From: an uncultured Clostridia bacterium
GTDB taxonomy: Bacteria; Bacillota; Clostridia; Christensenellales; CAG-917
Assembly (NCBI GenBank): GCA_947628855.1
Contig: CANRBM010000002.1
Location: forward strand, 4,884-68,883
DNA: 64,000 nt
Reading direction: 5' to 3'
Part shown: positions 1 through 64,000 of the stretch, one piece after another
Position numbering within the stretch: position 1 is the stretch's first letter
How the letters are laid out: each line of letters opens with the position of its first letter
The notes under the pieces: generated by a model
Seen by the model: only the letters and a program-made list of their open reading frames with translations
What the model was told of the DNA's origin: nothing
The model's database searches: none
Made by a program: the position numbers and the translations under genes

Positions 1-539
1 TCCTTGCCCATCAAGATGAGCTCGTCATAGATAGCCTTTTCGTCAAAGCCGTCGAGGTAGACGGCGCGGCTCCTCGAACGTACCGTCTCGAGAAGGCTCA
101 AGTCGTTTGCCACTCCAAGCAAAAACGTGACGCCTTCGGGCGGCTCCTCGAGCGTTTTGAGCAGCTTGTTTTGCGCGGTAGGGTTCATGAGGTCTGCGCG
201 GTGAACGAGATACAGCTTTTGTCCGCTCAGCCCGCGCATATCGACGGACGAAACAAGGTCGGAGACCGTCTCTTTTTTTATCTCCGCGCGCTCCTTGTTG
301 ACGTGTATGACGTCCGCGTGGCTCATATGCAATACCTTGCGGCACTCTGCGCAGGAGAGGCACGCGTTTTTATTTGCGCAGAATACGGACGCAGCGACAA
401 GCGTCAAAAAGCTGTCCGTGAGGTCGTCGTCCGCACAAACGATGCGGTAGGCGTGTCCGAGCCCTTTTTTGATGTCCGCAAGCATGAGCTCGTACGCGCG
501 CGACGACTTGAGAATGTTTTCAAAAAGCAGTTCGCTCAC
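1..539 (-). CDS. holB: DNA polymerase III subunit delta' (HolB), 3' part cut by window edge
   Basis: Absent from the ORF track (GTG start, no stop inside the window). My translation of the minus strand from GTG 539 stays open to nt 1: VSELLFENILKSS...VFCANKNACLSCAECRKVLHMSHADVIHV (Cys-rich zinc module)...AQNKLLKTLEEPPEGVTFLL...LLETVRSRSRAVYL (clamp-loader motifs). The GTG overlaps the tmk stop (GTGA). tmk-holB is the usual gene order. Confidence 0.75.
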   Translation of the reverse strand, partial: MSELLFENILKSSRAYELMLADIKKGLGHAYRIVCADDDLTDSFLTLVAASVFCANKNACLSCAECRKVLHMSHADVIHVNKERAEIKKETVSDLVSSVDMRGLSGQKLYLVHRADLMNPTAQNKLLKTLEEPPEGVTFLLGVANDLSLLETVRSRSRAVYLDGFDEKAIYDELILMGK

Positions 540-1144
540 CGTATCGCCCCTCTTTGCCTAAGCGCCTCAATTATATTCTCGGACGTGACAAATTTGTCTA
601 AATCGGGTTTTATGCATACAAAACGCGACGGTGAAAGCGCGATTTCGTCAAGATAGCCCTTGTATACGCGCTCAAAAAAGTCGTCGGGCTGTTCCTCTAT
701 ACGGTCGGCGCGGCGCTCTCCTCTCCAATTGCTTTTGGGAGGGAGATCGAGAAATACCGTGACGTCGGGCATACAGCCGTCTATTGCATAGGCGTTTATT
801 TTTTTGACGACGTCCGCGCCCAAACCCCTCCCATAGCCTTGATAGGCGACGGAGCTGTCGATATAGCGGTCGCATATGACAAGTTTGCCCTCTTTGAGCG
901 CGGGCTTTATCACCTCGCCGACAAGCTGCGCGCGGCTCGCGGCATACAGCATAGCCTCCGTCATATAGGACATGGCGGAGTTGGACTTGTCCAAAATTAT
1001 GGCGCGTATCTTCTCCGAGATGTCCGTGCTGCCGGGCTCGCGTATGTAGACGGCGTCCTGACCTGTCCTCAAAAGATATTCTTTGAGCAGTCTGAGCTGC
1101 GTGGATTTGCCCACGCCCTCAGAACCTTCAAACGTAACAAACAT
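536..1144 (-). CDS. tmk: Thymidylate kinase
   Basis: ORF 536..1189, start trimmed to ATG 1144 (MFVTFEGSEGVGKST puts the P-loop at the N-terminus). ICDRYIDSSVAYQG motif and LID-like RGERRADRIE. Confidence 0.9.
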   Translation of the reverse strand: MFVTFEGSEGVGKSTQLRLLKEYLLRTGQDAVYIREPGSTDISEKIRAIILDKSNSAMSYMTEAMLYAASRAQLVGEVIKPALKEGKLVICDRYIDSSVAYQGYGRGLGADVVKKINAYAIDGCMPDVTVFLDLPPKSNWRGERRADRIEEQPDDFFERVYKGYLDEIALSPSRFVCIKPDLDKFVTSENIIEALRQRGAIR

Positions 1145-1283
1145 AGTGTACTTTTCCTTTTTTACAGTGTAGCACAAATTTTCGCGCATAACAAGTAAAA
1201 GCGAATATTTGGTGAGAGTCCAAAAAAGGCGGCTCGATTTTTGTCAAGACGCCTCTTTTGGAAACTATATAACGAAATTTCTC

Positions 1284-2657
1284 TTAGGAAAGTATAGCAA
1301 ATTTCTTAGTCGGTTCATCGCGCATTACGTTGAAAGTGGACAAGTAGGGCTTGATGCAGTTTGTGAGAGAAGTGTTTTCGTGATAATTTGAGGAGTTGCC
1401 CGCGCGCCATGCCGCGGCGATCGTATCAAAATCGTCCGTCATATAGTTGGCTTGCGTGTGGTCCTCGTTGAGGTTGAGAAGCCCCCAACTTGAGTGCGTT
1501 GCGGCGTGTTTGAAATTCCATGTGGTGAAGTGCCAACCGTAGCCCGCATACAGCTCCATTACGCCTGCCCATGCCTCTTCTTCGGTCTGAGTGTACTTTT
1601 TGTCTCTGCCGTCGTCTCCCCACACGTTGAATTCGCCGATGAAGATGGGGACGTTCACAGATTTGAGACCTTGCACTTTGAAGCCATAGAAGAATTTGTT
1701 ATCCGAGAAGCCCATATAGTTTCTTGTCCAGTTGTAGTGGTGATATTGATAGACGACGTTCTCCCAACCATACATTGCGGGGTCGGGCAAGCCACCCACT
1801 TCCCAACAGCTCTCCATGGATATCGCGTGATTGGGATCCACCTCGCGTATGGCTTTGTAAAGCTCATCGAAATAGACCCATGTGCGCTCGTCCGTTATCT
1901 GCCCGCCACTCGCGTCCTTTATGCCCGGCTCGTTCATGAGGTCATAGAAGGCGATGCACTTCTCGTCCTTATAGTGTTCCGCGATGGCGACCCAAAGCTC
2001 CTTTGTCTTTGCTCTGCAAGTCTCGCCTGTCTCATCGTTGAGCCAAAGCTGTCCGAAGTTGGGATATAGGATGTCGCCTGTATGGTCGTTGCCGCTTTGC
2101 GAGCCGACTGCTCCGTGCATATCGAGGATGAGATACAGTCCGTACTTTTTGCACATCTCGACTGCCCAGTCAAGGCGTTTGAAAGCGTCTTTTTTCAGTG
2201 TGAGGTCTTTGAAGGGCGTACGCACATATTTGTTTGTCGCCTCGTCCAACATCACGCCCTCGTACAGCGTGAGATAGGTGAAGGGCAAGCGGATGCAGTT
2301 CATGCCCAGGTTTTTGACAAATTCAAAATCCTGCTCCGTCACCCAATTGTCCTCGTAAATGGCGAGCAATTCATCCGCTCTGTCTTTGCCGAAACGATTC
2401 GCAAGCTCCAGCAGCATGTCGATATGCCCGTATACTTTGCCTATCTCGGTGGGGACGAGCCAGCTCTCCTGTACGAGCCATCCTCCGAAGTTTGTGCCCA
2501 TAAGGGCGACGGGCTTTCCGTCGTTGCCAAGCAAGATCTTGCCGTCGGCACGTACGAATTGGTCGTTCCCGCCCTTCGGATCGCACGCCGCAAACGCAAG
2601 CGCAAGCGTAAGCACAAGCACCGCGGCGACCAAGATCAAAACTACCGATCTTTTCAT
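1284..2657 (-). CDS. Glycoside hydrolase family 5 lipoprotein (beta-glucanase/cellulase-like)
   Basis: 457 aa. Lipoprotein signal MKRSVVLILVAAVLVLTLALAFAAC. GH5 signatures NCIRLPF, LDMHGAVGSQSGNDH, LMNEP (acid/base Glu) and IFIGEFN (nucleophile Glu). Confidence 0.85.
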   Translation of the reverse strand: MKRSVVLILVAAVLVLTLALAFAACDPKGGNDQFVRADGKILLGNDGKPVALMGTNFGGWLVQESWLVPTEIGKVYGHIDMLLELANRFGKDRADELLAIYEDNWVTEQDFEFVKNLGMNCIRLPFTYLTLYEGVMLDEATNKYVRTPFKDLTLKKDAFKRLDWAVEMCKKYGLYLILDMHGAVGSQSGNDHTGDILYPNFGQLWLNDETGETCRAKTKELWVAIAEHYKDEKCIAFYDLMNEPGIKDASGGQITDERTWVYFDELYKAIREVDPNHAISMESCWEVGGLPDPAMYGWENVVYQYHHYNWTRNYMGFSDNKFFYGFKVQGLKSVNVPIFIGEFNVWGDDGRDKKYTQTEEEAWAGVMELYAGYGWHFTTWNFKHAATHSSWGLLNLNEDHTQANYMTDDFDTIAAAWRAGNSSNYHENTSLTNCIKPYLSTFNVMRDEPTKKFAILS

Positions 2658-2822
2658 AATTTTCCCTCCTTATTTGAGAAAAAGCGTATGAAACTTTTTT
2701 CTCATACAAATTATAACATCAAAAAGGACAATGTTCAAGAATGTTTTTCTTGACTTAATATGTTTTATTGTATTAAACTTAACTATTATAAACAGCAAAA
2801 AAGTATTTTTTCGAGGCGAGCT

Positions 2823-5243
2823 ATGGATTTCAAGCAGATCGAAGAAAAATGGCAGAAGAAGTGGGCTGAGACAAAGCTCTACAAATTCGACAGGGACAGA
2901 GTGGACAAAAAGTATTATTGTCTCGAGATGTTCTCCTATCCATCGGGCGCGAAGCTCCACGCGGGGCATTGGTACAACTACGGGCCCGCGGACACTTTCG
3001 CGCGGTTCAAGCGCATGCAGGGATACGAAGTTTTCCAGCCCATGGGCTTTGACGCGTTCGGGCTCCCCGCCGAGAATTACGCCATAAAGACGGGCATACA
3101 CCCCGAGGACAGCACGCTTAAAAACATAGCCACTATGGAGGCGCAACTCAAGCGCATAGGCGCGACCTACGATTGGGACTATGAGATAAAGACCTGCCTC
3201 CCAGACTACTACAAGTGGACGCAGTGGATGTTTTTGCAGCTTTTCAAGCACGGACTTGCCTATCAGAAGGAAGCGCCCGTCAATTGGTGCCCATCCTGCA
3301 ATACCGTACTCGCAAACGAGCAAGCGCAGGGCGGAGTGTGCGACAGATGCGGCAGTACCGTCACGCACAAAAATCTGACGCAATGGTTTTTCAAGATAAC
3401 CGCATATGCGGACGAGCTGCTTGACGGACTCGACAAGCTGGATTGGCCCGAAAAGACAAAGCTCATGCAAAAGAATTGGATAGGCAGGAGCTACGGCGGC
3501 GAGATAGTTTTCGACGTCAAGGGCAGCGAGGAGAAGATACGCGTGTTCACGACGCGCGCGGACACGGTGTTCGGCGTGACGTACGTTGTGCTCGCCCCCG
3601 AAAGCCCGCTCGTGGACCGACTCACCACACCCGCACAAAAAGAGGCGGTAGAGGCGTACAGGAAGAAGGCGGCGGAGGCTACCGAGATAGACAGGATGAG
3701 CTCCACGCGCGAAAAGACGGGCGTACCCACGGGCAGTTTTGCGATAAATCCCGTAAACGGCAGGGAAGTGCCCATCCTCGTGGCGGATTATGTCATAGCA
3801 AGCTACGGCACGGGCGCGGTCATGGGCGTCGCGGCGCACGATGAGCGCGATTATGTTTTCGCAAGCAAGCTCGGCTTGCCCATCGAGAGAGTCATCAAGG
3901 GCGAAGAGGGGCAGGACGATACGCTGCCCTTCACGGAGTACGGTACGCTTGTGAACAGCGGCGAATTTGACGGGCTCAAGTCCGAGGACGCAAAACTCGC
4001 CATACTCAAAAAGCTCGAGAGCGAGGGCAAGGGCTGCCTCAAGACGAACTACCGTCTGCGCGATTGGCTTGTGAGTCGTCAGAGATATTGGGGCGCGCCC
4101 ATACCCGTCATACACTGCGAACATTGCGGCGCGGTGCCCGTCCCCGAGAAGGACTTGCCCGTATTGCTGCCAAAAAACGTAAACTTCACGCCGAACGGCG
4201 AATCCCCTCTCAAGAAATGCGACGAATTTATGCACACCACCTGCCCCGTGTGCGGCAGGCCCGCGCTCAGGGACGCGGATACGCTTGACACTTTCGTGTG
4301 CTCGAGCTGGTATTATCTGCGCTATCCCGACAGCAAAAACGCGGACGCGCCCTTTGACAGCGAGTGGATAAACAAGATGCTGCCCGTTGACAAGTACATC
4401 GGCGGCGCGGAACACGCATGTATGCACCTGCTCTACGCGCGTTTCTTCACGAAAGTATTGAGAGACCTCGGCTATTTGAATTTTGACGAACCTTTCCTCT
4501 CCCTTGTGCACCAGGGCACAATTCTGGGACCGGACGGAAACAAGATGAGCAAGAGCAAGGGCAACGTAGTTTCCCCCGACGACAGCATACAGAAGTACGG
4601 CGCGGACGCGTTCAGATTGTATCTGATGTTCGGTTTCAACTATGTCGAGGGCGGGCCGTGGAACGACAGTGGCCTCGAAGCTATATCGAGATTTATCGAC
4701 AGGGTGGAGAGGCTTGTCAAAAAGTGCTTTGAAAACTTTGTATCCGCGCCCTTCGGCAAGGCGGAAAAGGAGCTCAACAGAGTGCGTCACCTCACCATAA
4801 AGAGCGTGACGAACGATCTCGAGCACTTCTCCTTCAACACGGCGGTAGCGAGGCTTATGGAGTTTGTCAACGCGATATACGCCTACGACTCCTCCGTCCC
4901 GCAAAAGAACGCCATGTTCAAGGATTGCGTACGCGACCTCGTTTTGTTGCTCGCCCCCTTTGCGCCGCACTGCGCGGAGGAGCTTTGGGAGATGCTGGGC
5001 GAAAAGTATTCGGTTTTCAACGCGCCGTACCCCGTATGCGACGAGAAAGCGACGGTGCTTGACGAAGTGGAGCTCGCGGTGCAGATAAACAGCAAGATGC
5101 GCGCAAAAGTGACCGTGCCCACGGACGCGGACAGCGCGGCGATAGAGGCGGCGGCTGTGGACGCCGTCAAGGATATGCTTGGGGACAAGCCCGTCAAGAA
5201 GGTCATCGTCGTCAAGGGCAGACTCGTGAACATCATCGCATAA
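2823..5243 (+). CDS. leuS: Leucine--tRNA ligase
   Basis: ORF 2760..5243, start trimmed to ATG 2823 ([14 protein letters not shown]). Class I motifs HAGH (HIGH variant) and KMSKSKGN. Editing-domain insertion and Cys knuckles present. Confidence 0.95.
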
Positions 5244-5344
5244 AAGTGAGGATATCTGCAAAAAGCGGGGTTTATCCTCACAAAATCACATGATAAAGTG
5301 TGCGAAATGAAAATTCTTATTTGCGTATTGTAAAGGAGACGCAT

Positions 5345-6631
5345 ATGTTGGATCTTGTAAAAATCAGGAGCAACCCGCAAGCCGTCGCGGACGCGCTTGC
5401 AAAAAAAGGCTATAAGGCGGACTTTTCCCGCATAATCGAGTGGGACGATCAGCGCAAAGCCACTATCACCGAGATAGAGGCGCTCAAAGCGCAAAAAAAC
5501 AAGATCTCCGCTCAGATCCCCGTGCTCAAAAAGTCGGGGCAGCCTGTGGAGCCCATCTTCGAGGAGATGAGAAAGCTCGGCGACGAGATAGCGGCGGGTG
5601 ACGCAAAGATAAACGCGCTCATTTCAAACATAAACGACGCGCTTGCCGCAATGCCGAATGTCCCCGACGACGACCTGCTCCCCGGCGAGAAGGAGAACAA
5701 TCAAGTCATACGCATAGTAGGAGAACAGCCCAAATTCGACTTTCCGCTCAAAAACCACGTGGACATCTGCACGGAGCTCGGGCTCATCGACTATGAGCGA
5801 GGCGTAAAGCTCAGCGGCAACGGCTTTTGGATATACAGGGGCATGGGCGCGAGGCTGGAGTGGGCGCTGCTCAACTATTTCATAGAGGAGCACCTCTCGG
5901 ACGGCTATGAGTTTATCCTGCCGCCATATCAGCTTGGCTACAATTGCGGGTTCGGCGCGGGGCAATTTCCCAAATTCAGCGACGAAGTATATTGGCTGGA
6001 CGTGGACGAGGACAGGAAGCGCAACAGATTTATGCTGCCCACGGCGGAGACCGCGCTTGTCAATATGTACGCGGGCGAGATAATAGACGAGAGCAAGCTG
6101 CCCATGAAATTCTTCGCGTATTCGCCCTGTTTCAGGAAGGAGGCGGGCAGCGCGCGCACAGAGGAGCGCGGCATGATACGCGGACATCAATTCAACAAGA
6201 TAGAGATGGTGCAATACGCGCACCCCGAACACAGTATGGAAGCGTTTGAGGAGCTTGTGGAAAAGGCGGCGAGGCTTGTGGAAAAGCTGGGACTGCACTT
6301 CCGCATAAGCAAGCTCGCGGCGGGAGACTGCTCCGCGTCCATGGCGAGGACGTATGACGTCGAGCTTTGGATCCCGTCCATGGGCATATACAAGGAGTGC
6401 TCGTCCGTCTCAAACGCAAACGACTATCAAGCGAGGCGCAACAATACGCGCTATCGCGACTCCAAGACGGGCAAACCCGCGTATGTGCATACCTTGAACG
6501 GCAGTGGACTTGCTACGTCCCGCCTCATCCCCGCCATTGTGGAGCAATATCAAAACGCGGACGGCAGCGTCACCGTACCCGAAGCGCTGCGCAAGTTTAT
6601 GGGCGGCATAGAAAAGATAGAAAAACAATAA
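5345..6631 (+). CDS. serS: Serine--tRNA ligase
   Basis: ORF 5300..6631, start trimmed to ATG 5345 (MLDLVKIRSNPQAV) behind an AAAGGAGA RBS. N-terminal coiled-coil arm. Class II motifs FRKEAGSA, GHQFNKIEM and LNGSGLATSR. Confidence 0.95.
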   Translation: MLDLVKIRSNPQAVADALAKKGYKADFSRIIEWDDQRKATITEIEALKAQKNKISAQIPVLKKSGQPVEPIFEEMRKLGDEIAAGDAKINALISNINDALAAMPNVPDDDLLPGEKENNQVIRIVGEQPKFDFPLKNHVDICTELGLIDYERGVKLSGNGFWIYRGMGARLEWALLNYFIEEHLSDGYEFILPPYQLGYNCGFGAGQFPKFSDEVYWLDVDEDRKRNRFMLPTAETALVNMYAGEIIDESKLPMKFFAYSPCFRKEAGSARTEERGMIRGHQFNKIEMVQYAHPEHSMEAFEELVEKAARLVEKLGLHFRISKLAAGDCSASMARTYDVELWIPSMGIYKECSSVSNANDYQARRNNTRYRDSKTGKPAYVHTLNGSGLATSRLIPAIVEQYQNADGSVTVPEALRKFMGGIEKIEKQ

Positions 6632-6705
6632 AATGAAGCAAGGCAGGGGACTTTCCCCTTTTCGCTTTAATAAAAAACCAAAATATTTAAAAAGGGGGAA
6701 ACCTT

Positions 6706-8016
6706 ATGAAAGAAAAACTGCAAAAGTATACCGACGAGGCATACGGCATGGTAGAGTACGCCGCGAACGAGATTGGACAGCGCGTACCCGGCACAGACGG
6801 CGAGAAGAAGTTCCAAGACTATCTTGCGGACAAGTTCAGAGAGATCGGACTTCAGCCAAAGAGTGAAAAATTCATCTTTGCGCCTCGCAGTTCTATCGGC
6901 GGACTTCCCTATGCGGGTTGGGGAGGCATCATTATGGCGGCTCTGCTCATTTTGGCGACGCTTGGCTCGCAACTGGGCGCCGGCATTGGCATAGCGCTGT
7001 ACTTCTTTGCGGCGTTGTACGGCGTCGCGCTGTGGACATGGGTCATCTTGAGCGTTTTCAAGTACAAGACCTGGTTCGACTGGTGCTTTAAACAGGAAGT
7101 CTCATACAACACTTATGCCGAGCTGCTGCCAAAAGATGGCAAATTTGATCACACCATCTACCTCACGGGTCATACAGACACAAGCTGGACGCTCAAGCAC
7201 TCCGCGGCAAGAAACAACTTCATCATCATCGTCCTCAAGATAGGCATAGGCGCAATATCCGTCGGACTCATCACCGCGCTCGCAGTCCTCAATTTCGTGC
7301 TGTATATGATGTATGTCTACATGCGCGGCGCAAGTCCCGAGGTGATGGACGCGATCGGCAAGGCGCTTGACATTTTGTATTACATAGTGGTGTTCGGCTG
7401 TCCCGTGCTCATGGTCGGCTCCTATATGCTCTGCCTCTACAACGAGAAGAATCCCCGCGTCGCGTCTCCCGGTGCAATGGACAACGCTACGGGCGTCGCC
7501 ATCGCGTACGAGACCGTCAAATATTACAAGGAAAATCCCGAAGAGGCTCCCGCAGGTTGTCGTATTATCGCAATGGGTTGTGGCGCTGAAGAGTCGGGCC
7601 TCAGAGGCTCCATCAATTTCGTCCGCGCGCACAAGAACGACGGCATGCTCGAAAACGCCTACCACATCAACATCGACTCCATCGCGGACAAAGAATTCTT
7701 CGAGGTCATTCACGGCGACGCCTGGCTCTGCCCGCACTTCGACAAGAATATGACCGCAATGGCATTCGAGGCTATGAAAGAGGCGGGCATCGAGAAACCC
7801 GGCGACATAGCAAACCCCGTCGGCGGTTGCGACTCCACGCCTTTCCAAAAGGCGGGCGTACCCTCCGTCACCCTCGCCGCGCAAAACCCCGTCATGACGG
7901 ACTATTACCACACCCTCTACGACGTCCCCGAACGCTTTGAAGCGGAGACGGTAGGCAAGGGCCTCGACATCACTCTGCGCCTCATCGACAAGATCGAAAA
8001 GAGCCGCAAAGCGTAA
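6706..8016 (+). CDS. M28-family zinc peptidase with an integral-membrane N-terminal half
   Basis: 436 aa. Metal-ligand motifs GAMDNATGVA and GCGAEESGLRGS are typical of M28 aminopeptidases. Several hydrophobic segments lie between aa 65 and 250. Confidence 0.75.
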   Translation: MKEKLQKYTDEAYGMVEYAANEIGQRVPGTDGEKKFQDYLADKFREIGLQPKSEKFIFAPRSSIGGLPYAGWGGIIMAALLILATLGSQLGAGIGIALYFFAALYGVALWTWVILSVFKYKTWFDWCFKQEVSYNTYAELLPKDGKFDHTIYLTGHTDTSWTLKHSAARNNFIIIVLKIGIGAISVGLITALAVLNFVLYMMYVYMRGASPEVMDAIGKALDILYYIVVFGCPVLMVGSYMLCLYNEKNPRVASPGAMDNATGVAIAYETVKYYKENPEEAPAGCRIIAMGCGAEESGLRGSINFVRAHKNDGMLENAYHINIDSIADKEFFEVIHGDAWLCPHFDKNMTAMAFEAMKEAGIEKPGDIANPVGGCDSTPFQKAGVPSVTLAAQNPVMTDYYHTLYDVPERFEAETVGKGLDITLRLIDKIEKSRKA

Positions 8017-8025
8017 GTCGTTTAT

Positions 8026-8239
8026 GTGGGGCGCCGCCCCACGCCCCGGCAAAGGGCGCTTTGCTCTTTGGGTTCCAAGCTAAAAACGCGCAAACGTCGT
8101 GACTTTTGTCACTAGTTTGCGCGTTTTGTTTTGTCTGCAATGTCCAAAATTCCTGTGAGAGAGTTTGATTTTGACGTACATATAGTCCGAGGTTTTTACT
8201 AAAAAACCGGGGAATTCTTAGACTACGCTCAGAATGACA
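8026..8239 (-). repeat. Intergenic modular repeat (IMR, my label), copy 1, reverse orientation
   Basis: Read on the minus strand it has module E (TGTCATTCTGAGCGTAGTCTAAGAATTCCCC), the CTCACAGGAATTTTG box, the hairpin AAAACGCGCAAACTAGTGACAAAAGTCACGACGTTTGCGCGTTTTT (8082-8127), then AGCTTGG and GC hairpins. Homologous to copies at 19838-20193 and 21116-21426. Confidence 0.8.
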
Positions 8240-8255
8240 AATAAAAACAAATCGT

Positions 8256-8416
8256 TCGGACTAAGCGCAACGCAAATATCAAGTTCTCACGCAGGAGTTT
8301 TGATGCTTGCACGCAATAAAAAAACGTGAGCGACGGCAAGAAATTGCCTAGCTCGCGTTTTTAGCTTTGGATCGCAAAGGGCAAAGCGCCCTTGCCGAGG
8401 CGTGGGCGAGCAGCCC
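8256..8416 (+). repeat. IMR copy 2, forward orientation (head-to-head with copy 1)
   Basis: TCGGAC..ATATCAAGTTCTCACGCAGGAGTTTTG box, hairpin AAAAAAACGTGAGCGACGGCAAGAAATTGCCTAGCTCGCGTTTTT (8318-8362), AGCTTTGG, GCAAAGGGCAAAGCGCCCTTGC, GGCGTGGGCGAGCAGCCC. Confidence 0.8.
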
Positions 8417-8527
8417 GCCGAGTATAAATACCGCGGTTTTAACACTGTTTTAACAAATATATTTCATAATTTGTCCATACTAATCGTATATAAGCGCGCG
8501 CCCTTTGCAAATTGCCGAGGATTGCGA

Positions 8528-8556
8528 TTGACTTTTTTATACTAACTTAATATAAT
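8528..8556 (+). promoter_or_regulatory. Sigma-70-type promoter of ftsH
   Basis: TTGACT (8528-8533), 17 nt, TATAAT (8551-8556). It lies about 50 nt upstream of the ftsH ATG, which has an AAGGAGG RBS. Confidence 0.6.
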
Positions 8557-8607
8557 TAAAAACGTATAACACATTTATGCGTTTGACGGCTGCTTGAAGG
8601 AGGACAG

Positions 8608-10677
8608 ATGAAAGCAACTACAAGACGAACGATTTTTATTATCGCCGCGATCGCGCTCGTGATATTGGCGATCGTTTTGGCGTATACGCTGACCGCGCCC
8701 AAAGAGCTTGGCTATTCGGGCATGGTGGAAGGCAGCAATACGCTTGAATCCCTTATAAAGGAAGGCAAGGTCTCCGCGCTGAGAGTTGACGGCAGCTACA
8801 GCGTGGATATATTGCTCGAGGGAGAGGGCAGAGTGCGCTACTATGCGAACATCCCCGCAAGGAGCGTGCTCGCCGAGGACGTAAAAGCGTGGGCGGATGA
8901 AGTCGAAAACCCCGAAATTAAAAGCAAAATCACCTCTATGCCCATAGAGTACAACGACCCCTCGCGCGGCTCGATGCTCAGCAGTCTGCTGGTCCCCATC
9001 ATTTTGTATGCTATACTCTTCTTTGTATTTATGGTCATTCTGCGCAAGTCGGCGGGCGTAAACAACCAGGCTTTGAACTTCGGCAAGACGACAGCAAACC
9101 AAGTGCGCGATATCAAGGTGCGTTTCAGCGACGTAGCGGGCGCGGACGAGGAAAAGCAGGAGCTGCAAGAGATCGTAGACTTTTTGAAATATCCCAAAAA
9201 ATATATGGATATCGGCGCGCGTATCCCGCACGGCGTTTTGCTCGTAGGTCCTCCGGGCACAGGTAAGACGTTGTTCGCAAAGGCTGTCGCGGGCGAAGCT
9301 AACGTGCCTTTCTTCTCGATAAGCGGCTCCGACTTCGTTGAAATGTTCGTAGGCGTGGGCGCGTCGCGTGTGAGAGACCTGTTCGATCAAGCGAAGAAAA
9401 ATATGCCCTGTATAATCTTTATCGACGAGATAGACGCCGTAGGCAGACAGCGCGGCGCGGGCTTAGGCGGCGGCAACGACGAGCGCGAACAGACTTTGAA
9501 CCAATTGCTCGTACAAATGGACGGTTTCGAGTCGTCAAGCTCTATAATCGTCATGGCGGCGACCAACCGCTCCGACATACTAGACCCCGCTCTCATGCGC
9601 CCGGGCAGATTTGACAGGCAGATATATGTCAACATTCCCGACGTCAAGGGCAGAGAGGCTATATTCAAGGTGCATGCGCGCAATAAGCCGCTCGCGTCCG
9701 ACGTCAATTTCAAGAGCCTTGCCCGCCTCACTTCGGGCTTTACGGGCGCGGATATCGAGAATATTTTGAACGAAGCCGCCATACTTGCGGCAAGAGAAAA
9801 CCGCAAACTTATATCTATGAAGGATATAAGCGAGGCGATAAACAAGGTCATGGCGGGTCCCGCGAAGAAGAGCCGCCTCGTGACGGAATCGGACAAGCGT
9901 ATCACCGCATACCACGAGAGCGGACACGCCATCATCGCAAAGAAGATGAAGCACTGCGACAGCGTGCACGAGGTCAGCATAATTCCGCGCGGCATGGCGG
10001 CGGGCTACACCATCACGCTGCCCGAGACGGACGACAACCATATGACGAAGGGCAAGCTGCTTGACAACATTGCTATGCTACTCGGCGGGCGCGCGGCGGA
10101 AGAACTTGTGATAAAGGACATTTCCACGGGCGCGTCAAACGACATACAGCGCGCAAGCAAGCTCGCAAGGAAGATGGTCACGGAGTGGGGCATGTCCGAC
10201 GAGATAGGCAATATGTACCTTGGCGCGAGCGAGGAAGTTTTCCTTGGCAGAGACTATCAGACTCAACTCAACTACAGCGACGACGTAGCCGCAAAGATAG
10301 ACGTCGAGGTCAAGAAGATATTGGACGAGCAATATCGGATCGCCATCAACATTTTGCGCGAGAACAGGGCCATAATGGACGCTATGGTCAAGCTGCTGTA
10401 TGAGAAAGAGACAATCTATGAGGACGAGATAGACGCGCTGTTCGGCGAGGAAAGCACAGACAAGGACGGCATATTCTCCTCGAGGGTCAACCGCGGCGAG
10501 GCGGACGCGACCCCGGGCGAAACACCCGCGGACGCAAAACCCGCAAAGAGCAAGCGCAAGAAGGACGCAGGAACCGCGACGGACGCAATCCCCCTTCCTG
10601 CTCCCGAAGAGCACGGCGAGACCCCTACGGACGAATCTCCGAAGGACGATAAGTCGGGCGAGGACGACGACAAATAA
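8608..10677 (+). CDS. ftsH: ATP-dependent zinc metalloprotease FtsH
   Basis: 689 aa. N-terminal TM pair, Walker [32 protein letters not shown], zinc site HESGHAI. Acidic low-complexity C-terminal tail. Confidence 0.95.
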
Positions 10678-10767
10678 AAGTAAGATGCGGGCAGAGCAAA
10701 TTTGCTTGTCTGCATCTTTTAAAATGCACAAAACTCACCACATATCACATATTTTGAGGATAGGACT

Positions 10768-12159
10768 ATGAAGATATACAACACTCTCACGCGCAGGAAG
10801 GAAGATTTTGTGCCTCTTGAGGAGGGCAAGGTGAAGATGTACGCCTGCGGCATCACGGTGTCGGGCGAGGCGCACATCGGACACGCCTATCAAGCGCTCA
10901 TCTACGATATAATCCGCAAATATCTCGAGAAGGCAGGCTATGACGTCAAGTACGCACGCAACTATACCGACGTGGACGACAAGATAATCGCAAAGTCGCA
11001 CGAGACGGGTATACCCGCGCTCGAATACGCCGCCATGATGATAGAAAACATAGACGCGCTCATGCGCCGTTTCGAGGTGGACGACCCCACCGTATGGCTT
11101 AAAGCGACGGAGAACATCGACAATATAATAGATTTTGTGGAAAGCCTCATAAAGAGCGGGCACGCCTATCCTACCGAGCGCGGCGACGTGTATTTCAAGG
11201 TGGACAGCTTTAAGGGCTACGGCAAGCTGAGCGGCAGGCGCACCGAGGACGCGTACGAGAGCGTACGAATAGAAAATGAGGAGAACAAACAGGACCCCCT
11301 CGACTTCGCGCTGTGGAAATCCGCAAAGGAAGGCGAGATATATTGGGAGTCCCCGTGGGGCAAGGGCAGACCCGGCTGGCACATAGAGTGCTCCGCTATG
11401 AACCGCGCCGCTTTCGGCGAGCAGATAGACATCCACGGCGGCGGCAGGGACCTTGTTTTTCCTCATCACGAGAATGAGATCGCGCAGACGGAAGCCCTCA
11501 CGGGCAAGCAATTTGCAAAATATTGGATACACAACGGGCTCATCAAGGTCAACGGACAGAAGATGAGCAAATCTTTGGGCAACAGCCTTCTGCTCAAAGA
11601 CCTGCTTGACGAGTATTCTCCCGAAACCATCAAATACGCGCTTTTGCAGACAAATTATCGCGGCGACATCAACATCACGGACGAGCTTTTCCCCGAGGCA
11701 GACAAACACATGTACGGCTTTTACAAGACTCTTGCGGACGTAGAGGCGAGCGGCTTGAAAGCGGACGGCGGCTCCCCCGATATAGACGCTGAATTTGATC
11801 GCGCCATGGACGACGATTTCAATACCGCAAAGGCGCTTGCGGACCTGTTCGGGCTCTTCAAACGCATAAAGGCAAAGCTCGCCGCGAGCGACGCGAGCGC
11901 GGCAAACGACGCGGAGCAGATAAAGAAAACCTATGGCTTGCTCGGGCTGTTCAGAAGAAAGCCCGCAGAGTTTATAGCCTATTATGAGGCAAAGCAGAAG
12001 AGCGATATCCCCGCCGAAGTGCTCCGCCTCGCCGACGAACGCGCAGCGGCAAAAGTCGCCAAAGATTGGGCGACCGCGGACGCCCTCCGTGCAAAAATAA
12101 CCGCCCTCGGCTACTCCGTCAAGGACACAAAAGAGGGACCTGTCATCGAAAAACTGTGA
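10768..12159 (+). CDS. cysS: Cysteine--tRNA ligase
   Basis: 463 aa. HIGHAY and KMSKSLGN class I motifs. MKIYNTLTRRKEDF N-terminus is typical of CysRS. Confidence 0.95.
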   Translation: MKIYNTLTRRKEDFVPLEEGKVKMYACGITVSGEAHIGHAYQALIYDIIRKYLEKAGYDVKYARNYTDVDDKIIAKSHETGIPALEYAAMMIENIDALMRRFEVDDPTVWLKATENIDNIIDFVESLIKSGHAYPTERGDVYFKVDSFKGYGKLSGRRTEDAYESVRIENEENKQDPLDFALWKSAKEGEIYWESPWGKGRPGWHIECSAMNRAAFGEQIDIHGGGRDLVFPHHENEIAQTEALTGKQFAKYWIHNGLIKVNGQKMSKSLGNSLLLKDLLDEYSPETIKYALLQTNYRGDINITDELFPEADKHMYGFYKTLADVEASGLKADGGSPDIDAEFDRAMDDDFNTAKALADLFGLFKRIKAKLAASDASAANDAEQIKKTYGLLGLFRRKPAEFIAYYEAKQKSDIPAEVLRLADERAAAKVAKDWATADALRAKITALGYSVKDTKEGPVIEKL

Positions 12160-12194
12160 TTTTGAATCTACGATATTAAAATATCGGCAAATTC

Positions 12195-12220
12195 AAGAGG
12201 GCGCTCCCGCCCTCTTTTCC
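12195..12220 (+). terminator. Intrinsic terminator after cysS
   Basis: AGAGGGCG-CTC-CGCCCTCT stem-loop followed by TTTTCC, 36 nt after the cysS stop. Confidence 0.65.
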
Positions 12221-12285
12221 TTGACTTGCTTTAGCAAAACAATGGCTCGAACAGAGTTTGCATTAATCGCTGACATTGATAGCGT

Positions 12286-12433
12286 CAATATAAGCTCTCA
12301 CGCAGGAGTTTTGGCAATTGCGAACAATTAAAAAGTGCGAATTAGGCGAATGAAGTGCCGAAGTTCGCGCTTGTTAGCTTAGGCTCGGCAAAGGGTTATC
12401 AGCCGTTTGCCGAGGTGTGGAGCAGCACTCCAC
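12286..12433 (+). repeat. IMR copy 3, forward (core only, degenerate hairpin)
   Basis: CAATATAAGCTCTCACGCAGGAGTTTTGG box, AAAAAGTGCGAA..TTCGCGCTTGTTAGCTTAGG, GGCAAAGGGTTATCAGCCGTTTGCC, GAGGTGTGGAGCAGCACTCCAC. Confidence 0.7.
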
Positions 12434-12457
12434 ATAGAGTGTGCGGGGCGGATCCGT

Positions 12458-13096
12458 TCAAATTGCGTCTTTCAGCAATAAAGCCACTTCATCTGCCATT
12501 TTTTCAACATAAAGTGGCGATACGGACATAAGTTGCATAAGGGCGTCGCCATTGTTTTCGGCGACGACGCCCAAAATACCGACGTCTCCGAAGCGCTCGT
12601 TTTTGCCTTTGATAGCGGCGGGGCAGACTCCGTCGGAGCGGATGACTATTTTGCCGACGTTGTCCTTTGTGCCGAGGCTGGCGTCCACGGCTATGAAGAG
12701 CGCGCCCGCGTGCGCCGTCTTGATAAAGTCGAGCCATTCCTTCATATTTTTGCCGTTGACGGAGCAATTCTCCGTGCCGTAGACGAAGGCGGGGATATTG
12801 TAGCGAGTGGAGAGCAGGGTGCCCACCATGGGGCCCAAAGAATCGCCGGATATGGACATAGTGCCGAAACAGACTATTACGGTCTGCCGCTTTCTGGAAA
12901 GTAGCGAGGGCGTGTAAAACGGCGCGGCGGGAGCGGGTCGATGTTCGGCGGGCGTTTTTGCGGCGCGCTTGCTCCTTGCGGACGGGATCTTTGCCGTCCG
13001 TTTTTTTGCGGGGGCGGTTTCGGCGGCGTCGGGGAGAGGGGAAGAGTCTTTCAATGCGGCTTGAAGTAAAGCCTGTTCGGGGTCTTTTTTTCTCAT
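12458..13096 (-). CDS. yyaC: Sporulation protein YyaC-family (GPR-like endopeptidase fold) with a basic low-complexity N-terminal extension
   Basis: The track ORF starts at a TTG (13147). I prefer ATG 13096. Core VIVCFGTMSISGDSLGPMVGTLL...FIAVDASLG matches the YyaC/DUF1256 pattern. The first ~75 aa from ATG 13096 are Ala/Pro/Lys-rich. Confidence 0.7.
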   Translation of the reverse strand: MRKKDPEQALLQAALKDSSPLPDAAETAPAKKRTAKIPSARSKRAAKTPAEHRPAPAAPFYTPSLLSRKRQTVIVCFGTMSISGDSLGPMVGTLLSTRYNIPAFVYGTENCSVNGKNMKEWLDFIKTAHAGALFIAVDASLGTKDNVGKIVIRSDGVCPAAIKGKNERFGDVGILGVVAENNGDALMQLMSVSPLYVEKMADEVALLLKDAI

Positions 13097-13262
13097 TTGG
13101 GTATTATTGCCAAATTTTCGGCGGATAATCAGCGCTCGTCTTGCCAAAGAGGAATGGCGATGAAAAGCATACGGTCGCTAAGCGGGGCGAATTCACCGCC
13201 GGGCGCGCGGACTCGGCAATAAAGTAAAAAATTTGCAATTCATGATTATGTGCATTTTATTC

Positions 13263-13291
13263 TTGCATATATTCTTAAAACAGGGTATAAT
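13263..13291 (+). promoter_or_regulatory. Sigma-70-type promoter for the cvpA-like / 1555-aa operon
   Basis: TTGCAT (13263-13268), 17 nt, TATAAT (13286-13291). Confidence 0.55.
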
Positions 13292-13374
13292 CATTCTATA
13301 TAGGAAAAACTAAAAACTTGCGAGCGCAAGTGCGCGCATATTTGGCGGGCGCGGGCGCACGCGGAAGGATGAAT

Positions 13375-14175
13375 ATGTTTACAGCATTGATCGGAGCAGT
13401 TCAAATTGCAGACATTATAGTGTTTGTCGTTTTGGGTCTCGGGCTTGTCATTGGGCTCATAGGCGGGTTGGCGAAGGCGTTCAAGGGGCTATTTGCCTCA
13501 TTGGCTATTATTTTGATCTCGCTGTTGATCGTGGGCGTGACGGTAGTGCCCATAAGCTCGACCTCGATAGGGCAGTCTTTGAGCGGTACGTTCGAGAGCA
13601 AGGCGGAGGGCTGGGGCGCCGCGTTTTCTTCTCCCGTTTACATAATGATGAGCGGCGACGGACAGCCCGTAAAAGACGGCTATTGCGTGGATATTGACGG
13701 CGAACGCGTACAGCTTGAAAATGCTGCGGGCGACGGCGCGCTTGCAAAGATAAAGGGCAAGATGGCGGTCGCGCTTGCAAAGAAATATGTGACCGCGGAC
13801 AATCAAGGGCAGGTGGCGCTTGCAAAATATGCGGCGGACTCGCTCACGAGGATAATATTCGATGTCGCGCTGTTCATAATTTACTGTATAGCGCTCGGCG
13901 TGTTGTTTTTCCTGCTTAGGAAAATGTTTGCAAATCTGTTTAACAGGCGCGACGAGAACGGCGATAAGAGCGTCGGGCTCAAGGTTTTGGACAAGACTCT
14001 CGGCGCTGTCGTAGCGGTCGGATTCGCGCTGCTCGCGCTGTTATTGGTGTTTGCGATCATCAAGCTTGCGGCGCCTGCAGGCTCAAAGGTGGCGCAATTC
14101 TTCGAGAATGCGAACGTCGCGGGCACCCTATATACCAAAAACCCGATGTCGAAAGTGTTCACAAAGCTCTTTTGA
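13375..14175 (+). CDS. CvpA-family membrane protein
   Basis: ORF 13318..14175. The likely start is ATG 13375 (6 nt after GGAAGG) or 13369. N-terminus FTALIGAVQIADIIVFVVLGLGLVIGLIGGLAKAFKGLFASLAIILISLLIV resembles CvpA. Four or more TM segments plus a central soluble loop. Confidence 0.6.
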   Translation: MFTALIGAVQIADIIVFVVLGLGLVIGLIGGLAKAFKGLFASLAIILISLLIVGVTVVPISSTSIGQSLSGTFESKAEGWGAAFSSPVYIMMSGDGQPVKDGYCVDIDGERVQLENAAGDGALAKIKGKMAVALAKKYVTADNQGQVALAKYAADSLTRIIFDVALFIIYCIALGVLFFLLRKMFANLFNRRDENGDKSVGLKVLDKTLGAVVAVGFALLALLLVFAIIKLAAPAGSKVAQFFENANVAGTLYTKNPMSKVFTKLF

Positions 14176-14264
14176 GCACAGTCGGCAAAGGTGTCGGTAG
14201 TAAAATGCAAAATTTCGGACATATTGAATAGTGATTTTACAAAAGCGAGGAGAAGGAGTTTATT

Positions 14265-17200
14265 ATGAAGGTTTTGAAGGCGACATTGGCATTTGTGATG
14301 GGACTCGTGCTCGGCATAATCCTGCTTGTGCTCGCGATAGGCGGCACGGTCGTCGCGCTCGGCACGACGAGGACGGTGGGAGAGATACAGTCCGCCGTCA
14401 CGGATACCGAGATAATCTCTTCCGACAGCGAGCTTTTCGGTCAGTCCGTGCTCGAGGCGGTGCAGAAGGCGCTCAACGATTATCAAAATTTCGACAACAT
14501 CACGCTGAAATTGCTGTATGACCGCTATGGTATAAACTTGCTCAAGGGCATAAGCGGGCTGGATTTTACAAAAAAGAGTTTTTATGACACCCCTCTCACG
14601 GAGATCATAAACGACTTGTCTCTGCTGCTTGACGATATCTATCTTTCGGATATAGAGAAAATTGCGGATCTGGACTTTACAAAATACAATATTCCCATCA
14701 TCGACGAGAATCTGAATGTCGGCCTCACAAAGGCGATAGACAACATAATGGGGCTTGTAAACGACGATCTGTCCATTCGCACGCTCAAGGCGAAACTCGG
14801 TTTTGACATAGGCACGGAGGACAACGGCATTTTGAAGGCGCTGCAGGATGTTCGCCTCAAGGAGTTGGGCGGACTCATCGACGTATTGCCAATAGGCGTA
14901 TTGCTCACCGCGGACACGGATACTTATCTGCCAAAGGGCGAAATGCAGGTTTACGTCAACGTCGAAGGCACCGTCGAGGAGTGGGAGGAAGTCACTGCGG
15001 AGGAGCTGTCAAACCCCGACTACGCTGCTCCTTTGGGCGTAGAGACCTACATCTCGGGCGGCTTGAATGACGAACTCGTTGAAAAAGAGCTCAGATATTA
15101 TAAAAAAGCGGACTCAGAGCCTTACGTGGACAACTCCTGCTACAATGAGGGCTGGACTTGTCCCGAGGGCGTGAAAGTATTGCGCCACAGGTTTTATAAA
15201 CAATTTGACGGCGACGGCAGCGCAGACGGGACTTATTACGTCGTAGGATACGCCAACCGTGTCAAGACTTTCGACAATGCCGCAAACACTTACGCTTTGA
15301 TAGTGAAAGATTTCGTGTCGCTTGACGATATAATTGTCAGCGAGGCGGGCGCAAAGCTTGACAAAACGAGCGTCAAGGGCGGCAAGCTCGATCTGAGCGA
15401 GACAGACGTCTACTATTTTGAAAAGGCGACCGAGGACGCAGAGAGCGAAGGCGAAGAAGGCGACGGCGGCGGATCCGAAGGCGAGAGCGGCGCGAAAGAC
15501 AGGTATGTTTTGAGCGACGATTACTCCATTCTCGAGAAAGTGATGAAGAAGAACGATATGCTCCGCGTCCCCGACGAGCCCGGCGTGGACGAAGAGGGCA
15601 ACCCCGTGGAGCCCGCTCATCCCTACATCGAAGGGCGCGCGAAGTATGTGCGCGTACATTTGGGCGAGGCGTCGTCGCTTTTGCAATATCTCAACTATTT
15701 GACGATCGGCTACATTCGCAACGACACGGACAGCGTGCTTAAATCTTTGCGCATAGGCGATATTATAAACACCAACGATCCCAACACCGCCGACATCCTC
15801 AAAGCCCTCAAGGACAGCACTCTCGACTCAATAGGCGAGGACATCAACACCATTCCTTTCGGCGACATGTTCAAAAACGAGAGCGGCAACAGCTTGCTTG
15901 ACGCCATCAAGGATTTCACGCTTGAAAATATGGATGAAAAGATAGACACCCTCAAGCTGGGCGATATCCTTTCGGAAGAGGACAAGCAGGACAACCAGCT
16001 CATCAAAGCGCTTGACGCAAGAGGCTGTACAATAGGCAATATAGGCACCGCGCTTGATCAACTCACCGTCGGCGAGCTGCTGGACGTGAAGTATGACGTG
16101 TACGAAAAAGACAATGCAGGCAATTATATTAAGATCCCCATATACGTCAAAATAAATCAAGACTTGCTCGATATGGAAAGCGATCCCGACAAGTCCGAAA
16201 TGTTCGAGCAAGTGTTCGAAAACGTGTATGGCACGGGCATACGCCGCGGCAATTATACTCCCGCCGACGAGGAGACAGGATCCCCCGAGGAATTTGTGGA
16301 AGCCGCCGACGGCGAATATATCGAGACGTATTACTATCTGTATCAAGATGAGTCATACTTTGATGAGCATGCCGAAGTCGAGCGTTTTAAACGGCAACCC
16401 GTGGCAGAGGGAGAGAGTCAAACCGCGCTCGCGGTTCAATCGCTTGCGCGCCGCGGCGTACCCGCGCTTGAAATGGGCGACTACATCAACGAACTGTCCA
16501 TAGGCGAATTGATGGAGGTGGACAGCGAGTCCTCGCAACTGTTCAAGACCCTCGCAAGAAGGGGCAGCACGATGGACAGCATATCCAAGGACATTGACGA
16601 CCTCGAAGTCGCCGATATGATAGAGATAGGCGACGACTCCTCAAAGATCATGCGATCCCTCAAAGCGAGGCATTGCAAGATCGGCGATATGGCGACAATT
16701 ACGGACGAGTTGACCCTCGATGAGATACTCGACATCACGCACGATACGTATATGCAAGCCGATGACGGCATATATGTGCATGTGACGGACCCCAACAGTT
16801 ACGTGCTCTATGACGAGACAAATCCCGACAACCCCGAATGGCGCACAAAATACGTGAAAGTCGAGAAAGCCGGAGCCGAGGGAGAATATGAGTATGCGAA
16901 GTATGATCCCGAGGACCCGAAACATAAGGATTTGCCGCTCTACGTCCACTCCGCATATTATACGCTTTACAATCCCGCCGTACACACCTCGACCACATTG
17001 ACAATTGGGGAGGGAGAGACAGCAAAGACAGTGCAGATACAACCTAAGACAAATAATAACGGCGTCATCGCGCGGTTTAACAAAATAGAGTACGACGCAT
17101 CGCAAGATCCGACGGGAGAAAAAGAGCCGTCGTCCAAGATATTGCAGCGTTTTGCGGGCTCCACAATGGGCGACTTTTCAAGCGCCTTTGACGAGCTCAT

Positions 17201-18932
17201 GCTCTCAGAAGTGCTTGACATAGACCCCGATATCTACGCCGAAGTGGGCAAAGGCGATATCAAACATGACGATGGCGAAAGCGGGACAGGGGAATACTAT
17301 TATGGCGAATCTTATGAGGAAAGAGAGCGTCTCTACAAGTATGACGACGTCAACAGCGTGTATAGCGTGGCGAGCCAAGAGGATATAAATGAGGCGGCGG
17401 AGGGCAAGCTTACGCTCTATCGCGTGGAGAAGTCGGGCTCTTCGACGTCCATTCTCAAAAAGCTCGCCTATGTCAAAGTCAACGAGATGTCCGACGCCCT
17501 CGAGACCGTCATGAAGGATATGATGCTCTCCGAGATCATCGACATAAACAAATATGACGCCATCGATTCGAGTGGACTTGAGAAATATACAAATCAATCT
17601 ACGGAGGGGCTTGAAAATAGCCGTTTCTTCGTTCCGTGGGATGGAAGCTCCGTGATAGACGGCAAGCCTATCGTCTATGTGTACGAGAGCACGGGGCAAT
17701 ATATAATGAGGGATTATTATTATCACCCGATAGACGAAAAAAATGCAGAAGAATTCAGCAAATATCTTGGAGAAAAACAAACAGGATATTACAAATATGT
17801 GAAATATGAAGCCCCACAAGGAAATTCGGTAAAGGAAGCCGCAAACTTGAAAAAAGCTCTTATAGACGGCAACGTCTATTACTCTAAAGACGGAAAAGAG
17901 CCTTTTGATCATAATATCGCTCTTGCAACTTATTTGATCCGCCAAAACAAGTGGGAAGGCCTTTATTACAGGGAAACGAGCTCGGAAAAATTGGATGGAG
18001 AAAAATATTTCGAATATTTCTCTTATAAAAATATCCCCTCTGACTATAAAGAGAGGATTTATGTAGAAACTTTAGGCAAGAAGACCTTCCCAGATCCGTT
18101 GTCTAAAGAGCCCAAGAATATAGAGAGCTATTATAATCCTACTAATCCTGCGCATGCCGAATTGACAAAATATGTTAAGTTGGAGGACGGACAAAACCAT
18201 ATCGTGCCCCTCAACGAGGACGGATATGATTATAAAGAAGGTATAGATGTGAGGATCGGCGCGCAATATGCGCAGGAGATAATGATCAAATATGCCGATT
18301 TGTCCGCCGCGCAATCAGTCCTCAAAGAGGAAAGCGAATACAGTGAGTACGAAAAACAAGTGGGTTGCGACAAAGTCTACGTGTATACGCCCGCCACAAA
18401 CGAATATGTCTTATACAGTGAGTCGGCAGATTATGGCGATGATGCGGAATACTACATCAAGAAGTTGGGCTATATCGCGCAAAAGGGGGAAGTTTTCTAC
18501 AGCGACGGCCACACCGATAAAACAGCGTTAAACTTCCAAATGATCCAAACGATGGAAAGAGAGCGCAGCTCCAAAGTGCTTGCGTTGCTTGCGGATAAGA
18601 CCGTCAACGATATGAACAGCACGATAGAAAATGCGACGATAGGCGACTTTATGGACGTCACTCCGGGCACTATCTTCGACGATAAGGATATCCGTGAGTC
18701 GCAACTGCATGACCTCGGCAACACGCTTGCAAACAAACTTGCCACAATAACCATAGGCAAATTGATAGAGTGGGGCAGCATCACCACGATAGACCCCTCC
18801 GTCCTCAACATTTTGCACGAAGTCACGCTGACGGATTTCTTCTATGCGCTGACGTATGATGACAGCACAGGTATGATCGCATTCGATATGGCAAAGTTGT
18901 ACGGCATCGAATCTGAGTCAACTGCGCCATAA
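14265..18932 (+). CDS. 1555-aa acidic, N-terminally membrane-anchored repeat protein of unknown function
   Basis: GGAGAAGGAG RBS. Single N-terminal TM (LAFVMGLVLGIILLVLAIGGTVVAL). Very Asp/Glu/Tyr-rich. About 12 degenerate 30-40-aa motifs, for example SKIMRSLKARHCKIGDMATITDELTLDEILDI, SQLFKTLARRGSTMDSISKDIDDLEVADMIEI and NQLIKALDARGCTIGNIGTALDQLTVGELLDV. Confidence 0.8.
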   Translation: MKVLKATLAFVMGLVLGIILLVLAIGGTVVALGTTRTVGEIQSAVTDTEIISSDSELFGQSVLEAVQKALNDYQNFDNITLKLLYDRYGINLLKGISGLDFTKKSFYDTPLTEIINDLSLLLDDIYLSDIEKIADLDFTKYNIPIIDENLNVGLTKAIDNIMGLVNDDLSIRTLKAKLGFDIGTEDNGILKALQDVRLKELGGLIDVLPIGVLLTADTDTYLPKGEMQVYVNVEGTVEEWEEVTAEELSNPDYAAPLGVETYISGGLNDELVEKELRYYKKADSEPYVDNSCYNEGWTCPEGVKVLRHRFYKQFDGDGSADGTYYVVGYANRVKTFDNAANTYALIVKDFVSLDDIIVSEAGAKLDKTSVKGGKLDLSETDVYYFEKATEDAESEGEEGDGGGSEGESGAKDRYVLSDDYSILEKVMKKNDMLRVPDEPGVDEEGNPVEPAHPYIEGRAKYVRVHLGEASSLLQYLNYLTIGYIRNDTDSVLKSLRIGDIINTNDPNTADILKALKDSTLDSIGEDINTIPFGDMFKNESGNSLLDAIKDFTLENMDEKIDTLKLGDILSEEDKQDNQLIKALDARGCTIGNIGTALDQLTVGELLDVKYDVYEKDNAGNYIKIPIYVKINQDLLDMESDPDKSEMFEQVFENVYGTGIRRGNYTPADEETGSPEEFVEAADGEYIETYYYLYQDESYFDEHAEVERFKRQPVAEGESQTALAVQSLARRGVPALEMGDYINELSIGELMEVDSESSQLFKTLARRGSTMDSISKDIDDLEVADMIEIGDDSSKIMRSLKARHCKIGDMATITDELTLDEILDITHDTYMQADDGIYVHVTDPNSYVLYDETNPDNPEWRTKYVKVEKAGAEGEYEYAKYDPEDPKHKDLPLYVHSAYYTLYNPAVHTSTTLTIGEGETAKTVQIQPKTNNNGVIARFNKIEYDASQDPTGEKEPSSKILQRFAGSTMGDFSSAFDELMLSEVLDIDPDIYAEVGKGDIKHDDGESGTGEYYYGESYEERERLYKYDDVNSVYSVASQEDINEAAEGKLTLYRVEKSGSSTSILKKLAYVKVNEMSDALETVMKDMMLSEIIDINKYDAIDSSGLEKYTNQSTEGLENSRFFVPWDGSSVIDGKPIVYVYESTGQYIMRDYYYHPIDEKNAEEFSKYLGEKQTGYYKYVKYEAPQGNSVKEAANLKKALIDGNVYYSKDGKEPFDHNIALATYLIRQNKWEGLYYRETSSEKLDGEKYFEYFSYKNIPSDYKERIYVETLGKKTFPDPLSKEPKNIESYYNPTNPAHAELTKYVKLEDGQNHIVPLNEDGYDYKEGIDVRIGAQYAQEIMIKYADLSAAQSVLKEESEYSEYEKQVGCDKVYVYTPATNEYVLYSESADYGDDAEYYIKKLGYIAQKGEVFYSDGHTDKTALNFQMIQTMERERSSKVLALLADKTVNDMNSTIENATIGDFMDVTPGTIFDDKDIRESQLHDLGNTLANKLATITIGKLIEWGSITTIDPSVLNILHEVTLTDFFYALTYDDSTGMIAFDMAKLYGIESESTAP

Positions 18933-19017
18933 AGCCAAAGTTTCAAAACCGTACAAATATAATGCAAGACGCAAATCGTTTCAAAAACTGTTGCGCCATA
19001 GCAAACATCTCGACTTC

Positions 19018-19055
19018 CGCCCGCCGCTTGATCCACATCAAACGGCGGGCGTTTT
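19018..19055 (+). terminator. Intrinsic terminator after the 1555-aa gene
   Basis: CGCCCGCCG (19018-19026), 16-nt loop, CGGCGGGCG (19043-19051), then TTTTAT. Confidence 0.65.
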
Positions 19056-19102
19056 ATGTCTCCATGCAGGGCTACTCGCCCCGCACGCCCCAATGTTGGC
19101 TC

Positions 19103-19240
19103 CTCGCCCACACCGCGGCAAGGGACTTCGTCCCCTGCACCCCAAGCTAAAAACGCGAGCTAGGCAAATACTTGCCGTCGCTCGCGTTTTTTGATTGTGT
19201 GTAAGGTACAAACTCCAGCGTGAGAGCTTTGATAATTGCG
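19103..19240 (-). repeat. IMR copy 4, reverse orientation
   Basis: The plus strand reads CTCGCCCACACCGCGGCAAGGGACTTCGTCCCCTGCACCCCAAGCT, then hairpin AAAAACGCGAGCTAGGCAAATACTTGCCGTCGCTCGCGTTTTTT (19149-19192), then CAAACTCCAGCGTGAGAGCTTTGATAATTG (reverse of the CTCACGC box). Confidence 0.8.
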
Positions 19241-19529
19241 TTTGTCTTGTCCAAGCGAATAAACGCAACCTCTGTCCGAGTGTGCCTGTACACGGACGGA
19301 CGTATTGTCCGAGCGACCCCGCGGAGCGAGCGGTTTCACGCTAAGTACGCAGTGAGGGCGTGTCTGCACCCCGCGAAATCACTCCGTAATTTCCGAAAAA
19401 CCATTTCTCAAAACTGTCGCAGGCACATCTTCACGACGAAAGATGATCAAAATCAATGTGATTTTTATGTTTGTATAAAATAAATCACGGCGCACATACT
19501 AGCCATAGCACAAAAAAGGAGGTGCATTT

Positions 19530-19766
19530 ATGGACGAAAACAATATTGTGAGAAAGCTCGCTCAGCTTACAAACATGAATGTGATGGTGCTTTTCATACT
19601 GATTTCTTTCCTTGCTCTGTCGATCGGACTTGCATTCTATTTCCTTGTCCCGGGCAGCGTTGGCTACGGCGTCGGCATCACGATGTTTATAGTGGCGTCA
19701 CTTCTGTTTGTGATCGGCGAGATCAACTATTTTATGAAGTCGAAACGCATCGATTGGCAAAACTAA
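19530..19766 (+). CDS. 78-aa two-TM small membrane protein, unknown function
   Basis: Strong RBS AAGGAGG 7 nt upstream of the ATG. Two clear hydrophobic helices (VMVLFILISFLALSIGLAFYFLV and GVGITMFIVASLLFVIGEI). Confidence 0.6.
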   Translation: MDENNIVRKLAQLTNMNVMVLFILISFLALSIGLAFYFLVPGSVGYGVGITMFIVASLLFVIGEINYFMKSKRIDWQN

Positions 19767-19776
19767 AGAGACAAGC

Positions 19777-19823
19777 AAAAAAATCGCGCGCCCGTACACA
19801 TGTGCAGACGCCCGATTTTTTTT
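19777..19823. terminator. Bidirectional terminator-like hairpin after the small membrane-protein gene
   Basis: A-run, imperfect GC-rich stem (ATCGCGCGCCCG..CAGACGCCCGAT), then T8. The stem has mismatches. Confidence 0.4.
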
Positions 19824-19837
19824 GTTTTCCATAAATT

Positions 19838-20193
19838 TACCCCACAAAAACATTTCTTATTTTTGCGGGGACCCCGAGTCGCTCTACATGACACAATATA
19901 TTTCCTGTCATTTCGAGCGTAGTCGAGAAATCCCCGGGGTTTTAAGAAAAACCTCGGACTAGCGTGTCGTAAATATCAAGCTCTCACGCAGGAGTTTTGA
20001 TATTTGCAATCAATCAAAAACGCGCAGACTAGGCAATGAAAGAGCCTACTCTGCGCGTTTTTAGCTTGGGATTGCAAAGGGCAAAGCGCCCTTTGCCGGG
20101 GCGTGGGGCAGCGCCCCATCTGGGGCGTGCGGGGGCGAGGAGCCCTGCGTGGGGCAACGAAGTCCCTTGCCGAGGTGTGGATCAGAGCTCCAC
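19838..20193 (+). repeat. IMR copy 5, forward, full-length
   Basis: Module H TACCCCACAAAAA..TTTTGCGGGGACCCCG (19838-19876). Module E TGTCATTTCGAGCGTAGTCGAGAAATCCCC. Box ATATCAAGCTCTCACGCAGGAGTTTTG. Hairpin 20016-20062, AGCTTGGG, GCAAAGGGCAAAGCGCCCTTTGC, GGCGTGGGGCAGCGCCCCA and further GC hairpins ending GTGGATCAGAGCTCCAC. Confidence 0.85.
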
Positions 20194-20254
20194 GAAAAGC
20201 ATTGGGGCGTAAAATGCGCTTGCAATTTTGGGTGAGGGGGATTATGATAGAGGC

Positions 20255-21073
20255 ATGACAAAGAGAGTACTTGTGATCGCAGACATGTGCACGGTGGGGC
20301 AATGCTCGCTGTCCGTAGCGCTGCCCATACTTTCCGCGTGCGGGGCGGAGGCGTGTCCTTTGCCCGTAGCGCTGCTCTCATCCCACTCTGTGGGTTTTGA
20401 GAGCTATTCGCGCAATTCGATGTTTAAAGAGACGAATGAGGCACTTAAAAGCCTTGTTTTGTCAAATACGCGCTTTGACGCGGTGTTTTCGATGTATTTG
20501 GGCGGCGCAAAGGAGGTTATGCTCGCGGAGGACGCGGGAAAGCTACTCAAAGACGGCGGAATGAGGATAGTTGACCCTGCTATGGCGGACTTTGGGACGT
20601 TGTATCCCGACCTTGACGGGACGCTCGTTGAGGAGACGGCTACGCTTATCGCGGGGGCGGACGTAGTCACGCCAAACCTCACGGAGGCGTGCCTGCTTGC
20701 GAGAACGGAGTATCGCGAGAGCTATGACGAGGCGTTTGTGCTCGGGCTCGCGCGCACGATAAAGAATGAGCTCGGCGGGGAAAAAGTCGTCGTCACGGGG
20801 GTAACGCTCGAGGACGGCAGGATAGGCGCGTATGCCTACGACGGCAAGCGGGGCAGGTACTTCGCGCACAGGGCTGAGGCGCGCGTCTGCCACGGCGCGG
20901 GCGACGTATTTTCAAGTGCATTGACGGGCAAATTGCTTGCGGGAGTCCCCTTCTTCGACAGCGTGAAAGCGGCGGAAGAATTCACTTATGCCGCCATTCT
21001 CGCTACGCTTGACGACCCCGAACATTTTTACGGTTTGCACTTTGAAAAGCGCCTCTCCATGTTGACGAAATGA
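20255..21073 (+). CDS. pdxK: Pyridoxal/pyridoxamine kinase (ribokinase-like superfamily)
   Basis: ORF 20228 (TTG)..21073, start trimmed to ATG 20255 (MTKRVLVIADMCTVGQCSLSVALPILSACG, typical PdxK N-terminus). C-terminal anion-hole motif HGAGDVFSSAL. Confidence 0.8.
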   Translation: MTKRVLVIADMCTVGQCSLSVALPILSACGAEACPLPVALLSSHSVGFESYSRNSMFKETNEALKSLVLSNTRFDAVFSMYLGGAKEVMLAEDAGKLLKDGGMRIVDPAMADFGTLYPDLDGTLVEETATLIAGADVVTPNLTEACLLARTEYRESYDEAFVLGLARTIKNELGGEKVVVTGVTLEDGRIGAYAYDGKRGRYFAHRAEARVCHGAGDVFSSALTGKLLAGVPFFDSVKAAEEFTYAAILATLDDPEHFYGLHFEKRLSMLTK

Positions 21074-21115
21074 ACATTAACGAATTGGCGTTTTAAAGAC
21101 ACGCACAATGTACTC

Positions 21116-21426
21116 GGGGATTCCTCGACTGCGCTACGCTCCGCTCGGAATGACAATAGTTGTCATGTTGAGCTTGTCGAAACATCCCCCTGTTTTACTC
21201 CCACAAAAACACCGTGTGTTTTTGTGGGATAAAAGGAAGCAATCCCTGGTCTTAGCAAATAACTCAGACTATATTTCCGTAAATATCAAATTCTCACGCG
21301 GGAGTTTTGGCACTTGCAATCAAATTCAAAATGCGCGAACTAGTGACAAAAGTCACGACATTCGCGCATTTTTAGCTTGGGGTGCAGGGGACGAAGTCCC
21401 TTGCCGGAGAGTGGGGCAGCGCCCCA
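21116..21426 (+). repeat. IMR copy 6, forward, full-length
   Basis: GGGGATTCCTCGACTGCGCTACGCTCCGCTCGGAATGACA. TGTCATGTTGAGCTTGTCGAAACATCCCC. Hairpin H variant TACTCCCACAAAAAC..TTTTTGTGGGA (21196-21230). Box ATATCAAATTCTCACGCGGGAGTTTTGG. Hairpin 21328-21373 with loop ACTAGTGACAAAAGTCACGAC. AGCTTGGGG, GC hairpins, GTGGGGCAGCGCCCCA. Confidence 0.85.
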
Positions 21427-21437
21427 AAAATAGTTCG

Positions 21438-21935
21438 TCAGATGTCCAGAATGTAGGTGAGGGTGGGCACAAACGCTCCCTTTGAGATGAGCGCGCGAAT
21501 GTCGTCTTTTGTCAGCCATTTGACTTGCGCGACTTCGTCCGTCGTAGCGCGAGAAAGGTCGACTTCGCCGTCATAGCGAAAATTCCACGCCTCGAGGATA
21601 TCCTTGAATTTTTTGCCGTTTTCGGCATCGCGCACCTTTGTGAAAAGCAATTTTCCGCATTTAGGGTCAAGATCCACTCCGACTTCTTCTTTCGTCTCGC
21701 GCAAAGCGCCCTGAAGTCCGTCCTCGCCCGCAAGTACGGAGCCGCCTTGGCATTCCCACATGAGCGGAAAAGTGGGGCGGGAAGCCGCGCGTTGAGAAAT
21801 GAGGTATTTTCCTTCGCCGTTTTGTATCCAGATGTGAACGACAAGGTGATATGCCCCCTCGGGCAGATCCTCGCCGCGGACGATCGTGGCGCCGAGTTTG
21901 ACTTTATTTTTGTCGTAAAGATCCCAAACTTCCAT
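21438..21935 (-). CDS. NUDIX hydrolase
   Basis: ORF 21438..21983, start trimmed to ATG 21935 (MEVWDLYDKNK) behind a GAGAGGA RBS. Nudix box GGSVLAGEDGLQGALRETKEEVGV. Confidence 0.85.
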   Translation of the reverse strand: MEVWDLYDKNKVKLGATIVRGEDLPEGAYHLVVHIWIQNGEGKYLISQRAASRPTFPLMWECQGGSVLAGEDGLQGALRETKEEVGVDLDPKCGKLLFTKVRDAENGKKFKDILEAWNFRYDGEVDLSRATTDEVAQVKWLTKDDIRALISKGAFVPTLTYILDI

Positions 21936-22037
21936 ATGTTTATCCTCTCGTAAAGATCTTTTTATCATATGCGCCCGCCGCATGCGAAAAGTTGCGCCGA
22001 CGGCGAAGGGAGCAAGCGTTTCAACCGCAAGCGGGTT

Positions 22038-22481
22038 TTATTTCTCGCCCGTGGAGCCGAAACCGCCCTCGCCGCGCGAAGTCTGTCCGAGGGAGTCCGT
22101 CTCATAAAATACGGCGGTGACATAGGGCGTAAAGACGATTTGCGCTATGCGCTCCCCGTTCTCCACCGTCTGCGGCGTGAGGGAGTGGTTGTGAAGGGAG
22201 ACGATTATCTCCCCGCGGTAGTCGCTGTCCACGACGCCCACCTTGTTTGCGGGGGCGAGGCCGCGTTTCGAGGCAAGCCCGCTGCGCGCGTACACGAGTC
22301 CTACAAGCCCGTCGGGTATTTCGAGCGACAGCCCCGTATGTACAAACACCGTCTCGCCCGGCGCGATGGTCAAACTTTGCGCGTCGAGGCAAGCGTACAG
22401 GTCCGCGCCCGCGGCGCATGCCGTGCCGTAGGTGGGGAGTTTTGCGTCCTCTCTCAATTTTTTGACTTTTACTTTCGTCAT
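22038..22481 (-). CDS. dut: dUTP diphosphatase
   Basis: ORF 22038..22610, start trimmed to ATG 22481 (MTKVKVKKLREDAKLPTYG) behind a GGAGA RBS. Motifs AAGADLYA, GVVDSDYRGE and C-terminal SRGEGGFGSTG. Confidence 0.9.
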   Translation of the reverse strand: MTKVKVKKLREDAKLPTYGTACAAGADLYACLDAQSLTIAPGETVFVHTGLSLEIPDGLVGLVYARSGLASKRGLAPANKVGVVDSDYRGEIIVSLHNHSLTPQTVENGERIAQIVFTPYVTAVFYETDSLGQTSRGEGGFGSTGEK

Positions 22482-22633
22482 AATTTCTCCGATATGTTGT
22501 GATGTTGATTTTGCGAAGCTCGCGTTTTGCTTTGCTTCGGCAAGCGCAGGGTAAGCGCAAAAAATATTCGCATCGTAGCCCGTTGTCTCAAAAAACGCGA
22601 CATGTATCAAGTTTTTTGCGAGACAGGGCGCGC

Positions 22634-22894
22634 TTATTTGCTTTTCAGCCTTGCAAACAGACCCTGCTTTTGATAGGGGCGCTCCTCTTTTTGTAGCACG
22701 GTATAGCCCTCCGCCTCTATCGCTTTCACGACGACGTCCGTATCGAGGTCGTCATTAAGGACGACATCAACTTTGCCGCTCGTATGCGACGCCTTTACGC
22801 TCTTGACGTTTGCCGCCTTGCGTACGGCGTCCGCGACATGCGCCTCGCACGCGCCGCACATCATGCCGTCCACTTTGAGCACAAGTTCTTTCAT
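22634..22894 (-). CDS. copZ: Copper chaperone CopZ-like HMA-domain protein
   Basis: 86 aa. MKELVLKVDGMMCGACEAHV (MxCxxC). The start overlaps the copA stop (ATGA). Confidence 0.85.
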   Translation of the reverse strand: MKELVLKVDGMMCGACEAHVADAVRKAANVKSVKASHTSGKVDVVLNDDLDTDVVVKAIEAEGYTVLQKEERPYQKQGLFARLKSK

Positions 22895-25584
22895 TCTTTC
22901 ACCTCGTAGCCCGCGTCCTCTATGGCGAGTTTTACGGCGTCGAGGCTTGCGCCCTCTTCGAGTTCGAGCGTAGCTGTCCCTGCCGCGAGGTCAACGTCCG
23001 CGCTCTTCACGCCGTTTACGCCAAGGCACGCCTTTGTAACGTGCTTGACGCAGTGGTCGCACATCATACCTTCAACTTTAAGCACTACAGTTTTCATTTT
23101 TGTACCATCCTCCGATATATTTTGCTTGGAGGCGCTCGCCTCCGGATCTTGATCTTTTTGTTTCGTATTTGACGTCTTTTCGCCGCGTGCATTCTCGCTT
23201 GCGGGAGAGTCTTCATCAAAAACTTGCGCTACTTCCGCGATTTTATCGTCCGCATCTGCCGTAGAGGCTCTGTCGCTCGCGTTTTCAAATGAGGGAAGAG
23301 ACTTTTCGCCCTCGGCGGGGACGTAGCCTTGCTTGACTTTGAAGAAATTTATCGTGAGCGCGTTGAGCACTACGGACACGCTGGATATGCTCATCGCAAG
23401 CGAGCCTATCATGGGGTTTATCATGAGGTCGGAGCGAATGTACGAAAACGCGCCCGTCGCGAATATCACGCACACGCAGTTGTAGAAGAATGCCCAGAAC
23501 AGCCCGAGTTTTATCGTATTCAGCGTGCGTTTGGAGAGCGCGATGACGTTGAGCACGTCCATAAGGTCGTCGCGTAGCAGCACTATATCCGCGCTTTCCG
23601 TCGCTATGTCGCTCCCGCCGCCTATCGCTATGCCGAGGTCGGCGCTTGCGAGGGCAGGGGCGTCATTCACTCCGTCGCCCACCATGGCGACGAGGTATTT
23701 ATCGTCCGATTTGAGACCGTTGACGACGGCTTGCTTATCCTCGGGGCGCACGTCCGATATGACCTCGTCCACGCCCACTTCCGCCGCTATGACTTCCGCC
23801 GTAGCGCGATTGTCGCCCGTCAGCATCACGACTTTTATGCCCTTAGCCTTTAGCAGGCGCACCGCCTCCGCGGACGTGGGTTTGACCTCGTCCTTGACGG
23901 ACAGCGTAGCCACGGCATGCCCGTTTGCGGACAGTATTAGAGGAGTTTTGCCCTCCGTCGCCCATTTTTTGGCGAGGGACAGCTCGTCCTCGCTCACTCC
24001 CGTTTCAAGCGCGTAGTTTATGTTGCCAATTTGATATGTCACGCCGTCCACGGTCGCCGTGAGCCCTTTGCCGGGCAGGGCGGCATAGTCGGATATGTCG
24101 AGGATCGCCGCGTCATTTGCCTTTGCGTATTCGACGACCGCGAGCGCGAGCGGATGCTCCGATCTGTTCTCCATGGAATAGATGATGTCAAGCGCGCCGT
24201 CCGTAGCGCTTTCAAAGTCCACGACTTTGGGCTTGCCGCGGGTTATTGTGCCCGTCTTATCCAAAACTACGGTTTTGATGAGGTGCGCTTTTTCAAGTAT
24301 CTCCGCGTTTTTTATGAGCAGACCGTTCGCCGCGCCCTTGCCCGTACCCACCATTATAGCGACGGGAGTCGCGAGACCGAGCGCGCAGGGGCAGGCTATG
24401 ACTACGACGGTGATAGCGAAGTTGAGCGCCCTCTCGAAAGTTGCGCCCGCTATGAGGTTTGCGGCTAATGTGACTAAGGCGATAGCGAAAATTATGGGCA
24501 CGAAAACGCCGGATATCTTGTCCGCGAGTTTGGATATGGGCGCCTTTGAATTGCTCGCCTCGTCCACAAGGCGTATGATGTTGGCTATCGACGTGTCCTC
24601 GCCGACCTTGCTCGCGCGCATTTTGAAATAGCCCGCCGCAAGCGTTGTGGAGGAGAACACTTCGTCCCCGACGCTCTTGAACACGGGGATGCTCTCGCCC
24701 GTTATGTTGGACTGGTCGAGGGAGCCGTTGCCCTCCGAAATCACGCCGTCGACGGGGACGCTCTCGCCCGCGCGTACAATAAGTATATCGCCGACTTTTA
24801 CGTCCTCGGCGGCTATCTCGACTTCCTCGCCGTCTCTTAGCAGAGTCGCGCGCTTGGGAGCGAGGTCCATTATCTTTGTTATGGCGTCCGTCGTGCGCTT
24901 TTTGGACAGCCCCTCGAGATATTTGCCGAGGCTTACGAGCGTGAGTATCATTCCCGCGGATTCAAAGTACAGACTGTCGTGATAGGTGTGCAGCACCCCC
25001 GTCCATTTTTCGGCGTCAACGCCGCCCGCTATGCGCGCCTCGGCATAGGACAGCACGAATAGCGCGAATACGCCGTACAGCACGGACGCGGACGCGCCCA
25101 CCGCGATGAGCGAGTCCATATTCGGCTTGCCTTTAAATAACTTTTTGAAACCCGAAACGAAATATCTGTTGTAAATGAGGAGTATGGGCGTCACAAGCAC
25201 GAGCTGTATGAGCGCGAACCCCACGGGATTTTGCATATGGTCGAGAAAGGACGGCGCGGGAAAGCCCCACATCATGTTGCCCATACTGAAATACATCAGC
25301 ACGAGCAGCAAAACTATGGAGACGACAAGTTTCAAAAGCGCGTAGTCCTTTTTGTCTTGGACGGGAGCCGCGCTCTCGCCCTCGGGGTACGCCTTATAGC
25401 CCGCCTCTTCTACGGCGGCGGAAATGACGGCAGGGGAAAGCGAGGCGTCGCACTCCACCACCATATTGTTTTTGAGCAGGTTGACGTTTACGCTCTTTAC
25501 GCCCGCTACGCCTTCAACCGCTTTTTGCACATGCGACTGACACGCGGCGCACGTCATACCTTCAACTGAAAATTTCCTTTTCAA
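22891..25584 (-). CDS. copA: Copper-translocating P1B-type ATPase with N- and C-terminal HMA domains
   Basis: 897 aa. N-terminal HMA (GMTCAACQSHV), TGES, CPC (IACPCALGLATP), DKTGTIT, GDGVNDAPAL. After the last TM comes a ~90-aa low-complexity linker and a second HMA domain (VEGMMCDHCVKHV). Confidence 0.95.
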   Translation of the reverse strand: MKRKFSVEGMTCAACQSHVQKAVEGVAGVKSVNVNLLKNNMVVECDASLSPAVISAAVEEAGYKAYPEGESAAPVQDKKDYALLKLVVSIVLLLVLMYFSMGNMMWGFPAPSFLDHMQNPVGFALIQLVLVTPILLIYNRYFVSGFKKLFKGKPNMDSLIAVGASASVLYGVFALFVLSYAEARIAGGVDAEKWTGVLHTYHDSLYFESAGMILTLVSLGKYLEGLSKKRTTDAITKIMDLAPKRATLLRDGEEVEIAAEDVKVGDILIVRAGESVPVDGVISEGNGSLDQSNITGESIPVFKSVGDEVFSSTTLAAGYFKMRASKVGEDTSIANIIRLVDEASNSKAPISKLADKISGVFVPIIFAIALVTLAANLIAGATFERALNFAITVVVIACPCALGLATPVAIMVGTGKGAANGLLIKNAEILEKAHLIKTVVLDKTGTITRGKPKVVDFESATDGALDIIYSMENRSEHPLALAVVEYAKANDAAILDISDYAALPGKGLTATVDGVTYQIGNINYALETGVSEDELSLAKKWATEGKTPLILSANGHAVATLSVKDEVKPTSAEAVRLLKAKGIKVVMLTGDNRATAEVIAAEVGVDEVISDVRPEDKQAVVNGLKSDDKYLVAMVGDGVNDAPALASADLGIAIGGGSDIATESADIVLLRDDLMDVLNVIALSKRTLNTIKLGLFWAFFYNCVCVIFATGAFSYIRSDLMINPMIGSLAMSISSVSVVLNALTINFFKVKQGYVPAEGEKSLPSFENASDRASTADADDKIAEVAQVFDEDSPASENARGEKTSNTKQKDQDPEASASKQNISEDGTKMKTVVLKVEGMMCDHCVKHVTKACLGVNGVKSADVDLAAGTATLELEEGASLDAVKLAIEDAGYEVKE

Positions 25585-25931
25585 TGCATAAACCTCTTGA
25601 ACAGCATGAGCACCTCGTCAACGGAGCCATCCTCACCCGCTTTGATGTCCCGCACTACGCAGCCGCGCATATGCTGTTCCAAAATATATGTAGATATGCT
25701 CTTGACCGCGCTGTCTATGGCGCTGAGTTGCATGAGCACGTCCTCGCAATATCTGTCCTCGTCTATCATACGCTTTACGCCGCCGAGCTGTCCTATTACG
25801 CGGTTGAGTCTGCCGTCGATATAGTGTTTCTCTTTTTCGCTGCGCACGGTCTTGCGCACTTCGCCCTCTACTACGCAGCCGCAGGGTGCTGTCATTTTCG
25901 TTGTCTCTTTCACATTGTTGCCTTTTTTCAT
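25581..25931 (-). CDS. csoR: CsoR-family copper-sensing transcriptional repressor
   Basis: 116 aa. GGAGAA RBS. RLNRVIGQLGGVKRMIDEDRYCEDVLMQLSAIDSAVKSISTYILEQHMRGCV carries the C-H-C Cu(I) ligand pattern. The stop overlaps the copA start. Confidence 0.9.
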   Translation of the reverse strand: MKKGNNVKETTKMTAPCGCVVEGEVRKTVRSEKEKHYIDGRLNRVIGQLGGVKRMIDEDRYCEDVLMQLSAIDSAVKSISTYILEQHMRGCVVRDIKAGEDGSVDEVLMLFKRFMH

Positions 25932-25964
25932 AATTTTTCTCCTTGCTCTTTATCGAGCATAGCA

Positions 25965-25993
25965 ATTATATACCCGTCGCGGGTATGTGTCAA
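25965..25993 (-). promoter_or_regulatory. cop operon promoter with a CsoR-type operator in the spacer
   Basis: On the minus strand: TTGACA (25993-25988), 17 nt, TATAAT (25970-25965). The spacer contains the palindrome ATACCCG-TCG-CGGGTAT (25970-25986), which resembles known CsoR operators (TACCC..GGGTA). Confidence 0.7.
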
Positions 25994-26249
25994 CAGGAAA
26001 ACGAAAAGTTTTCTGAAAATTTTGACCGAGTAAATATATATTTTATGCGGCTGAAAACAAAAAGTTGAAAAATTTTTAGGATTTTCGGGTATTTTCTGCG
26101 TATATATAAATAGTCGGGAAAAACAGAGCGGGCAAATCTCGGGCGCAGAGCCCAAAGTACTCCGCATGCAAAACGCATAGGTTTTTACCCGCGCACACAA
26201 GGATAAGTCGGCAAAAGCGAGTATCGCCGCTGAGGACAGGAAGGAGAGT

Positions 26250-28046
26250 ATGAGTCAAGGCTTCACCCCGGAGTTTTTGGAAGAGCTCAAATACAAGTGC
26301 GACATCGTAGAGATAATTTCGCAATACGTGCCTTTGCAGAAGAAGGGAGGGCGTTATTTCGGATGCTGTCCCTTCCACAACGAAAAGACGGGCTCGTTTT
26401 GCGTAAATCAGGCGGAAGGCTTTTATCATTGCTTCGGCTGCGGCGCAAGCGGGGACGTCATCAAGTTTATACAGGAGATAGAATCCGTCAGCTTTTTCGA
26501 CGCGGTGAAATATCTCGCGGACAAGGTGGGTATGCCTCTGCCCGAATTCAAGATAGACCCCGAGTACGGCAAGAAAAAGGAGAGGCGCGACACTTTGAAG
26601 TCGGTCATGCGCGACGCCGCGCTATATTATCGCAACAACCTTCTCGACCCCGAAAAGGGCAAGGCGGCAAGGGAGTATCTTTCGGCGCGCGGGTTGGGCG
26701 ACGACGCGTCAAAGCGCTATGGGCTGGGGCTGTCTCTCGACTATGACGGCATGGTGAAATATCTGAGGTACAAAAACTATACGCTTGCGGACCTCTTCGA
26801 CTGTGGGCTCATCGCAAGCAAGGAAAATCCCTTCGACGCGTTTGCAAACAGGATAATCGTGCCGATAATCAACTCTATGGACGAAGTCGTGGCGTTCGGC
26901 GGGCGCATATATCACGGCGAGACGGACGTCGCAAAATACAAAAACTCCACAAATACGCCGCTTTTCGACAAGGGGCACATAATATTCGGGCTCAACTACG
27001 TCAAGCGCGATCGCAAGCAGGGCGAAGTCTTGGAGCGGCTCATACTCGTCGAGGGATATATGGACGTCATCGCGCTCGGCGCGGCGGGGATATACGGCGC
27101 GGTCGCGGGCATGGGCACGGCGCTCACCGAGGGGCAGGCGAGGGATCTGAGACGCCTCTCCGAGCGGATATACGTGTGCTATGACGGCGACGGCGCGGGA
27201 CAGAAAGCGACGGGCAAAAACCTCGATACGCTCACGGCGGCGGGGCTGGACGTAAGAGTCGTCACGCTGCCCGACGGCAAGGACCCCGACGAGACAGTGC
27301 GCAGCGAGGGGAAAGAAGGCTTTTTGAAATATCTCGACGCGGCGCTCCCGGTCATCGAATACAAGCTGAAACTTATAGAAAAAGCGAGCGAGCTCTCCTC
27401 TCTCGACGGCAGGGCGAAGTATGCGCGAGAGGCGGCGAAATTGCTCAAAACCATAGATGACAGGACGCAAAGGGCAGTTTATGTGTCGATCGTGTCAAAA
27501 AAGAGCGGACTCAGCGAGGAACAACTCGAGACGTCGATAACGGGCGTAAAGTCGGGTGTGCAAAACCTCGACCCGCCTTCGAGACGACCTATGACGAGCG
27601 GCGGCGCGGTGGAAGTGCGGCAGGCGGACGCGCGCGAGCTGAGAGCGGCGAGAGTAGTGCTCGCCTCGCTCGTGAGAAAGAGGGAGTACGCGGACATCTC
27701 TCTTGTGAAAAAGGCGTGGCTGCCCATGGCGGTGCACGTGATGATATTTGAGGCGCTATGCGAAAACAAAGATTTTTCGATAGGCAGCATTTATAGCTAT
27801 GTGGAACCGGACGCGGAAGTGGACAAGATAGTAGGGCAGCAGCTCCCCGAGGACGGGGCGACGGCAAAGAAGCTGTATGACGACTGCCTCATCTGCATCG
27901 CGGACGGCTACATCTCGGCGCGACTCAAAGCGCTCAACGCGAAATACGGTTCATTGACCGATCCCGAAGAAAAGAAGGCTACGGTTTTAGAGATAGCAAA
28001 GTTGCAAAAACAATTGGGCTCTCGGTCGATAACGGATAAACAATAA
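26250..28046 (+). CDS. dnaG: DNA primase
   Basis: 598 aa. Zinc finger CPFHNEKTGSFCVN...CFGCG. TOPRIM motifs LVEGYMDVI and YDGDGAGQKA. Confidence 0.95.
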   Translation: MSQGFTPEFLEELKYKCDIVEIISQYVPLQKKGGRYFGCCPFHNEKTGSFCVNQAEGFYHCFGCGASGDVIKFIQEIESVSFFDAVKYLADKVGMPLPEFKIDPEYGKKKERRDTLKSVMRDAALYYRNNLLDPEKGKAAREYLSARGLGDDASKRYGLGLSLDYDGMVKYLRYKNYTLADLFDCGLIASKENPFDAFANRIIVPIINSMDEVVAFGGRIYHGETDVAKYKNSTNTPLFDKGHIIFGLNYVKRDRKQGEVLERLILVEGYMDVIALGAAGIYGAVAGMGTALTEGQARDLRRLSERIYVCYDGDGAGQKATGKNLDTLTAAGLDVRVVTLPDGKDPDETVRSEGKEGFLKYLDAALPVIEYKLKLIEKASELSSLDGRAKYAREAAKLLKTIDDRTQRAVYVSIVSKKSGLSEEQLETSITGVKSGVQNLDPPSRRPMTSGGAVEVRQADARELRAARVVLASLVRKREYADISLVKKAWLPMAVHVMIFEALCENKDFSIGSIYSYVEPDAEVDKIVGQQLPEDGATAKKLYDDCLICIADGYISARLKALNAKYGSLTDPEEKKATVLEIAKLQKQLGSRSITDKQ

Positions 28047-28064
28047 AGGAGGAAGATCAAGAAA

Positions 28065-29111
28065 ATGGAAAGAGAACAGCTTTTGAAACAGGAGATCGAC
28101 AAACTCATCGAGGCGAACAAGGAAAAAGGGTCCGTCAGCGAAGAGGAGATAATGAAAAAACTCGAGCATATCAACGCCACGGCGGAGGATATGGAAGTCG
28201 TATTCAAGGCGCTCGCGGACGCGGGAATAACTCTCATCGAGGCGCAGGAGGAGGACATCACGGACATTTCCTCCATGCCCGACGGTACGGTGGACGATTC
28301 CGTCAAGATTTACCTTAAAGAGATAGGCAAAGTGCCGCTCCTCACCGCGGAACAGGAGATAGAGCTTGCAAAGCGCATGGAGGCGGGCGACGAGAAGGCG
28401 AAGGCTACTTTGAGCGAGGCGAACTTGAGGCTCGTCGTGTCCATCGCGAAGAGGTATGTCGGGCGAGGCATGCAATTTCTCGACCTCATACAAGAGGGCA
28501 ATATGGGACTCATGAAGGCGGTGGACAAATTCGACTACACCAAGGGGTTCAAATTTTCCACATACGCGACGTGGTGGATAAGGCAATCCATAACGCGCGC
28601 CATAGCGGACCAAGCGAGGACTATACGTATCCCCGTGCACATGGTGGAGACGATAAACAAGCAGGTGCGCGCGACAAGGCATCTTCTTCAACAGCTCGGG
28701 CGCGAACCCAGCCCCGAGGAGATCGCGGAGTATCTCGGCTGCCCCGTGGAGCGCGTGCGCGAGATACAGAAGATAGCGCAGGATCCCGTCTCCCTCGAGA
28801 CCCCGATAGGCGCGGAGGAGGACAGCCACCTCGGCGACTTCATAGAGGACAATACCGCGCTTTCGCCAAGCGACGTCGCAGAGAGCAATATGCTCAAAGA
28901 ACAGCTCATCCAAGTGCTCAACACACTCACTCCGCGCGAGGAAAAGGTGCTGCGCTTGAGATACGGGCTTGACGACAGCCACCCACGCACCCTCGAGGAA
29001 GTGGGCAAGGAATTCAACGTCACGCGCGAGCGCATACGCCAGATAGAGGCAAAGGCGCTTCGCAAGCTGCGTCACCCCAACCGCCTCAAAAAGCTCAAGG
29101 ACTTCGACTGA
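28065..29111 (+). CDS. rpoD: RNA polymerase primary sigma factor (sigma-70/SigA)
   Basis: 348 aa. Region 2 [19 protein letters not shown] / [27 protein letters not shown]. Region 4 [30 protein letters not shown]. Confidence 0.95.
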
Positions 29112-29779
29112 TGCCGATACGACTCGATGAAAGACTATCCGCCGTCGCTTCCCTCGTCAAAGGAGGGAGCGTGGCGGACATAGGTTGCGATCACGGCAAA
29201 CTCGCCTACTATCTCGTCTCGACGGACAGGGCGAAAAAGGTCGTTGCGACGGACATAAGCGAGCAGAGCCTTAAAAAGGCGAGGGACCTCGTGCTTGAAA
29301 ACGGCGCGGACGAACTTGTGGACATACGGCTCGGCGACGGGCTTGCGCCCATAAAGAGCGGCGAGGTGGATACCGTCGTCATAGCGGGGCTTGGCGGCGA
29401 CGTCATATCCGAAATAATAGCGCGCGCGCATGAGGACGGCAAGAGGTTCGAGGCTTACATACTCTCGCCCAACACGCACCCCGAAAAGGTGCGCCGCACA
29501 CTTGTGAGCGTGGGACAAAAGATATATTTCGACAGCGCGGTGGTGTGCGCGGGCAAGCTGTACACAGTCATCGCCTCGAGCGAGGGCGAGGACAGTTTAA
29601 GCGAACTTCAACAGGCGTTCGGAGCGTTTTACAAAAGCGACGCGGACTTTGTCTGCAGAGCGGAAAAAGAATTGAAATATACTGAAGAACTGCTTGCGTC
29701 GGGTGCGATATCCGACAAGCTGAAAAAGAGGGCGGAAATGCTCAGATCCGCACTTAATGACTGTAAAAATGAGAGATAA
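29111..29779 (+). CDS. trmK: tRNA (adenine22-N1)-methyltransferase TrmK
   Basis: 222 aa. RLSAVASLVKGGSVADIGCDHGKLAYYL SAM-binding N-terminus. Conserved position after sigA, as in Bacillus yqfN. Confidence 0.8.
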   Translation: MPIRLDERLSAVASLVKGGSVADIGCDHGKLAYYLVSTDRAKKVVATDISEQSLKKARDLVLENGADELVDIRLGDGLAPIKSGEVDTVVIAGLGGDVISEIIARAHEDGKRFEAYILSPNTHPEKVRRTLVSVGQKIYFDSAVVCAGKLYTVIASSEGEDSLSELQQAFGAFYKSDADFVCRAEKELKYTEELLASGAISDKLKKRAEMLRSALNDCKNER

Positions 29780-29782
29780 AGT

Positions 29783-30535
29783 ATGAAAAACGGCGACATC
29801 ATCAAAATTCTTGAAGAATTCGCGCCTCCCTCTCTTGCCGAGGAATGGGACAGGATAGGGCTTATGGTGGGAAACTTGCAAGCCGAGAATACGGGCGTGC
29901 TCGTGACTCTCGACGTTACGCCCGAAACAATAAAAGAGGCGTGGGAGAAGGGCGCGAACCTCATAGTGTCCCATCATCCCTTGATATGGGATCCCATCGC
30001 TCGCATTGACGAGGAGACTTCGCGCGGCGCTATGTATGCGGAGCTCATCAAAAAGGACATGACCGTGTATTCTATGCACACCAACCTCGACAAGACGGAG
30101 GGCGGCATAAACGACTGCCTTGCGGCTATTTTAGGAGGGAAGGATGTTCAAAATGATGGACTGGGGCGCGTTTTTTTCCTTGAAGGCGTCACATTGAAAC
30201 AGCTCGCGCGTCGCGTATCCGAGAGGCTTAGCGACAAAACAGTGTACGCCGTGGGCGATCCCGATAAGATCATAAAGAGGGCATACGTCGTCGGCGGCTC
30301 GGGCGGGAGCGAGTACGCGCGCGCAAAGGAAGTCGCGGACGTGCTCATCACGGGCGAAATAAAACATAATTTGCTTGTGGAGGCGAAGGCGGAAGGCTTT
30401 TGCCTTGTCGGATTTTCGCACTTCGCAAGCGAGATCTTGGCACAGGATATCTTGAGTGACGCGCTCGCGTCATATCCGATAAATATAATCAAAGCGGCAA
30501 AGATATGTCCGTTCTGGAGGTTGGATGAAGTATGA
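29783..30535 (+). CDS. Nif3-like dinuclear metal-centre protein (YqfO/GTP cyclohydrolase 1 type 2 homologue)
   Basis: 250 aa. SHHPLIW and MHTNLD metal-ligand motifs. Lacks the PII-like insertion of longer family members. Confidence 0.85.
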   Translation: MKNGDIIKILEEFAPPSLAEEWDRIGLMVGNLQAENTGVLVTLDVTPETIKEAWEKGANLIVSHHPLIWDPIARIDEETSRGAMYAELIKKDMTVYSMHTNLDKTEGGINDCLAAILGGKDVQNDGLGRVFFLEGVTLKQLARRVSERLSDKTVYAVGDPDKIIKRAYVVGGSGGSEYARAKEVADVLITGEIKHNLLVEAKAEGFCLVGFSHFASEILAQDILSDALASYPINIIKAAKICPFWRLDEV

Positions 30536-31269
30536 ATTTCCAAAAATTGCTTGAGTATCAAAGTTACGACATGAAGTGCGACTCCCTCATGAGGGAACTC
30601 AAAAACAGCGAGGAAAATGAAAAGATCGTCGCGATAAACAAACAGCTTAATGAGGCTGTGGCAAAGATATACAAGCTCAACGACGTAGCGGGAGCGCTCC
30701 TCAACGAGTTTAACTCCATCAAGCAGAGGCTTGACGAGAGCAGCAGGGAGCTTGACGATCTTGCGGACATATTCGAGGAGAACAAGGACCTCGACGAGGT
30801 GGACGCTACCGAAATGGAGCACTATCTCAAACAAGCTAAAAAGCTCAAGGACAAGATAGACTCTTTGGAGTCGGGGCTCAAGACGGTGAGGACGAAAGCC
30901 GCCGCCGCGCTCAAGGAGTACGACGAAGTACGCGCGCGCGGGGCAAAGCTCAGCGACATGAAGGCGGGCGCCGAGGACAAATTCAAGGCGCGCAGAATGA
31001 CCTATCAGTCGCAATTCGAGGAACTCAAGTCCAAGATGGACGCCATAAGAAAGCTTATTCCCGAGGAGATGGCGCTGTACGACAAGACAAAGGCGGCCCT
31101 CAACAGGGCGCCCTATGTACTCGAATACGACCCCAAGACAAAAAAATGCCCATACGCGTTGTGCCAAATGGACATCTACGCCGATACGCAGGCAAAACTC
31201 AAACAGCCCGGCGATCACGCCGAATGCCCAAACTGCGGCAGATTGCTGTTTATACCCAAACAGGATTAA
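30532..31269 (+). CDS. Coiled-coil zinc-ribbon protein (COG1579/DUF164-like)
   Basis: 245 aa. Long coiled coil followed by CPYALCQM...ECPNCGRLL. Overlaps the nif3 stop (ATGA). Conserved nif3 neighbour. Confidence 0.75.
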   Translation: MNFQKLLEYQSYDMKCDSLMRELKNSEENEKIVAINKQLNEAVAKIYKLNDVAGALLNEFNSIKQRLDESSRELDDLADIFEENKDLDEVDATEMEHYLKQAKKLKDKIDSLESGLKTVRTKAAAALKEYDEVRARGAKLSDMKAGAEDKFKARRMTYQSQFEELKSKMDAIRKLIPEEMALYDKTKAALNRAPYVLEYDPKTKKCPYALCQMDIYADTQAKLKQPGDHAECPNCGRLLFIPKQD

Positions 31270-31305
31270 GGCTCACGCCAAACTAGAAATAAAAAGGAGA
31301 GAGTT

Positions 31306-34300
31306 ATGGAAAAGTATTTCAATAAAGCCGAGGTGTATCAGCTGAACGTTCAACAAAAGCACGGCGCGGGCTTTCCTCTCGACGAGAGCGGAAATAAGTG
31401 CGTCTGCCTGCTCAACGGCGAATGGGATTTCAAGTATTTCGTGTCCGCTGACATGCTCGACCTCTCGCCCGAGGCTATGGACAAGATATCCGTGCCTTCC
31501 GAGTGGCAGATAAAGGGCTATGACAAACCTATCTATACGAACATAAACTATCCAAAGCCTATAGACGCAAAGCATACGGGCAAGCCGCACATCGACGAGG
31601 CGACAAACACCTGCGGACTGTATCGCCGCACCTTTACGCTTGACAAGATAGAGGGCAGCGTACATATAAACTTCGCCGCGAACAGTTGCGCGCAACTTTA
31701 CATCAACGGCAACTTCGTCGGCTACAGCGAGGATACCTTCGACTATCAAGAGTACGACATCACGCCGTATGTGCGCGTCGGCGAGAACGAGGTCAAGATA
31801 GTTGTTTTCCGCTATTGCATCGGCAGTTATCTCGAGGACCAGGATATGTGGAGGCTTTCGGGGCTCTTCCGCGACGTCACGCTCATATTCGAACCCGCCG
31901 TGAGGATAGCGGACGTCTTTGCGCGCAGCGAGTTTTCGGACGGCTATAAAAAGGCAAAACTTATCGTTGGCGCGGATATTTCAAACGTCGCGGACAAGAC
32001 GGCAGAAGATGTCCTTCTTGTTATGGATCTTTTGGACGCCGACGGCAAGGTCAAGGCGCATGCCGAATTCAACGTCGTAGGGCTTGATGAAGGGGAGAGC
32101 AAGCACGTCGCCGCCAAAGAGAGCGTGGACGCGCCCGCGCTTTGGAGCAGCGAACATCCGTATCTTTATCGTCTGCGCCTTACCCTCTACACCGTCAAGG
32201 GAGGGAAGAAGACATTCGCGGATATGCGCGAACTAAATTTCGGTTTCCGCGAGGTCAAGATAGTGCCCATGATCGACGGCAAGGAGCCCTATATAATGCT
32301 CAACGGGCAGAAGCTCAAGATAAGAGGCGTCAACCGTCACGAATTTCATCCCGATTTCGGACACGCCGTCCCCGCGGAGTACACCGAGCGCGACATAATA
32401 CTGCTCAAGCGCAACAACGTGAACTCCATACGTACGAGCCACTATCCCAACAGCCGCGCGTTCTATGACCTCTGCGACAAGTATGGCATCATGGTCATGA
32501 GCGAGAACAACCTCGAAACGCACGGCATCGCGACGCGCGTACCCAAAAACAGCAAATTCTGGACGGAGCGCATATGCTGGCGCATGCAAAATATGGTGCG
32601 CACCTATCGCAATCACCCCTGCATACTCTTCTGGTCCCTCGGCAACGAGAGCGGCTACGGCAAGTCTTTCGTACAGGCGAAGAAGGCGGCGCTCGAGCTC
32701 GACACCACCCGCCCCATACACTATGAGCCCGACTTCCATATCAAGACTTCGGATATTGTCAGCGAGATGTACACCAAAGAGGAGCAAATGGAGGAGATCG
32801 CAAACAACAGGTTCCACCTCCACTCCATGGCGCTTTGGGCGCCTTTAGGGCACATTCTCACTCCGCATGATTACAAGGATAAACCCTTCATACAGTGCGA
32901 ATACGCCCACTGCATGGGCAACAGCCTCGGCAACTTCGAGGACTATTGGAAACATTACCGCGCGCATGACAGGCTGTGCGGCGGCTACATCTGGGACTTT
33001 GCGGATCAAGGCATAAAGAGAGTACACCCCGACGGCACTATCGAATACACCTATGGCGGAGATTGGGGCGATACGCCAAACGACGGCACCTTCGCCTTCA
33101 ACGGCATAGTGCGCGCAGACCGCACTCCCAACCCCGCCTTCTACGAAGTCAAAAAAGTGCAGCAGCAGGTGAATTTCTCGCTTGACGGCAGCAAGCTCAA
33201 ACTCATCAACGAATATATGTTCACATCTCTCGACGCTTTCGGGCTCACTTTGGAGCTTGTGCATGGTGGCGCCCCCGTAAAGACCTACACATTGCAGATG
33301 CCCGCCATAAAGCCGCTCTCAAGCGGAGAGTTGGCGCTCCCGTACGACCTTGTCGCCGAGGCGAAAAAGCTGGACGGCGAAGTATATATCAACTGCTATG
33401 CGAGCGTATTGCATGCCGACAAAGTATTCAAAGAAGGGGATATTGTTGCGGAGGAGCAGCTCGTGCTCAAGGATTATTCTCCCAAGACATTCGCCGTCGC
33501 GGACGGAAAGACGGTTTTCCAAGAGGACGGCAAAGTCCTGCTCGAGCACGGCAATATCAAGGCTACCGTGGACCGCAACAGCGGCTTTGTCACATCGCTC
33601 GTCATAGACGGCAAGGAAAAACTGTCCGCGCCCATACGTCCCAACTTCTGGCGCGCGCCCATAGACAACGATAAGACTCCGCAGGTCCCGCCCATCGCAA
33701 GACGTATTCTGGGCAAGGTGTATTTCAAGACTTGCGCCGAGAGGCTTGTCAAATCCAAGATGACCTGCACGGATAAGGCGGTAGAGATAGACTGGTCGTG
33801 TATGCCAAAGCTCGCCGCCCTCAAGACGGTATACGAGATAGGCGAGGACGGCTTGCACATCAAAATGCGCGTCAAAAACAATATGTTCAGCCTGCCGCGC
33901 TACGGGTTCAGAATGCAGCTCAGCGCCTCGGACGACGTTAAATTCTACGGCAGAGGACCGCACGAAAACTATTGCGACCGCAAAGCCGCCGCAAAACTCG
34001 GCATATATGAGGGCAGCGTCGCCGATTTCGAGCATAACTACCTCGTCCCGCAGGAGAACGGAAACCACTGCGATACGCGCTACGTCACAGTCGGCGGAGC
34101 CGAGGGCGTCACGTTTGCCGCAGTCGAAAAACCAATAGAATTCAGCGTCCACGACTATACGCAGGAAGAGCTTGAGACGGCAACGCACGCGCACGAGCTC
34201 GCGCACGGCGGCACTATCGAGGTCTGCATAGACGGCGCACAACGCGGAGTCGGCGGAGACGTCCCCGCTCTCGCCTGCACCAAGAAGAGATACAAGATAT

Positions 34301-34341
34301 TGCCCAACCGCACCCACGAACTCAGTTTCACGATAAAATGA
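31306..34341 (+). CDS. lacZ: Beta-galactosidase, glycoside hydrolase family 2
   Basis: 1011 aa. HYPNSRAFYDLCDKYGIMVMSENNLETHG, acid/base WSLGNESGYG, nucleophile region IQCEYAHCMGNS. C-terminal small-chain domain present. Confidence 0.9.
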   Translation: MEKYFNKAEVYQLNVQQKHGAGFPLDESGNKCVCLLNGEWDFKYFVSADMLDLSPEAMDKISVPSEWQIKGYDKPIYTNINYPKPIDAKHTGKPHIDEATNTCGLYRRTFTLDKIEGSVHINFAANSCAQLYINGNFVGYSEDTFDYQEYDITPYVRVGENEVKIVVFRYCIGSYLEDQDMWRLSGLFRDVTLIFEPAVRIADVFARSEFSDGYKKAKLIVGADISNVADKTAEDVLLVMDLLDADGKVKAHAEFNVVGLDEGESKHVAAKESVDAPALWSSEHPYLYRLRLTLYTVKGGKKTFADMRELNFGFREVKIVPMIDGKEPYIMLNGQKLKIRGVNRHEFHPDFGHAVPAEYTERDIILLKRNNVNSIRTSHYPNSRAFYDLCDKYGIMVMSENNLETHGIATRVPKNSKFWTERICWRMQNMVRTYRNHPCILFWSLGNESGYGKSFVQAKKAALELDTTRPIHYEPDFHIKTSDIVSEMYTKEEQMEEIANNRFHLHSMALWAPLGHILTPHDYKDKPFIQCEYAHCMGNSLGNFEDYWKHYRAHDRLCGGYIWDFADQGIKRVHPDGTIEYTYGGDWGDTPNDGTFAFNGIVRADRTPNPAFYEVKKVQQQVNFSLDGSKLKLINEYMFTSLDAFGLTLELVHGGAPVKTYTLQMPAIKPLSSGELALPYDLVAEAKKLDGEVYINCYASVLHADKVFKEGDIVAEEQLVLKDYSPKTFAVADGKTVFQEDGKVLLEHGNIKATVDRNSGFVTSLVIDGKEKLSAPIRPNFWRAPIDNDKTPQVPPIARRILGKVYFKTCAERLVKSKMTCTDKAVEIDWSCMPKLAALKTVYEIGEDGLHIKMRVKNNMFSLPRYGFRMQLSASDDVKFYGRGPHENYCDRKAAAKLGIYEGSVADFEHNYLVPQENGNHCDTRYVTVGGAEGVTFAAVEKPIEFSVHDYTQEELETATHAHELAHGGTIEVCIDGAQRGVGGDVPALACTKKRYKILPNRTHELSFTIK

Positions 34342-34393
34342 ACCGTGTGTCTGACGTAGCTTATAAAATCACGATCAAAAAAGCAAACATCAC

Positions 34394-34435
34394 AAAAAAA
34401 TGTCCGCCCCATTTTTGAAAGGGCGGACGTTTTTA
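34394..34435. terminator. Bidirectional intrinsic terminator shared by lacZ and the TAC operon
   Basis: A7, GTCCGCCC (34402-34409), 11-nt loop, GGGCGGAC (34421-34428), then GTTTTTA. Confidence 0.7.
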
Positions 34436-34448
34436 TAGGTGCATGGAT

Positions 34449-34835
34449 TCAATCGTCGATCAATTTGGTGATATTGAGCGCAGGAATGATTATAGGCGCC
34501 ATTCCAGGTTGTGCAGTTAATGAAGTGATTTGACTTCTGATAAAGGGGAATATAATCGCAGCACCGTTTATTTTTGCCATATCGTCTCGACTTTCCTCAT
34601 CTTGAACTGCTTGTGTAAATACGAAAACTCCGATAGCTATCACAGACAAAGATATGTCGTCTTTTGCAATATCGACGGTCAACTGCACTTCGTATGCATC
34701 GTCGACATGTCGCAACTTGCGCGAAACGTCGATCTTCAGTTCGCCGCCTGCAACAACAGCCTCTCTCTTAAATGTGATTGATGGAAAGTACAGATTTTTC
34801 AACTGCATTTCCGCTCTCATATCATTGATGTCCAT
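34449..34835 (-). CDS. SecB-like chaperone (third gene of a TAC module)
   Basis: ORF 34449..34904, start trimmed to ATG 34835 behind GAGGAGGA (5-nt spacing), 10 nt after the upstream stop. By-eye alignment to E. coli SecB: MQLKNLYFPSITFKRE vs FQIQRIYTKDISFEAP; DDAYEVQLTV vs DDVYEVVLRV; IIFPFIRSQITSLTAQPGMAPIIIPALNITKL vs [32 protein letters not shown]. Confidence 0.75.
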   Translation of the reverse strand: MDINDMRAEMQLKNLYFPSITFKREAVVAGGELKIDVSRKLRHVDDAYEVQLTVDIAKDDISLSVIAIGVFVFTQAVQDEESRDDMAKINGAAIIFPFIRSQITSLTAQPGMAPIIIPALNITKLIDD

Positions 34836-34845
34836 AAATTCCTCC

Positions 34846-35403
34846 TCAAGCCGCAAAGGCGAATTTTTTTGGTTTATCCCAACCTGTTTCGCCAAAATCG
34901 ACATCCAAAGTCAAAACAGGCGGTTGCTCCGACAATACCATGTCCAGCAACTTCTTTTCAATCTTGACATACTCTTCACTTTTGAATGAATCGCGATGGT
35001 TCTTGAGTTTTTCCAAAAGATATGTCGCGCCCTTCTGTTGCAATTCTTTCAATATATCCGAAAAAGCCTTGCTCGGGATATAGCCGTCGCAATATCTTTC
35101 AAATGTGTGGGGACCCATGCCCAAGATCTTGGACAAATTTCTCTTGCTTGCGACATGTTTATATGTTTTTGCCAATACTAGCACATCACTATAAGATATA
35201 AGATGTTTTTTTGCTCTGTATGCGTCATAAATTGCAAACAAATTGAAATCGTGCAACTCTCCCATATGCACAAGTTCCCCACACTCGTTGCAATGTGCAT
35301 ATTTTTGGATGCAGGTCAACTTTTCGCCTTTCCAAACGATCTCTTCTTCTTTTTCCTCTATTGTTACATCGACATTTTTTAGACAATACACGCAGAATTC
35401 CAT
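34846..35403 (-). CDS. mqsA: MqsA-like antitoxin (zinc-binding N-domain plus XRE HTH) with a C-terminal extension
   Basis: Start at ATG 35403, 9 nt after GAGAGG. Zinc ligands C4/C7/C38/C41 (CVYC...CNEC). HTH SKRNLSKILGMGPHTFERYCDGYIPS vs E. coli MqsA TQKEAAEIFGGGVNAFSRYEKGNAQP. About 70 extra residues follow the HTH, ending VLTLDVDFGETGWDKPKKFAFAA. Confidence 0.75.
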   Translation of the reverse strand: MEFCVYCLKNVDVTIEEKEEEIVWKGEKLTCIQKYAHCNECGELVHMGELHDFNLFAIYDAYRAKKHLISYSDVLVLAKTYKHVASKRNLSKILGMGPHTFERYCDGYIPSKAFSDILKELQQKGATYLLEKLKNHRDSFKSEEYVKIEKKLLDMVLSEQPPVLTLDVDFGETGWDKPKKFAFAA

Positions 35404-35419
35404 TGTTTTCACCTCTCAA

Positions 35420-35803
35420 TCATTCATATTCCGCTTCATGAAAAGATACCACTATTACCAGTTTATTTTTCAGTTCTTCGCTTGCGACAGTACCCAATTT
35501 GATGTACAGTGTAACTCTCTTTTTCCTGTTTCCGTTTATGGGCAGCAACATCTCATTATGTTTGAATATATGCAATTTATCTATTGCCAAGTTTCCGTAT
35601 GTATAAAAAATTGACTCTTTATAATCTGCGAGCGTGAGTTTGCGAATTATAGACATTTCGTCTTGGTCGGTTATTCTATAATCGCTTAAGAAATTTAGAT
35701 TTTTATTCCTCTCCAGAATTTGTATGCTTGCGCGACCGCTTTTCAAGTTTTCGAGCAGCATTTGGACAGTTTCGCTATCATCGAATTTGTCGGTCACAGT
35801 CAC
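35420..35803 (-). CDS. mqsR: MqsR-like toxin (putative RNase)
   Basis: 127 aa, GTG start 11 nt after AGGAGG. LTLADYKESIFYTY vs E. coli MqsR LSESDFYKSMTTY. VTLYIKLG...KLVIVVSFHEAEYE vs VYLKITVIHDVLIVSFKEK. Confidence 0.65.
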   Translation of the reverse strand: MTVTDKFDDSETVQMLLENLKSGRASIQILERNKNLNFLSDYRITDQDEMSIIRKLTLADYKESIFYTYGNLAIDKLHIFKHNEMLLPINGNRKKRVTLYIKLGTVASEELKNKLVIVVSFHEAEYE

Positions 35804-35829
35804 TTTTCACACATCCTCCTTGTTTATTT

Positions 35830-35858
35830 ATTATATCAATCTGCGGCCGGCCTGTCAA
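35830..35858 (-). promoter_or_regulatory. Consensus sigma-70 promoter of the TAC operon
   Basis: On the minus strand: TTGACA (35858-35853), 17 nt (contains GGCCGGCC), TATAAT (35835-35830). The predicted leader to GTG 35803 is only about 20 nt. Confidence 0.7.
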
Positions 35859-35870
35859 TGATAATTTTGC

Positions 35871-35880
35871 ACCAATTGGT
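35871..35880. promoter_or_regulatory. Candidate MqsA operator palindrome
   Basis: Perfect palindrome ACCAATTGGT, 12 nt upstream of the -35 box. It resembles the E. coli MqsA site ACCT-N-AGGT. Confidence 0.4.
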
Positions 35881-36135
35881 ACATTTTTATACGCGCTTTT
35901 TTATCATAAACTATGCGTTTCGTCAAAAACAAGAAAATATGCAACATTTGGTGTGTAAAAATTTTTTGAGGCACAAAATATTGATTTTTGTGATTAGGAG
36001 CGCCTACAAAATTTTTTTAACAATAAGATACGAAAAAATTTAGACATTTTCGGTTTAAAACATGTAGACGAATGATCAAGTGCAAAAAAATCCGACGGTG
36101 GAAGTTTCTCGTCTTTGACAAAGCGTCCACACACC

Positions 36136-36630
36136 TCAAAGCCACTCCAGGATGGTACGCCATTCGTCGCAAAGTTTTTGGAGGGAGTAAGCGGCGTTAG
36201 CGGGAGAGGTGGAGGGAAGTTTTTGGGTGATGGGCGCAAGCTCGGGGTGGTATTTGACGGCGCTTTGGTAGGACGCGGCGCCGTTGCAAAAGATATGCCG
36301 TATTTGCGTGCCGCGCATTAGGGCGGGAATATCCGCGGGTACTATGCTTGAGATCGCGCTGTCGCTGCTGTCTTCGATATCGCACTCCTCCACGCTGTCA
36401 TACAGGGCTATCCCACGCCTGTTCAAAACTTCGATACGGGCGGGGACAGGGAGAGAATACAGCTCCTCGCCGAGCAGCTCCCCAAGCACTTTCCAAAAGC
36501 GATTTTGCGGGTGCATATAATAAAACCCGTGCTCCACAGATTTCAAAGAGGGCACGCTCCCCAAAATGAGGATGCGCGCCTTCTTTGTAATTACGGGACC
36601 AAACGGGTGTTTTATGTGTCGTTTTTGCAT
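36136..36630 (-). CDS. Uracil-DNA-glycosylase-superfamily protein, hypoxanthine/deoxyinosine DNA glycosylase type
   Basis: 164 aa. HPFGPVITKKARILILGSVPSLKSVEHGFYYMHPQNRFW...IFCNGAASY...LPSTSPANA pattern of the DNA-deoxyinosine glycosylase family. Confidence 0.7.
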   Translation of the reverse strand: MQKRHIKHPFGPVITKKARILILGSVPSLKSVEHGFYYMHPQNRFWKVLGELLGEELYSLPVPARIEVLNRRGIALYDSVEECDIEDSSDSAISSIVPADIPALMRGTQIRHIFCNGAASYQSAVKYHPELAPITQKLPSTSPANAAYSLQKLCDEWRTILEWL

Positions 36631-36648
36631 GTTAAAGTGCGTTTTTGG

Positions 36649-38274
36649 TCATTTGATGATGTACACCTTTGTCTGATGCTTTTTGAGCTCGGTTTGCACG
36701 ACGCCGTCCGTTGTGAGCTCCTCGCCGCTCCATTGCTCCGTGAGGTGATAGCTCTTTTGCTTTTTGAGGGCTACATATTTGTCGTTGAGCAGGGAAGTAA
36801 GATCGAATTTCGCTTTCTTGTTGCCGTTTGATTTGTTGAACAGCGCAAGCGCCACGCTGCCGTCCGCGAGCGGCTTGGCAAGCACATCCACTTTACCTTT
36901 CTTTACGCGTTTTGCCTGCTTGCACAGCGGGTCTTGATTTATTGCGATGAGGTTCTTGTTTGTGACGATCTGCTTGACTTGCTCGCTCATAGTGCGCAGG
37001 TCGTTGCCAAGAATGAGAGGGGAGTCCATCATGCACCACAGCGAGAAGTGGGACACGTTTTGATCGTAGGTGAGGTCTCCGTTGCCGACTTCGAGCATAT
37101 CGGGGTCGTTGTAGTGCCCGACGCTCGAATATTTGTACAGCTTGACGTTGTGCTCGTATATTATCTTGATCCAGAACCACCACGGGCGGATGTCGGGGGT
37201 AGTGCGCCACAGGTTGCCCGCCTTCGCGCCCCAATTGTACGGCTTGCCCCAGCCCCACTCGCAAATGGAGAATACGATTGGCTTGACGGGCGTGCCTTTT
37301 TCTTCCGCGGCTATCTTAGCGCCTTCCTTGAGGGCGAGTCCCATGCGGCGATACTGATACATCTCGCTGTCCGCCTTAGAGGCGATAGGATTGTATATTT
37401 CGATCTTGTTTTTGCCCGCCTTGAGGGTGACGATCGTCTGGAAGCGCGCCGTGACGTTGTATTTCTTTTGAGACGGAAATTCTATTTCGTACTCCTTGTC
37501 GTCGTTGACCTTGACGACGGCGTATTTCTCGTATTGTCCGTGCTTTTTGATGTTGAGGGTGACGACGTACTCGCCGTTCTCGGGGGCGTCTATGTTTTCA
37601 TAGGTTATCCTGCCGAGGTTCTTGTCCAGCCCGCCCACATAGCAACCCGTAGGCAGTTTTTTGTCCGTCATATATCGCGCGAGCCCGCTGAGGCGCGCGT
37701 TCTGTACGGAGTATTCCGTCGCCTTGCCGTCGAAGCGCGACACGCTTATGCTGTACACGAGCGGCGCGTATATGGGCAGATAGATGTGGTGGCAGAAGTC
37801 ATACTTGAAATATTCAATGCCCCATCTCGCAAGTTGCAGCGCGTCCTGTCTCTCGCGCCCGAGGGAAGCGGGCAGATCCTCGCAGGTGAGAGTGCCGTTT
37901 GAGGTGTACGCGCCAAGTTTGAGCCCGAGAGCGTTCACCTTTTGCACAAGCGCGGGGATGCCGCTCGGGAAGGTCTCGTAGTCGCCGACAAGATTGCCCG
38001 CTATATCGCGCTTGTTCGACTGCCAATTGTCGTCCATATTGACGTATGTATATCCCGCCTTATCCAGCCCCTGCGCCTTCAAAGCCTCCGCCATCTCGAG
38101 CACCATTTTCTCGTTTATGTGGTTGTGGAAGGTGTTCCAGCTCGACCAGCCCATAGGCGGAGTCTTTGCCACGCCGTTTTCGTGGTCCTCGAACTCGGGC
38201 TTGACGCTCGTGGACTTGCTCTTGATGAAGAGTTGTTTCAAATAGCACATAGGGCACATGCCGTTTCGTTTCAT
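36649..38274 (-). CDS. Alpha-galactosidase, glycoside hydrolase family 27, with a ~140-aa insertion in the catalytic barrel
   Basis: 541 aa. PPMGWSSWN, YVNMDDNW, nucleophile FKYDFC, CEWG...WRTTPDI. C-terminal beta-sandwich. No signal peptide. Confidence 0.85.
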   Translation of the reverse strand: MKRNGMCPMCYLKQLFIKSKSTSVKPEFEDHENGVAKTPPMGWSSWNTFHNHINEKMVLEMAEALKAQGLDKAGYTYVNMDDNWQSNKRDIAGNLVGDYETFPSGIPALVQKVNALGLKLGAYTSNGTLTCEDLPASLGRERQDALQLARWGIEYFKYDFCHHIYLPIYAPLVYSISVSRFDGKATEYSVQNARLSGLARYMTDKKLPTGCYVGGLDKNLGRITYENIDAPENGEYVVTLNIKKHGQYEKYAVVKVNDDKEYEIEFPSQKKYNVTARFQTIVTLKAGKNKIEIYNPIASKADSEMYQYRRMGLALKEGAKIAAEEKGTPVKPIVFSICEWGWGKPYNWGAKAGNLWRTTPDIRPWWFWIKIIYEHNVKLYKYSSVGHYNDPDMLEVGNGDLTYDQNVSHFSLWCMMDSPLILGNDLRTMSEQVKQIVTNKNLIAINQDPLCKQAKRVKKGKVDVLAKPLADGSVALALFNKSNGNKKAKFDLTSLLNDKYVALKKQKSYHLTEQWSGEELTTDGVVQTELKKHQTKVYIIK

Positions 38275-38437
38275 AATCGACCTCGCAAAGCTTTAATACT
38301 TTTTAATTATATCAACTTAAAAAATTTCCGTCAATACGCAAATGCGCCTATCAGCCGAGAAAAGCCGCCGAAAATCGCCGCCGCGTCGGAAAATTTCCGT
38401 GAAATCGGCGAAAAAGCAAAGATATTTTTCAACTTGC

Positions 38438-38466
38438 TTGTCAAACGCGCCTTAAAGATGTATAAT
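38438..38466 (+). promoter_or_regulatory. Promoter of tRNA-Arg
   Basis: TTGTCA (38438-38443), 17 nt, TATAAT (38461-38466). The tRNA 5' end lies 12 nt downstream. Confidence 0.6.
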
Positions 38467-38477
38467 CACATAGCAAT

Positions 38478-38554
38478 GTTTCTGTAGCTCAGCAGGATAG
38501 AGCGTCCGCCTCCTAAGCGGAAGGTCGTGGGTTCGAATCCCGCCAGGAACGCCA
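38478..38554 (+). tRNA. tRNA-Arg (anticodon CCT), CCA encoded
   Basis: Hand-folded cloverleaf. Acceptor GTTTCTG/CAGGAAC. D arm GCTC-AGCAGGATA-GAGC. Anticodon arm TCCGC-CTCCTAA-GCGGA. Variable AGGTC. T arm GTGGG-TTCGAAT-CCCGC. Discriminator G plus CCA. Confidence 0.9.
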
Positions 38555-38555
38555 G

Positions 38556-38596
38556 TCCTTCTCAAACTTGAACCAAGTTTGAGAAGGATTTTCTTT
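38556..38596 (+). terminator. Intrinsic terminator directly after tRNA-Arg
   Basis: 14-bp stem TCCTTCTCAAACTT / AAGTTTGAGAAGGA with loop GAACC, followed by TTTTCTTT. Confidence 0.8.
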
Positions 38597-38602
38597 CCTT
38601 AT

Positions 38603-38743
38603 CGGGATTCGAACCTGCGCAATTTTAGGTGTAAAATTGCGCGCACCGTTTCACGGTGCCACGACCTCGGTCGTGCTGCACGCTTCGCTCCCGAGAGCAA
38701 GCTCTCACGCTCCGCTGTAAGACAAATCCCGCCAGGAACGCCA
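38603..38743. other. tRNA-Arg-derived inverted fragment pair ending in a 19-nt direct duplicate of the tRNA 3' end
   Basis: CGGGATTCGAACC...CCACGACC (reverse copy of the T-arm region, interrupted by hairpins GCGCAATTTTA-GGTG-TAAAATTGCGC and CACCG-TTTCA-CGGTG), then TC, then GGTCGTG...AATCCCGCCAGGAACGCCA. The last 19 nt (38725-38743) are identical to tRNA nt 38536-38554. Confidence 0.7.
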
Positions 38744-38769
38744 AAACCCTCGCGAGGCGAGGGTTTTTT
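38743..38769. terminator. Second terminator after the duplicated tRNA 3' end
   Basis: AAAA-CCCTCG-CGAGG-CGAGGG-TTTTTT. Flanking A- and T-runs make it bidirectional. Confidence 0.7.
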
Positions 38770-38973
38770 GCGCAATCGTGTGCCGATCCGCCTGCGGCGA
38801 AGTCTTGCACGGCGGTGGATTCGTCCCGCTGTCGGCTGCGCCGCCACCGCCACCGTAAGGGCTGAGAAGTGACGGGAAACCTTCACTTCACAGGATCTAT
38901 GAGTTTGCGGCATGATTTGATTTTGTAATGCGGAGTTGTGTACGGCAAAGTTGCTGCGCGCGGCGGGGAAGGA

Positions 38974-39030
38974 GAAATCTAAAGAAATCTTTAGAATTGG
39001 GGCGGAAATCTAAAACTTTCTTTAGAATTG
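38974..39030. promoter_or_regulatory. Two tandem 26-nt operator-like imperfect palindromes
   Basis: GAAATCTAAA-GAAATC-TTTAGAATTG (38974-38999) and GAAATCTAAA-ACTTTC-TTTAGAATTG (39005-39030). The 10-nt arms are identical between copies and only the 6-nt spacers differ. Period 31 nt. They end 20 nt upstream of a -35 box. Confidence 0.5.
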
Positions 39031-39050
39031 AAAGTTTTTGCGTAAAACGC

Positions 39051-39079
39051 TTGATATTTGTTCAATCGTGCAATATTAT
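39051..39079 (+). promoter_or_regulatory. Sigma-70-type promoter of a short transcription unit
   Basis: TTGATA (39051-39056), 17 nt, TATTAT (39074-39079). Confidence 0.5.
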
Positions 39080-39148
39080 GGCAAATGGTAGCGATATATA
39101 CGTGTTTTTCCGTATACAAAGGAAGGCACGGCGCACAAAAAAAGGAGA

Positions 39149-39286
39149 ATGATGATAAAGATAGCGGACAAAGTGATGGACAAGGTGACTGCTCCTTCAT
39201 ACACGGGGGGGGGGTATTGTTGTCGCATATGCCGCACAGGCGACTCTCCAAGTAAAATCCGAACAAAACAGATACAAACGCGATGA
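39149..39286 (+). CDS. Hypothetical 45-codon ORF (Cys-rich) containing a G10 tract; coding status uncertain
   Basis: Below the ORF-track length cutoff. AAAGGAGA directly precedes ATGATG. Translation: MMIKIADKVMDKVTAPSYTGGGYCCRICRTGDSPSKIRTKQIQTR. The unit is bracketed by the promoter at 39051 and the terminator at 39288. Confidence 0.25.
   Translation: MMIKIADKVMDKVTAPSYTGGGYCCRICRTGDSPSKIRTKQIQTR
39205..39214 (+). repeat. Homopolymeric G10 tract
   Basis: Ten consecutive G (39205-39214) encode the GGG of the small ORF. G9 or G11 would switch to other open frames ending at 39299 or 39255. Confidence 0.95.
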
Positions 39287-39287
39287 G

Positions 39288-39312
39288 ATAGAGGGATAGA
39301 CCCTCTATTTTT
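39288..39312 (+). terminator. Intrinsic terminator of the short unit
   Basis: ATAGAGGG-ATAGA-CCCTCTAT followed by TTTT. Confidence 0.7.
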
Positions 39313-39317
39313 CGTTG

Positions 39318-39395
39318 TACCCCACAAAATCACTACGTAATTTTGCGGGGACCCCGAACCAATACCCCACAAAAATACTTTTTGCGGGGACCCCG
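39318..39395 (+). repeat. Two tandem IMR module-H hairpins
   Basis: TACCCCACAAAATCACTACGTAATTTTGCGGGGACCCCG (39318-39356) and TACCCCACAAAAATACTTTTTGCGGGGACCCCG (39363-39395). Confidence 0.85.
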
Positions 39396-39409
39396 AAGCA
39401 GCTCGGACA

Positions 39410-39681
39410 GGGGGATTCCTCGACTACGCTCGGAATGACATCGGGGACACCGTGGACGCTTGGAATGACAGTGTATCAAATGTCATGTTGAGTGGAGCGC
39501 AGCGGAGTCGAAACATCCCATAGTGCAGAGGAAGTGCCTCTTCAAGGGGGATTCCTCGACAAGCTCGGAATGACAATGGGTACTTCGAAACCGCTCGGAA
39601 TGACAGTGTATCAAATGTCATGTTGAGCGGAGCGCAGCGGAGTCGAAACATCCCCTAGTGCATAGGGTGACGAAGTGAGAC
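39410..39681 (+). repeat. Tandem duplication (2 x 136 bp) of IMR module-E composites
   Basis: Each unit reads GGGGGATTCCTCGAC..GCTCGGAATGACA..GCT(T/C)GGAATGACAGTGTATCAAATGTCATGTTGAG(T/C)GGAGCGCAGCGGAGTCGAAACATCCC. Unit starts are at 39410 and 39546. Confidence 0.85.
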
Positions 39682-39854
39682 AATCCCCTCAGTCTGCAAA
39701 GCAGACAGCTCCCCTTGCTAAGGGTAGCCACAAACGGAGAAAGCGCGCGCGTATGTGCGTATATAAATAAAAAACGTAGATAGAAACAAAATAAAAACAA
39801 TATAAAAACAAAATTTCAACGAAGTGTGCGCGATGAGCGCGCAGGGAGGAGAAT

Positions 39855-42800
39855 ATGGCAAGGACAAACAAGTTGAGCAAGATTTTTGTGATTTTGCTGT
39901 TTGTGGTTGTGGCGGCGACGCTGACATTTGCATTTGTGAATGTTCCGATTGGGACAGCAAATGCGGATGAGCCGCTTGTGCTTGAGGGTCAAACGGCAGA
40001 TTATATTGTTACGGCAGATGAAAATCTCCAAAAAAACTATGATGTGACGACCAACACATATACAGCTCCAAAAGGTATGGATTCTGTGATAGTGCTTAAA
40101 GTTCTTGCCCCTACAAGTCTTGGTATTCTTAAATTTAAGTTTGTCCACGGTAGTCTAGCAAGTGGTTACGGTTTGGATGTTTATTTTTCACATAATGGTG
40201 ACGACAGTTTTGAAATAAACGACGGCGATGAATATTTGCCTCATATAGCAGAAATCCATGCTCCAGGATATGAATTGGTTGAACCTGAGCCCATGGATAA
40301 TCTCACATATGAAAATGATATAATAACCATAAATCAACTTTACCCTGGTGATGTAATTAAGATAAAATTTCATAATGCTAAGAAGGGCTCCCCAACGATT
40401 TCCGGATTGAAGATGAACGAGCAAGAATATAGTGTGACAGCAAAGATAGAAGGCGAAGCTCACGGAACTGTTTCAATAGGGGACGATGTCACAAGCGCAG
40501 ACAAAGACAGCGTTTCAGCGAATATTAAAGAAGGGCATACAGCGACATTTACGGTGAAACCCGATGACGATTACTACGCATTTTGGCAAGATTCAACAGG
40601 AAAAGTCGTCGGTTGTGAAAATTCTTTCACAACTGATATGATTTTTGCAGAAACAAATTATATTGTAAGATTTGAGAAATATGTGAGCGCGGGTTCGGAC
40701 GGACAAGCAAAAATAACATACGACAGTACTCTCGACGAAACAGCGGATTTCGGTTGGAAAAAGAGCGACACAGAAGGTCGCTATGAATTGACGGATATAA
40801 AACATTTTGCTACAGGTAATAATGTGCATGCGAGTGCTCCCGGCATACTCACTCTTACGCTCACGTTTGACGGGGAAAAGGTAGTTTCTTTTGATTATCT
40901 TTTGGAACGCGCTATGCAACAAACGAGCGGAGAAATAATTGAATATCCGGTACAATTGCTCCGTCTGTATTTTATCGTAGACGGAGAAGGTGTAACAACA
41001 GATTCGTTAAAAGCAGAGCCCACTGGTGAAGAGGAGTTTTGGAGTGAGCCTTATAACTATAAATTTGAAAAGGGTAGTACAGGATTAAAAGAGACCGCAG
41101 CCGTTACAGATGAACAGGCGGGAACAGGAGCGACTACCTCAATAGAAGCAATGATAAAGGGGGAGGGGCATCATAAGGTCGAATTTGTTATTGTCAGCAT
41201 GTTAACGACCGGCATCCCGTTTTATAAAGATGTGACCAAATGCTATGTTGAAAATATACAAGTCAAAGACCCTACACCGCATACATTTACACTTGATTAT
41301 GATGATAACTTGGGCAATATAATCGTAACTGGGGCAAAAAAAGGTGAGGGCAATTCTTGGACGGGATATGACGGTTTCCCCATTACGTTTGAGGCAAGCA
41401 CAACAGAGGTTGAAAGCTCCCTTGACAAAAAAACGCAAGTTCCCACTCATTTTATCAATTGGACGGTTGGTGACAGTCAACCCACCGATACAACATTGAA
41501 TTTGATGTTCAAAGACGGAAAGTTGACATATGGCGATAAGGAGTTGACGGCAAATGAGGTGAAGGCGTTGTTCCAGGAGGAAACGATAAAGCCGACAGCT
41601 TTCCGCCAAATTTCAAAAGAGACATCGGACACGCAACAGATCACAGACGGCGATGAAGTCAAACTTAATATCAATGAAGCGGCGGAGACTCAGCTTCGCC
41701 TCATCACCGCGGGCTATGGCAAGGAAAATGAAGAGATCGTGTTTAAAGTCAACGGTGCAAACACGTCTTTGCAAACAGTCAAACGTAACGACTCTCTTGG
41801 AGAGTTGGGCGATCTTATGACGGAAGAAATTTTGTCAGAGTTCAACGACGAAGTGCAAGATTTGAAATGGTGGGTGCAACCCAATTTGGGCAAACAGCTT
41901 GTGTTGGAAGTTGCTTACACTTGCGATGGTTATTTTGGCGAGAGCGTTTTAACGATGTATCTCACCTATACCGCAGACGCGAAAGATCTCGGCTTGTCCA
42001 ACAATTCCCTCAACAATGTGTTCACTTCCGACAGCGAAGATGGAGCATATATCACAACAAGCAATCCAAAGGGGGAAGGCGATGAGCTTTGGAGCGCTAC
42101 AAGTGAATGGGAAGGCGACAACGGCTCTATTGTATTTGAAAACAATTTGCACAATATTAACAATCTGGAGCAGTACAGCCCCGGCATAACTTCGGGACAA
42201 GACAGAGACAAATTTTGGTATTACTCATATGTTAGAATCGGCATCAGCCAAAATGGCGGCGCAAAGCGCAAAGGCGTTTTGATGTTTGACATTCGACTTG
42301 ACATAACAGGAGGCAACGGCGACCGAAAAGGCGCTGTCGTGGTCGAGAGAAGAGATCATACGGCAACTAATGGTCCGGAAAGATTTGAAGGTACTGATGT
42401 GGATTACACCCCTACCACTGGTCTAAGTTATAAAGATGGTACTTTTAATAGAAGTTGCATCACATCGGTGTTGGAATATACAAACAAAACGCAAATTTGG
42501 GGGATGAACAATCCGTATGTCACGGATTTGGGCGACGGTTGGTATCGTTGCGCGTTCCCCACGGTGCGCGAGTGCGATTACCTCAGTGAAGACGACAGTT
42601 ACACTCATGATACTTTGCAATATTTCATTTCTTTCGGATTTTCGGGTGACGTATCTGCGCGTTATGCGATACGCAATATGACATTCCGCAACGGCACGGA
42701 CGCAGAATTCAAATTTAATGCGAACGATCCACAAAACAACGGCAATGTCACGGCAAAAGTGGGCGATTCGTCCATTACAAGCGGTCAGACAGTCGCTTTC

Positions 42801-45800
42801 GGCAGCAGAGTGGAGCTGACGGCAACCGAGACCGACGGACAAAAGTTCTACGGTTGGGAAATCATCGACAAAGACAACAATTCAACATTCTATGCCTCTA
42901 CAAGCGTGAGCGGATCGGAATACAAGTTGAGCTACACCGTGCTCGACCCCGTGACGGTGGTCGCGTGGTTTGGCAACGGCGAAGCATATGAGGCGCGCGT
43001 TGGCGGGCATTTCTATGCTACATTGGACGAAGCCGTTAAAGCCGCGAAGGAGCTCGGAACAGCGGATATAGTCATCGTAAAGGACAAAATACATCTTGCA
43101 AGCGATTTGGAGATATCGGCGGGCATTTCGCTAATTCTGCCTTTCTCGGACGAAGGATTGTACTTCGGTTCGGCGGCAAGCAACAAATATAAGACGGAAA
43201 ACAGAATAGCTTGGGCGGACGGCGATGAAAACGCCAACAAATATTTGACATTCTTCATCGACAATACCGCCACGCTGACAGTAAAAGGAAACTTCTTTGT
43301 CGGCGGCGTTGTAAATCACGTCGGGCAGGGCTATCAAGGACACACTTCAGGCGCATATGCCGAGGTGATAAACAACGGACATATTGTCATTCAAGATAAG
43401 GGTGTTATGGACGTCTATGGCAGAGTGAGAGGCACGGGCGACATCGATGTGCAATCGGGCGACCTCAAACAACCTTTCCTCATCCTCGATTTCATGGGCG
43501 GCACAGAAACGCTTGGATTGTTCATGGACGGCGTAACTCCGTTCAAACGCTATGCAATGATAAATATCGAGTGCGATTTTACCATCCACTATGGCGCGCG
43601 TCTTGTCGGACATGCAACTCTTTATGCGCTCCAAGAATTTATATCGTTGGATCAAGCGTTCATCGGCATGAGCGACGACTACGGCAGAGATACGATGATA
43701 ATGCTCAAAGATGGCGCATACGTGACCGCCACATATGACCCGAACAAGGTTGTCGGAGGCGCAACTTCAACCAACTGCACCGAAAAGATAGGCGAAACAA
43801 CATTGCATTTCTATGGCGGCGCATGGTTCAGCTATATGCAATTCACGGCAATGGGAATCACAGTCCCCACAAGCGGCGTGTTCTTCTCTATTCCATACAA
43901 CTACAATCTGCAACTTGACGTCAACGGGAAAGAAGAAGGAACTTATGAGACAAAAACCGACTTCATGATCATGCCGGGCGCGGTCGTGCATGTGTGCGAA
44001 AAGGCAAAGCTGATTCTTCATTCCAACGCTTGGATATACGACGGCTTTGAACAAGCCACAGTGGCAAACAAAACCTATCCCACCGCCTCCGATCTCGAAA
44101 ATGGCAATTATTCGAAGAGCGGCAACCTCATTGTTGACGGTACTTTGGAAATTCAAAAGAAATTCGGATTGAACAACTCGACTGCGCTTCCCGATCAAAG
44201 CAATTTGCAACCCGCGATATTCGTCGGACTTGTTCAAACTACGAGCAATACGGGCAAGATTGTCATTGACTCGCAAGCGATATTGACTTTCAGACCTTTT
44301 GACGGCACGGAGGGGCCGAGTGGCGGAAACTATTTCGCCTATAACTCCACCGCGCGTGTTTGGGACGCGGCGCATGGGTGCTTTGCGGACCTCAAAGCGG
44401 GCAAGACATATACTGCTGTTAAAGGCAAAGAGGGCAATGACGTCACTTTCACGCTGGATTCTATCAAGTATACAAATACAAAACAGAGCGAGACGGATGA
44501 GCTGACCCTCACTCTCGATCAAGAAATGCACGGCAGCTGGATGGAAGATCACAAGGGACATCAACTCGATTGGACTCCCACAGCGGAGGAGCTTGGCAGC
44601 CTCACCCGCGCAAACTTCTGTGAGCTCACGCGCAAATGCTCCGTGATGGGCTGCGACCATAGCACAAGCATGTATCTGTTGAAGGACCTCAATGTCTTGA
44701 CCGCGCAGACCTTCAAGGGCGAGGCGTACACCGATGAGCAATTGAAAGAGATCTTCCTCAAGATGATATTCGGCGAGCAAGCCAATACGGCGAAAGGCAA
44801 GATCACGATCGTGATCGGTCAGCACGACGAGCTGAAGAATGTGCCTGTCTCGCCATATCAAATCGAGATCACGCTGACAGGCGCCGGATGGTGGCTTGCG
44901 GGAAGTAGTAAATATGAGTACGCAAGGACCTTCACCTTCAATATTCAAAAGTACGATATATCCGAGAAGACAGGCTTGACCGTCACAGATATCGGCGCGA
45001 AAACGTATACGGGACAGCAGATCACAGTCAGTGACGTGGACATTCAATTCGCAAATCAAAAACTCGCAAAAGGCACGGACTACACGTTGGGCTTTGGCAA
45101 CAACGTCAATGTCAAGGACGGCGGCACGGTCACCGTCACAGGCGCAGGCAACTTCACAGGGTCGTTTGAACTCAAGTTCAAGATCGATCCTGCGGATATC
45201 TCGGGCGGCACATTGACCGTGCAAGACCCCAACTTTGTCTACAACGGGCAGGCGCAGACTCCGACGAGAGACCATTTGATCATACTAAACGTGGCGGGCT
45301 TTGACAATAGCGTCATAACCGTGGATATCCAAGCTACGGACAATACCAATGCGGGTACGGCGCACGTCACCGTCGAGGGCACAGGCAACTTCACGGGCGA
45401 ATTGTCTGAAACTTTCGATATCAAGAAAGCCACGGCTACCGTCACGCTTACTTCGGCGGCAGGCACCTATGGCGACACGCCTGAAAATATCGCATTCGAG
45501 GTCACGGACTACAAAGTCGACGCGGACAAGGCTATCATTGAAGAAGCCGTGCAGATCACGCATACCGCGACAAGCAACAGCGGCGTGGGCAATTACGCCG
45601 TAAATGTCAAGGTGGGCGAGCTGCAAAACTACGAAGTCAACGTGAAGAACGGAAACAGATCGCAGGATGGCTGGACTGTTCAGAAAGTATACACCGTCAA
45701 TGCCAAGAGCATAGATGGCGCGACGGTCTCCATCAAAGAAGGCAAGACCTACACCTACAACGGCCAGGAGATCACGCCCGCTGTAGGAGAGATCGAGGTC

Positions 45801-48629
45801 ACGCTCGAAGGCTGGGACAAGCCCATCACCTTCACAGTCAAAGCGACAAGCAATAAGGACGCGGGACAAGCGCACTTCACCGTCACGGGCACGGAAAACT
45901 ACACAGGCACGTCGAAGCAAGGCGATTTCACGATAGAGCCCGCAAAGGTCGATATCCAAGTCAATTCGCTAAGCTCCGCGCAGGGCGATGAACTCAGTAC
46001 GGACTATGGATATACTTTCCTCAACAGCACAAAATTCTTTGGCAACGATAATGCGACATTCGACCAAAAGATCGCAGGCAAATATTCTACCAACGCAAAG
46101 AAAGATCAGATAAGCGATCAATACAAGATCACGCTTGACATCAAGGACGCTCAAGCAGCTTTGACAAACTACACGATCACGGTCAAAGAAGGCGTTTACA
46201 CCGTCACAGACTCCATCTTCGCGGGCGTCACGTTTGCGGCAGGCACCGTCACCTACGACGGCAGCAAGCATACGCTCACCGCGCAAGGAACGGAAAAGAT
46301 CAAGGGTACACCTAAGATCGAGTATAAGTATCAAAAAGGCGATAGCACCGTGGACAACGCGTGGCAAGATATCCCCGACGGCGGATTCACGGACGCGGGC
46401 AAGTACAGCATCAGAGTCACGATAACCGTCGATGACCATGAGAGCAAATATCAAGAAACAAGGCTGCTCACCATCGAGCCGAAAAATATCGAGGGCGCGA
46501 CCGTCACGGTGGGCGGCGAGTACACCTACACGGGCAAGGCGATAACGGTTGATAAAGCGAATATCACCGTCAAACTTGACGCGTGGAGTTTGCCGATCGA
46601 TTTCGACATCGACGCGGAAGGCTATGCGGACAACATCAACGCCACTACCGATAAGCAGGCAACCGTCACGATCACGGGCAAAGGCAACTACACAGGCACG
46701 GCGACGGGCAACTTTGACATCGCAAGGAAGAACATTTCGGGCGGCACGTTGACTGTCACGGGCACTTACACCTACAACGGCAATGCGCAAACGCCTCAAG
46801 GCGATGAGCTCTCCGTCACGTTGCAAGGCTTTGATAATGTCTCATTCAAGGTCAAGGAAGAGGGCGGATATGAGAACAACACCAACGCGACGACGTCCGC
46901 AAGCAAGGCTAAGGTCACCGTCGAGGGCACAGGCAACTTCGTGGGCGAACTTAGCGCGCAATTCGACATACAGCAAGCGAAGATAGACAGCGTAGAGGTG
47001 CAAAATCCGGAAACATACATCTACAACAAGACGCCCATCGAGCCGACGCTGGTGGTCAAGAGCGGAACACTTACGCTTGACAAGGACGATTATGACATCG
47101 AATACACGACTGCCGAGAAAGAGCATACCAACGCGGGCACGGTGACATTCACCGTCAAGGCGAAAGCGAACAGCAACTTCACAGGCGAGGTGACGGGCAA
47201 GAGCTTTGTGATAAACAAGAAGCAGATAACCGTCAAGCTGTTGAAGCAGACAAGCGTGTATACGGGCGTCGCGCCCACTGTCTCCTCCGAACAGGGCATT
47301 GGCTGGGAGGTCGATGGAGACGCAATATGCGAGGGAGACGACCTCAACATAGAGCTGCGCGCGGAGGGACTTACCGCGGCGGCAAAGACGTACGTCATAG
47401 ATCCGAAATATAGCAATCCGAACTACGAAGTGAAGTGGGCTCCCGAAACGGCTGAGTTGGAAATAACTCCCGCTACGATAACCGTCACGGTGAAGCCGGC
47501 GAGCTCCACTTATGGCGACGCGGCGGCAAAACTCGAGATTGAAGTACAGGGTATTTGCTCAAGCGACAGCACGCTCAACATCAACGATTATGTCACGCTT
47601 TCTTGTGAAGTCAATGAAAAGACGGGCTACGGCACATACGATATCACCTGCACGAAGAAGAGCGATCCGGAAAACTACACCATCAACATTGTCAACAACG
47701 CCAAATACACTGTCAACAAGAAGGATGTCACGGTGACTATAAACGATCAAAACGCGACCTACAATTTTGAAGGCAAATATGATTTGGATCAGACGAAGTG
47801 GGAGCTTGCAGATGGACAGAGTCTTGCAAACGGCGAAACCAAGAATGCCCTCAAAGTCAAGCTTGCTCGCGTGGCCATCACGAGCGCCGGCGAATATGCG
47901 ATAACCGGCGCGAGCGACAATCCAAACTACAATGTGACGTTTGAAGGCGCATGGGCGCAAGAAGATGGCAACAAGGGCAAAGCGGGCGTATACACGGTTG
48001 CCAAGAAGACCTTGGTCCATGACGGAGAGTATGTCATCTTCATGCTTGCGATAGGCGATGATGTGGACGTTGAAGAAAAGAGATCCGTCAAGTTTGTTGG
48101 CGAGGATATAGAGCTCAGCGCGCGTATCTATGTGATGGAAGGTTCAGAACTCAGTGAGATCACAGGCTATGAACTCAGCGAAAGCACTCTGACCGCCTCC
48201 GGCACATACACGATCGTCGTCACTATAAACGATGTAAACTACGAAGGCAGCAGGACGTTCACGGTAGAGGTGCTCACGGAAGAAGGCTATTCGCAAGCGC
48301 TCAGCGACGCGCTCAAGGAGCTTGAGGAGAAAGTCGGAGACCTAACTGCGGACGCGCTTACATCAAGCGAGGAGCATTTCGAAATCATAAAGCAGGTTAA
48401 GGCAATACTGAACGCGCTGTCCGAAGAGGACAAGCAAGCGGGAGCGGAGCAACTTGCGAAATACGAAGAGCTTGTTGAGACGTGGGATGCCGCGGCTGAT
48501 ATAAGCGACGACGTCATTGAGACGGCGAAGAATATAGCGGACATGCCGATCAAGTGGCTGTTCGCGATGGCAGAGATGAGCGTACTGCTTGCGGCGTTGT
48601 ACGTAGTAGGAAAAGGAGGATTGATGTAA
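39855..48629 (+). CDS. 2924-aa cell-surface repeat protein (adhesin-like), function unknown
   Basis: GGGAGGAG RBS. Sec signal (KIFVILLFVVVAATLTFAFVNVPIGTANA/DE). C-terminal hydrophobic anchor (WLFAMAEMSVLLAALYVVGKGG). Two InlB-B-repeat-like modules (DDYYAFWQDSTGKVV; DGQKFYGWEIIDKD). A ~550-aa beta-helix-like centre opens with GHFYATLDEAVKAAKELGTADIVIV. About 13 tandem 80-90-aa Ig-like units of two alternating kinds (YTYNGQxxTP...NAGTAxVTVxGTGNFTG...FDI, and YGD-type TYGDTPENIAFEV...NYEVNV...YTV) span roughly nt 44950-48010. I saw no LPXTG or SLH motif. Confidence 0.85.
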   Translation: MARTNKLSKIFVILLFVVVAATLTFAFVNVPIGTANADEPLVLEGQTADYIVTADENLQKNYDVTTNTYTAPKGMDSVIVLKVLAPTSLGILKFKFVHGSLASGYGLDVYFSHNGDDSFEINDGDEYLPHIAEIHAPGYELVEPEPMDNLTYENDIITINQLYPGDVIKIKFHNAKKGSPTISGLKMNEQEYSVTAKIEGEAHGTVSIGDDVTSADKDSVSANIKEGHTATFTVKPDDDYYAFWQDSTGKVVGCENSFTTDMIFAETNYIVRFEKYVSAGSDGQAKITYDSTLDETADFGWKKSDTEGRYELTDIKHFATGNNVHASAPGILTLTLTFDGEKVVSFDYLLERAMQQTSGEIIEYPVQLLRLYFIVDGEGVTTDSLKAEPTGEEEFWSEPYNYKFEKGSTGLKETAAVTDEQAGTGATTSIEAMIKGEGHHKVEFVIVSMLTTGIPFYKDVTKCYVENIQVKDPTPHTFTLDYDDNLGNIIVTGAKKGEGNSWTGYDGFPITFEASTTEVESSLDKKTQVPTHFINWTVGDSQPTDTTLNLMFKDGKLTYGDKELTANEVKALFQEETIKPTAFRQISKETSDTQQITDGDEVKLNINEAAETQLRLITAGYGKENEEIVFKVNGANTSLQTVKRNDSLGELGDLMTEEILSEFNDEVQDLKWWVQPNLGKQLVLEVAYTCDGYFGESVLTMYLTYTADAKDLGLSNNSLNNVFTSDSEDGAYITTSNPKGEGDELWSATSEWEGDNGSIVFENNLHNINNLEQYSPGITSGQDRDKFWYYSYVRIGISQNGGAKRKGVLMFDIRLDITGGNGDRKGAVVVERRDHTATNGPERFEGTDVDYTPTTGLSYKDGTFNRSCITSVLEYTNKTQIWGMNNPYVTDLGDGWYRCAFPTVRECDYLSEDDSYTHDTLQYFISFGFSGDVSARYAIRNMTFRNGTDAEFKFNANDPQNNGNVTAKVGDSSITSGQTVAFGSRVELTATETDGQKFYGWEIIDKDNNSTFYASTSVSGSEYKLSYTVLDPVTVVAWFGNGEAYEARVGGHFYATLDEAVKAAKELGTADIVIVKDKIHLASDLEISAGISLILPFSDEGLYFGSAASNKYKTENRIAWADGDENANKYLTFFIDNTATLTVKGNFFVGGVVNHVGQGYQGHTSGAYAEVINNGHIVIQDKGVMDVYGRVRGTGDIDVQSGDLKQPFLILDFMGGTETLGLFMDGVTPFKRYAMINIECDFTIHYGARLVGHATLYALQEFISLDQAFIGMSDDYGRDTMIMLKDGAYVTATYDPNKVVGGATSTNCTEKIGETTLHFYGGAWFSYMQFTAMGITVPTSGVFFSIPYNYNLQLDVNGKEEGTYETKTDFMIMPGAVVHVCEKAKLILHSNAWIYDGFEQATVANKTYPTASDLENGNYSKSGNLIVDGTLEIQKKFGLNNSTALPDQSNLQPAIFVGLVQTTSNTGKIVIDSQAILTFRPFDGTEGPSGGNYFAYNSTARVWDAAHGCFADLKAGKTYTAVKGKEGNDVTFTLDSIKYTNTKQSETDELTLTLDQEMHGSWMEDHKGHQLDWTPTAEELGSLTRANFCELTRKCSVMGCDHSTSMYLLKDLNVLTAQTFKGEAYTDEQLKEIFLKMIFGEQANTAKGKITIVIGQHDELKNVPVSPYQIEITLTGAGWWLAGSSKYEYARTFTFNIQKYDISEKTGLTVTDIGAKTYTGQQITVSDVDIQFANQKLAKGTDYTLGFGNNVNVKDGGTVTVTGAGNFTGSFELKFKIDPADISGGTLTVQDPNFVYNGQAQTPTRDHLIILNVAGFDNSVITVDIQATDNTNAGTAHVTVEGTGNFTGELSETFDIKKATATVTLTSAAGTYGDTPENIAFEVTDYKVDADKAIIEEAVQITHTATSNSGVGNYAVNVKVGELQNYEVNVKNGNRSQDGWTVQKVYTVNAKSIDGATVSIKEGKTYTYNGQEITPAVGEIEVTLEGWDKPITFTVKATSNKDAGQAHFTVTGTENYTGTSKQGDFTIEPAKVDIQVNSLSSAQGDELSTDYGYTFLNSTKFFGNDNATFDQKIAGKYSTNAKKDQISDQYKITLDIKDAQAALTNYTITVKEGVYTVTDSIFAGVTFAAGTVTYDGSKHTLTAQGTEKIKGTPKIEYKYQKGDSTVDNAWQDIPDGGFTDAGKYSIRVTITVDDHESKYQETRLLTIEPKNIEGATVTVGGEYTYTGKAITVDKANITVKLDAWSLPIDFDIDAEGYADNINATTDKQATVTITGKGNYTGTATGNFDIARKNISGGTLTVTGTYTYNGNAQTPQGDELSVTLQGFDNVSFKVKEEGGYENNTNATTSASKAKVTVEGTGNFVGELSAQFDIQQAKIDSVEVQNPETYIYNKTPIEPTLVVKSGTLTLDKDDYDIEYTTAEKEHTNAGTVTFTVKAKANSNFTGEVTGKSFVINKKQITVKLLKQTSVYTGVAPTVSSEQGIGWEVDGDAICEGDDLNIELRAEGLTAAAKTYVIDPKYSNPNYEVKWAPETAELEITPATITVTVKPASSTYGDAAAKLEIEVQGICSSDSTLNINDYVTLSCEVNEKTGYGTYDITCTKKSDPENYTINIVNNAKYTVNKKDVTVTINDQNATYNFEGKYDLDQTKWELADGQSLANGETKNALKVKLARVAITSAGEYAITGASDNPNYNVTFEGAWAQEDGNKGKAGVYTVAKKTLVHDGEYVIFMLAIGDDVDVEEKRSVKFVGEDIELSARIYVMEGSELSEITGYELSESTLTASGTYTIVVTINDVNYEGSRTFTVEVLTEEGYSQALSDALKELEEKVGDLTADALTSSEEHFEIIKQVKAILNALSEEDKQAGAEQLAKYEELVETWDAAADISDDVIETAKNIADMPIKWLFAMAEMSVLLAALYVVGKGGLM

Positions 48630-49198
48630 TGAAAAAGAGACTCATACTTTTGACGATAGCAGTAATGTTGCTTACGATAGTGACGGTGGCGTTTGTGGGA
48701 TGCGATCCGGAGGAAGAAGTGACGGGGCTGGCGCTAATACAGCAGCAGTATAACGATATAGTCACGGCGAAGGCGATAGTGCAAAGCATCACGATAAAGA
48801 GCGGGGAGATCACGCAGTTCGAGAGCGAAAAGACCTACACCAAGACTGATGACGGGTACACAGTCACGGGGACGGAGAAGAAGTTTAACGGCGTGGACAA
48901 GCTGTTTGACGAGACGCCGATCAACGAGACGGTGCAGAAGGCGGTAGACGCCAAGCCTACGCTCAATTTGAACGAGATGTATTTTGAGGGCGACTATCGT
49001 CTTTCGGAGACGGGGCTCACGGCGAATGTCAAGCAGGCGAACGTCAAGGACGTGTTTGGGGCCACGGGCGAGCTGAAGGCTCCTACGGACAATCTCATGC
49101 TTGAGATGAGCGTATCGGGCGGACACATTTCAAGTGTGCGCATAAGTTACGATTCTGAAGGGAGTCACGTTGTGATAACGCTCACGATGACCTATTGA
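48629..49198 (+). CDS. 189-aa lipoprotein, unknown function
   Basis: ORF 48554..49198, start trimmed to ATG 48629, which overlaps the upstream stop (TAATG). AAAAGGAGGA RBS. Signal MKKRLILLTIAVMLLTIVTVAFVGC. The mature part looks all-beta. Confidence 0.75.
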   Translation: MKKRLILLTIAVMLLTIVTVAFVGCDPEEEVTGLALIQQQYNDIVTAKAIVQSITIKSGEITQFESEKTYTKTDDGYTVTGTEKKFNGVDKLFDETPINETVQKAVDAKPTLNLNEMYFEGDYRLSETGLTANVKQANVKDVFGATGELKAPTDNLMLEMSVSGGHISSVRISYDSEGSHVVITLTMTY

Positions 49199-49229
49199 TA
49201 GGTGGTCGCGGGTAAAAGACAGTAAAAGA

Positions 49230-49268
49230 GACAACAAGGGGACGTTTTTGTGCGCCGCCCTTGTTGTC
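49230..49268 (+). other. 11-bp-stem hairpin between the lipoprotein and ABC genes
   Basis: GACAACAAGGG (49230-49240), 17-nt loop, CCCTTGTTGTC (49258-49268). No T-run follows. Flanked by direct repeats TAAAAGAGACAA / TAAAAAGAGACAA. Confidence 0.5.
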
Positions 49269-49320
49269 GTAAAAAGAGACAATAAAAAGAACAATAAAAT
49301 ATAGGGAAATAAATCAACTT

Positions 49321-50199
49321 ATGGGCAAGAACAGAACAAACAGAAATATCACGGCAGACCTTGGCGTAAAGGCGAACTCCGCCGAGCCGATGACAGACGC
49401 TCAAGCGGCAAGCGGGAATGAAGGGCAAGTGCCCGTCGTAGAGATAAAGGGGCTTTACAAGAAGTACTCCAAGAAGGCGGACTATGCTATAAAGGACGTC
49501 ACGTTCAGCTGTTATGCGGGCGAGATAGTGGGCCTTTTGGGACACAACGGCGCGGGCAAGAGTACAACTCTCAAATGTCTTGAGGGCATGTTGCCGTATG
49601 AAGAGGGCGAGATACGCATAGACGGGCACGACGTCAAAAAAGAGCCTATCGCGGCAAAGGCGCATATGGGATTTGTCACGGACAACCACGCGGTGTTTGT
49701 GAAGATGACGGGCAAGGAGTATCTGTCCTTTATGGCTACCGTATACAAAGTGCCGCAAAATGTGAGGAAGGAGAGGTATGAACAGTTGGAAGAGGTTTTC
49801 CAGCTGGGAGACGCGGTGAACAATCTCATAAGCAGCTATTCTCACGGCATGCGGCAGAAGATATGCATGATGGGTTCGCTTATGCACGAGCCGAGGCTGT
49901 GGATATTGGACGAACCGTTGACAGGCTTAGACCCCCGCACGATGAAGGCGGTGCGCGAATTTATGAAGGAGTACGCGAAGAAAGGGAATTGCATAATCTT
50001 CAGCTCGCATGCTTTAGGCAGCGTGGCGCAGATATGTGACAGAGTGGTGCTCATCCGCCGCGGCTTGCAGGTGGACGCGCTCAACATAAGGCAGATAATG
50101 ACGGAGAATCCCAATTTCGATTTCGAAGGCTACTTCCTTGAGGGCGAACGCCGCGCGGAAGAGGAGACGGAGCATAAGGCGCAGGAAGGTGAGGCATAA
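49321..50199 (+). CDS. ABC transporter ATP-binding protein
   Basis: 292 aa. Walker A GHNGAGKST, signature YSHGMRQK, Walker B LWILDEPLTGLD. The start is uncertain: no clear RBS at 49321, and the first ~35 aa are non-conserved. Confidence 0.85.
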   Translation: MGKNRTNRNITADLGVKANSAEPMTDAQAASGNEGQVPVVEIKGLYKKYSKKADYAIKDVTFSCYAGEIVGLLGHNGAGKSTTLKCLEGMLPYEEGEIRIDGHDVKKEPIAAKAHMGFVTDNHAVFVKMTGKEYLSFMATVYKVPQNVRKERYEQLEEVFQLGDAVNNLISSYSHGMRQKICMMGSLMHEPRLWILDEPLTGLDPRTMKAVREFMKEYAKKGNCIIFSSHALGSVAQICDRVVLIRRGLQVDALNIRQIMTENPNFDFEGYFLEGERRAEEETEHKAQEGEA

Positions 50200-51947
50200 T
50201 GAAGAGATTGGATACCGAGCTTATCGGCGCGTTGCTCAAGAAACAGCGGATAGAGAGCTCGTATAAATATCGTCGCGGAAAATTCGACATAATGGGCTTT
50301 TTGCTCGGGCTTTTGCTTGCGGCGGCGATAATAGCGCTGTTTGTGGTGTTCTTTGGCAAATTCGTAGGAATATACATGCAAGTGAAAGGCGTATTCGGCG
50401 TTGAGGGCGTAGAGGCAAGACCCGCATTCCACTACGATCTGAGGATATACGAACTCATGACGCTCATCTATGCGGTGGTGTTCATCTTTTTGACGATAGG
50501 GGCGATAATGCAGATAAACAGGCAGATATTTGACGCGGACGGAGCAAGGCTTTATGCGGCTATGCCTGTGGATTCAACAAGCCTGTATGTTGCAAAGATG
50601 ATAACGATATATGCGTCCCAGCTTGTCATATCTACGGTCGTAGTGCTGACTGTCAACATCACGGCGGCGATAAACGTAATGAGCAAGGTCGCGCTTGGGT
50701 GGCAATATTGGCTTGTTACGGGCGTGATGTGCTTTTTGCTCCCGTTGTTGACGATAGCAGTTGGGTCTCTGCTCGCGTTGCCCGTCAATGCTGTAAAGCG
50801 GTTTTTGAAGGACAAGTTTTTGTTGAACTTCATATTGGTCACGGCGATAATGGCGGTGGCGTTCTGGCTGTATTCGATAGTGCTGGACGCGGTGAAGCAG
50901 ATGCTGCTCGGAGACGATCTCAAATACTTCTTTGACGAACCCAAGATGACGGTCATCGTAGAGCTTGTGAGCGGGTTATATCCCGTTAAGTGGCTTGTGG
51001 ACCTGATGCTTGCAAAGCTGGATCCGTCCGCATTGCACATTGGACATACGCCGCTCATTGCGGGTGTTGGCATAGCGGGAGTGTTGGCGGCGTGTATCGC
51101 GCTTGCGCTCGTAATGCTGAGGTTCATGTTGCAACGCGCATTGCAATCCCGCAACACGGGCAGCAGCAGTTATTTGAAGAAAGGCGGCAATGTTGAGAGC
51201 GGAAAGTATGGATTTTTCGCTTTGGTGAAGAAGGAATTTTTGCTCATTTTCCGCACTCCGGCGTATATGTTCAGTTATTTGTCCGTAGCGGTAATAATGC
51301 CGCTTATGGTGTATTTTTGCATGGCGGTGGGCGCGTCCATGTTGGAGAGCTTGGTGGGAGTGCAGCTGAATTTGGAGCTTGCGCTCTTCCTCACATTGCT
51401 TTTCGGCGCGCTTACAAACGTATTTTGCGCGACGAACATAAGCCGAGACGGCGAGATGTTCTACTCCGTAAAGGCGTATCCGCTGGGATATAAGTCTGTA
51501 TTTTTCTCCAAAATATTTTTGTGCATGCTTGTTACGACTCTGTCTCAGCTTGCAAACGCGATCGTGCTCATATGCACGTCCAGCGTGAGCTGGTATGGCG
51601 GTTTGTTCGTGTTCATCGTGGGCGCGCTGTTTGGGTTTGTGAACATATGCGTGGCGACGAGATATGATTTCAACCACGCGCACTTCTCGACGGAAGAGGA
51701 CGGCGAGATAAAGGAATCGAGCGGAGTTGTGTCCACGATAATAGTATTCGGCATGGTGACGGCGTTTTTGGTGGGCGGCCTTGAGGTGGTAATGCGCCTT
51801 ATGACGGAGCTTAAAGGGCAAAGTTTGCCGTGGCTCACCTATTTGATAGGCGCGGTCGCTGCGGTGATAGGAGCGGTGCTGGCGTGCCTGTATTTTGTGG
51901 GCAGGTTGGGCAAGAAGTACTATGAGTTTGAAGGAGGGGAGATCTGA
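50199..51947 (+). CDS. 582-aa polytopic ABC-exporter-type permease
   Basis: The ATG overlaps the ATPase stop (TAATG). About 10-12 hydrophobic segments by eye. No recognisable enzymatic motif. Size and topology resemble the Firmicute 'putative ABC exporter' permeases. Confidence 0.7.
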   Translation: MKRLDTELIGALLKKQRIESSYKYRRGKFDIMGFLLGLLLAAAIIALFVVFFGKFVGIYMQVKGVFGVEGVEARPAFHYDLRIYELMTLIYAVVFIFLTIGAIMQINRQIFDADGARLYAAMPVDSTSLYVAKMITIYASQLVISTVVVLTVNITAAINVMSKVALGWQYWLVTGVMCFLLPLLTIAVGSLLALPVNAVKRFLKDKFLLNFILVTAIMAVAFWLYSIVLDAVKQMLLGDDLKYFFDEPKMTVIVELVSGLYPVKWLVDLMLAKLDPSALHIGHTPLIAGVGIAGVLAACIALALVMLRFMLQRALQSRNTGSSSYLKKGGNVESGKYGFFALVKKEFLLIFRTPAYMFSYLSVAVIMPLMVYFCMAVGASMLESLVGVQLNLELALFLTLLFGALTNVFCATNISRDGEMFYSVKAYPLGYKSVFFSKIFLCMLVTTLSQLANAIVLICTSSVSWYGGLFVFIVGALFGFVNICVATRYDFNHAHFSTEEDGEIKESSGVVSTIIVFGMVTAFLVGGLEVVMRLMTELKGQSLPWLTYLIGAVAAVIGAVLACLYFVGRLGKKYYEFEGGEI

Positions 51948-54900
51948 TGAGGAAGTTGGTAATTGCGCTGATAATAGTTTTGCCTATGGTATTTGTGTTG
52001 GTGCTGTTTTCATCCGCCAATCTTGTGAGCATAAGCGTGAAGGTGTCCGTGAACGGCATACAGATATTTGCGGACGGCGATCCACTCCCCGAGGGAGAGG
52101 CGCTATATGTGGATATGGCGGATATGGAGGACCACATGGTGAGGGCGGAGGTCACGCCCGCGAATGCGTTTGAGAAGGGCTTTACGCTTGAGAGCGACAA
52201 TCCCGAGGTGTTGACAATAAATCAAGACGGAGAGATAGGATATATAGAGGCGCTCAGCGAAGGCACGGCAAACGTCACGGCTACAAGCAAAGACAAGGGC
52301 TTTACGGCGAGCGTACCCGTGGTGGTGACGTCCTCTAAGGCATATGGTGTGGATTTTTCGCTTTATGACGGGGATGGAAACGTCGTAAAGATGAATTACA
52401 ACGCCAACAATTCGACATATACCGTTGCGGGCGAAATAGCCGCGGGCACATACACATACAAAGTAGACATAGAGGGAGGAGACTCAAAGGAGTACACGCT
52501 TAAGGCGGAGGACGAGATAAAGGCTATAATAAACGAGGGCGAAGAGAGCATAATGTTTCCTTTCAGCGACGACGCCACGCTAAAGCTCGAAGTGCCGGAC
52601 GCGATCGTAAACGGCATGACGGGGCAGACGATGACGCGCACCATAAAACTTAATGTGGCAAAAGCGCAGTCTGCAAGCGGCATGATCGTGAACGGAGTGG
52701 CGGACGGCAACACGGTGTTGCTTGCCGAGGGCGCGGACAAGGCGACTATGTATGTAGAGTGCGCGGGCGAACCCGAGCTCACGGGCGAGGGCATAGCGAG
52801 CGTGCGCTGTCTTGTGCACGGCACAAGCACACAGCCTCAGGCGATGAGCGCGGACGAAAACACGCGCGCCGCGAGCGGCAATTACCACAAGCTCGAGGTG
52901 ACTTTAAAGGACGGATACAGACAGGGCGAGTTGCATGCCGAGTTGAAAGCGGGAGGCAAGAGCGTGCCTGTAAAACTCAGTTTTGAGAAGTTCGACTTCA
53001 ATCTGCGCGCTCCCATAATGCGCGAGGACGTTGCGGGATTTGGGACGGTAATACTCAAGGACACTGTTACGACGATGTACGCGGTGCCTGCGGTAAGCGT
53101 GCAGGACGTAGAGTATGTGTGGGAAACGGACGCAGCATCGCTTGAGCTCAAGCCCGCACGAAACGGCGCGGAATGCGCTTTTACGGCGAGCGTAGACGGA
53201 GAATACGGCGTGAGCGTGCAAGCAAAGCGAAACGGCGAGAATTTGGGCGCGGCGAAGCAGCTCAACGTGACCGTAACGACAAAAGTGAACAGCGTATGGA
53301 TAAACAATTCGACGGTAGTAGACCTTGCGGAGCGCTATACTGTGGGCGGCAAGAAGTTTGCAGAGAATGGCGAAATTGTGGATAACGACGGTTATGCCAT
53401 AAGGATAATGGTAAGCAAGAAAGGCTCGACCCCGCATCCCAACGACTATGAGGGGATAGAGGTGGTCTCGTCCAATGAAGAAATAGCATCCGTAACAATG
53501 CGGGACGGCATGGCGTGTCTGGATATAAAGGGAGACGGAGCAATTGAGGTCACGGCAAGGTGGAAATACAACGAGGAGTTTGGCGGCAAAGCTACGAGCG
53601 CCATAAAGCTGAATGTAGTGAAGGACGCCGTGGAGGTAAGCAATTATCCCAATCTCCGCACCGCGACGGAAAACGGACATAAGGTTGTGCTCACAAACAA
53701 TATTATGCTGGGTTCGGACAAGAACGGGCAGGAGTTGCCCCTTGAGGAGAGGCAGCAGATCGCCGCAGAGCACAAGTACAATTCCACCTACAACACCGCG
53801 TGGTACAAACAAAAGAACAATTTGGACAAGGCGAAGGTGATGTATGCGCTGGAGTTCAAAGCGGATGTCTACGGCAACGGCAAATATTTGGACGCAGAGT
53901 ATTTCACCAATGCGGTGGATGGGACGGGACGTCCGTTGATATTCACAGGACCATTGTCATTTGTGGGATTCGGCGAAGATCAATATTCCGCGGCGAGAGT
54001 TGCGGCGCAGGACAATTGCGCCTTCCTCATCCGCACGGACGGCGTAAAACTGTATGGAGTCAATTTGCGCGGTTGCAGCGACGACAGCTTGTATGAAGGC
54101 AACAATTATGAGCTGAACCACCTCAACTATGTCGGGACGACGCTTGAGATCAACGCGGATTGCGACATCATCAATTGCAGACTGCAAAACGGGCGCAACG
54201 TCGTGCGCGCATATGGCGGCAACAGAAATGCAGATCTTGATTCGATGAGCTATTATATCAATTCTGTCCCCAATTTCGACATAGCGGACGCGGACCGTAT
54301 AATCGTCAACATCAAGGGCTGCATCCTTACGCAAAGCAGGGAGTTTATCGTAAAACTCGGTGTAAACAGGGCGATAAAGGGCTCTCGCGCAAACACGGCG
54401 CATCCCGAATTGAGGGATGAAAATAACCGTGCATATAAAGAGACTACAAAGAAGATCTCCGTGCAGGATGACGCGGGCAATGTCCATCCAAAGACAGTTG
54501 GAACAAACCAATACGACATCACAAACGATGAATTTTTCTACAAGCGTTATGTTATGACGGACCTCACGCTTGAGGACAGCGTGCTTGAAACGAGCGGACT
54601 GTTCTGCATAGGAGTAGAGAGCAACTTCGCGGGCGAGGTGCTCACGGATGGTTGTTCGAGCAGTCTTTATGCAGGCAAGTTGAAAACGGAAGGCTGGGCG
54701 AACTCCGGCGGAACATCGTTTGCCTCCATGCTAAGACTTGTGGGCGACGTGCGGATGTACGATTGGAAGGATGTGTCGCAAGTGGACAGCAGCACACTCA
54801 TCGAGTCCGGCAACGGTAGCGGAGATCCATTGGGAGGCATACTCAGCTTCAACATCTCAGCGATGTTGCAGGAAGTGGACGGGCAGGACGAATATGCAAA

Positions 54901-55237
54901 ACTGTTGTACAAGACGGACGACGGCACGACATATGTGCACGGCGGCATAGCTTATTATGGCGGGGGGCGCAACTACTCTTTGATAGACTTGTCCGAATTC
55001 AAATCCGAGCTGAACAATCTGTCTCATATAAACATCAATATAGAGCAATTCTCGACATCAAGCAACCAAACCACGTCCAAGCAGACGCGTCTGTTACCAC
55101 TCGCTTCCGGAACCCACGATTTCAACTTCTGGCTGTATGCCGCCGACAGCGACAACAATTACGCCAAACAGGAAAGCGATATTGCGAACGGCACAAAATA
55201 TACCGGCGTGACCAAAGTTCCTTTATTTTCCGAATGA
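51947..55237 (+). CDS. 1096-aa N-terminally anchored surface protein with Big_2-like and beta-helix-like regions
   Basis: The ATG overlaps the permease stop (TGATG). N-terminal TM MRKLVIALIIVLPMVFVLVLF. Big_2-like TLESDNPEVLTINQDGEIGYIEALSEGTANVTATSKDKGFTASVPVVV. Beta-helix-like NCAFLIRTDGVKLYGVNLRGCSDD...INADCDIINCRLQNGRNVVRAYGG. Confidence 0.8.
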   Translation: MRKLVIALIIVLPMVFVLVLFSSANLVSISVKVSVNGIQIFADGDPLPEGEALYVDMADMEDHMVRAEVTPANAFEKGFTLESDNPEVLTINQDGEIGYIEALSEGTANVTATSKDKGFTASVPVVVTSSKAYGVDFSLYDGDGNVVKMNYNANNSTYTVAGEIAAGTYTYKVDIEGGDSKEYTLKAEDEIKAIINEGEESIMFPFSDDATLKLEVPDAIVNGMTGQTMTRTIKLNVAKAQSASGMIVNGVADGNTVLLAEGADKATMYVECAGEPELTGEGIASVRCLVHGTSTQPQAMSADENTRAASGNYHKLEVTLKDGYRQGELHAELKAGGKSVPVKLSFEKFDFNLRAPIMREDVAGFGTVILKDTVTTMYAVPAVSVQDVEYVWETDAASLELKPARNGAECAFTASVDGEYGVSVQAKRNGENLGAAKQLNVTVTTKVNSVWINNSTVVDLAERYTVGGKKFAENGEIVDNDGYAIRIMVSKKGSTPHPNDYEGIEVVSSNEEIASVTMRDGMACLDIKGDGAIEVTARWKYNEEFGGKATSAIKLNVVKDAVEVSNYPNLRTATENGHKVVLTNNIMLGSDKNGQELPLEERQQIAAEHKYNSTYNTAWYKQKNNLDKAKVMYALEFKADVYGNGKYLDAEYFTNAVDGTGRPLIFTGPLSFVGFGEDQYSAARVAAQDNCAFLIRTDGVKLYGVNLRGCSDDSLYEGNNYELNHLNYVGTTLEINADCDIINCRLQNGRNVVRAYGGNRNADLDSMSYYINSVPNFDIADADRIIVNIKGCILTQSREFIVKLGVNRAIKGSRANTAHPELRDENNRAYKETTKKISVQDDAGNVHPKTVGTNQYDITNDEFFYKRYVMTDLTLEDSVLETSGLFCIGVESNFAGEVLTDGCSSSLYAGKLKTEGWANSGGTSFASMLRLVGDVRMYDWKDVSQVDSSTLIESGNGSGDPLGGILSFNISAMLQEVDGQDEYAKLLYKTDDGTTYVHGGIAYYGGGRNYSLIDLSEFKSELNNLSHININIEQFSTSSNQTTSKQTRLLPLASGTHDFNFWLYAADSDNNYAKQESDIANGTKYTGVTKVPLFSE

Positions 55238-55292
55238 TATTGCTTGGGAGTGCAGAGGGACGGAGTCCCTTTGTAAAAAAGAAAATAAAACA

Positions 55293-55335
55293 CCAAACAT
55301 AAAGCGGAGCGCCTCGCGCTCCGCTTTATGTTTGG
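55293..55335. terminator. Long hairpin terminator between convergent operons
   Basis: CCAAACATAAAGCGGAGCG-CCT-CGCGCTCCGCTTTATGTTTGG (about 19-bp stem). The T-rich tract lies on the minus-strand side, which serves trxB-like/nrdD. Confidence 0.7.
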
Positions 55336-55382
55336 GTATAAAAGGGGGATAAAATATATATTCAAGTTAGTCCGAGCGATAT

Positions 55383-55467
55383 CGGGGTCCCCATAAAATT
55401 GTGCAGCGATTTTATGGGGTATTAAATCGGGGCCCTCCGCAAAATTACGCAGTGATTTTATGGGGTA
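55383..55467 (-). repeat. Two tandem IMR module-H hairpins, reverse orientation; the second overlaps the trxB-like 3' end
   Basis: CGGGGTCCCCATAAAATTGTGCAGCGATTTTATGGGGTA (55383-55421) and CGGGGCCCTCCGCAAAATTACGCAGTGATTTTATGGGGTA (55428-55467). Confidence 0.8.
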
Positions 55468-56380
55468 TAGCATCAACGTACGCGCAGGCGGCGTAGGCGG
55501 CGACGGTACCGTCGGAGGCGGCGGTCACAAGCTGGCGTATCTTTTTGGTGCGGCAATCGCCCGCGGCGAATACGCCCTCGCAAGAGGTAGTGCAACTCTC
55601 GTCCGAGATTATATATCCTTTGGCGTCGAGCGCAACGAGGTCTTTGAAAGGCTCGTTTTGAGGGATCTGTCCCACGCAGATGAACGCGCATTTGCAGTCC
55701 ACGGTGTAGGGCGCGCCCGTGAGAGTATTCTCGAATCGGAGAGAGGATAGCTCATCCTCGCCGACAAACTCCTTGAGGGAGATATTGTAGGTGACGTCGA
55801 CATTGGGCTTTGACAGCACGAGGTCGATGAGCGCCTTATCCGCGAAAAGGCGGTCGAAGAGGGCGCAAATGTGCACCTGTCTGCAATATCCCGCAAGCAG
55901 CAGAGCATATTGCAGGGCGGTATTGGCGTCGCCTATGACCGCAACGTCCTCGCCCTTAAAGAATGCGCCGTCGCAAAGCGCACAGTAGCTTACGCCGTTG
56001 CCGACGAGCTCTTCCTCGCGCTCCACTCCTATTTTGCGATGCTTACAGCCCGTTGCGAGAATGACGGAATAACAGTTGTATGTCGCATAATCCGTAGTTA
56101 CAGTGAACGTTTTGTCACCTTTAACTACCGATTTTGCATTTTCAAGTTCTATCTGCGCGCCCCATTGCTCTATCTGCGAGTACAGCTTGTCCATGAGCTC
56201 CGCGCCCGACGCGACGGGGTAGGACGGGAAATTTTCCACGCGCGGCGAGAGGGCTATCTGCCCTCCGAAATTCTCTCCCTCGAGCACGAGTACTGTCTTG
56301 CCCGCGCGGAGGCAGTTGAGCGCCGCAGTCATGCCCGCAGGCCCCGCGCCTATAATGATGATGTCGAAATGCTTTGGCAT
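55445..56380 (-). CDS. Thioredoxin-reductase-like flavoprotein lacking canonical NADPH-binding motifs
   Basis: ORF 55445..56422, start trimmed to ATG 56380 (MPKHFDIIIIGAGPAG). FAD motif GAGPAG and redox CALCDG. By-eye alignment to E. coli TrxB shows GGGNTAVEEA replaced by GDANTALQYA and HRRDGFR replaced by ALFDRLF. Confidence 0.8.
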   Translation of the reverse strand: MPKHFDIIIIGAGPAGMTAALNCLRAGKTVLVLEGENFGGQIALSPRVENFPSYPVASGAELMDKLYSQIEQWGAQIELENAKSVVKGDKTFTVTTDYATYNCYSVILATGCKHRKIGVEREEELVGNGVSYCALCDGAFFKGEDVAVIGDANTALQYALLLAGYCRQVHICALFDRLFADKALIDLVLSKPNVDVTYNISLKEFVGEDELSSLRFENTLTGAPYTVDCKCAFICVGQIPQNEPFKDLVALDAKGYIISDESCTTSCEGVFAAGDCRTKKIRQLVTAASDGTVAAYAACAYVDAIPHKITA

Positions 56381-56437
56381 AATTGTCCTTTTTATGAAAT
56401 GAGCGGGCATTTGCCCGCCCATGCGAATTTGTCTATA

Positions 56438-58876
56438 TTACTTTGCGCTCTCGATGTAGCCCTTGATCTTGCTCGCGTTGTCGTAGGCTGTATATCCGCC
56501 CTTGCCGTCGGGGACGAGCAGGGTGGGAGCCTTCTTGACGCCGTAGGACTTCGTGACGTCCGCGTTGTCCTCCGCGTCGATGACGGTGTAGCCTATGCCC
56601 GCCTTGTCCAGCATGGCCTTTGCCATCTTGCAGTTGGGGCAGGTCTTAGTCGTGAAGATGAGCAACCCGTTGTCGTTCGTGGCGGGAGCGGCGGGAGCTT
56701 GCTTTTCTTCGGCTTTCTTTTCCGCCTCTATTTCGAGGCGCCCCTTGAGCATGGGAGCCTCCTCGCAGCAGACGTGCTCATTAATTGGCTTGCCGTGATA
56801 TTGCGACGTGGCGATGTCGTACACCTTGCGCTCCTTGAACTCGGCGACTTTGCCGTCGTTCCAGTTTTGGACGGGACGATAGTAGCCCGTTATGCGGCTG
56901 TACACTTCCGTCTTTTTGCCGCAGATGGGGCAGGTGTATTGCTCGCCCACGAGATAGCCGTGATCCGCGCAAATGGAGTATGTCGGCGAGAGGGTGTAAT
57001 AGGGCAGTTTGTAGTTTTCGGCGATCTTGCGCACGAGGTTTGCCGCCGCCTGCCAGCTGTCCATTCTCTGTCCGAGGAAGGCGTGGAAAACGGTGCCCGA
57101 CGTGTACAGCGTTTGCAGGTCGTCCTGTATATCCAGCGCCTCGAAGATGTCCGCGGTGTAGCCGACGGGCAGGTGCGAGCTGTTGGTGTAGTAGGGAGTG
57201 TTGTCCGCAGACTTCGCGCAGATGATGTTGGGATATTTCTCGCGGTCATGCTTTGCGAGGCGGTAGGACGTGGATTCCGCGGGCGTAGCCTCGAGGTTGT
57301 ACAGATCGCCGTACTGCTCTTGATAGTCGGAAAGTTTGTTGCGCATGAAGTTGAGGGTCTTCTTTGTAAACTCCTGCGCCTCCTTGTGCGTGAGGTCGCA
57401 GCCTATCCAGCGCGCGTTGAGGCACGCCTCGTTCATGCCGACGAGACCGATCGTCGAGAAGTGGTTCGCGAAAGTGCCGAGATAGCGTTTCGTGTAGGGA
57501 TACAGCCCTTCCTCAAGCAACTTGGTGATGACGTTACGCTTGATCTTGAGGGAGCGCGCCGCTATGTTCATGAGGTGCTCGAGCTCTTTGAAATACTCCT
57601 CTTCCGTCGTCGCGACGTATGCTATGCGCGGCATATTTATTGTGACGACGCCGACGGAGCCCGTAGACTCGCCGCTGCCGAAGAAGCCGCCCGACTTTTT
57701 GCGGAGTTCGCGAAGGTCGAGGCGCAGACGGCAGCACATACTGCGCACGTCGCTCGGCTCCATATCGCTGTTGATGTAGTTGGAGAAGTAGGGAGTGCCG
57801 TATTTTGCGGTCATTGTGAAGAGCAGACGGTTGTTCTCCGTATCCGACCAGTCGAAGTCGCGCGTGATGGAGTAAGTCGGGATGGGATATTGGAAGCCGC
57901 GTCCGTTCGCGTCGCCCTCTATCATTATCTCGATGAACGCCTTGTTTATCATGCGCATCTCGTCCACGCAATCCTTATACTTGAAGTCCATCTCCTTGCC
58001 GCCCACGATAGCGGGGAGTTCGGCGAGGTCGTTTGGCACCACCCAGTCCAGCGTAACGTTTGTGAAAGGCGCTTGCGTGCCCCAGCGCGACGGAGTGTTG
58101 ACGCCGTAGATGAAGGACTGTATGCACTGCTTGACCTCTTTATAGGTGAGGTGATCGACTTTGACGAAGGGAGCGAGATAGGTATCGAAGCTGCTGAAAG
58201 CCTGCGCGCCAGCCCACTCGTTCTGCATGATGCCGAGGAAGTTGACCATCTGGTTGCACAGCGTGGAGAGGTGGCTTGCGGGAGCGGACGTTATCTTGCC
58301 GGGTATGCCGCCGAGGCCCTCTTTTATGAGCTGTTTTAAAGACCAGCCCGCGCAGTAGCCCGTAAGCATGCTCAAATCGTGCAGGTGTATCTTCGCCTCG
58401 CGGTGCGCGTTTGCAATTTCGTCGTCGTAGATCTCGCTCAACCAATAGTTCGCCGTGACGGCGCCGCTGTTGGAGAGGATAAGTCCGCCTACGGAGTAGG
58501 ACACCGTAGAGTTCTCCTTGACGCGCCAGTCGTTGATCTTCAGATAGTTGTCGACGGTGTTCTTGTAGTCGATGAGCGTGGAGTGCACGTCGCGCAACTT
58601 CTGATGTTGTTTTCTATATAGAATATATGCTTTTGCTACTTCTACATAGCTTGACTGGATGAGGACGACTTCCACAGCGTCCTGCACGTCCTCGACCGTG
58701 ACGACGTCGTCAACGATCTTGCTGTTGAAGGTCGCGGTCACTCGAAGCGCCAAAAGATCGAGAATGTCGTCGTTGTAGTTTTTGCCGACGGCGGCAAACG
58801 CCTTCTCGATAGCGACCTTTATTTTGTTGAGGTTGAACGGGACTATGCTCCCGTCTCTTTTTTTGACGTTTAACAT
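56438..58876 (-). CDS. nrdD: Anaerobic (class III) ribonucleoside-triphosphate reductase fused to a C-terminal glutaredoxin/NrdH-like domain
   Basis: 812 aa. N-terminal ATP-cone. Zinc ribbon CADHG...CPICGK. Glycyl-radical motif SRITGYYRPV. Then a Lys/Glu/Ala linker and a thioredoxin-fold domain LLIFTTKTCPNCKMAKAMLDKAGIGYTVIDAEDN. Confidence 0.9.
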   Translation of the reverse strand: MLNVKKRDGSIVPFNLNKIKVAIEKAFAAVGKNYNDDILDLLALRVTATFNSKIVDDVVTVEDVQDAVEVVLIQSSYVEVAKAYILYRKQHQKLRDVHSTLIDYKNTVDNYLKINDWRVKENSTVSYSVGGLILSNSGAVTANYWLSEIYDDEIANAHREAKIHLHDLSMLTGYCAGWSLKQLIKEGLGGIPGKITSAPASHLSTLCNQMVNFLGIMQNEWAGAQAFSSFDTYLAPFVKVDHLTYKEVKQCIQSFIYGVNTPSRWGTQAPFTNVTLDWVVPNDLAELPAIVGGKEMDFKYKDCVDEMRMINKAFIEIMIEGDANGRGFQYPIPTYSITRDFDWSDTENNRLLFTMTAKYGTPYFSNYINSDMEPSDVRSMCCRLRLDLRELRKKSGGFFGSGESTGSVGVVTINMPRIAYVATTEEEYFKELEHLMNIAARSLKIKRNVITKLLEEGLYPYTKRYLGTFANHFSTIGLVGMNEACLNARWIGCDLTHKEAQEFTKKTLNFMRNKLSDYQEQYGDLYNLEATPAESTSYRLAKHDREKYPNIICAKSADNTPYYTNSSHLPVGYTADIFEALDIQDDLQTLYTSGTVFHAFLGQRMDSWQAAANLVRKIAENYKLPYYTLSPTYSICADHGYLVGEQYTCPICGKKTEVYSRITGYYRPVQNWNDGKVAEFKERKVYDIATSQYHGKPINEHVCCEEAPMLKGRLEIEAEKKAEEKQAPAAPATNDNGLLIFTTKTCPNCKMAKAMLDKAGIGYTVIDAEDNADVTKSYGVKKAPTLLVPDGKGGYTAYDNASKIKGYIESAK

Positions 58877-58909
58877 CTTTGAACCCCTCTTAGGAAAATT
58901 TGCTTTTTC

Positions 58910-58937
58910 ATTGTAACACGCTATCCACAGATGTCAA
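58910..58937 (-). promoter_or_regulatory. nrdD promoter
   Basis: On the minus strand: TTGACA (58937-58932), 16 nt, TACAAT (58915-58910), about 30 nt upstream of ATG 58876. Confidence 0.55.
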
Positions 58938-58944
58938 GGGAAAA

Positions 58945-58992
58945 ACGCAAAATAGTGTGTGAAACATTTTTGCGAAACACAACATATTGTAG
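58945..58992 (-). promoter_or_regulatory. Two candidate NrdR boxes
   Basis: On the minus strand: CTACAATATGTTGTGT (58992-58977) and ACACACTATTTTGCGT (58960-58945). Each matches about 13/16 positions of the NrdR-box consensus acaCwAtATaTwGtgt. Centre-to-centre distance is 32 bp, the usual tandem spacing, and the pair abuts the -35 box. Confidence 0.5.
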
Positions 58993-59270
58993 TTTTGTTG
59001 ATTTTTGGCATTTTTGGTCATTTCCAAAAAAAGCCATATTTCGGCAATGTATCAAGCTCGATTTTGAGTTTTGGACATTCTAATTGCATATGCAAAATTT
59101 CCTTGCATAACGTAAACAAATTTTATTCTCCTGTGCGCGAGAAAAAATTCCGTTGACAAACAAATTTTCCTCGCAATAAAATAAGAGCGACGCTACCTCG
59201 TCGCGATCTAAAGAGAGAGCGATAACATTTCGTACAAAAATAAAACCAAATCGATAAAGAGGCAAAAATT

Positions 59271-59738
59271 ATGGACAGGATCGCAAGTTTTTCCATCGAC
59301 CATCTCAAGCTCGAGCTCGGGCTATACGTATCGCGCAAGGACAGCAGGGACGGACTGACTGTGACGACCTTCGACCTGCGTATGCGCCGCCCCAACCGCG
59401 AACCCGTCATGGATACCGCCGCTCTGCACACGATAGAGCACCTCGGCGCGACGTATCTGCGCAATTGCCCGCGCAAGGATGAGATAGTCTATTTCGGGCC
59501 CATGGGCTGCCGCACGGGGTGCTATCTTGTGATGTTCGGCGACTTGACGTCGAAGGACGTTTACGACCTGGTGCTTAATATGTGCCGATTTATTATCGCC
59601 TATGAGGGAGATATCCCCGGCGCGAGACCCGCCGAGTGCGGCAACTACCTCGACCAGAATTTGAGCATGGCAAAGTATTATACGAGGTTATACCTTGACG
59701 CTTTAGAGCACTCTCCGCACCTCGAGTACGGCAAATGA
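59271..59738 (+). CDS. luxS: S-ribosylhomocysteine lyase
   Basis: 155 aa. HTIEHLGATY metal site and GPMGCRTGCY catalytic Cys region. Confidence 0.95.
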   Translation: MDRIASFSIDHLKLELGLYVSRKDSRDGLTVTTFDLRMRRPNREPVMDTAALHTIEHLGATYLRNCPRKDEIVYFGPMGCRTGCYLVMFGDLTSKDVYDLVLNMCRFIIAYEGDIPGARPAECGNYLDQNLSMAKYYTRLYLDALEHSPHLEYGK

Positions 59739-59883
59739 GCCGCGTCCCTCGTTAAAAGCCTCCCGCTGAGAGCGTCTTGCACAGGAGCTCGACGGATAGG
59801 CAATTTAAGCGCGCAAAAATCGATGAGGTACGACAAATTTGTCAAAAACACGCGTTTGGCGCGAGAGATTTTAGGATAACTAA

Positions 59884-59912
59884 TTGACTAATATATAACG
59901 TTAAGTTATAAT
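59884..59912 (+). promoter_or_regulatory. Promoter abutting the sensor-kinase start codon (possible leaderless mRNA)
   Basis: TTGACT (59884-59889), 17 nt, TATAAT (59907-59912). ATG 59919 lies 6 nt after the -10 box and no Shine-Dalgarno sequence intervenes. Confidence 0.5.
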
Positions 59913-59918
59913 ATCGCT

Positions 59919-62900
59919 ATGAAATTCAGAAGAATATTATCCTTTACGTTGTTTATCGTCATGCTGGTTTCATGTATGGCGCTTGTCATATTTCCGCTTT
60001 CGACAGACGTTGCGGAGGCGGCCTCCTCCGCGAAAACGGTCAAGGTCGGCTTTTTTGCGTTTTCGGGATATCACATTATGGATGAGTCCGGAAAGCGCAG
60101 CGGATACGGCTACGAGTTTTTGCAGCTCCTCGCAAGATATCTCGACTGGGAATTTGAGTATGTAGGGTATGAAAAGTCTTATGCGGATAGCGTGCAAGAC
60201 CTTAAAGACGGCAAAATCGACATTCTCACTTCCGTATCCTGGAATGAGGAGCGTGGCGACGTTTTCCTGTTCTCAGAAAAGGATATAGGCACCAACTCCA
60301 CCATCTTCACCGTAAAAGCGGGCAATACGAATGTCATCAAGGACGATTACACCACATATAACGGGTTGAAAATAGGTATGCTCAAAGGCAATTCCAAAAA
60401 CGCGACGTTTAAGGATTTTGCCGAAAAGGAAGGCTTTACATATATTGAGACGTTCTACGAGACCGAATCGGAGCTTTCCGCCGCGCTCGCAAGCGGAGAG
60501 GTGGACGGCATAGTTTCGGGCAGTCTCAGGGCGATGGGCGACGAATGGTTGATCGAATCCCTTGACCCGCAATCTTTCTATATTTGCACGTCAAAAAAGA
60601 GAGCAGACGGGCAAGAACTGATGGACGCCATCAACGTCGCTATAGAAGAACTCGATTTGCAGGAGCCCGATTGGCGCAATGTGCTTAAAAACAAATATTA
60701 TTCAACCGCCAAAAACGGCGAGATAATCGTCACAAACGAGGAGCGCTCGTGGATAGAGGAACACAAGGACAGCAAACTTAAAGTGCTGTTCAACCCCGAC
60801 AGAAAGCCCTACTCATACTTTGAAAACGGCGAAGCGAAGGGCATTTTCCCCGCGCTGTTTGTCAAAATGACCGAGAAATTGGGGCTCCAATATGAATACG
60901 TTCAAGCGAAGGATCGCAAAGATTATTATGAGTTGCGCAAATCGCCCGATATCGACATAGTCATAGACTTCACGGACGACATGTTCATTGCCGAGGAAGC
61001 GGGCTACAAGATAACCGATGTGTATTACACGACCACGCACACCATGATAAAGAGGAATGACACAAAGGGCACGCCCACCAAATTCGCCACTGTCACCTAT
61101 GCGGACAACTACTATTCGGGCTATCTTGAACACTACGTCGGCGACGGCACGCAGTACAAAGGCTACAATTCGCTTGAGGAGAGCATCAATGCGGTCAAGA
61201 GAGGCGACTGCGACGCTACGATCGCGCTATCCTACGTCGCAGAGCTGTTTATATGGCAGGACAAAAACAACGAGTTGGCGTCCGAACTTATCGGCGAGGC
61301 GTCCACCAGCTATACCATTGGCGTAAACAACAAGGAGGGAGCGCACATTCTGCTGTCCATCCTCAACAAATGCGTCGCAGGTATGGACAAAGGCACGACT
61401 TCCTCGATAGTCAACGCGGAAGTCACCAAATTCCGTCCCAACGTCTCCGGCGGGCTTATCTATTTTCTCAGAAGAAATCCCGGATATATCGCGGTAATAG
61501 TGGCGGTAGCGTTGATCTTACTGTTTGCGATCGCCATGCTTGCCGTGAGAAGTGTGAACCAGCGCAGACTCAAACAAAAAATTGCCGAAGCCACCTCGCA
61601 ACTCGAAGCGCAGAAGGAGGAATTGGCGCAAGCGTTGCATGCCGCGGACGCCGCAAACCGCTCCAAAACCACCTTCCTCAACAACATGTCCCACGACATT
61701 CGCACTCCTATGAACGCTATAATAGGCTTTACGGCGCTCGCCACAACGCACCTTGACAACAGGGAGCGCGCGCTCGATTATCTTGGCAAAATTTCGCAGG
61801 CGTCAAATCATTTGCTTTCCCTCATAAACGATGTGCTTGACATGAGCAGGATAGAGAGCGGCAAGGTGCACATCGACGAGCGTCCCGAAAACCTTGCGGA
61901 TATTTTGCAAGGCATCAGAAACATCATACAATCCGACATACATTCCAAGCATTTGGAGCTGTTTATCGACATCGTGGACGTCACCAACGAGGAGATCTAT
62001 TGCGACAAACTCAGGCTCAATCAGATATTGCTCAACCTCACCTCAAACGCTATCAAGTTCACCAAGAGCGGCGGCTCCGTGGCAATAAAAGTCACACAAA
62101 AACCTTCCGAAAAAGAGGGCTTTGGCAAGTATGAATTCAGCGTTAAGGATACAGGTATCGGCATGAGCAAAGAATTTGTCTCGACCGTATTCGATCCGTT
62201 TACGCGCGAGAGGAACTCTACCGTCAGCGGCATACAGGGCACAGGTCTCGGCATGGCGATCACAAAGAATATCGTGGACATGATGGGCGGCGAGATCACC
62301 GTGGAAAGCGAGCAGGGCGTAGGCACCGAGTTTTGCGTTAAGCTTGAGTTCAAATTCGCCGACGCCGACGAGGAGCTCATGTCGCTCAACGAGCTGCACG
62401 GGCTGTATTCGCTTGTCGTAGACGATGATCTTGTTTCCTGCCAAAGCGTGTCCAAGATGCTCCGCGACATAGGAATGCACGCCGAATGGACCATGACGGG
62501 CAAGGAAGCCGTCGTCCGCACTGCGGAAGCAATAGAGCTCGGTCACCCCTTCGAGGTGTACATCATCGACTGGGCTATGCCCGATATGGACGGCATTGCC
62601 ACCGTTAAGCAGATACGCGCAATAATCGGCAACGAATCGCCCATCATCCTCATGTCCGCCTACGATTGGGCGGACATCGAGAAGGAAGCTCGCGAAGCGG
62701 GCGTAACGGGATTTGTCAGCAAACCGCTGTTTGCGTCCGACCTGCACCGTGCGCTTGAAAGGAGCTTGGGCAAAGCTCCCGCGCCCGTCGAACCCGAAGT
62801 CGTAAACCGCTCATTCAAAGGGAAGAGGATACTCCTCGCAGAGGACAATGAGCTCAACAGAGAGATCGCCGAGGAAATATTGACCGAGGCGGGATTCGAG

Positions 62901-63263
62901 GTCGAAAGCGCCGAGAACGGCAAGATCGCTTGCGAGATGATGGAAAAGTCGGACGGCAAGTACGACCTCGTGCTTATGGACGTCCAGATGCCCATCATGA
63001 ACGGTTACGAGGCGTCCAAATATATACGCACTCTCCCCGACAAGAGGTTATCCGAAGTGCCGATCATTGCCATGACCGCAAACGCATTTGAAGAAGACAA
63101 AGCCAATGCGTTCGCCGCGGGTATGAACGGTCACCTTGCAAAGCCCATAGATATAGAAAAAATGCTCGCTTTGCTTGATTCCATCCTCAATGGCGAAAGC
63201 GTAGATCCTGCGACAGAAAATAAACCGCCCGGACAAAACGCAAAGGGCAACAAACAAAAATGA
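59919..63263 (+). CDS. Hybrid sensor histidine kinase with two extracytoplasmic solute-binding domains and two receiver domains
   Basis: 1114 aa. Signal/TM, two SBP_bac_3-like domains, TM (GYIAVIVAVALILLFAIAMLAV), H-box NMSHDIRTPMNAIIGF, G2 box GTGLGMAITK, REC1 IIDWAMPDMDGI, REC2 VLMDVQMPIMNGYE. Confidence 0.9.
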   Translation: MKFRRILSFTLFIVMLVSCMALVIFPLSTDVAEAASSAKTVKVGFFAFSGYHIMDESGKRSGYGYEFLQLLARYLDWEFEYVGYEKSYADSVQDLKDGKIDILTSVSWNEERGDVFLFSEKDIGTNSTIFTVKAGNTNVIKDDYTTYNGLKIGMLKGNSKNATFKDFAEKEGFTYIETFYETESELSAALASGEVDGIVSGSLRAMGDEWLIESLDPQSFYICTSKKRADGQELMDAINVAIEELDLQEPDWRNVLKNKYYSTAKNGEIIVTNEERSWIEEHKDSKLKVLFNPDRKPYSYFENGEAKGIFPALFVKMTEKLGLQYEYVQAKDRKDYYELRKSPDIDIVIDFTDDMFIAEEAGYKITDVYYTTTHTMIKRNDTKGTPTKFATVTYADNYYSGYLEHYVGDGTQYKGYNSLEESINAVKRGDCDATIALSYVAELFIWQDKNNELASELIGEASTSYTIGVNNKEGAHILLSILNKCVAGMDKGTTSSIVNAEVTKFRPNVSGGLIYFLRRNPGYIAVIVAVALILLFAIAMLAVRSVNQRRLKQKIAEATSQLEAQKEELAQALHAADAANRSKTTFLNNMSHDIRTPMNAIIGFTALATTHLDNRERALDYLGKISQASNHLLSLINDVLDMSRIESGKVHIDERPENLADILQGIRNIIQSDIHSKHLELFIDIVDVTNEEIYCDKLRLNQILLNLTSNAIKFTKSGGSVAIKVTQKPSEKEGFGKYEFSVKDTGIGMSKEFVSTVFDPFTRERNSTVSGIQGTGLGMAITKNIVDMMGGEITVESEQGVGTEFCVKLEFKFADADEELMSLNELHGLYSLVVDDDLVSCQSVSKMLRDIGMHAEWTMTGKEAVVRTAEAIELGHPFEVYIIDWAMPDMDGIATVKQIRAIIGNESPIILMSAYDWADIEKEAREAGVTGFVSKPLFASDLHRALERSLGKAPAPVEPEVVNRSFKGKRILLAEDNELNREIAEEILTEAGFEVESAENGKIACEMMEKSDGKYDLVLMDVQMPIMNGYEASKYIRTLPDKRLSEVPIIAMTANAFEEDKANAFAAGMNGHLAKPIDIEKMLALLDSILNGESVDPATENKPPGQNAKGNKQK

Positions 63264-63273
63264 TTTCGTCAAT

Positions 63274-63306
63274 AAAAAGCCGTCCTGTCAAAGGGACGGC
63301 TTTTAT
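63274..63306. terminator. Bidirectional intrinsic terminator
   Basis: AAAAA-GCCGTCC-TGTCAAAG-GGACGGC-TTTT lies between the convergent kinase and gtrA-like genes. Confidence 0.75.
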
Positions 63307-63389
63307 TGTATGGAAGTGTCAAAATTCTTGTGCGCATTTGACGTGATCAACACATTTTAAGCTTGATCTTCGATGCTTATTTCATATCG

Positions 63390-63989
63390 TCAGTCGAGGG
63401 GTTTGTCGTCGAGCACATCCGCGGCGGGTTGAGAGACGAGCTCTGCCATGGCGGGCTCTGTTTCGGGAGCGAGGTCCGATCCGGCGGCGAGCTCGGCGGC
63501 GCGCGCTTTTTCCTCGTTGGCTTTTTTGATCTTTCCGCCCCAATCGCGCATTACGAAGAATTTGTTGCCGAGGAAGTTTACGATGAGCGCGGCGATGCCC
63601 GCTACGGCTTGCCCTGTGATGTTAAACACGGAAGAGAGCAATTCGTTCGCGTCGGGGACGGCCTTTTGACACGCCGACGTGACGACTCCGCCGAGGTAGG
63701 TCTGCATAATGATGATGAGTATCGCCATTACAGCGTACATTATGGCGCGCATCACGAGGTAGTTTGGCACATTGAAAGTCTTTTTGCGGTTTAGCGCAAA
63801 CGTGAGCGCCTGTCCTATAACTGAACCGACCAGGAAACCTATAAATTCGCCCGTGGTGGGATATGCAAACAAAAACCAGGAGAACGAGGGTTTGAGCGAG
63901 GGGATGAGGTTGAGCAGGAGCGGCAATACGAGCGTGATGATAAATTGCGTACCGCCGCAGATCAAACTGAACATAAAAAACATTACCAT
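63390..63989 (-). CDS. GtrA-family membrane protein with a C-terminal cytoplasmic tail
   Basis: 199 aa. Four TM segments. FALNRKKTFN motif typical of GtrA-like proteins. The start is near the window edge and could lie upstream. Confidence 0.65.
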   Translation of the reverse strand: MVMFFMFSLICGGTQFIITLVLPLLLNLIPSLKPSFSWFLFAYPTTGEFIGFLVGSVIGQALTFALNRKKTFNVPNYLVMRAIMYAVMAILIIIMQTYLGGVVTSACQKAVPDANELLSSVFNITGQAVAGIAALIVNFLGNKFFVMRDWGGKIKKANEEKARAAELAAGSDLAPETEPAMAELVSQPAADVLDDKPLD

Positions 63990-64000
63990 CTGCCTTATGT

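Follow-up and report, generated by a model that had tools for sequence, protein, structure and literature searches.

A previously unnamed family of mosaic palindromic repeats at gene ends in an uncultured rabbit-gut Clostridia lineage

Introduction

The DNA considered here, referred to below as the window, is a stretch of 64,000 nucleotides from an uncultured Clostridia bacterium. Downstream of a gene for an M28 peptidase, at positions 8026-8416, it carries an intergenic sequence that an earlier note took to be two copies of a repeat lying head-to-head. This locus raises the question of what kind of repeat it holds, whether that repeat moves or is only reshuffled by recombination, and what it might do at the ends of genes. 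The repeats form a family that had no name, although its kind is known, and they are probably lineage-specific interspersed mosaic palindromic repeats of the same kind as REP/BIME, NIME/Correia and BOX/SPRITE.

Organization of the repeat family

Seven intergenic regions of the window had been read as assemblies of common short modules, and an all-vs-all BLAST comparison bore this out far above chance. All seven regions are covered by repeats (8023-8418, 12245-12450, 19062-19392, 19836-20193, 21116-21432, 39307-39441 and 55364-55472), and arrays of one module, E, extend beyond the block at 39307-39441 to approximately 39666. The core of the box motif, TCTCACGCNGGAGTTT, occurs five times at no more than two mismatches, compared with 0.11 occurrences expected from shuffles. 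The dominant unit is a core of about 165 nt whose parts keep one order: first the box hairpin, then a strong hairpin (T) that is preceded by an A-run and followed by a T-run, then AGCTTGG, and last the two GC-rich hairpins, G1 and G2. The window contains six cores, and about 0.4 Mb of related DNA yielded 38 distinct full-length ones. Modules H, E and M and extra G hairpins adjoin the core in differing combinations or nest inside it. The suggestion that the modules occur in varying combinations is thus correct for H, E and M but not for the core, which is a fixed-order unit that is not freely shuffled. The box is an imperfect dyad (AAGCTCT-N6-GGAGTTT) whose arms reach 13 bp in some copies, and units of the form CTCGGACA..CGTTAAT with a period of about 24 nt are arrayed upstream of it. 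The 5' boundary of the core is variable, being joined to E, H, M or unique DNA. Pairwise identity between cores has a median of 71% and a maximum of 93%, and the core is old, with no sign of current activity.

Core copy 1 (8027..8191, minus strand; full-length nhmmer match, E = 9e-44) forms the left arm of the palindrome. Its G2 hairpin (8026-8042) begins 10 nt past the stop codon of the M28 peptidase gene (8016) and is followed by G1 (8048-8066), a type B T hairpin (8081-8127) and then TTTTGTTTTG, and the box (approximately 8143-8172). An E unit (GGGAATTCTTAGACTACGCTCAGAATGACA; 8210..8239, plus strand; direct-repeat families D11 and D17) occupies the centre of the palindrome, and core copy 2, which has a type A T hairpin, forms the right arm (8255..8417, plus strand; nhmmer E = 6e-44), with a promoter-like site for ftsH downstream of it at 8528-8556. 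Core copy 3 (12268..12432, plus strand; nhmmer E = 2e-41) lies between the convergent cysS and DUF1256 genes, with its G2 end 26 nt from the DUF1256 stop codon, and is orthologous to positions 7401-7571 of locus L026. Core copy 4, with a type A T hairpin (19096..19255, minus strand; nhmmer E = 1e-40), is downstream of a gene encoding a 1555-aa protein and is identical in L020. It is adjoined by an M module containing three GTCCGAGCG-type motifs (19246..19392, plus strand), which has BLAST matches in at least 12 loci and was also recognized by nhmmer.

The fourth region opens with an H hairpin (19838..19877, plus strand; family D9) and an E unit (19906..19935, minus strand) that pairs with 39411-39440 at 93% complementarity (pair I11). 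These precede core copy 5, which has a type D T hairpin and was matched by nhmmer (19953..20118, plus strand), and an extra G3-G1-G2 hairpin array (20119..20193, plus strand; families D4 and D7). An inverted pair of E and a variant, E', is found at 21116..21190 (plus strand; pair I13 and sequence reading), in which one arm has changed from ATTCC/GGAAT to ATGTT/AACAT with the stem preserved. It is followed by an H-like hairpin (CCCACAAAAACACCGTGTGTTTTTGTGGG; 21197..21233, plus strand; family D10 and pair I12) and by core copy 6, an nhmmer match with a type B T hairpin (21263..21426, plus strand) and a G2 end 12 nt from the stop codon of a NUDIX gene. The sixth region consists of two tandem H hairpins (39318..39396, plus strand; family D9) and the E / E' arrays (39411..39666, plus strand; family D6 and sequence reading), which hold a 135-nt tandem duplication (39428-39531 and 39563-39666, 88% identical). 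Two further tandem H hairpins lie at 55378..55470 on the minus strand, and the distal one overlaps the end of a thioredoxin-reductase-like gene (55445-56422), of which it forms the last eight codons and the stop codon.

The family had been described as one without a name, which agrees with the absence of any Rfam match. When the whole window was searched at the gathering thresholds only a tRNA-Arg passed, and searches of the repeat regions at E values up to 5 returned sub-threshold generic hairpin (miRNA-model) noise and no family match. A literature search for the E sequence string returned a single paper, on an unrelated miRNA.

Conservation of hairpins and strand asymmetry

The hairpins are conserved between copies, with about 93% of positions paired and with compensatory changes. 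In an alignment of 34 cores 93.2% of the cells are paired, compared with 32-58% when the partners are slid. Ten pairs in the core hairpins have a change on both sides, and the observed covariation score was reached in none of 500 shuffles, although the shuffle statistics overstate independence because the copies are kin. In an alignment of 47 H copies 93.8% of the cells are paired and five pairs have a change on both sides. One of these pairs is CG in 27 copies and UA in 12, which upholds the compensatory changes earlier reported for H, and the A.C mismatch said to become G.U on the opposite strand is seen in 21 of the 47 copies. Loop variants shared by distant copies were likewise found, as 8075-8128 and 21327-21380 are 91% complementary and 8299-8370 and 19141-19212 are 86% complementary. 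Types A and B of T were considered as one flipped hairpin; their motifs exchange arms on the same strand, so there is no true inversion.

The placement of G.U pairs distinguishes the two strands. In the box and G1 these pairs favour the core(+) strand, and 25 of the 34 copies are more stable as (+) RNA. Core(+) is the strand opposite to the mRNA of the adjacent gene, and H instead favours its own (-) strand. These strand signals conflict and count against the preferred reading of the family as mosaic palindromic repeats. Since the box and G1 fold better on core(+), and a box hairpin followed by a terminator resembles the architecture of a small RNA, the core might be a multicopy small RNA gene, made up of the box hairpin and the T terminator and transcribed from core(+). 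However, there is no conserved promoter, because the 5' neighbour varies (E, H, M or unique DNA), and a promoter scan found nothing conserved upstream. G1 and G2, moreover, are conserved to an equal degree although they are placed past the terminator, and Rfam has no match. Together these points make a small RNA gene very unlikely.

Terminator features and position at gene ends

The T hairpins had been described as terminator-like when read on either strand, and their flanks support this as a prediction. An A-run of at least four nucleotides is present upstream of T in all 34 copies and a T-run of at least four nucleotides is present downstream in 33 of them, and the median MFE of the hairpin over the 34 copies is -25.6 kcal/mol. 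The upstream A-run is a U-run on the opposite strand, so that the arrangement matches intrinsic terminator architecture both ways. A simple terminator scan, whose stem and loop limits do not suit long bulged stems, left the T hairpins unflagged, and the runs and energies were measured directly instead.

The cores are oriented with respect to genes. The G2 end faces the stop codon of a long ORF no more than 165 nt away in 27 of the 34 cores, at a distance of 7-14 nt in 12 of the 34, and the junction on the side of the stop codon is (T)AT|GTGGGGC. Because the G2 end points at the stop codon, a transcript of the gene would read G2, G1, and then T with its U-run. From a reading of the sequence, no terminator precedes T behind the M28 peptidase gene, and cysS and the gene for the 1555-aa protein have their own terminators upstream of the core (12196-12220 and 19020-19055, respectively). 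The cores at 8255 and 19953 point to the 5' regions of genes. Based on these features the core is predicted to function as both a terminator and a stabilizer. Most likely, T would act as an intrinsic terminator in either direction and insulate convergent and tandem genes, and the GC hairpins, which lack a U-run, would by analogy with REPs serve as 3'-end stabilizers.

Distribution and exchange of modules

The exact box is confined to three rabbit-gut Clostridia MAG species, apart from one stray match. Within this lineage the family is genome-wide rather than restricted to the window, with 18 exact boxes in MAG bin22 and four in MAG bin50, and it is polymorphic, as module content differs between strains. 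One small MAG has at least 28 or so copies, and the family is nearly absent from sister genomes that have the orthologous genes. In the relatives CANQNQ01 and CANQCC01 the modules are missing near the orthologous genes. The core is absent from IMG/VR, and two matches in JGI metagenomes were to a 22-mer alone and were judged to be due to chance. A strict H pattern had no matches in IMG/VR and a looser one recovered H-like hairpins; H-like and E-like (TGTCATTCCGAGCGNAGNCGAGGAATC) hairpins also occur in unrelated contigs and are not lineage-specific.

Strains differ by replacement of modules. At core copy 5, strains L020 and L032 have another module set, and L032 is a recombinant. Types A and B of T and two types of G1 occur in all four combinations, which amounts to independent assortment, and the interior of T is bimodal between copies, being either identical or unrelated. 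Module H is found nested in other hairpins, namely in the loop of a type C T hairpin (L014, 3052-3259) and in an E unit (L060, approximately 3822-3896). In L039 and in L041, an unrelated IMG/VR contig, an E-like unit likewise encloses an H-like one, with a sister copy intact. The H at the end of the thioredoxin-reductase-like gene takes the place of the native C-terminal tail of the protein, and in relative L059, which is without H at this site, the tail is intact. No duplication is visible at the nested insertions (L014, L060 and L039/L041), for which the empty references are paralogous copies. The family had been called mobile or recombining; recombination is evident in the assortment of T and G1, in L032 and in the inversion discussed below, and mobility is evident for module H only. 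H has certainly spread by insertion and the other small hairpins probably have, often into the loops of other hairpins and without obvious target duplication, a mode of insertion that fits an enzyme acting on single-stranded hairpins. What now maintains and reshuffles the core is probably, in the main, gene conversion or short-tract recombination among its copies.

Mobility of the core

Hallmarks of a mobile element and a mobilizing enzyme were sought. A Pfam search of about 45 ORFs in the window, ten repeat-flanked ORFs of the loci and ten ORFs of L041, all of them housekeeping or unknown, found no transposase (Y1, DDE, serine or RAYT/IS200-like), and none was found in the called genes of the sampled loci. 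No IS with ends related to the core is present in the approximately 0.4 Mb examined. For the core, the orthologous loci examined yielded no clean empty site, target-site duplication or terminal inverted repeat; rearrangement and divergence there hinder the pairing of empty and filled sites, and absence is seen at the level of lineages alone (L059, L033 and L036). One end of the core, CTCGGACAA..., lacks complementarity to the other, ...GCCCCACAT; inverted arms are present in E pairs and in H.

These observations bear on the description of the family as MITE/REP-like, which stands as far as a mosaic like REP, BIME, BOX or SPRITE is meant; the MITE hallmarks (terminal inverted repeats and target duplication) were not found. 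As a classical MITE, the core would be a deletion derivative of an IS with a DDE transposase, bounded by terminal inverted repeats and a target duplication and mobilized in trans. MITEs typically show the features seen here, namely many copies, placement between genes, strong secondary structure and nesting (PMC3049150), and the A/T-rich TAT|GTGGGG junctions could conceal a duplication of the TA type. On the other hand, the ends CTCGGACAA and GCCCCACAT do not form inverted repeats, the 5' boundary varies, no target duplication is visible, the core is GC-rich rather than AT-rich, and an IS with related ends is absent from the DNA examined, so that a MITE origin is decidedly improbable. Other classes of element were considered and rejected. 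The flanks AAAAACGCG ... CGCGTTTTTAGC are not the R''/R' core sites of an integron attC (RYYYAAC ... GTTRRRY), and the copies lie in both orientations beside housekeeping genes and are accompanied by no integrase; for a CRISPR, a retron, a group II intron domain or an IS-end guide-RNA scaffold there were no associated genes or matching motifs.

It is conceivable, though unlikely, that the core was never mobile and consists of native 3'-end terminator or UTR structures that were homogenized by gene conversion between intergenic regions and by selection acting through a shared RNA or protein partner. The cores are old (median identity 71%), their positions after the M28 peptidase gene, cysS and the gene for the 1555-aa protein are conserved between species, their junction is tightly linked to stop codons, terminal inverted repeats, target duplication and transposase were not found, and the mosaic assortment of core parts is typical of conversion. 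Concerted evolution of this sort does not, however, account for the contrast between one small MAG, which has about 28 copies or more, and its sister genomes, which have the orthologous genes but almost no copies. Such a contrast calls for spreading, and conversion is unable to create a copy without a pre-existing homologous tract. Moreover, cysS and the large gene already have terminators upstream of the core (12196-12220 and 19020-19055), the cores at 8255 and 19953 face gene 5' regions, and the associated modules clearly insert.

A bolder and still less probable proposal is that the core is an actively targeted, portable 3'-end cassette, set G2-first 7-14 nt past stop codons or into the loops of terminators and other hairpins, which the host has co-opted as a standard bidirectional terminator and stabilizer. 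If this were true, placement would presumably be carried out by an enzyme acting on single-stranded hairpins, and the interior of T would serve as a slot in which nested mini-palindromes can be exchanged. The core would then be a terminator-targeting and terminator-donating non-autonomous element with no described counterpart, and H and E would be part of a cross-taxon hairpin mobilome.

The palindrome and the ftsH-cysS inversion

The palindrome of about 390 bp had been described as two copies lying head-to-head, and the sequence from 8020 to 8422 does fold as a long imperfect palindrome, with a DNA MFE of -118 kcal/mol and a z-score of -11.9. The two arms, however, reach a complementarity of only about 72-75% and differ in the type of their T hairpin, and they are therefore two diverged copies and not a fresh duplication. 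The palindrome recurs in two independent assemblies, L023 and L024, with five differences in about 440 nt.

The palindrome is one breakpoint of an inversion. The ftsH-cysS segment of 3.8 kb (8426..12192, plus strand), which has a repeat cluster at either end (8026-8416 and 12268-12432), is inverted relative to two sister genomes, bin22 and bin50, as established from BLAST synteny and gene orientations. Each arrangement is present in at least two independent assemblies, with that of the window found in L023 and L024 and that of bin50 in L027, and the left junction of bin22 is reproduced in L029. The repeat copies thus serve as dispersed homology for rearrangement. Adjoining loci vary in gene order and module content among strains that are 95-99% identical.

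The sequences come from short-read MAGs, in which repeats are often assembled wrongly, so that collapsed or mis-joined repeats could in principle have produced both the palindrome and the inversion as artefacts. This is scarcely credible, as the arrangement in the window also occurs in L023 and L024 from other samples, the bin50 arrangement and the bin22 left junction have their own counterparts (L027 and L029, respectively), and the repeats can be spanned because they are only 70-90% identical and no longer than 0.4 kb. It would also be surprising if the inversion were programmed, with the box and the CTCGGACA..CGTTAAT units of about 24 nt acting as binding or recombination sites for a DNA-binding protein such as a site-specific recombinase or a nucleoid protein. 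The box is an imperfect dyad with periodic units arrayed upstream, and in bin22 inverted cores flank the invertible segment (L028, 7349-7514 on the minus strand and 12725-12886 on the plus strand). The breakpoints nevertheless map to G-hairpin arrays within the repeats and not to the box, no recombinase gene is nearby, and the two orientations are always in different strains or species and never in one sample. Inverting the segment also brings no obvious switch, because it has its own predicted promoter and terminator.

The inversion is a concrete case of repeats shaping genome architecture, in which a repeat cluster marks the inversion of two essential genes. For metagenomics, such repeats are likely to cause contig breaks and strain-level structural variation, and models of them would allow terminators and 3' UTRs to be annotated better in these MAGs. 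Should the T hairpin prove to terminate transcription, it would offer a compact bidirectional terminator part.

Comparison with known repeat systems

Elements of the IS1397/ISKpn1 type insert into the loops of REPs, and transposition of the IS200/IS605 type moves single-stranded hairpins. Insertion in palindrome loops without duplication, together with strand-specific mismatches, is expected of elements handled as single-stranded hairpins. H resembles these systems in its insertion into T and E loops without obvious duplication and in its strand-specific mismatches; it differs in that it is non-coding and has a length of only about 40 nt, and a search for a cognate enzyme identified none. Correia elements have terminal inverted repeats of 26 bp and a TA target duplication, neither of which is seen here. 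The family shares with the Correia/NIME elements of Neisseria an abundance of intergenic composite hairpin repeats that take part in genome rearrangement and affect transcript ends, the latter here by prediction (in part PMC3049150).

BOX elements are built from modules, and SPRITE repeats are shaped like Rho-independent terminators and are over-represented at the 3' ends of genes (PMC3049150). The family is like BOX (boxA-boxB(n)-boxC) and SPRITE in its Firmicute host, its optional or repeated internal modules and its terminator-shaped repeat at gene 3' ends, and in being old, largely dormant, mutually nested and occasionally responsible for altered ORF ends, a resemblance that, judged by description, is architectural only (PMC3049150). 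The terminal inverted repeats of BOX pair with each other, whereas the ends of the core do not, and SPRITE is a single hairpin, whereas here the two-way T sits between the box hairpin and the GC hairpins.

REPs sit downstream of ORFs and at times supply their stop codons, and their palindromes are marked by an unpaired GTAG or CGTC tetranucleotide at one end (PMC3733652). This end tag is absent from H, G1, G2 and T, with GTAG present inside the E loop only; the consensus flanks are TA|CCCC..GGGG|ACCCCGAT for H, GG(C/T)|GTGGGGC for G2 and GGGAT|GCAAAGGGC for G1. There is also no RAYT gene in the window or the sampled loci, and the host belongs to a Clostridia lineage, Clostridia being unmentioned in the 2013 REP survey. 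The family does share with REP/BIME and REPIN/RAYT systems short imperfect palindromes with conserved mismatches that tell the strands apart and, with REP/BIME, an extragenic location, in most cases behind ORFs and between genes in convergent or tandem arrangement, with a stop codon supplied at times. REPs act as both terminators and stabilizers (bioRxiv 10.64898/2026.03.23.713779). The roles proposed for REP/BIME as terminators, mRNA stabilizers and recombination substrates are similar to those considered here, and these shared features are drawn from PMC2817692, PMC3116915, PMC3733652 and bioRxiv 10.64898/2026.03.23.713779. High-copy extragenic palindromes of the REP type, 20-40 nt in length, are represented by H, with 60 distinct copies of about 40 nt, and by G1, G2 and T, all of them intergenic, and mosaics of the BIME type reach 1 kb, with both orientations and recurrent linkers (for example L018, 3345-4347, and L017, 705-1689). 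The main unit departs from REP in its length of about 165 nt and in its four different hairpins of fixed order, which include a predicted canonical A-run/hairpin/T-run terminator. Mosaic repeats of the REP/BIME type are thereby extended to uncultured gut Clostridia, in the form of an unusually elaborate four-hairpin unit with a predicted two-way terminator.

Genomic setting

The window represents an ordinary stretch of chromosome from an uncultured Clostridia bacterium of the rabbit gut, lies within a 69,365-nt NCBI contig, and is ~95-96% identical to the MAG 'Lapin-001__bin22' (CANPWB01; bin22) and ~85-89% identical to 'Lapin-001__bin50' (CANQBO01; bin50). The genes flanking the repeats have housekeeping roles and encode seryl-, leucyl- and cysteinyl-tRNA synthetases, an M28 peptidase, FtsH, a DUF1256/YyaC-like protein, DnaG, RpoD, NrdD and a thioredoxin-reductase-like protein. 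Transposase, integrase and phage genes are absent from the window, and tRNA-Arg(CCT) at 38478-38554 is its sole Rfam match at the gathering threshold.

Organization of the core and associated modules

All-against-all comparison marked as repeat-covered exactly the seven regions listed in an earlier note (8026-8416, 12286-12433, 19103-19240, 19838-20193, 21116-21426, 39318-39720 and 55383-55467), and the five occurrences of the box core TCTCACGCNGGAGTTT compare with an expectation of 0.11. That note described short modules in varying combinations. Most of them instead belong to a fixed-order unit of ~165 nt (the core), the order of which comes from reading and aligning the six copies in the window, at 8027-8191 (-), 8255-8417 (+), 12268-12432 (+), 19096-19255 (-), 19953-20118 (+) and 21263-21426 (+); modules H, E and M and extra G hairpins stand alone or attach to the 5' side of the core. 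The core begins with CTCGGACA..CGTAAATATC, the box hairpin (AAGCTCT-CACGCA-GGAGTTT) and TTGCA.ACAA, followed by T (a long bulged hairpin with an A-run before it and a T-run after it), AGCTTGG, the G1 hairpin (GCAAAGGGC..GCCCTTTGC or GCAGGGGAC..GTCCCTTGC) and, last, the G2 hairpin (GTGGGGC..GCCCCAC), ending in ..CAT. The T interior exists as about five discrete sequence types between constant flanks. Upstream of the box are ~24-nt periodic units, CTCGGACA..CGTTAAT, which look like arrayed protein-binding sites. H is a ~40-nt hairpin (TA-CCCCAYAAAAT-loop-ATTTTRYGGGG-ACCCCGAT), E occurs mostly as an inverted pair, and M is located at 19246-19392.

Other features were noted alongside these modules. 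E / E' pairs make up a 135-nt tandem duplication (88% identical) at 39428-39666, just upstream of a giant surface-protein gene, and the spacer that separates tRNA-Arg from the H/E cluster contains a homopolymer of ~9 G at ~39205-39213 that could be slippage-prone. Another repeated module of ~200-250 nt occurs on opposite strands in two comparison loci (L032 ~1010-1230 and L017 ~830-1110), and in strain L032 it is inserted between T/G1 and G2.

Conserved secondary structure

Among 34 cores, 93.2% of alignment cells hold standard pairs versus 32-58% with the partners slid, ten pairs have changed on both sides, and the observed covariation score was reached by no shuffle; among 47 H copies, 93.8% of cells are paired and five pairs have changed on both sides, all of these statistics overstating independence since copies of the core and of H are mutually related. 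Despite this kinship, the compensatory types are plain in the alignments. H has two conserved A.C mismatches that turn into G.U pairs on its other strand, the box and G1 have G.U pairs on the core(+) strand only, and 25 of the 34 cores fold better as (+) RNA, the strand signals of H versus the box and G1 being mixed.

Position and predicted function

In 27 of 34 cores the stop codon of a long ORF faces the G2 end at a distance of 165 nt or less, and in 12 of those 27 it is merely 7-14 nt from G2, the junction taking the form (T)AT followed directly by GTGGGGC. Read from the gene side, the core presents G2, G1 and then T with a U-run; reading from the opposite side again gives T and then a U-run. 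An A-run of at least four precedes the T hairpin in all 34 cores and a T-run of at least four follows it in 33, with a median MFE of -25.6 kcal/mol. T is predicted to act as a bidirectional intrinsic terminator and the U-less GC hairpins as 3'-end stabilizers, roles paralleled by REPs (PMC3733652; bioRxiv 10.64898/2026.03.23.713779), while SPRITE is a terminator-like repeat that parallels T (PMC3049150). The sole terminator-like structure downstream of the M28 peptidase gene is T; some other genes have a terminator of their own preceding the core.

Inversion of ftsH and cysS

The head-to-head palindrome described earlier at 8026-8416 is borne out by folding, as 8020-8422 forms one imperfect palindrome (z = -11.9) whose arms are diverged copies with different T types. 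Gene order is M28(+), cysS(-), ftsH(-) in bin50 (locus L026) and bin22 (L028), versus M28(+), ftsH(+), cysS(+) in the window. In BLAST comparisons, L026 2033-7351 matches window 2731-8059, L026 7422-11503 matches 12415-8426 in inverted orientation, and L026 from 12722 onward matches the window from 12457 onward; L028 8349-12147 matches 12192-8426, likewise inverted. The limits of these matches put the breakpoints in two G-hairpin arrays, one after the stop codon of the M28 peptidase gene and the other after that of the DUF1256 gene. These arrays are in mutually inverted orientation, and the palindrome is the inversion junction. Assembly error could also generate such differences, which is unlikely given that the arrangements recur in independent assemblies: that of the window in L023 and L024, that of bin50 in L027, and the left junction of bin22 in L029.

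Exchange of modules and insertion of H

At window 19838-20118, bin22 carries another module set, with three H in place of H and E, another T type, and compensating changes in G2; the two sequences are identical over the 900 nt to the left. Strain L032, with 99.4% identity to the window, recombines the window and bin22 versions and carries an extra module. Orthologous cores may differ in T type (e.g., window 12268 versus L026 7401), and all four combinations of T types and G1 types are present. Together, these sequence comparisons point to short-tract recombination between copies.

Insertion is demonstrated for H. One copy is nested in the loop of a type-C T hairpin (L014 3052-3259), another in an E unit of bin22 (L060 ~3822-3896), and in IMG/VR contigs an H-like unit lies inside an E-like unit with an intact sister copy. 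In the thioredoxin-reductase-like gene, two H units start directly after the conserved ..AYVD, and the H hairpin at 55445-55470 encodes the final AIPHKITA (8 codons) and the stop; the bin22 gene ends ..STP* within a long-loop H variant, and the gene of the relative bin1 (L059) ends in a native tail of different sequence, KVLH*, without H. No target duplication was seen at any of these H insertion sites. For the core, neither a target duplication nor a clean empty site was found; its copies have a median identity of 71% (maximum 93%) and are old. No transposase was found in the window or the fetched loci.

Variable sites in related genomes

Other rearrangements cluster at repeat-bearing spacers. 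In bin22 a different gene follows ftsH, and a PfkB-like gene and a small gene for a 78-aa protein vary among relatives in neighbors and orientation.

The 78-aa protein, which looks like a two-helix membrane protein from its sequence, is encoded by a cassette at 19473-19820 (gene 19530-19766) that is also present in L030, L031, L033 and L036. The cassette is 80-90% conserved, yet has different neighbors in five related genomes (a large surface protein and PfkB, GHMP kinase, or cysS), and in L031 it is inverted relative to PfkB. A GH5 cellulase gene at 1211-2730 has no counterpart at this position in bin22 or bin50, where tmk and leuS are ~180 nt apart; its edges carry no repeat modules. Synteny with bin22 stops just right of tRNA-Arg(CCT) (window ~38402-38720), and in another relative (L052) the alpha-galactosidase gene has a tyrosine integrase and LexA-like repressor as neighbors; the site resembles a variable or tRNA-linked integration site. 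In the window this site is occupied by a gene (39855-48629) for a 2924-aa repeat-rich surface protein, with in-frame imperfect repeats at 45100-46950 (spacings including 237 and 510 nt) that are probably repeated protein domains. Its first 1000 aa gave no Pfam match, and a strain homologue in L053 has a Pfam MBG_2 hit on record. A low-GC block (0.42) at 34000-36000 may be a toxin-antitoxin islet or a foreign one; it contains small reverse-strand ORFs whose matches, MqsA-antitoxin-like and SecB-like, are weak.

Distribution and relationship to known repeats

With one genome scanned per species, the box gave 18 matches in bin22, 4 in bin50 and 1 in Lapin-002__bin1, plus one stray match. Profile searching of the window and fetched loci yielded 38 distinct full-length cores and 60 distinct H copies; repeat clusters are up to 1 kb long (e.g., L018 3345-4347 and L017 705-1689). 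The box is absent from IMG/VR, its only two matches in JGI metagenomes were due to chance, and the modules are missing from the related genomes CANQNQ01 and CANQCC01 at the orthologues of window genes. E-like units (TGTCATTCCGAGCGNAGNCGAGGAATC) and H-like hairpins (GGGGTCCCC.CAAAAT..ATTTTG.GGGG) are often multicopy in unrelated IMG/VR contigs of 50-63% G+C (L039 2850-2900 versus 5170-5260; L041; L043-L047; L054-L058) and appear to be widespread short hairpin repeats, of which a literature search on the sequence string returned no description. The core is therefore lineage-specific, and E and H are part of wider hairpin families.

In architecture and behavior, the family fits a known class, the interspersed mosaic palindromic repeats, which includes REP/BIME, NIME/Correia and BOX/SPRITE. 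Unlike tagged REPs it lacks the GTAG/CGTC tag, unlike MITEs its core lacks terminal inverted repeats, and no Rfam family corresponds to it, so it is filed as a new family within this class and a member of no named one. Its distinctive features are a long fixed-order core with a built-in predicted two-way terminator, a G2 hairpin docked tightly to stop codons, a hypervariable T interior, and a documented part in the inversion of essential genes.

Follow-up and report, generated by a model that had tools for sequence, protein, structure and literature searches.

A putative poly-G phase-variable attenuator cassette preceding giant surface-protein genes of uncultured gut Clostridia

The unit that precedes a 2924-aa surface-protein gene in this stretch of DNA may well be a 5′ control cassette shared by a multigene family whose members encode giant MBG-domain surface proteins in uncultured gut Clostridia, and may work as a phase-variable attenuator governed by a homopolymeric G tract; judged from its sequence, the chances of this reading are evenly balanced. 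What the DNA shows plainly is the anatomy of the unit (Table 1), the extent to which it is conserved, the linkage of its several copies to giant genes and its reading-frame geometry. An earlier note on this region had described two 26-nt imperfect palindromes whose starts lie 31 nt apart, a TTGATA-17-TATTAT promoter, a 45-codon ORF behind a site resembling a Shine-Dalgarno (SD) sequence, a run of ten G within that ORF and a clean intrinsic terminator, followed after some 540 nt and a block of repeats by the surface-protein gene. These elements are all present at the coordinates given there, the giant ORF starting 543 nt past the terminator with dispersed repeats in the gap. The note had also taken the unit to stand alone, which did not hold: wherever downstream DNA is visible (the window, L001, L005 and the gene remnant at L009), the cassette is tied to the 5′ end of a giant gene.

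Table 1. Features of the cassette and its surroundings in the window (the whole 64-kb stretch of DNA that was analysed), numbered from the first letter of that stretch
Feature	Position	Strand	Remarks
Box 1	38974-38999	.	10-6-10 imperfect palindrome GAAATCTAAA-N6-TTTAGAATTG; left edge of the conserved cassette
Box 2	39005-39030	.	Arms as in box 1, centre variable; exactly 20 nt separate its end from the -35 hexamer
Sigma-70-type promoter, TTGATA-17-TATTAT	39051-39079	+	Predicted transcription start near 39086
5′ UTR	39087-39148	+	Predicted hairpin at about 39101-39130; GGAG at 39144-39147
Leader ORF, 45 codons (frame A)	39149-39286	+	TGA stop at 39284-39286, ending 1 nt short of the stem of the terminator
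Predicted RNA hairpin enclosing the tract	39176-39228	+	Inner stem CUCCUUC (39192-39198) with G's (39205-39211); outer stem ACAA with UUGU
G10 homopolymer, proposed slipped-strand switch	39205-39214	+	Sole G/C run of at least 8 in the window
TAA, frame B stop (tract G11 or G8)	39253-39255	+	32 nt before the terminator stem; predicted OFF stop
Intrinsic terminator (attenuator)	39288-39312	+	ATAGAGGG-ATAGA-CCCTCTAT, then T run; arms 39288-39295 and 39301-39308, loop 5 nt, tail TTTTTCGTT
TAG, frame C stop (tract G9 or G12)	39297-39299	+	Within the terminator loop
Dispersed MITE/REP-like repeat block	39313-39744	+	Inserted in the window copy only; missing at this position in L001, L005 and L009
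A-rich spacer and giant-gene RBS GGGAGGAG (39844-39851)	39745-39854	+	Conserved
Giant surface-protein gene, 2924 aa	39855-48629	+	MBG and InlB-B-repeat domains; hydrophobic C-terminus

Conservation of the cassette and its linkage to giant genes

Five distinct copies were compared. Besides the window, these are L001, L002 and L005, found on three contigs of the MAG Lapin-001__bin22 from related rabbit-gut Clostridia, and the diverged L009 in another MAG (GCA_947625145.1), with L010 and L011 representing further assemblies of the L009 sequence. The cassette extends over the boxes, promoter, 5′ UTR, 45-codon ORF with its G10 run, terminator, A-rich spacer, RBS and the signal-peptide codons of the giant gene (about 39855-39960). 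In the rabbit-gut MAG it precedes at least two other giant-protein genes (>2000 aa); L001 and L005 run on into different ORFs of this size that begin with the same signal peptide, and the L002 copy is cut off by the end of the locus. Since the whole arrangement is conserved in other loci, the features in Table 1 represent more than chance. At L009 the cassette is intact and the downstream gene is a 78-aa remnant, so conservation of this copy is not creditable to selection for adhesin expression. The similarity between the window and L009 is a mosaic of retained pieces: the box, the -35 and -10 positions, ATGATG, the pure G10, TGA with the terminator (97% identity), and the RBS with the signal peptide (∼95%). 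Outside the functional pieces the leader is ∼70% identical or not alignable, and the ORF adjoining the 97%-identical terminator reaches only ∼70%.

The cassette seems confined to a narrow lineage. Neither a 22-mer taken from the ORF nor the terminator 29-mer had a match in scans of JGI metagenome and viral sequences, and exact-protein look-ups of the small ORF and of the alpha-galactosidase were likewise negative; the same look-up for the UDG neighbour returned a match on a 1-kb Logan contig only. The giant protein had no homologue in a search with its N-terminal 600 aa at E up to 1e-3, and a signal-peptide profile matched only P0001. An Rfam 15 scan of 37500-41000 (E up to 10) yielded one significant match, a tRNA-Arg at 38478, and nothing within 38974-39312.

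The boxes are specific to the cassette within the 64-kb window, where a search with up to three mismatches returned just the two known copies (shuffles expect 0). Homology of the window to L001, L002 and L005 begins ∼5 nt upstream of box 1. A single box is found at L009, identical to box 1 of the window at 25 of 26 positions, and its 20-nt distance to the -35 hexamer is kept despite different bases in between. The two boxes of L001, L002 and L005 are spaced by 42 nt compared with 31 nt in the window; the additional 11 nt amount to one turn of the helix. This preservation of sequence, position and helical phasing supports the boxes as candidate sites for a trans-acting DNA-binding protein. Their centres lie at about -68 and -99, upstream of the -35 hexamer, so the term operator, in the sense of a repressor site, is not established; the earlier proposal of tandem operators for a dedicated regulator is supported as far as the DNA-binding site goes.

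The promoter matches the consensus at 10 of 12 positions. Its hexamers and 17-nt spacing are identical in L001 and L005, and L009 has TTGCAG-17-TATCAT at the aligned position. The length of the 5′ UTR is evidently not critical, because in both L001 and L005 insertions of dispersed repeats, 100-250 nt long, separate promoter and leader ORF at a point that falls between 39132 and 39145 of the window. Downstream, neither terminator-like nor promoter-like sites were found on the sense strand of the repeat block, and a scan restricted to the sigma-70 consensus detected no sense-strand promoter in the interval from the terminator to the start codon of the giant gene, whichever copy was examined. The A-rich spacer may hold a promoter for another sigma factor.

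The leader ORF, its stop codons and the proposed switch

The leader ORF encodes MMIKIADKVMDKVTAPSYTGGGYCCRICRTGDSPSKIRTKQIQTR. GGAG lies only 1 nt from the first ATG and 4 nt from the second, in-frame ATG; this ATGATG with its purine-rich SD is present in all copies, and ATG and terminator stem lie 139 nt apart in the window as they do in the diverged L009. Translation of the leader ORF is weakly suggested by the sequence. Comparison of frames with L009 yielded no more than a net-zero indel, with -2 on the near side of the tract and +2 beyond it. Past the tract, peptide similarity exceeds that of shuffles in both frame A and frame C; the nucleotides themselves are conserved here, and frame C takes in the terminator.

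The G tract is the only run of at least eight G or C on either strand of the window, the 2924-aa giant ORF being free of such runs, and one further run, a G8 in L009, occurs across the fetched loci. A pure tract is present in all five distinct copies, as G10 in the window, L001, L005 and L009 and as G11 in L002, a lone case that may reflect faulty assembly of the homopolymer. L001 carries an extra C directly after its tract, which shifts the frame. That the run as a whole is an assembly artefact was rejected, as it is kept in conserved context at five loci and in several assemblies. The enclosing hairpin is predicted in 5/5 copies, with one compensatory pair only, and this modelled structure may act as a pause site.

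The terminator is strong, its 41-nt segment folding with -19.1 kcal/mol (z = -5.7 vs shuffles). A simple terminator scanner did not list the window hairpin and did list the nearly identical one of L009. In all four terminator-bearing copies (of the five distinct ones), the stops of the three frames fall 32-44 nt before the stem, 1-4 nt before the stem and in the loop, respectively; the L009 equivalent of the frame B stop is a TAG 44 nt before the stem. Among composition-matched shuffles this three-stop arrangement arises in 8% of trials for the window and 5% for L009. The short frame, predicted to be OFF, is occupied by two copies (L002 and L001) and the long frame by the other three, a mix that switching predicts and simple purifying selection on the peptide does not. 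The thresholds for stop distance in the frame test were taken from the pil1/pil3 leaders of Streptococcus gallolyticus (PMC3894217). Among the options of the earlier note, a regulatory leader affecting read-through into the surface locus is the one that the stop positions (4/4) argue for, by analogy with that experimentally established precedent.

On top of this anatomy we infer slippage, leader translation, ribosome-dependent anti-termination and protein binding at the boxes, as follows. Transcription would begin at the TTGATA/TATTAT promoter, at a level probably set by a trans-acting protein on the upstream boxes, and the transcript would present first the ∼45-codon leader peptide with its G10 run and then the terminator ahead of the giant gene. 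Replication slippage would change the length of the run and hence the reading frame. With G11 or G8, the ribosome would stop 32 nt before the terminator, the hairpin would form and transcription would end (OFF/low). With G10 or G9, the ribosome would reach a stop 1 nt before the stem or in its loop, mask the 5′ arm and permit read-through (ON). As each paralogue has its own tract, a population would come to contain cells with different combinations of giant adhesins. Ribosome-mediated anti-termination should not be assumed for every Firmicute, though it works in Streptococcus, since in Bacillus subtilis translation is for the most part uncoupled from transcription.

More tentatively, the cassette can be viewed as a portable multi-copy module with two layers: a shared box-binding regulator that would act conditionally on the whole family, and a poly-G attenuator that would set each paralogue ON or OFF stochastically, with combinatorial giant-adhesin variation as the outcome and the poly-G hairpin perhaps doubling as a polymerase pause by which ribosome and terminator would be coupled. 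A two-layer contingency regulon of this type on a homopolymer-driven attenuator is not known to have been described. If the attenuator reading is correct, the phase switch made of leader peptide and terminator extends beyond its sole characterised host, S. gallolyticus, to gut Clostridia, where it would have evolved independently in a homopolymer-based form that can be copied as a cassette across giant adhesins. Adhesin ON/OFF states could then be read from metagenomes by tract length modulo 3 against stop-to-terminator distance, and short upstream ORFs bearing homopolymers should neither be dismissed as assembly noise nor annotated as stand-alone genes.

Alternative explanations

Control at the terminator need not be stochastic. 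The leader could be a conserved attenuator that answers to a trans-acting antiterminator (a NusG paralogue or an RNA-binding protein, for example) or allows partial read-through according to promoter strength, with the G run as part of a hairpin or pause. The hairpin between the CU-rich segment and the G run, predicted even in diverged L009, and the occurrence of G10 in four of the five distinct copies and in all three L009 assemblies agree with such a device, and giant genes are plausible clients of processive antitermination. The stem, however, would use just 6-7 G out of the pure 10-11 that are retained; its covariation is minimal, and the window encodes neither a NusG-like nor an RNA-binding regulator close to the locus. 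The stop geometry shared by all three frames and the two copies shifted exactly at the tract are also left unexplained, and we consider this account unlikely. It is somewhat less probable still that the small ORF is a gene in its own right, with a promoter and terminator to itself, whose Cys-rich product is possibly phase-variable and co-inherited as a partner of the giant protein; the giant genes would then be served by a promoter in the A-rich spacer that has escaped recognition. The layout of a complete gene is there, from promoter and SD through ORF to terminator, the window and L009 peptides have a CC motif and an SPS motif in common in frame A, and a stop codon set against a terminator is common in ordinary genes. 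Against this, the peptide is 40% identical between lineages, substitutions among close copies are mostly non-synonymous, and 2/5 copies have a shifted frame. For the giant gene, none of the copies yielded a promoter of sigma-70 type, and the search for homologues of the small ORF, a check proposed in the earlier note, gave no candidates with profiles from five ORF versions and none called among 5.8 billion proteins.

Little credence can be given to the view that the ∼225-nt promoter-to-terminator transcript is a non-coding small RNA. Although the promoter and terminator are discrete and the leader forms a somewhat more stable fold than shuffled sequences do (z = -2.5), the region has no Rfam match, its transcript tolerates the 100-250 nt insertions of L001 and L005, the SD with ATGATG and the stop geometry are conserved, and it always lies in cis to a giant gene. 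The small RNA and the functional small protein, which the earlier note had offered beside the regulatory leader, thus both fare poorly. Equally slight is the probability that the conserved 5′ block has no regulatory role and is a recombination or gene-conversion homology tract among giant-gene paralogues, or the end of a mobile element. The very high DNA identity of the paralogues from box 1 through the signal peptide, their abrupt divergence beyond it and the left homology border exactly at the boxes would suit this idea; the lack of a recombinase or transposase nearby, the constant orientation and position relative to the gene, and the focus of the L009 mosaic on promoter and terminator elements rather than uniform conservation speak against it. 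A homology tract and a regulatory cassette are in any case compatible and not exclusive of one another.

Comparison with known systems

Poly-G tracts of Treponema pallidum tpr and Neisseria porA and opc lie in or next to the promoter and alter transcription initiation. The present family resembles these in having a homopolymer on each surface-protein member and differs in that the tract is internal to an ORF and begins 126 nt beyond the -10 hexamer. A classical contingency locus was rejected, as the tract lies neither between -35 and -10 nor in the regulated protein's coding sequence. In the Escherichia coli trp and pyrBI leaders, the position of the ribosome on the leader peptide decides termination, and a ∼45-codon leader peptide read up to or into an intrinsic terminator is likewise proposed here. 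Unlike those attenuators, the leader contains no run of regulatory codons, the Gly codons of the tract being its only run for a single amino acid, and the window and L009 folds show no alternative antiterminator hairpin competing for the 5′ arm of the terminator; a trp-type attenuator was rejected on these grounds. The proposed input is a heritable frameshift and not metabolite supply.

In Clostridioides difficile, cwpV likewise encodes a large Clostridial surface protein, and its control depends on whether an intrinsic terminator is formed in the 5′ leader, with stochastic switching at the DNA level (Emerson et al., 2009; PMC2784873). The switch of cwpV is a site-specific inversion between inverted repeats, whereas the cassette has direct box copies upstream of the promoter and a homopolymer as its putative variable element. 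An invertible-DNA switch of the cwpV or fim type was rejected, both boxes being direct copies upstream of the promoter and no recombinase being present among the annotated neighbours. In the gut commensal Bifidobacterium breve, G10-12 tracts vary in length within the population and gate the genes of sortase-pilus clusters, which are surface adhesive structures (PMC9187656). The tract there lies in the first structural gene, whose frame is restored, unlike the separate upstream ORF abutting a terminator found here.

The closest parallel in mechanism is offered by pil1 and pil3 of S. gallolyticus, in which slippage of a repeat within the gene for a leader peptide determines the reach of the ribosome and, in turn, whether the terminator forms (Danne et al., 2014; PMC3894217). 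A leader stop at least 28 nt before the hairpin (-18.7 kcal/mol) gives low expression, a stop immediately upstream of it or within it gives high expression, and the effect is translation-dependent (PMC3894217). The window likewise contains a promoter with a leader ORF, a slippage-prone repeat, a terminator before the structural gene and frame-dependent stops; promoter and leader ORF are also kept in L001, L002, L005 and L009. The relationship is one of mechanistic analogy, not homology, and reading 39087-39312 revealed neither a GCAGA array nor sequence likeness to the pil1 leader. The repeat here is a G10 homopolymer instead of (GCAGA)13-22, the genes encode giant single MBG-domain proteins of uncultured Clostridia instead of sortase pili, and the cassette, whose function is deduced from sequence, adds conserved upstream palindromic boxes and an A-rich spacer. 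What the two systems have in common is the same order of promoter, short leader ORF that contains the slippage-prone element, stem-loop terminator (∼-19 kcal/mol) and adhesin genes, one frame stopping at least 28 nt before the hairpin and the others just before or inside it, and more than one such locus per genome.

A cassette repeated before giant surface-protein genes

Every element listed in the earlier note is present at the position assigned to it, within an ordinary stretch of core chromosome (dnaG, rpoD, ftsH, cysS, nrdD, luxS). At up to three mismatches the two boxes are the sole matches to their pattern in the 64 kb, against zero expected, and apart from the G10 tract neither strand of the window has a G or C run of eight or more. 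The terminator hairpin folds at -19.1 kcal/mol (z = -5.7); a simple terminator scanner missed it while listing the near-identical hairpin of L009, a diverged locus in GCA_947625145.1. An Rfam search gave no match across the 38974-39312 interval. The 2924-aa ORF starts 543 nt past the terminator.

Features of the cassette and its surroundings (window coordinates unless a locus is named)
Feature	Position	Detail
Box 1, GAAATCTAAA-N6-TTTAGAATTG	38974-38999	26 nt; pattern search
Box 2, GAAATCTAAA-N6-TTTAGAATTG	39005-39030	26 nt; pattern search
Promoter	39051-39079	TTGATA-17-TATTAT
Small ORF	39149-39286	45 codons
G10 tract	39205-39214	
Terminator hairpin arms, then T run	39288-39295 and 39301-39308	fold
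Short dispersed hairpin repeats (MITE/REP-like), cassette region	39318-39400, 39409-39531, 39545-39666, 39680-39724	
Short dispersed hairpin repeats, elsewhere in window	8206-8239, 19838-19877, 19906-19935, 21108-21155, 55370-55467	
Short dispersed hairpin repeats, other loci	L001 ~1283-1386; L005 ~6473-6725	
tRNA-Arg(CCT)	38478-38554	last 19 nt, AATCCCGCCAGGAACGCCA
Exact repeat of tRNA end	38725-38743	189 nt downstream
Two adjoining/overlapping ORFs	34449-35412, minus strand	Pfam MqsA-type HTH antitoxin (188 aa), SecB (151 aa)
Genes 3' of giant gene	48554-55237	ABC-transporter ATPase (292 aa); 582 aa, no Pfam hit; 1096 aa, Big_2/X25 domains
78-aa ORF	L009 10001-10237	also L010, L011
Second G run, G8	L009 9362-9369	context GGCCCTCTAGTGGGGGGGGTATTAGC

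The unit had been described as stand-alone, a claim refuted by the presence of the whole cassette before other giant ORFs. A box-pattern scan of species-representative genomes returned three hits on three contigs (L001, L002 and L005) of one MAG, uncultured Clostridia bacterium Lapin-001__bin22. BLAST of the window against these loci delimits a repeated stretch that begins ~5 nt ahead of box 1 and extends over the first ~105 nt of the giant gene; it holds the boxes, promoter, 5'UTR, small ORF with its G run, terminator, A-rich spacer, RBS and signal peptide. Two different ORFs, each of more than 2000 aa, follow on from it in L001 and L005, and have only the signal peptide MAKTN(K/R)(L/M)SKIFV.LLFVVVAA.LTFAFVNVP in common with the window protein; the L002 copy ends at the locus end. 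A signal-peptide profile search added one protein, P0001, on L009, where a much more diverged cassette precedes a 78-aa gene remnant, a sequence assembled twice more (L010, L011). The copies have no related DNA 5' of the cassette: the window has tRNA-Arg and alpha-galactosidase there, L001 has EF-P and L005 a radical-SAM gene. The cassette is almost certainly the conserved 5' block of a giant-adhesin family.

The 78-aa ORF, identical in its three assemblies, consists of the signal peptide and 45 residues like the window protein's N-terminus; it represents a truncated orthologue or else a remnant. The second G run at L009 lies ~80 nt upstream of the box in a context like the 3' arm of a terminator with the tract after it, and could derive from a further cassette, as a fragment. 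A search of 5.8 billion proteins with residues 1-600 of the giant protein (39855-41654) gave no homologue at E<=1e-3; the protein's Pfam matches, most of which fall in the C-terminal part, are limited to MBG_2, MBG_3 and a weak InlB B-repeat. The adhesin and the three genes 3' of it may be one operon. Elsewhere in the window, the repeated tRNA end, whose downstream copy is followed by a hairpin and T run, looks like an att-type duplication or the scar left by an insertion at the tRNA 3' end, and the MqsA-type/SecB pair may be a toxin-antitoxin-chaperone module or its remnant.

Conserved elements and leader reading frames

Conservation between the window type and L009 is a mosaic. L009 keeps one box, identical to window box 1 at 25 of 26 positions; this box and window box 2 both end exactly 20 nt short of the -35, although the 20 bases between differ. 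The L009 hexamers (TTGCAG-17-TATCAT) occupy the same positions. Also retained are ATGATG after a purine-rich SD, a pure G10 run, the TGA and terminator (97% identity), and the RBS and signal-peptide codons (~95%), whereas the remaining small ORF is ~70% identical and the 5'UTR unalignable. Box spacing is 42 nt in all three Lapin copies versus 31 in the window, and this 11-nt difference is one helical turn. Across eight boxes the arms GAAATCT and TCTTTAGAATTG are invariant and the centre variable. This pattern of conservation suggests a dimeric DNA-binding protein that acts from upstream of the promoter, its sites having their centres near -68 and -99. The genes near the locus include no candidate for this regulator, as had been noted earlier.

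Each small ORF was rebuilt in silico with 8 to 13 G, and the four terminator-bearing copies were compared. In all four, the three frames end at the same three places. Frame A, native in the window (G10), L005 and L009, ends at a TGA lying 1-4 nt ahead of the terminator stem; frame B (window G11 or G8) at a TAA or TAG 32-44 nt before it; and frame C (window G9 or G12) at a TAG within the hairpin loop. Composition-matched shuffles of the post-tract segment reproduce this pattern in 8% (window) and 5% (L009) of trials. The ATG-to-stem distance is 139 nt in both lineages, a change of -2 nt ahead of the tract being offset by one of +2 nt behind it. Natively in frame B are L002 (G11) and L001 (G10 with an extra C directly after the run); the lone G11 of L002 is a possible assembly error, the extra C of L001 cannot be one, and L009 has G10 in three assemblies.

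A possible phase-variable attenuator and its rivals

The chances appear even that the cassette acts as a phase-variable leader-peptide attenuator. A box-binding factor would set promoter activity family-wide, and tract length would determine, for each paralogue, whether the leader ribosome stops short, letting the terminator form (gene OFF or low), or reaches it, so that polymerase continues across the A-rich spacer and on into the giant gene (ON). In every copy, a scan for sigma-70-like sense promoters found none between terminator and giant ATG, which agrees with transcription that depends on the upstream promoter. A weak point of the model is that some Firmicutes couple transcription and translation only weakly. 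A hairpin joining a CU-rich stretch to the G run, with ACAA/UUGU closure, is predicted in all copies and might be a pause letting the ribosome catch up, a speculative role because covariation amounts to a single pair; alternatively, the hairpin would be structural and the attenuator non-switching, a rival reading that leaves the native frame B copies unexplained.

The small ORF could instead be an independent small-peptide gene. The evidence for its translation, which the attenuator reading supposes as well, is indirect: its substitutions are mostly non-synonymous, as expected for a leader of unimportant sequence and equally for non-coding DNA; a peptide frame test does not separate frames A and C, and SD-ATG spacing is short in the window. 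Another weak point of the attenuator reading is L009, where the cassette is intact though the downstream gene is a remnant. Further rival readings are that the cassette is a recombination tract or that the transcript is an sRNA. Dispersed MITE/REP-like repeats (for example TACCCCACAAAA..TTTTGCGGGGACCCCGAA, and one 123-nt tandem pair) have inserted at sites differing among copies, between 5'UTR and small ORF in L001 and L005 and between terminator and A-rich spacer in the window; the parts therefore tolerate displacement by 100-430 nt, which does not fit a compact sRNA and fits elements acting via a single continuous transcript. No insertion carries a sense-strand terminator-like site, the hairpin units of the window and L005 being terminator-like on the antisense strand only.

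Known switches of surface-structure genes

This kind of mechanism, a phase-variable leader-peptide attenuator, is known from one genus. Upstream of the pil1 and pil3 pilus operons of S. gallolyticus lie a promoter, a leader-peptide ORF with GCAGA repeats and a -18.7 kcal/mol stem-loop terminator, and slippage changes the frame (Danne et al. 2014, PMC3894217). Expression is low when the leader stop lies 28 nt or more ahead of the hairpin and high when it lies immediately upstream of or within the hairpin, as the ribosome then blocks hairpin formation; ATG mutation, added stops and terminator deletion all behave according to the model (PMC3894217). The geometry of the cassette agrees with this in every point, a homopolymer replacing the pentanucleotide array. 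Pilus genes of B. breve, a gut commensal, are gated by G10-12 tracts that differ in length within a population (PMC9187656), and cwpV, encoding a large Clostridial surface protein, is under terminator-based stochastic control by DNA inversion (PMC2784873). If the attenuator reading is true, the cassette would be an independent variant from uncultured gut Clostridia, homopolymer-based and multi-copy, to which a conserved protein-binding layer is added.

Follow-up and report, generated by a model that had tools for sequence, protein, structure and literature searches.

A 64-kb stretch of DNA from an uncultured Clostridia bacterium (hereafter, the window) carries a gene for NrdD, the oxygen-sensitive class III ribonucleotide reductase (RNR) that makes DNA precursors, here fused to a glutaredoxin (Grx)-like domain, together with a neighbouring gene for a thioredoxin reductase (TrxB)-like flavoprotein. 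This pair of genes, which appears to be undescribed so far, raises the question of how the RNR is re-reduced, and from where the flavoprotein would draw its electrons.

A class III RNR with a tethered redoxin domain

The fusion gene and the domains it encodes are arranged as follows.

56438..58876, minus strand: nrdD-grx fusion gene, 812 aa plus stop codon, class III RNR
58601..58870, minus strand: ATP-cone, aa 3-92 (Pfam PF03477, E 2.9e-23)
56819..58516, minus strand: NrdD catalytic barrel and glycyl-radical domain, aa 121-686 (Pfam PF13597, 627 bits, E 3.8e-188)
56879..56899, minus strand: glycyl-radical motif S660-R-I-T-G664-Y-Y, in which G664 is the radical glycine
56669..56818, minus strand: variable linker rich in Lys, Glu and Ala, aa 687-736, which includes C702-C703
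56441..56668, minus strand: thioredoxin-fold domain of Grx/NrdH-like type, aa 737-812; active site C746-P-N-C749, cis-Pro within K-A-P-T

The protein scores above the trusted cutoffs of the curated NrdD models (PF13597, 627 bits versus 26.2; NF006126 of NCBIfam, 1125 versus 548; TIGR02487, 516 versus 326) and is thus a class III RNR, and its barrel and glycyl-radical domain can be aligned with the NrdD structures of T. maritima (4COI) and P. copri (8P23). These matches, together with the SRITGYY motif, bear out the class III NrdD with an ATP-cone that had been described in the initial annotation, a reading of the bare sequence. The same annotation had listed a zinc ribbon; there is indeed a metal site just upstream of the glycyl-radical motif, but it reads C636-x2-H639 ... 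C649-x2-C652, that is Cys3His rather than four Cys, a small correction. Both this site and the glycyl-radical motif are kept in 63 fused homologues.

The Lys/Glu/Ala-rich linker that had been seen to lead into a CPNC-containing thioredoxin-fold domain was also recovered. It is 50 aa long in the window protein and ranges from 26 to 54 aa across the 63 fused homologues, its sequence not being fixed, and 57 of the 63 linkers contain at least one Cys. The domain that follows matches Pfam Glutaredoxin (PF00462, aa 739-787, 34.6 bits versus a cutoff of 22.9), and its AF2 model (pLDDT 96.6) has the order beta-alpha-beta-alpha-beta-beta-alpha which, with C746-PNC749 and K-A-P-T both conserved, identifies it as a thioredoxin fold with a CxxC pair and a cis-Pro. 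A fold search with this model gave thioredoxin folds of a generic kind, and NrdH (4FIW) ranked 34th. Nor could the domain be placed in a curated subfamily, since NrdH (TIGR02194), YruB (TIGR02196), Grx3 (TIGR02181) and mycoredoxin all scored 22-28 bits against cutoffs of 86-90; the best NCBIfam matches, each below cutoff, were the YruB, mycoredoxin and NrdH families. The domain shows the T-x3-C-x2-C, cis-Pro and G-[YF] pattern common to NrdH, Cp9/YruB and BC3987 (PMC3720550), and thioredoxin reductase (TrxR) is the reductant of NrdH (PMC6187632).

Organization and recurrence of the gene pair

The following elements frame and separate the two genes.

58945..58992, minus strand: two 16-bp palindromes resembling NrdR boxes, CTACAATATGTTGTGT (58992-58977) and ACACACTATTTTGCGT (58960-58945), at a distance of 32 bp
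58910..58937, minus strand: sigma-70-type promoter-like site, TTGACA, 16-nt spacer, TG, TACAAT (a consensus match only)
56381..56437, minus strand: 57-nt spacer between the genes, containing a GC hairpin at 56401-56420 and, at 56386-56390, the Shine-Dalgarno sequence AAGGA
55445..56380, minus strand: trxB-like flavoprotein gene, 311 aa plus stop codon
55293..55335, minus strand: intrinsic-terminator-like hairpin, a 20-bp stem then a T-rich tail, closing the probable operon

The longest ORF of the trxB-like gene spans 55445-56422, but homologue lengths of 304-311 aa and the AAGGA sequence lead us to prefer the ATG at 56380 (MPKHFD...), exactly 57 nt past the nrdD stop codon, in agreement with the spacing first noted. 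The pair is framed by one terminator and by one promoter-like site, which matches at 11 of 12 hexamer positions and has an extended -10 TG. Measured against the NrdR consensus acaCwAtATaTwGtgt, each of the two boxes upstream of nrdD-grx matches at 13 of 16 positions, and boxes stand at the same -116/-84 positions in the related loci L001-L021 and in several more. From this layout, the two genes probably form an NrdR-regulated two-gene operon.

The arrangement recurs widely. Every one of the 78 complete related loci, which come from Clostridia and Bacilli, has a co-oriented trxB-like gene directly downstream of the NrdD-Grx fusion, mostly with gaps of -14 to +108 nt, and divergent members (44-49% identity) share this order. 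A genome scan confirmed at least 489 matching stretches, and the pair is shared by hundreds of Firmicutes of the gut and rumen. Because every related locus examined shows the same motifs and gene order, the features of the locus are not due to chance.

We also looked for genes that could activate the RNR or feed electrons to it. The absence of a nearby activase, remarked on at the outset, holds for the whole 64-kb window, where no real ORF carries a radical-SAM CX3CX2C motif and hence no nrdG is present; of 80 related loci, 40 have an adjacent nrdG, encoding a 230-aa CNFRCPFCHN protein, but the 22 closest are not among them. The window likewise contains no ferredoxin gene. Across the 80 related loci, no consistently linked ferredoxin or flavodoxin gene was found: a ferredoxin gene lies directly downstream in just one (L004), and 4.5-7 kb upstream in six.

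The NrdD active site

Three elements bear on the reductant used by NrdD.

58352..58354, minus strand: C175, beta-A active-site cysteine (Y174-C175), aligning with T. maritima Y124-C125
57728..57739, minus strand: finger loop M380-C381-C382-R383, double-cysteine type, aligning with T. maritima SCCR
57290..57292, minus strand: E529, putative proton-donor glutamate (NLEATPAES), aligning with T. maritima E495

C175 is invariant in the 63 fused homologues, and both the MCCR finger loop and E529 are kept in 63 of 63; in the same structure-sequence alignment, the position of E529 is occupied by Leu in the formate-type P. copri NrdD. The finger-loop motif classes of NrdD have been defined previously (PMC9669993). 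As reported in PMC4493059, Wei et al. 2014 marked out the NrdD2 group by a third active-site Cys and a Glu; the double-Cys MCCR loop supplies the former, and E529, at the T. maritima E495 position, the latter. Judged by C175, MCCR and E529, the active site is of the redoxin (NrdD2) type and not a formate-only one, and the possibility raised earlier that it might match the formate-dependent subtype was not borne out. The redoxin partners known for such enzymes are thioredoxin for NrdD2 and an NrdH-like redoxin for NrdD3 (PMC9176816, PMC9669993).

A TrxR-like flavoprotein with replaced NADPH-binding motifs

The flavoprotein carries the following motifs.

55973..55984, minus strand: redox-active pair C133-A-L-C136
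55907..55933, minus strand: G150-D-A-N-T-A-L-Q-Y158, in place of the pyrophosphate-binding GGGxxAxE
55844..55864, minus strand: A173-L-F-D-R-L-F179, in place of the 2'-phosphate-binding HRRxxxR

Its FAD motifs (GAGPAG, GVFAAGD) and CxxC pair are retained, as the initial annotation had it, and the pair lies in the second domain, as in NADPH-dependent TrxRs; the counterparts of C133 and C136 are invariant in 192 family sequences. The two NADPH motifs, GGGxxAxE and HRRxxxR, are absent. Alignment with TrxR structures from B. cereus and S. aureus confirmed the replacements earlier spotted by eye (GGGDSAVEE by GDANTALQY, HRRDxLRA by ALFDRLFA), and they are conserved family-wide: in 120 of the 120 nearest protein clusters (59-96% identity) the first reads GDA-[NT]-[TAS]-A-[LIM]-Q, with three single-residue variants, and the second reads LFD[KR][FL]F in the family. 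With all 120 clusters sharing them and the FAD and CxxC motifs kept, the replacement motifs are evidently under selection rather than decaying.

The best structural matches of the AF2 model (pLDDT 89.8) are low-Mr TrxRs, and among PDB sequences the flavoprotein scores 198-216 bits against Firmicute and archaeal NADPH-TrxRs, the best being a Firmicute enzyme at 216. Its score with TIGR01292, 308 bits, is below the trusted cutoff of 343.45. By these scores, it does not group with the ferredoxin-dependent enzymes (FFTRs; 6GNA-D and 5J60, 106-120 bits, with 5J60 at 113), so that the suggested likeness to the clostridial ferredoxin-dependent enzymes may stand as one of mechanism, but not as close kinship. 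Since the closest scores are to Firmicute NADPH-TrxRs, the motif change looks independent of that in FFTRs. The TQ/NGK motif of the D. vulgaris enzyme DvTRi is absent too, LFD[KR] standing in its place (5NII, 104 bits).

A proposed reducing relay and its alternatives

The adjacency of the genes in 78 of 78 loci, the single promoter-like site and terminator, the NrdD2 residues and the selected motifs together give strong comparative support to the order originally proposed, in which the flavoprotein feeds the fused Grx-like domain and this in turn the NrdD cysteines. On balance, we lean towards a reading in which the nrdD-grx operon supplies a redoxin-type class III RNR with its own reducing relay, and in which a protein donor at the flavin is most likely. 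Turnover would join C175 of the active site to C381 or C382 in a disulfide. The Grx/NrdH-like domain (C746/C749), which its flexible 26-54-aa linker tethers to the end of the glycyl-radical domain, would re-reduce this bond, either directly or via the cysteines present in most linkers. The flavoprotein would then re-reduce the tethered domain via FAD and C133/C136, as TrxR does NrdH. Its former NADPH pocket has been rebuilt as a conserved, largely hydrophobic surface, and electrons may reach the flavin from a protein such as reduced ferredoxin or flavodoxin, not from a pyridine nucleotide; a protein donor seems most likely because the pocket has neither the 2'-phosphate Arg cluster nor the acidic residue typical of NADH-specific relatives. 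Points that weigh against this donor are that ferredoxin or flavodoxin genes are not consistently linked to the pair and that the flavoprotein is no close relative of the proven FFTRs. The glycyl radical would be installed by an NrdG encoded outside the window.

A distinctly less probable reading keeps the disulfide relay but has a pyridine nucleotide drive the flavoprotein, NADH in a remodelled pocket being the most plausible, to give a dedicated NADH-TrxR/redoxin pair like C. pasteurianum Cp34/Cp9 or the NADH-preferring TrxR of T. maritima. Such a site is conceivable because the second Rossmann domain, formerly the NADPH domain, is intact and confidently modelled in the AF2 structure, and because some more distant family members keep G-D-G rather than GDA; the nearest relatives by sequence and fold are, moreover, NAD(P)H-dependent TrxRs. 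In the core family, however, the middle Gly of GxGxxA has given way to Ala, with an invariant Asp just before it, and the three 2'-phosphate-binding Arg have become Leu, Phe and Phe. NADH-specific AhpF has a Glu in LLEF, and the site of this Glu is Ala or Thr in the flavoprotein family. Anaerobes do possess TrxR-like enzymes that prefer NADH and are paired with redoxins of Grx-like type (PMC5627308, PMC3720550), but NAD(P)H does not reduce DvTRi, whose GEG change is comparable (PMC5627308).

We consider it rather improbable that formate is the turnover reductant, via Met380/Cys175, with redoxin and reductase serving activation or maintenance by keeping metal-site or active-site cysteines reduced for NrdG, for example after oxygen exposure. 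The retention of the finger-loop Met in all 63 homologues makes formate use conceivable, MCCR enzymes being equipped in principle for either reductant (PMC9669993), and thioredoxin has an activating role for E. coli NrdD, as cited in PMC4390871. Yet the redoxin triad (beta-A Cys, second finger-loop Cys and Glu529) is strictly conserved, the Glu being replaced by Leu in the formate-type NrdD of P. copri, and a fused redoxin with a dedicated, co-regulated reductase would be a heavy investment for occasional repair. That the trxB-like gene is a decaying, functionless trxB duplicate beside nrdD by accident, as the sub-cutoff TIGR01292 score and the loss of canonical NADPH motifs might suggest, is effectively ruled out by the conservation data: the replacement motifs are essentially invariant at 52-96% overall identity, the FAD motifs and CxxC pair are invariant, and gene order is kept in every complete locus.

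Comparison with known systems

A close enzymatic parallel to the relay favoured here is the NrdD2 system of N. bacilliformis and T. maritima, whose reducing system comprises thioredoxin, TrxR and NADPH (work of Wei et al. 2014 cited in PMC9669993, PMC4493059 and PMC4390871). As summarized in those papers, it shares the glycyl-radical NrdD with a beta-A Cys, a double-Cys finger loop and a Glu, and the re-reduction of a disulfide by a redoxin. Going by the same summaries, it differs in using the free, general cellular thioredoxin where the redoxin here is fused to the RNR, a housekeeping NADPH-TrxR where the dedicated reductase here has no NADPH motifs, and an SCCR finger loop where MCCR here keeps the Met.

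In M. barkeri, the disulfide reductase is reportedly, by its name, an iron-sulfur FTR-type enzyme and not a flavoprotein. Its NrdD3 system, to go by the title of Wei et al. 2015 and a table in PMC9176816, couples an NrdH-like redoxin with a ferredoxin:disulfide reductase, and so resembles the present pair in joining a class III RNR to a dedicated Grx-like redoxin and a disulfide reductase independent of pyridine nucleotides, as ours would be. The redoxin there is listed as a separate protein, and the NrdD3 is archaeal, has a QCCR/A motif and lacks the Glu. A Grx-fold domain is likewise fused to an RNR subunit in the Facklamia ignava Grx::ATP-cone::NrdB protein and other Grx-RNR fusions, but the F. 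ignava enzyme is of class I, and its Grx domain, joined to the N-terminus of the radical subunit, acts as a glutathione-dependent reductant; an nrdD fusion is only listed in that work, without a partner reductase or analysis (Rozman Grinberg et al. 2018, PMC6187632).

On the flavoprotein side, the clostridial and cyanobacterial FFTR/DTR enzymes (6GNA-D, 5J60) share the TrxR fold, FAD and CxxC without GxGxxA/HRRxxxR, and FFTR-type enzymes take electrons from ferredoxin (PMC8154056; see also PMC10880999). The clostridial FFTRs are, however, about 20 residues shorter, and they serve free thioredoxins without nrdD linkage, whereas our flavoprotein adjoins nrdD-grx. D. vulgaris TRi (5NII) is also derived from an NADPH-TrxR, with an acidic residue in the Gly-rich loop and HRRD lost (GEGxxAxN and TQGK for the NADPH motifs); its second replacement motif is TQ/NGK rather than LFD[KR][FL]F, and it reduces the general Trx1 in an oxidative-stress role, the proposed client here being the fused Grx-like domain (PMC5627308). 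Finally, in NrdH/TrxR of class Ib RNR and in Cp34/Cp9, a TrxR-type flavoprotein gene similarly adjoins its client and the small Grx-like redoxin that the flavoprotein reduces shows T-x3-C-x2-C, cis-Pro and G-F/Y, but NrdH and Cp9 are free redoxins with NAD(P)H-using reductases, and their clients are NrdE or a peroxiredoxin, whereas the redoxin described here is part of NrdD itself (PMC3720550).

A class III ribonucleotide reductase fused to a redoxin and paired with a TrxB-like flavoprotein

Positions 55445-58876 of the window hold two co-oriented genes, which encode a class III ribonucleotide reductase (RNR) fused at its C-terminus to a glutaredoxin (Grx)/NrdH-like domain (NrdD-Grx) and a 311-aa TrxB-like flavoprotein, and which are enclosed exactly by a promoter-like site and a terminator-like hairpin. 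The features of this unit are as follows.

58945-58992, minus strand: two 16-bp NrdR-box-like palindromes, 32 bp apart, at -116/-84 from the nrdD start codon and upstream of the promoter-like site
58937-58910, minus strand: promoter-like site in the window sequence
56438-58876, minus strand: nrdD-grx, the first of the two genes, with an 812-aa product
NrdD-Grx aa 3-92, minus strand: ATP-cone (Pfam)
NrdD-Grx aa 121-686, minus strand: NrdD family domain (Pfam, 627 bits)
56669-56818, minus strand: linker between the glycyl-radical and Grx domains, with C702-C703 in the window protein
NrdD-Grx aa 739-787, minus strand: Glutaredoxin domain (Pfam, 34.6 bits; cutoff 22.9)
56401-56420, minus strand: 8-bp GC-rich hairpin, GGGCGGGC-AAAT-GCCCGCTC, in the 57-nt intergenic spacer, with no T-run after it
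55445-56380, minus strand: flavoprotein gene
55335-55293, minus strand: strong terminator-like hairpin in the window sequence

NrdD-Grx scored 1125 bits against the NrdD equivalog NF006126 (NCBIfam; cutoff 548) and carries the glycyl-radical motif S660-RITGYY, with a metal site just N-terminal to it (C636-x2-H639 ... C649-x2-C652) that is Cys3His, not four Cys, as well as a redoxin site, C746-P-N-C749. The ATP-cone, NrdD region, radical motif and fused CPNC domain read from the sequence in the initial annotation were all recovered at their coordinates. The items it listed for the protein resembling TrxB, a thioredoxin reductase (TrxR), were likewise all present (the 57-nt gap, FAD motif, CALC, GDANTALQYA and ALFDRLF).

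The active site of NrdD-Grx is predicted to be of the redoxin type

The literature divides class III RNRs into three types. Formate-type NrdD enzymes have an MGCR finger loop and lack an active-site Glu. In redoxin-type NrdD2 enzymes the finger loop holds a third cysteine and a Glu occupies T. maritima position 495; some of these enzymes retain the Met as well. NrdD3 enzymes have QCCR/A and lack the Glu (PMC9669993, PMC4493059, PMC9176816). By HMMER alignment, Y124-C125, SCCR and E495 of T. maritima NrdD correspond to Y174-C175, M380-C381-C382-R383 and E529 (context NLEATPAES) of NrdD-Grx. The same search placed a Leu at the E529 position in P. copri NrdD, which we take to be a formate-dependent enzyme. 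C175, MCCR and E529 show no variation among 63 full-length fused homologues. The predicted active site is therefore the redoxin-type set with the Met retained. These residues align with the redoxin-type T. maritima enzyme and not with the formate-dependent subtype, a match to which the initial annotation had named as fatal to its proposed disulfide relay. Formate may serve as an additional reductant.

The fused redoxin domain and its linker

The Grx domain of NrdD-Grx is confidently predicted to adopt a minimal thioredoxin fold (pLDDT 96.6) and carries T-x3-C-x2-C, a cis-Pro (K-A-P-T) and G-Y, features common to NrdH, Cp9/YruB and BC3987 redoxins (PMC3720550). It reached no curated redoxin subfamily cutoff in NCBIfam, and a fold search with it returned generic thioredoxin folds alone and nothing pointing to an electron donor. 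The flavoprotein would be expected to pass electrons to the Grx domain because thioredoxin reductase reduces NrdH-redoxins (PMC6187632) and the Cp9 gene adjoins a TrxR-like gene, cp34 (PMC3720550).

Across the 63 fused homologues the linker is 26-54 aa long and unfixed in sequence, which fits a tether. At least one cysteine is present in 57/63 linkers and at least two in 31/63, many of them arranged as CC or CxC in acidic surroundings (loci L001-L078 of our genome scan). These cysteines may form a metal site or act as shuttle thiols; that they act like the C-terminal shuttle cysteines of class I/II enzymes is speculation by analogy.

A free-standing version of the domain, as two short database entries (P0278 and P0294) would imply, was rejected, as both lie in split nrdD gene calls. 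In one related locus (L087, 2836-5231) the public calls cut the fused gene into pieces, and translation revealed an assembly frameshift that yields a false 'stand-alone glutaredoxin' entry; a second (L088, 2847-5234) has a split call of the same kind, the public calls in the two loci comprising two or three pieces.

The flavoprotein belongs to a conserved family with a remodelled nucleotide pocket

The flavoprotein gene begins 57 nt past the nrdD stop; the longest open reading frame (ORF) would begin at 56422, and we place the start at the ATG at 56380 because homologues are 304-311 aa long and an AAGGA ribosome-binding site is present. An AlphaFold model (pLDDT 89.8) has the TrxR fold, with TrxRs from B. 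cereus, T. africanus and S. aureus as top structural matches; the fold search returned generic TrxR folds alone and did not indicate a donor. The protein retains FAD motifs and the C133-ALC136 pair, and alignment to solved TrxRs shows GGGDSAVEE replaced by GDANTALQY and HRRDxLRA by ALFDRLFA. Its score lies under the curated thioredoxin-disulfide reductase equivalog cutoff (308 vs 343.45).

These replacements recur. Nearly all of the 120 closest protein clusters (59-96% identity) have [IV]GDANTA[LI]Q, with three single-residue variants, and 120/120 have [CAV][ATM][LM]F[DGN][KR][LFW]F[AG]D, with the CxxC pair also kept. Over 192 non-redundant family sequences, conservation reaches at least 95% for D151, A152, N153, Q157, Y158, F175 and F179 and at least 80% for D176 and D181. 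Judged by these sequences, the flavoproteins are a conserved family and not a decayed trxB. The cysteines beyond the CxxC pair are conserved to 99% (C166), 91% (C276), 85% (C172) and at most 79% (the rest); an Fe-S cluster was rejected, as no four-Cys set is conserved in the 192 sequences.

In a search of 1.84 billion representatives, GD[AG]NxAxQY was confined to a limited set, and the nearest neighbours of the family were canonical GGGxxA/HRRxxxR TrxRs or other variants. The best sequence matches in the PDB were Firmicute NADPH-TrxRs (7AAW, 216 bits; 4GCM, 211 bits), with lower scores for T. acidophilum TrxR (166 bits), clostridial flavin thioredoxin reductases that depend on ferredoxin (FFTRs; 106-120 bits), Gloeobacter FFTR/DTR (113 bits) and DvTRi, the NAD(P)H-independent TrxR of Desulfovibrio vulgaris (104 bits). 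On scores and motifs, membership of the FFTR or DvTRi families was rejected. A crude neighbour-joining (NJ) tree gathers every motif-bearing sequence in one clade with one or two interlopers, and the NrdD-linked set is free of non-family taxa inside its MRCA in 43/60 bootstrap replicates (33/60 with the motif columns removed), giving this grouping moderate support; monophyly of all GD[AG]N..QY proteins is unsupported by the NJ bootstrap once phage-like sequences are included. The most economical reading would be that the NADPH site was remodelled independently within the NADPH-TrxR radiation.

The two genes are linked across gut and rumen Firmicutes

A scan with peptide patterns specific to the family, run on a single genome for each GTDB species, confirmed at least 489 stretches, on the best 80 of which locus counts were taken. 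These 80 come from gut and rumen metagenome-assembled genomes (MAGs), among them Christensenella-like and other Clostridia, Acutalibacteraceae, Pumilibacteraceae, Erysipelotrichaceae and other Bacilli. The closest of the loci listed is that of a rabbit-gut 'uncultured Clostridia bacterium' (96% identity). In 78/80, the gene directly upstream of the flavoprotein gene, in the same orientation, encodes an NrdD with a C-terminal Grx domain, the other two loci ending at a contig edge, and the gap between the two genes is mostly -14 to +108 nt. Identity across the 80 is 72-100% for the NrdD core and 52-96% for the flavoprotein; two divergent flavoproteins (49% and 44% identity), checked separately, likewise have NrdD-Grx upstream. 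Comparative evidence is strong for the relay order put forward in the initial annotation, in which electrons would pass from the flavoprotein to the fused Grx domain and on to NrdD.

Regulation and the activase

The palindromes just upstream of the nrdD promoter-like site, which resemble NrdR boxes, are found again at -116/-84 in Clostridia-type related loci, so the flavoprotein gene would join the NrdR regulon. The spacer hairpin might tune the relative expression of the two genes.

The initial annotation saw no activase nearby, and this holds within the 64-kb window, whose ORFs contain no CX3CX2C radical-SAM motif save in one spurious antisense frame. Among the best 80 of at least 489 loci, a 230-aa NrdG-type activase (CNFRCPFCHN) adjoins the module in 40, its gene mostly convergent and just downstream of the flavoprotein gene, and is not adjacent in the 22 loci nearest to the window. 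The absence in the window is therefore probably a lineage-specific gene order, with nrdG expected elsewhere in the genome, and is no evidence for an activase-free enzyme.

The electron donor

In the core family, Ala stands in for the central Gly of GxGxxA and follows an invariant Asp; Leu/Phe/Phe take the place of the three Arg that bind the 2'-phosphate; and Ala or Thr occupies the position that carries Glu in NADH-specific AhpF. These changes would argue against a pyridine nucleotide, as would the analogy with DvTRi, in which a GEG/TQGK change accompanies a lack of reduction by NAD(P)H (PMC5627308). Four observations counsel caution: the Rossmann domain is intact, more distant family members keep GDG, ferredoxin or flavodoxin genes are not consistently linked, and the family lacks a conserved four-Cys set that could hold an Fe-S cluster. 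On balance, the flavoprotein is probably independent of NAD(P)H.

Given such independence, ferredoxin or flavodoxin would be the default donor, by analogy with FFTR, which takes electrons from ferredoxin (PMC8154056). We found no conserved ferredoxin or flavodoxin neighbour in the best 80 of at least 489 loci, and no ferredoxin gene within the 64-kb window. In one locus of the 80 (L004), a 2[4Fe-4S] clostridial-type ferredoxin gene (~9024-9200, plus strand) follows the trxB-like gene in the same orientation, ~100 nt downstream, and six others (L007, L008, L013, L015, L016, L018) have ferredoxin genes 4.5-7 kb upstream of nrdD. By eye, the recurrent neighbours resembled a dCMP deaminase, FolD, a HAD hydrolase, a U32 peptidase and a GtrA-like protein.

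Phage-like relatives and the rest of the window

A phage origin or phage-borne module was rejected: the window flavoprotein has no close relative in IMG/VR (best match at most 34% identical). Distant GD[AG]N..QY relatives (36-38% identity) occur without an adjacent NrdD on three phage-like contigs (L083, 5001-5969; L086, 5001-5912; L082, 1540-2463), the first with Pfam matches to RecD2-like helicase, CLP_protease, PhoH and dCMP deaminase domains and the second to a T4 RNA-ligase-type domain. The window flavoprotein scored 188 bits against PHROG 6397, a family annotated 'ribonucleotide reductase large subunit' of which positions 2-322 of 473 match TrxR-like proteins; Bacillus phage G gp344 (NC_023719.1, 253675-254556) bears the same name, yet is a TrxR homologue (34% identity). 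The name is probably a propagated annotation error.

Elsewhere in the window we noted the following.

59271-59738, plus strand: LuxS (S-ribosylhomocysteine lyase) gene, divergent from nrdD
59919-63263: hybrid sensor kinase, next after LuxS; solute-binding domain at the N-terminus, plus two receiver domains
14265-18932, plus strand: 1555-aa ORF with no Pfam match
39855-48629, plus strand: 2924-aa ORF with one MBG domain and no other
51947-55237, plus strand: 1096-aa ORF with a Big_2 domain
34449-35412, minus strand: small ORFs whose matches, MqsA-antitoxin-like and SecB-like, are weak

The products of the three large ORFs are presumably cell-surface proteins. G+C falls to 0.42 at 34001-36000, where the small ORFs lie, and at 40001-42000, against a background of ~0.52; the former stretch may be horizontally acquired DNA.

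Discussion

We tentatively propose, as a composite that we think somewhat unlikely to hold in every part, that these TrxB-like proteins are an unrecognised lineage of NAD(P)H-independent flavin disulfide reductases, derived from Firmicute NADPH-TrxRs independently of FFTR and DvTRi, permanently coupled to a class III RNR by the fused redoxin and fed by ferredoxin or flavodoxin. If so, hundreds of Firmicutes from gut and rumen (Christensenellales-like Clostridia, Oscillospirales, Erysipelotrichales and other Bacilli) would power dNTP synthesis from the ferredoxin/flavodoxin pool, not from formate or NADPH, and the cysteine-rich linker would correspond in class III to the C-terminal shuttle cysteines of class I/II enzymes. 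The module, common in human, rabbit and ruminant gut microbiota, would also be a natural experiment in the fate of a TrxR NADPH pocket after NADPH use is dropped. Database names for the flavoprotein family are either uninformative ('FAD-dependent oxidoreductase') or probably mistaken ('thioredoxin reductase (NADPH)'). Metabolic models may therefore be wrong where they link dNTP synthesis to formate or NADPH in organisms bearing the module.

To our knowledge, class III RNR reductants beyond formate have been tested only in N. bacilliformis and M. barkeri. The sole mention of a Grx-NrdD fusion that we found is one line naming one genome, Lachnospiraceae bacterium TWA4 (PMC6187632), and we found no account of the paired atypical TrxR in the full texts searched, although a brief earlier mention may exist in the primary papers by Wei et al. 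(2014 and 2015) or Buey et al. (2018). The locus would represent a third arrangement for class III RNR reduction, self-contained in two genes plus NrdG. It would work like N. bacilliformis NrdD2 with Trx/TrxR and like M. barkeri NrdD3 with NrdH and a ferredoxin:disulfide reductase; unlike in those two systems, the redoxin here is fused to the RNR, and a dedicated flavoenzyme whose nucleotide pocket has been rebuilt would serve as reductase.
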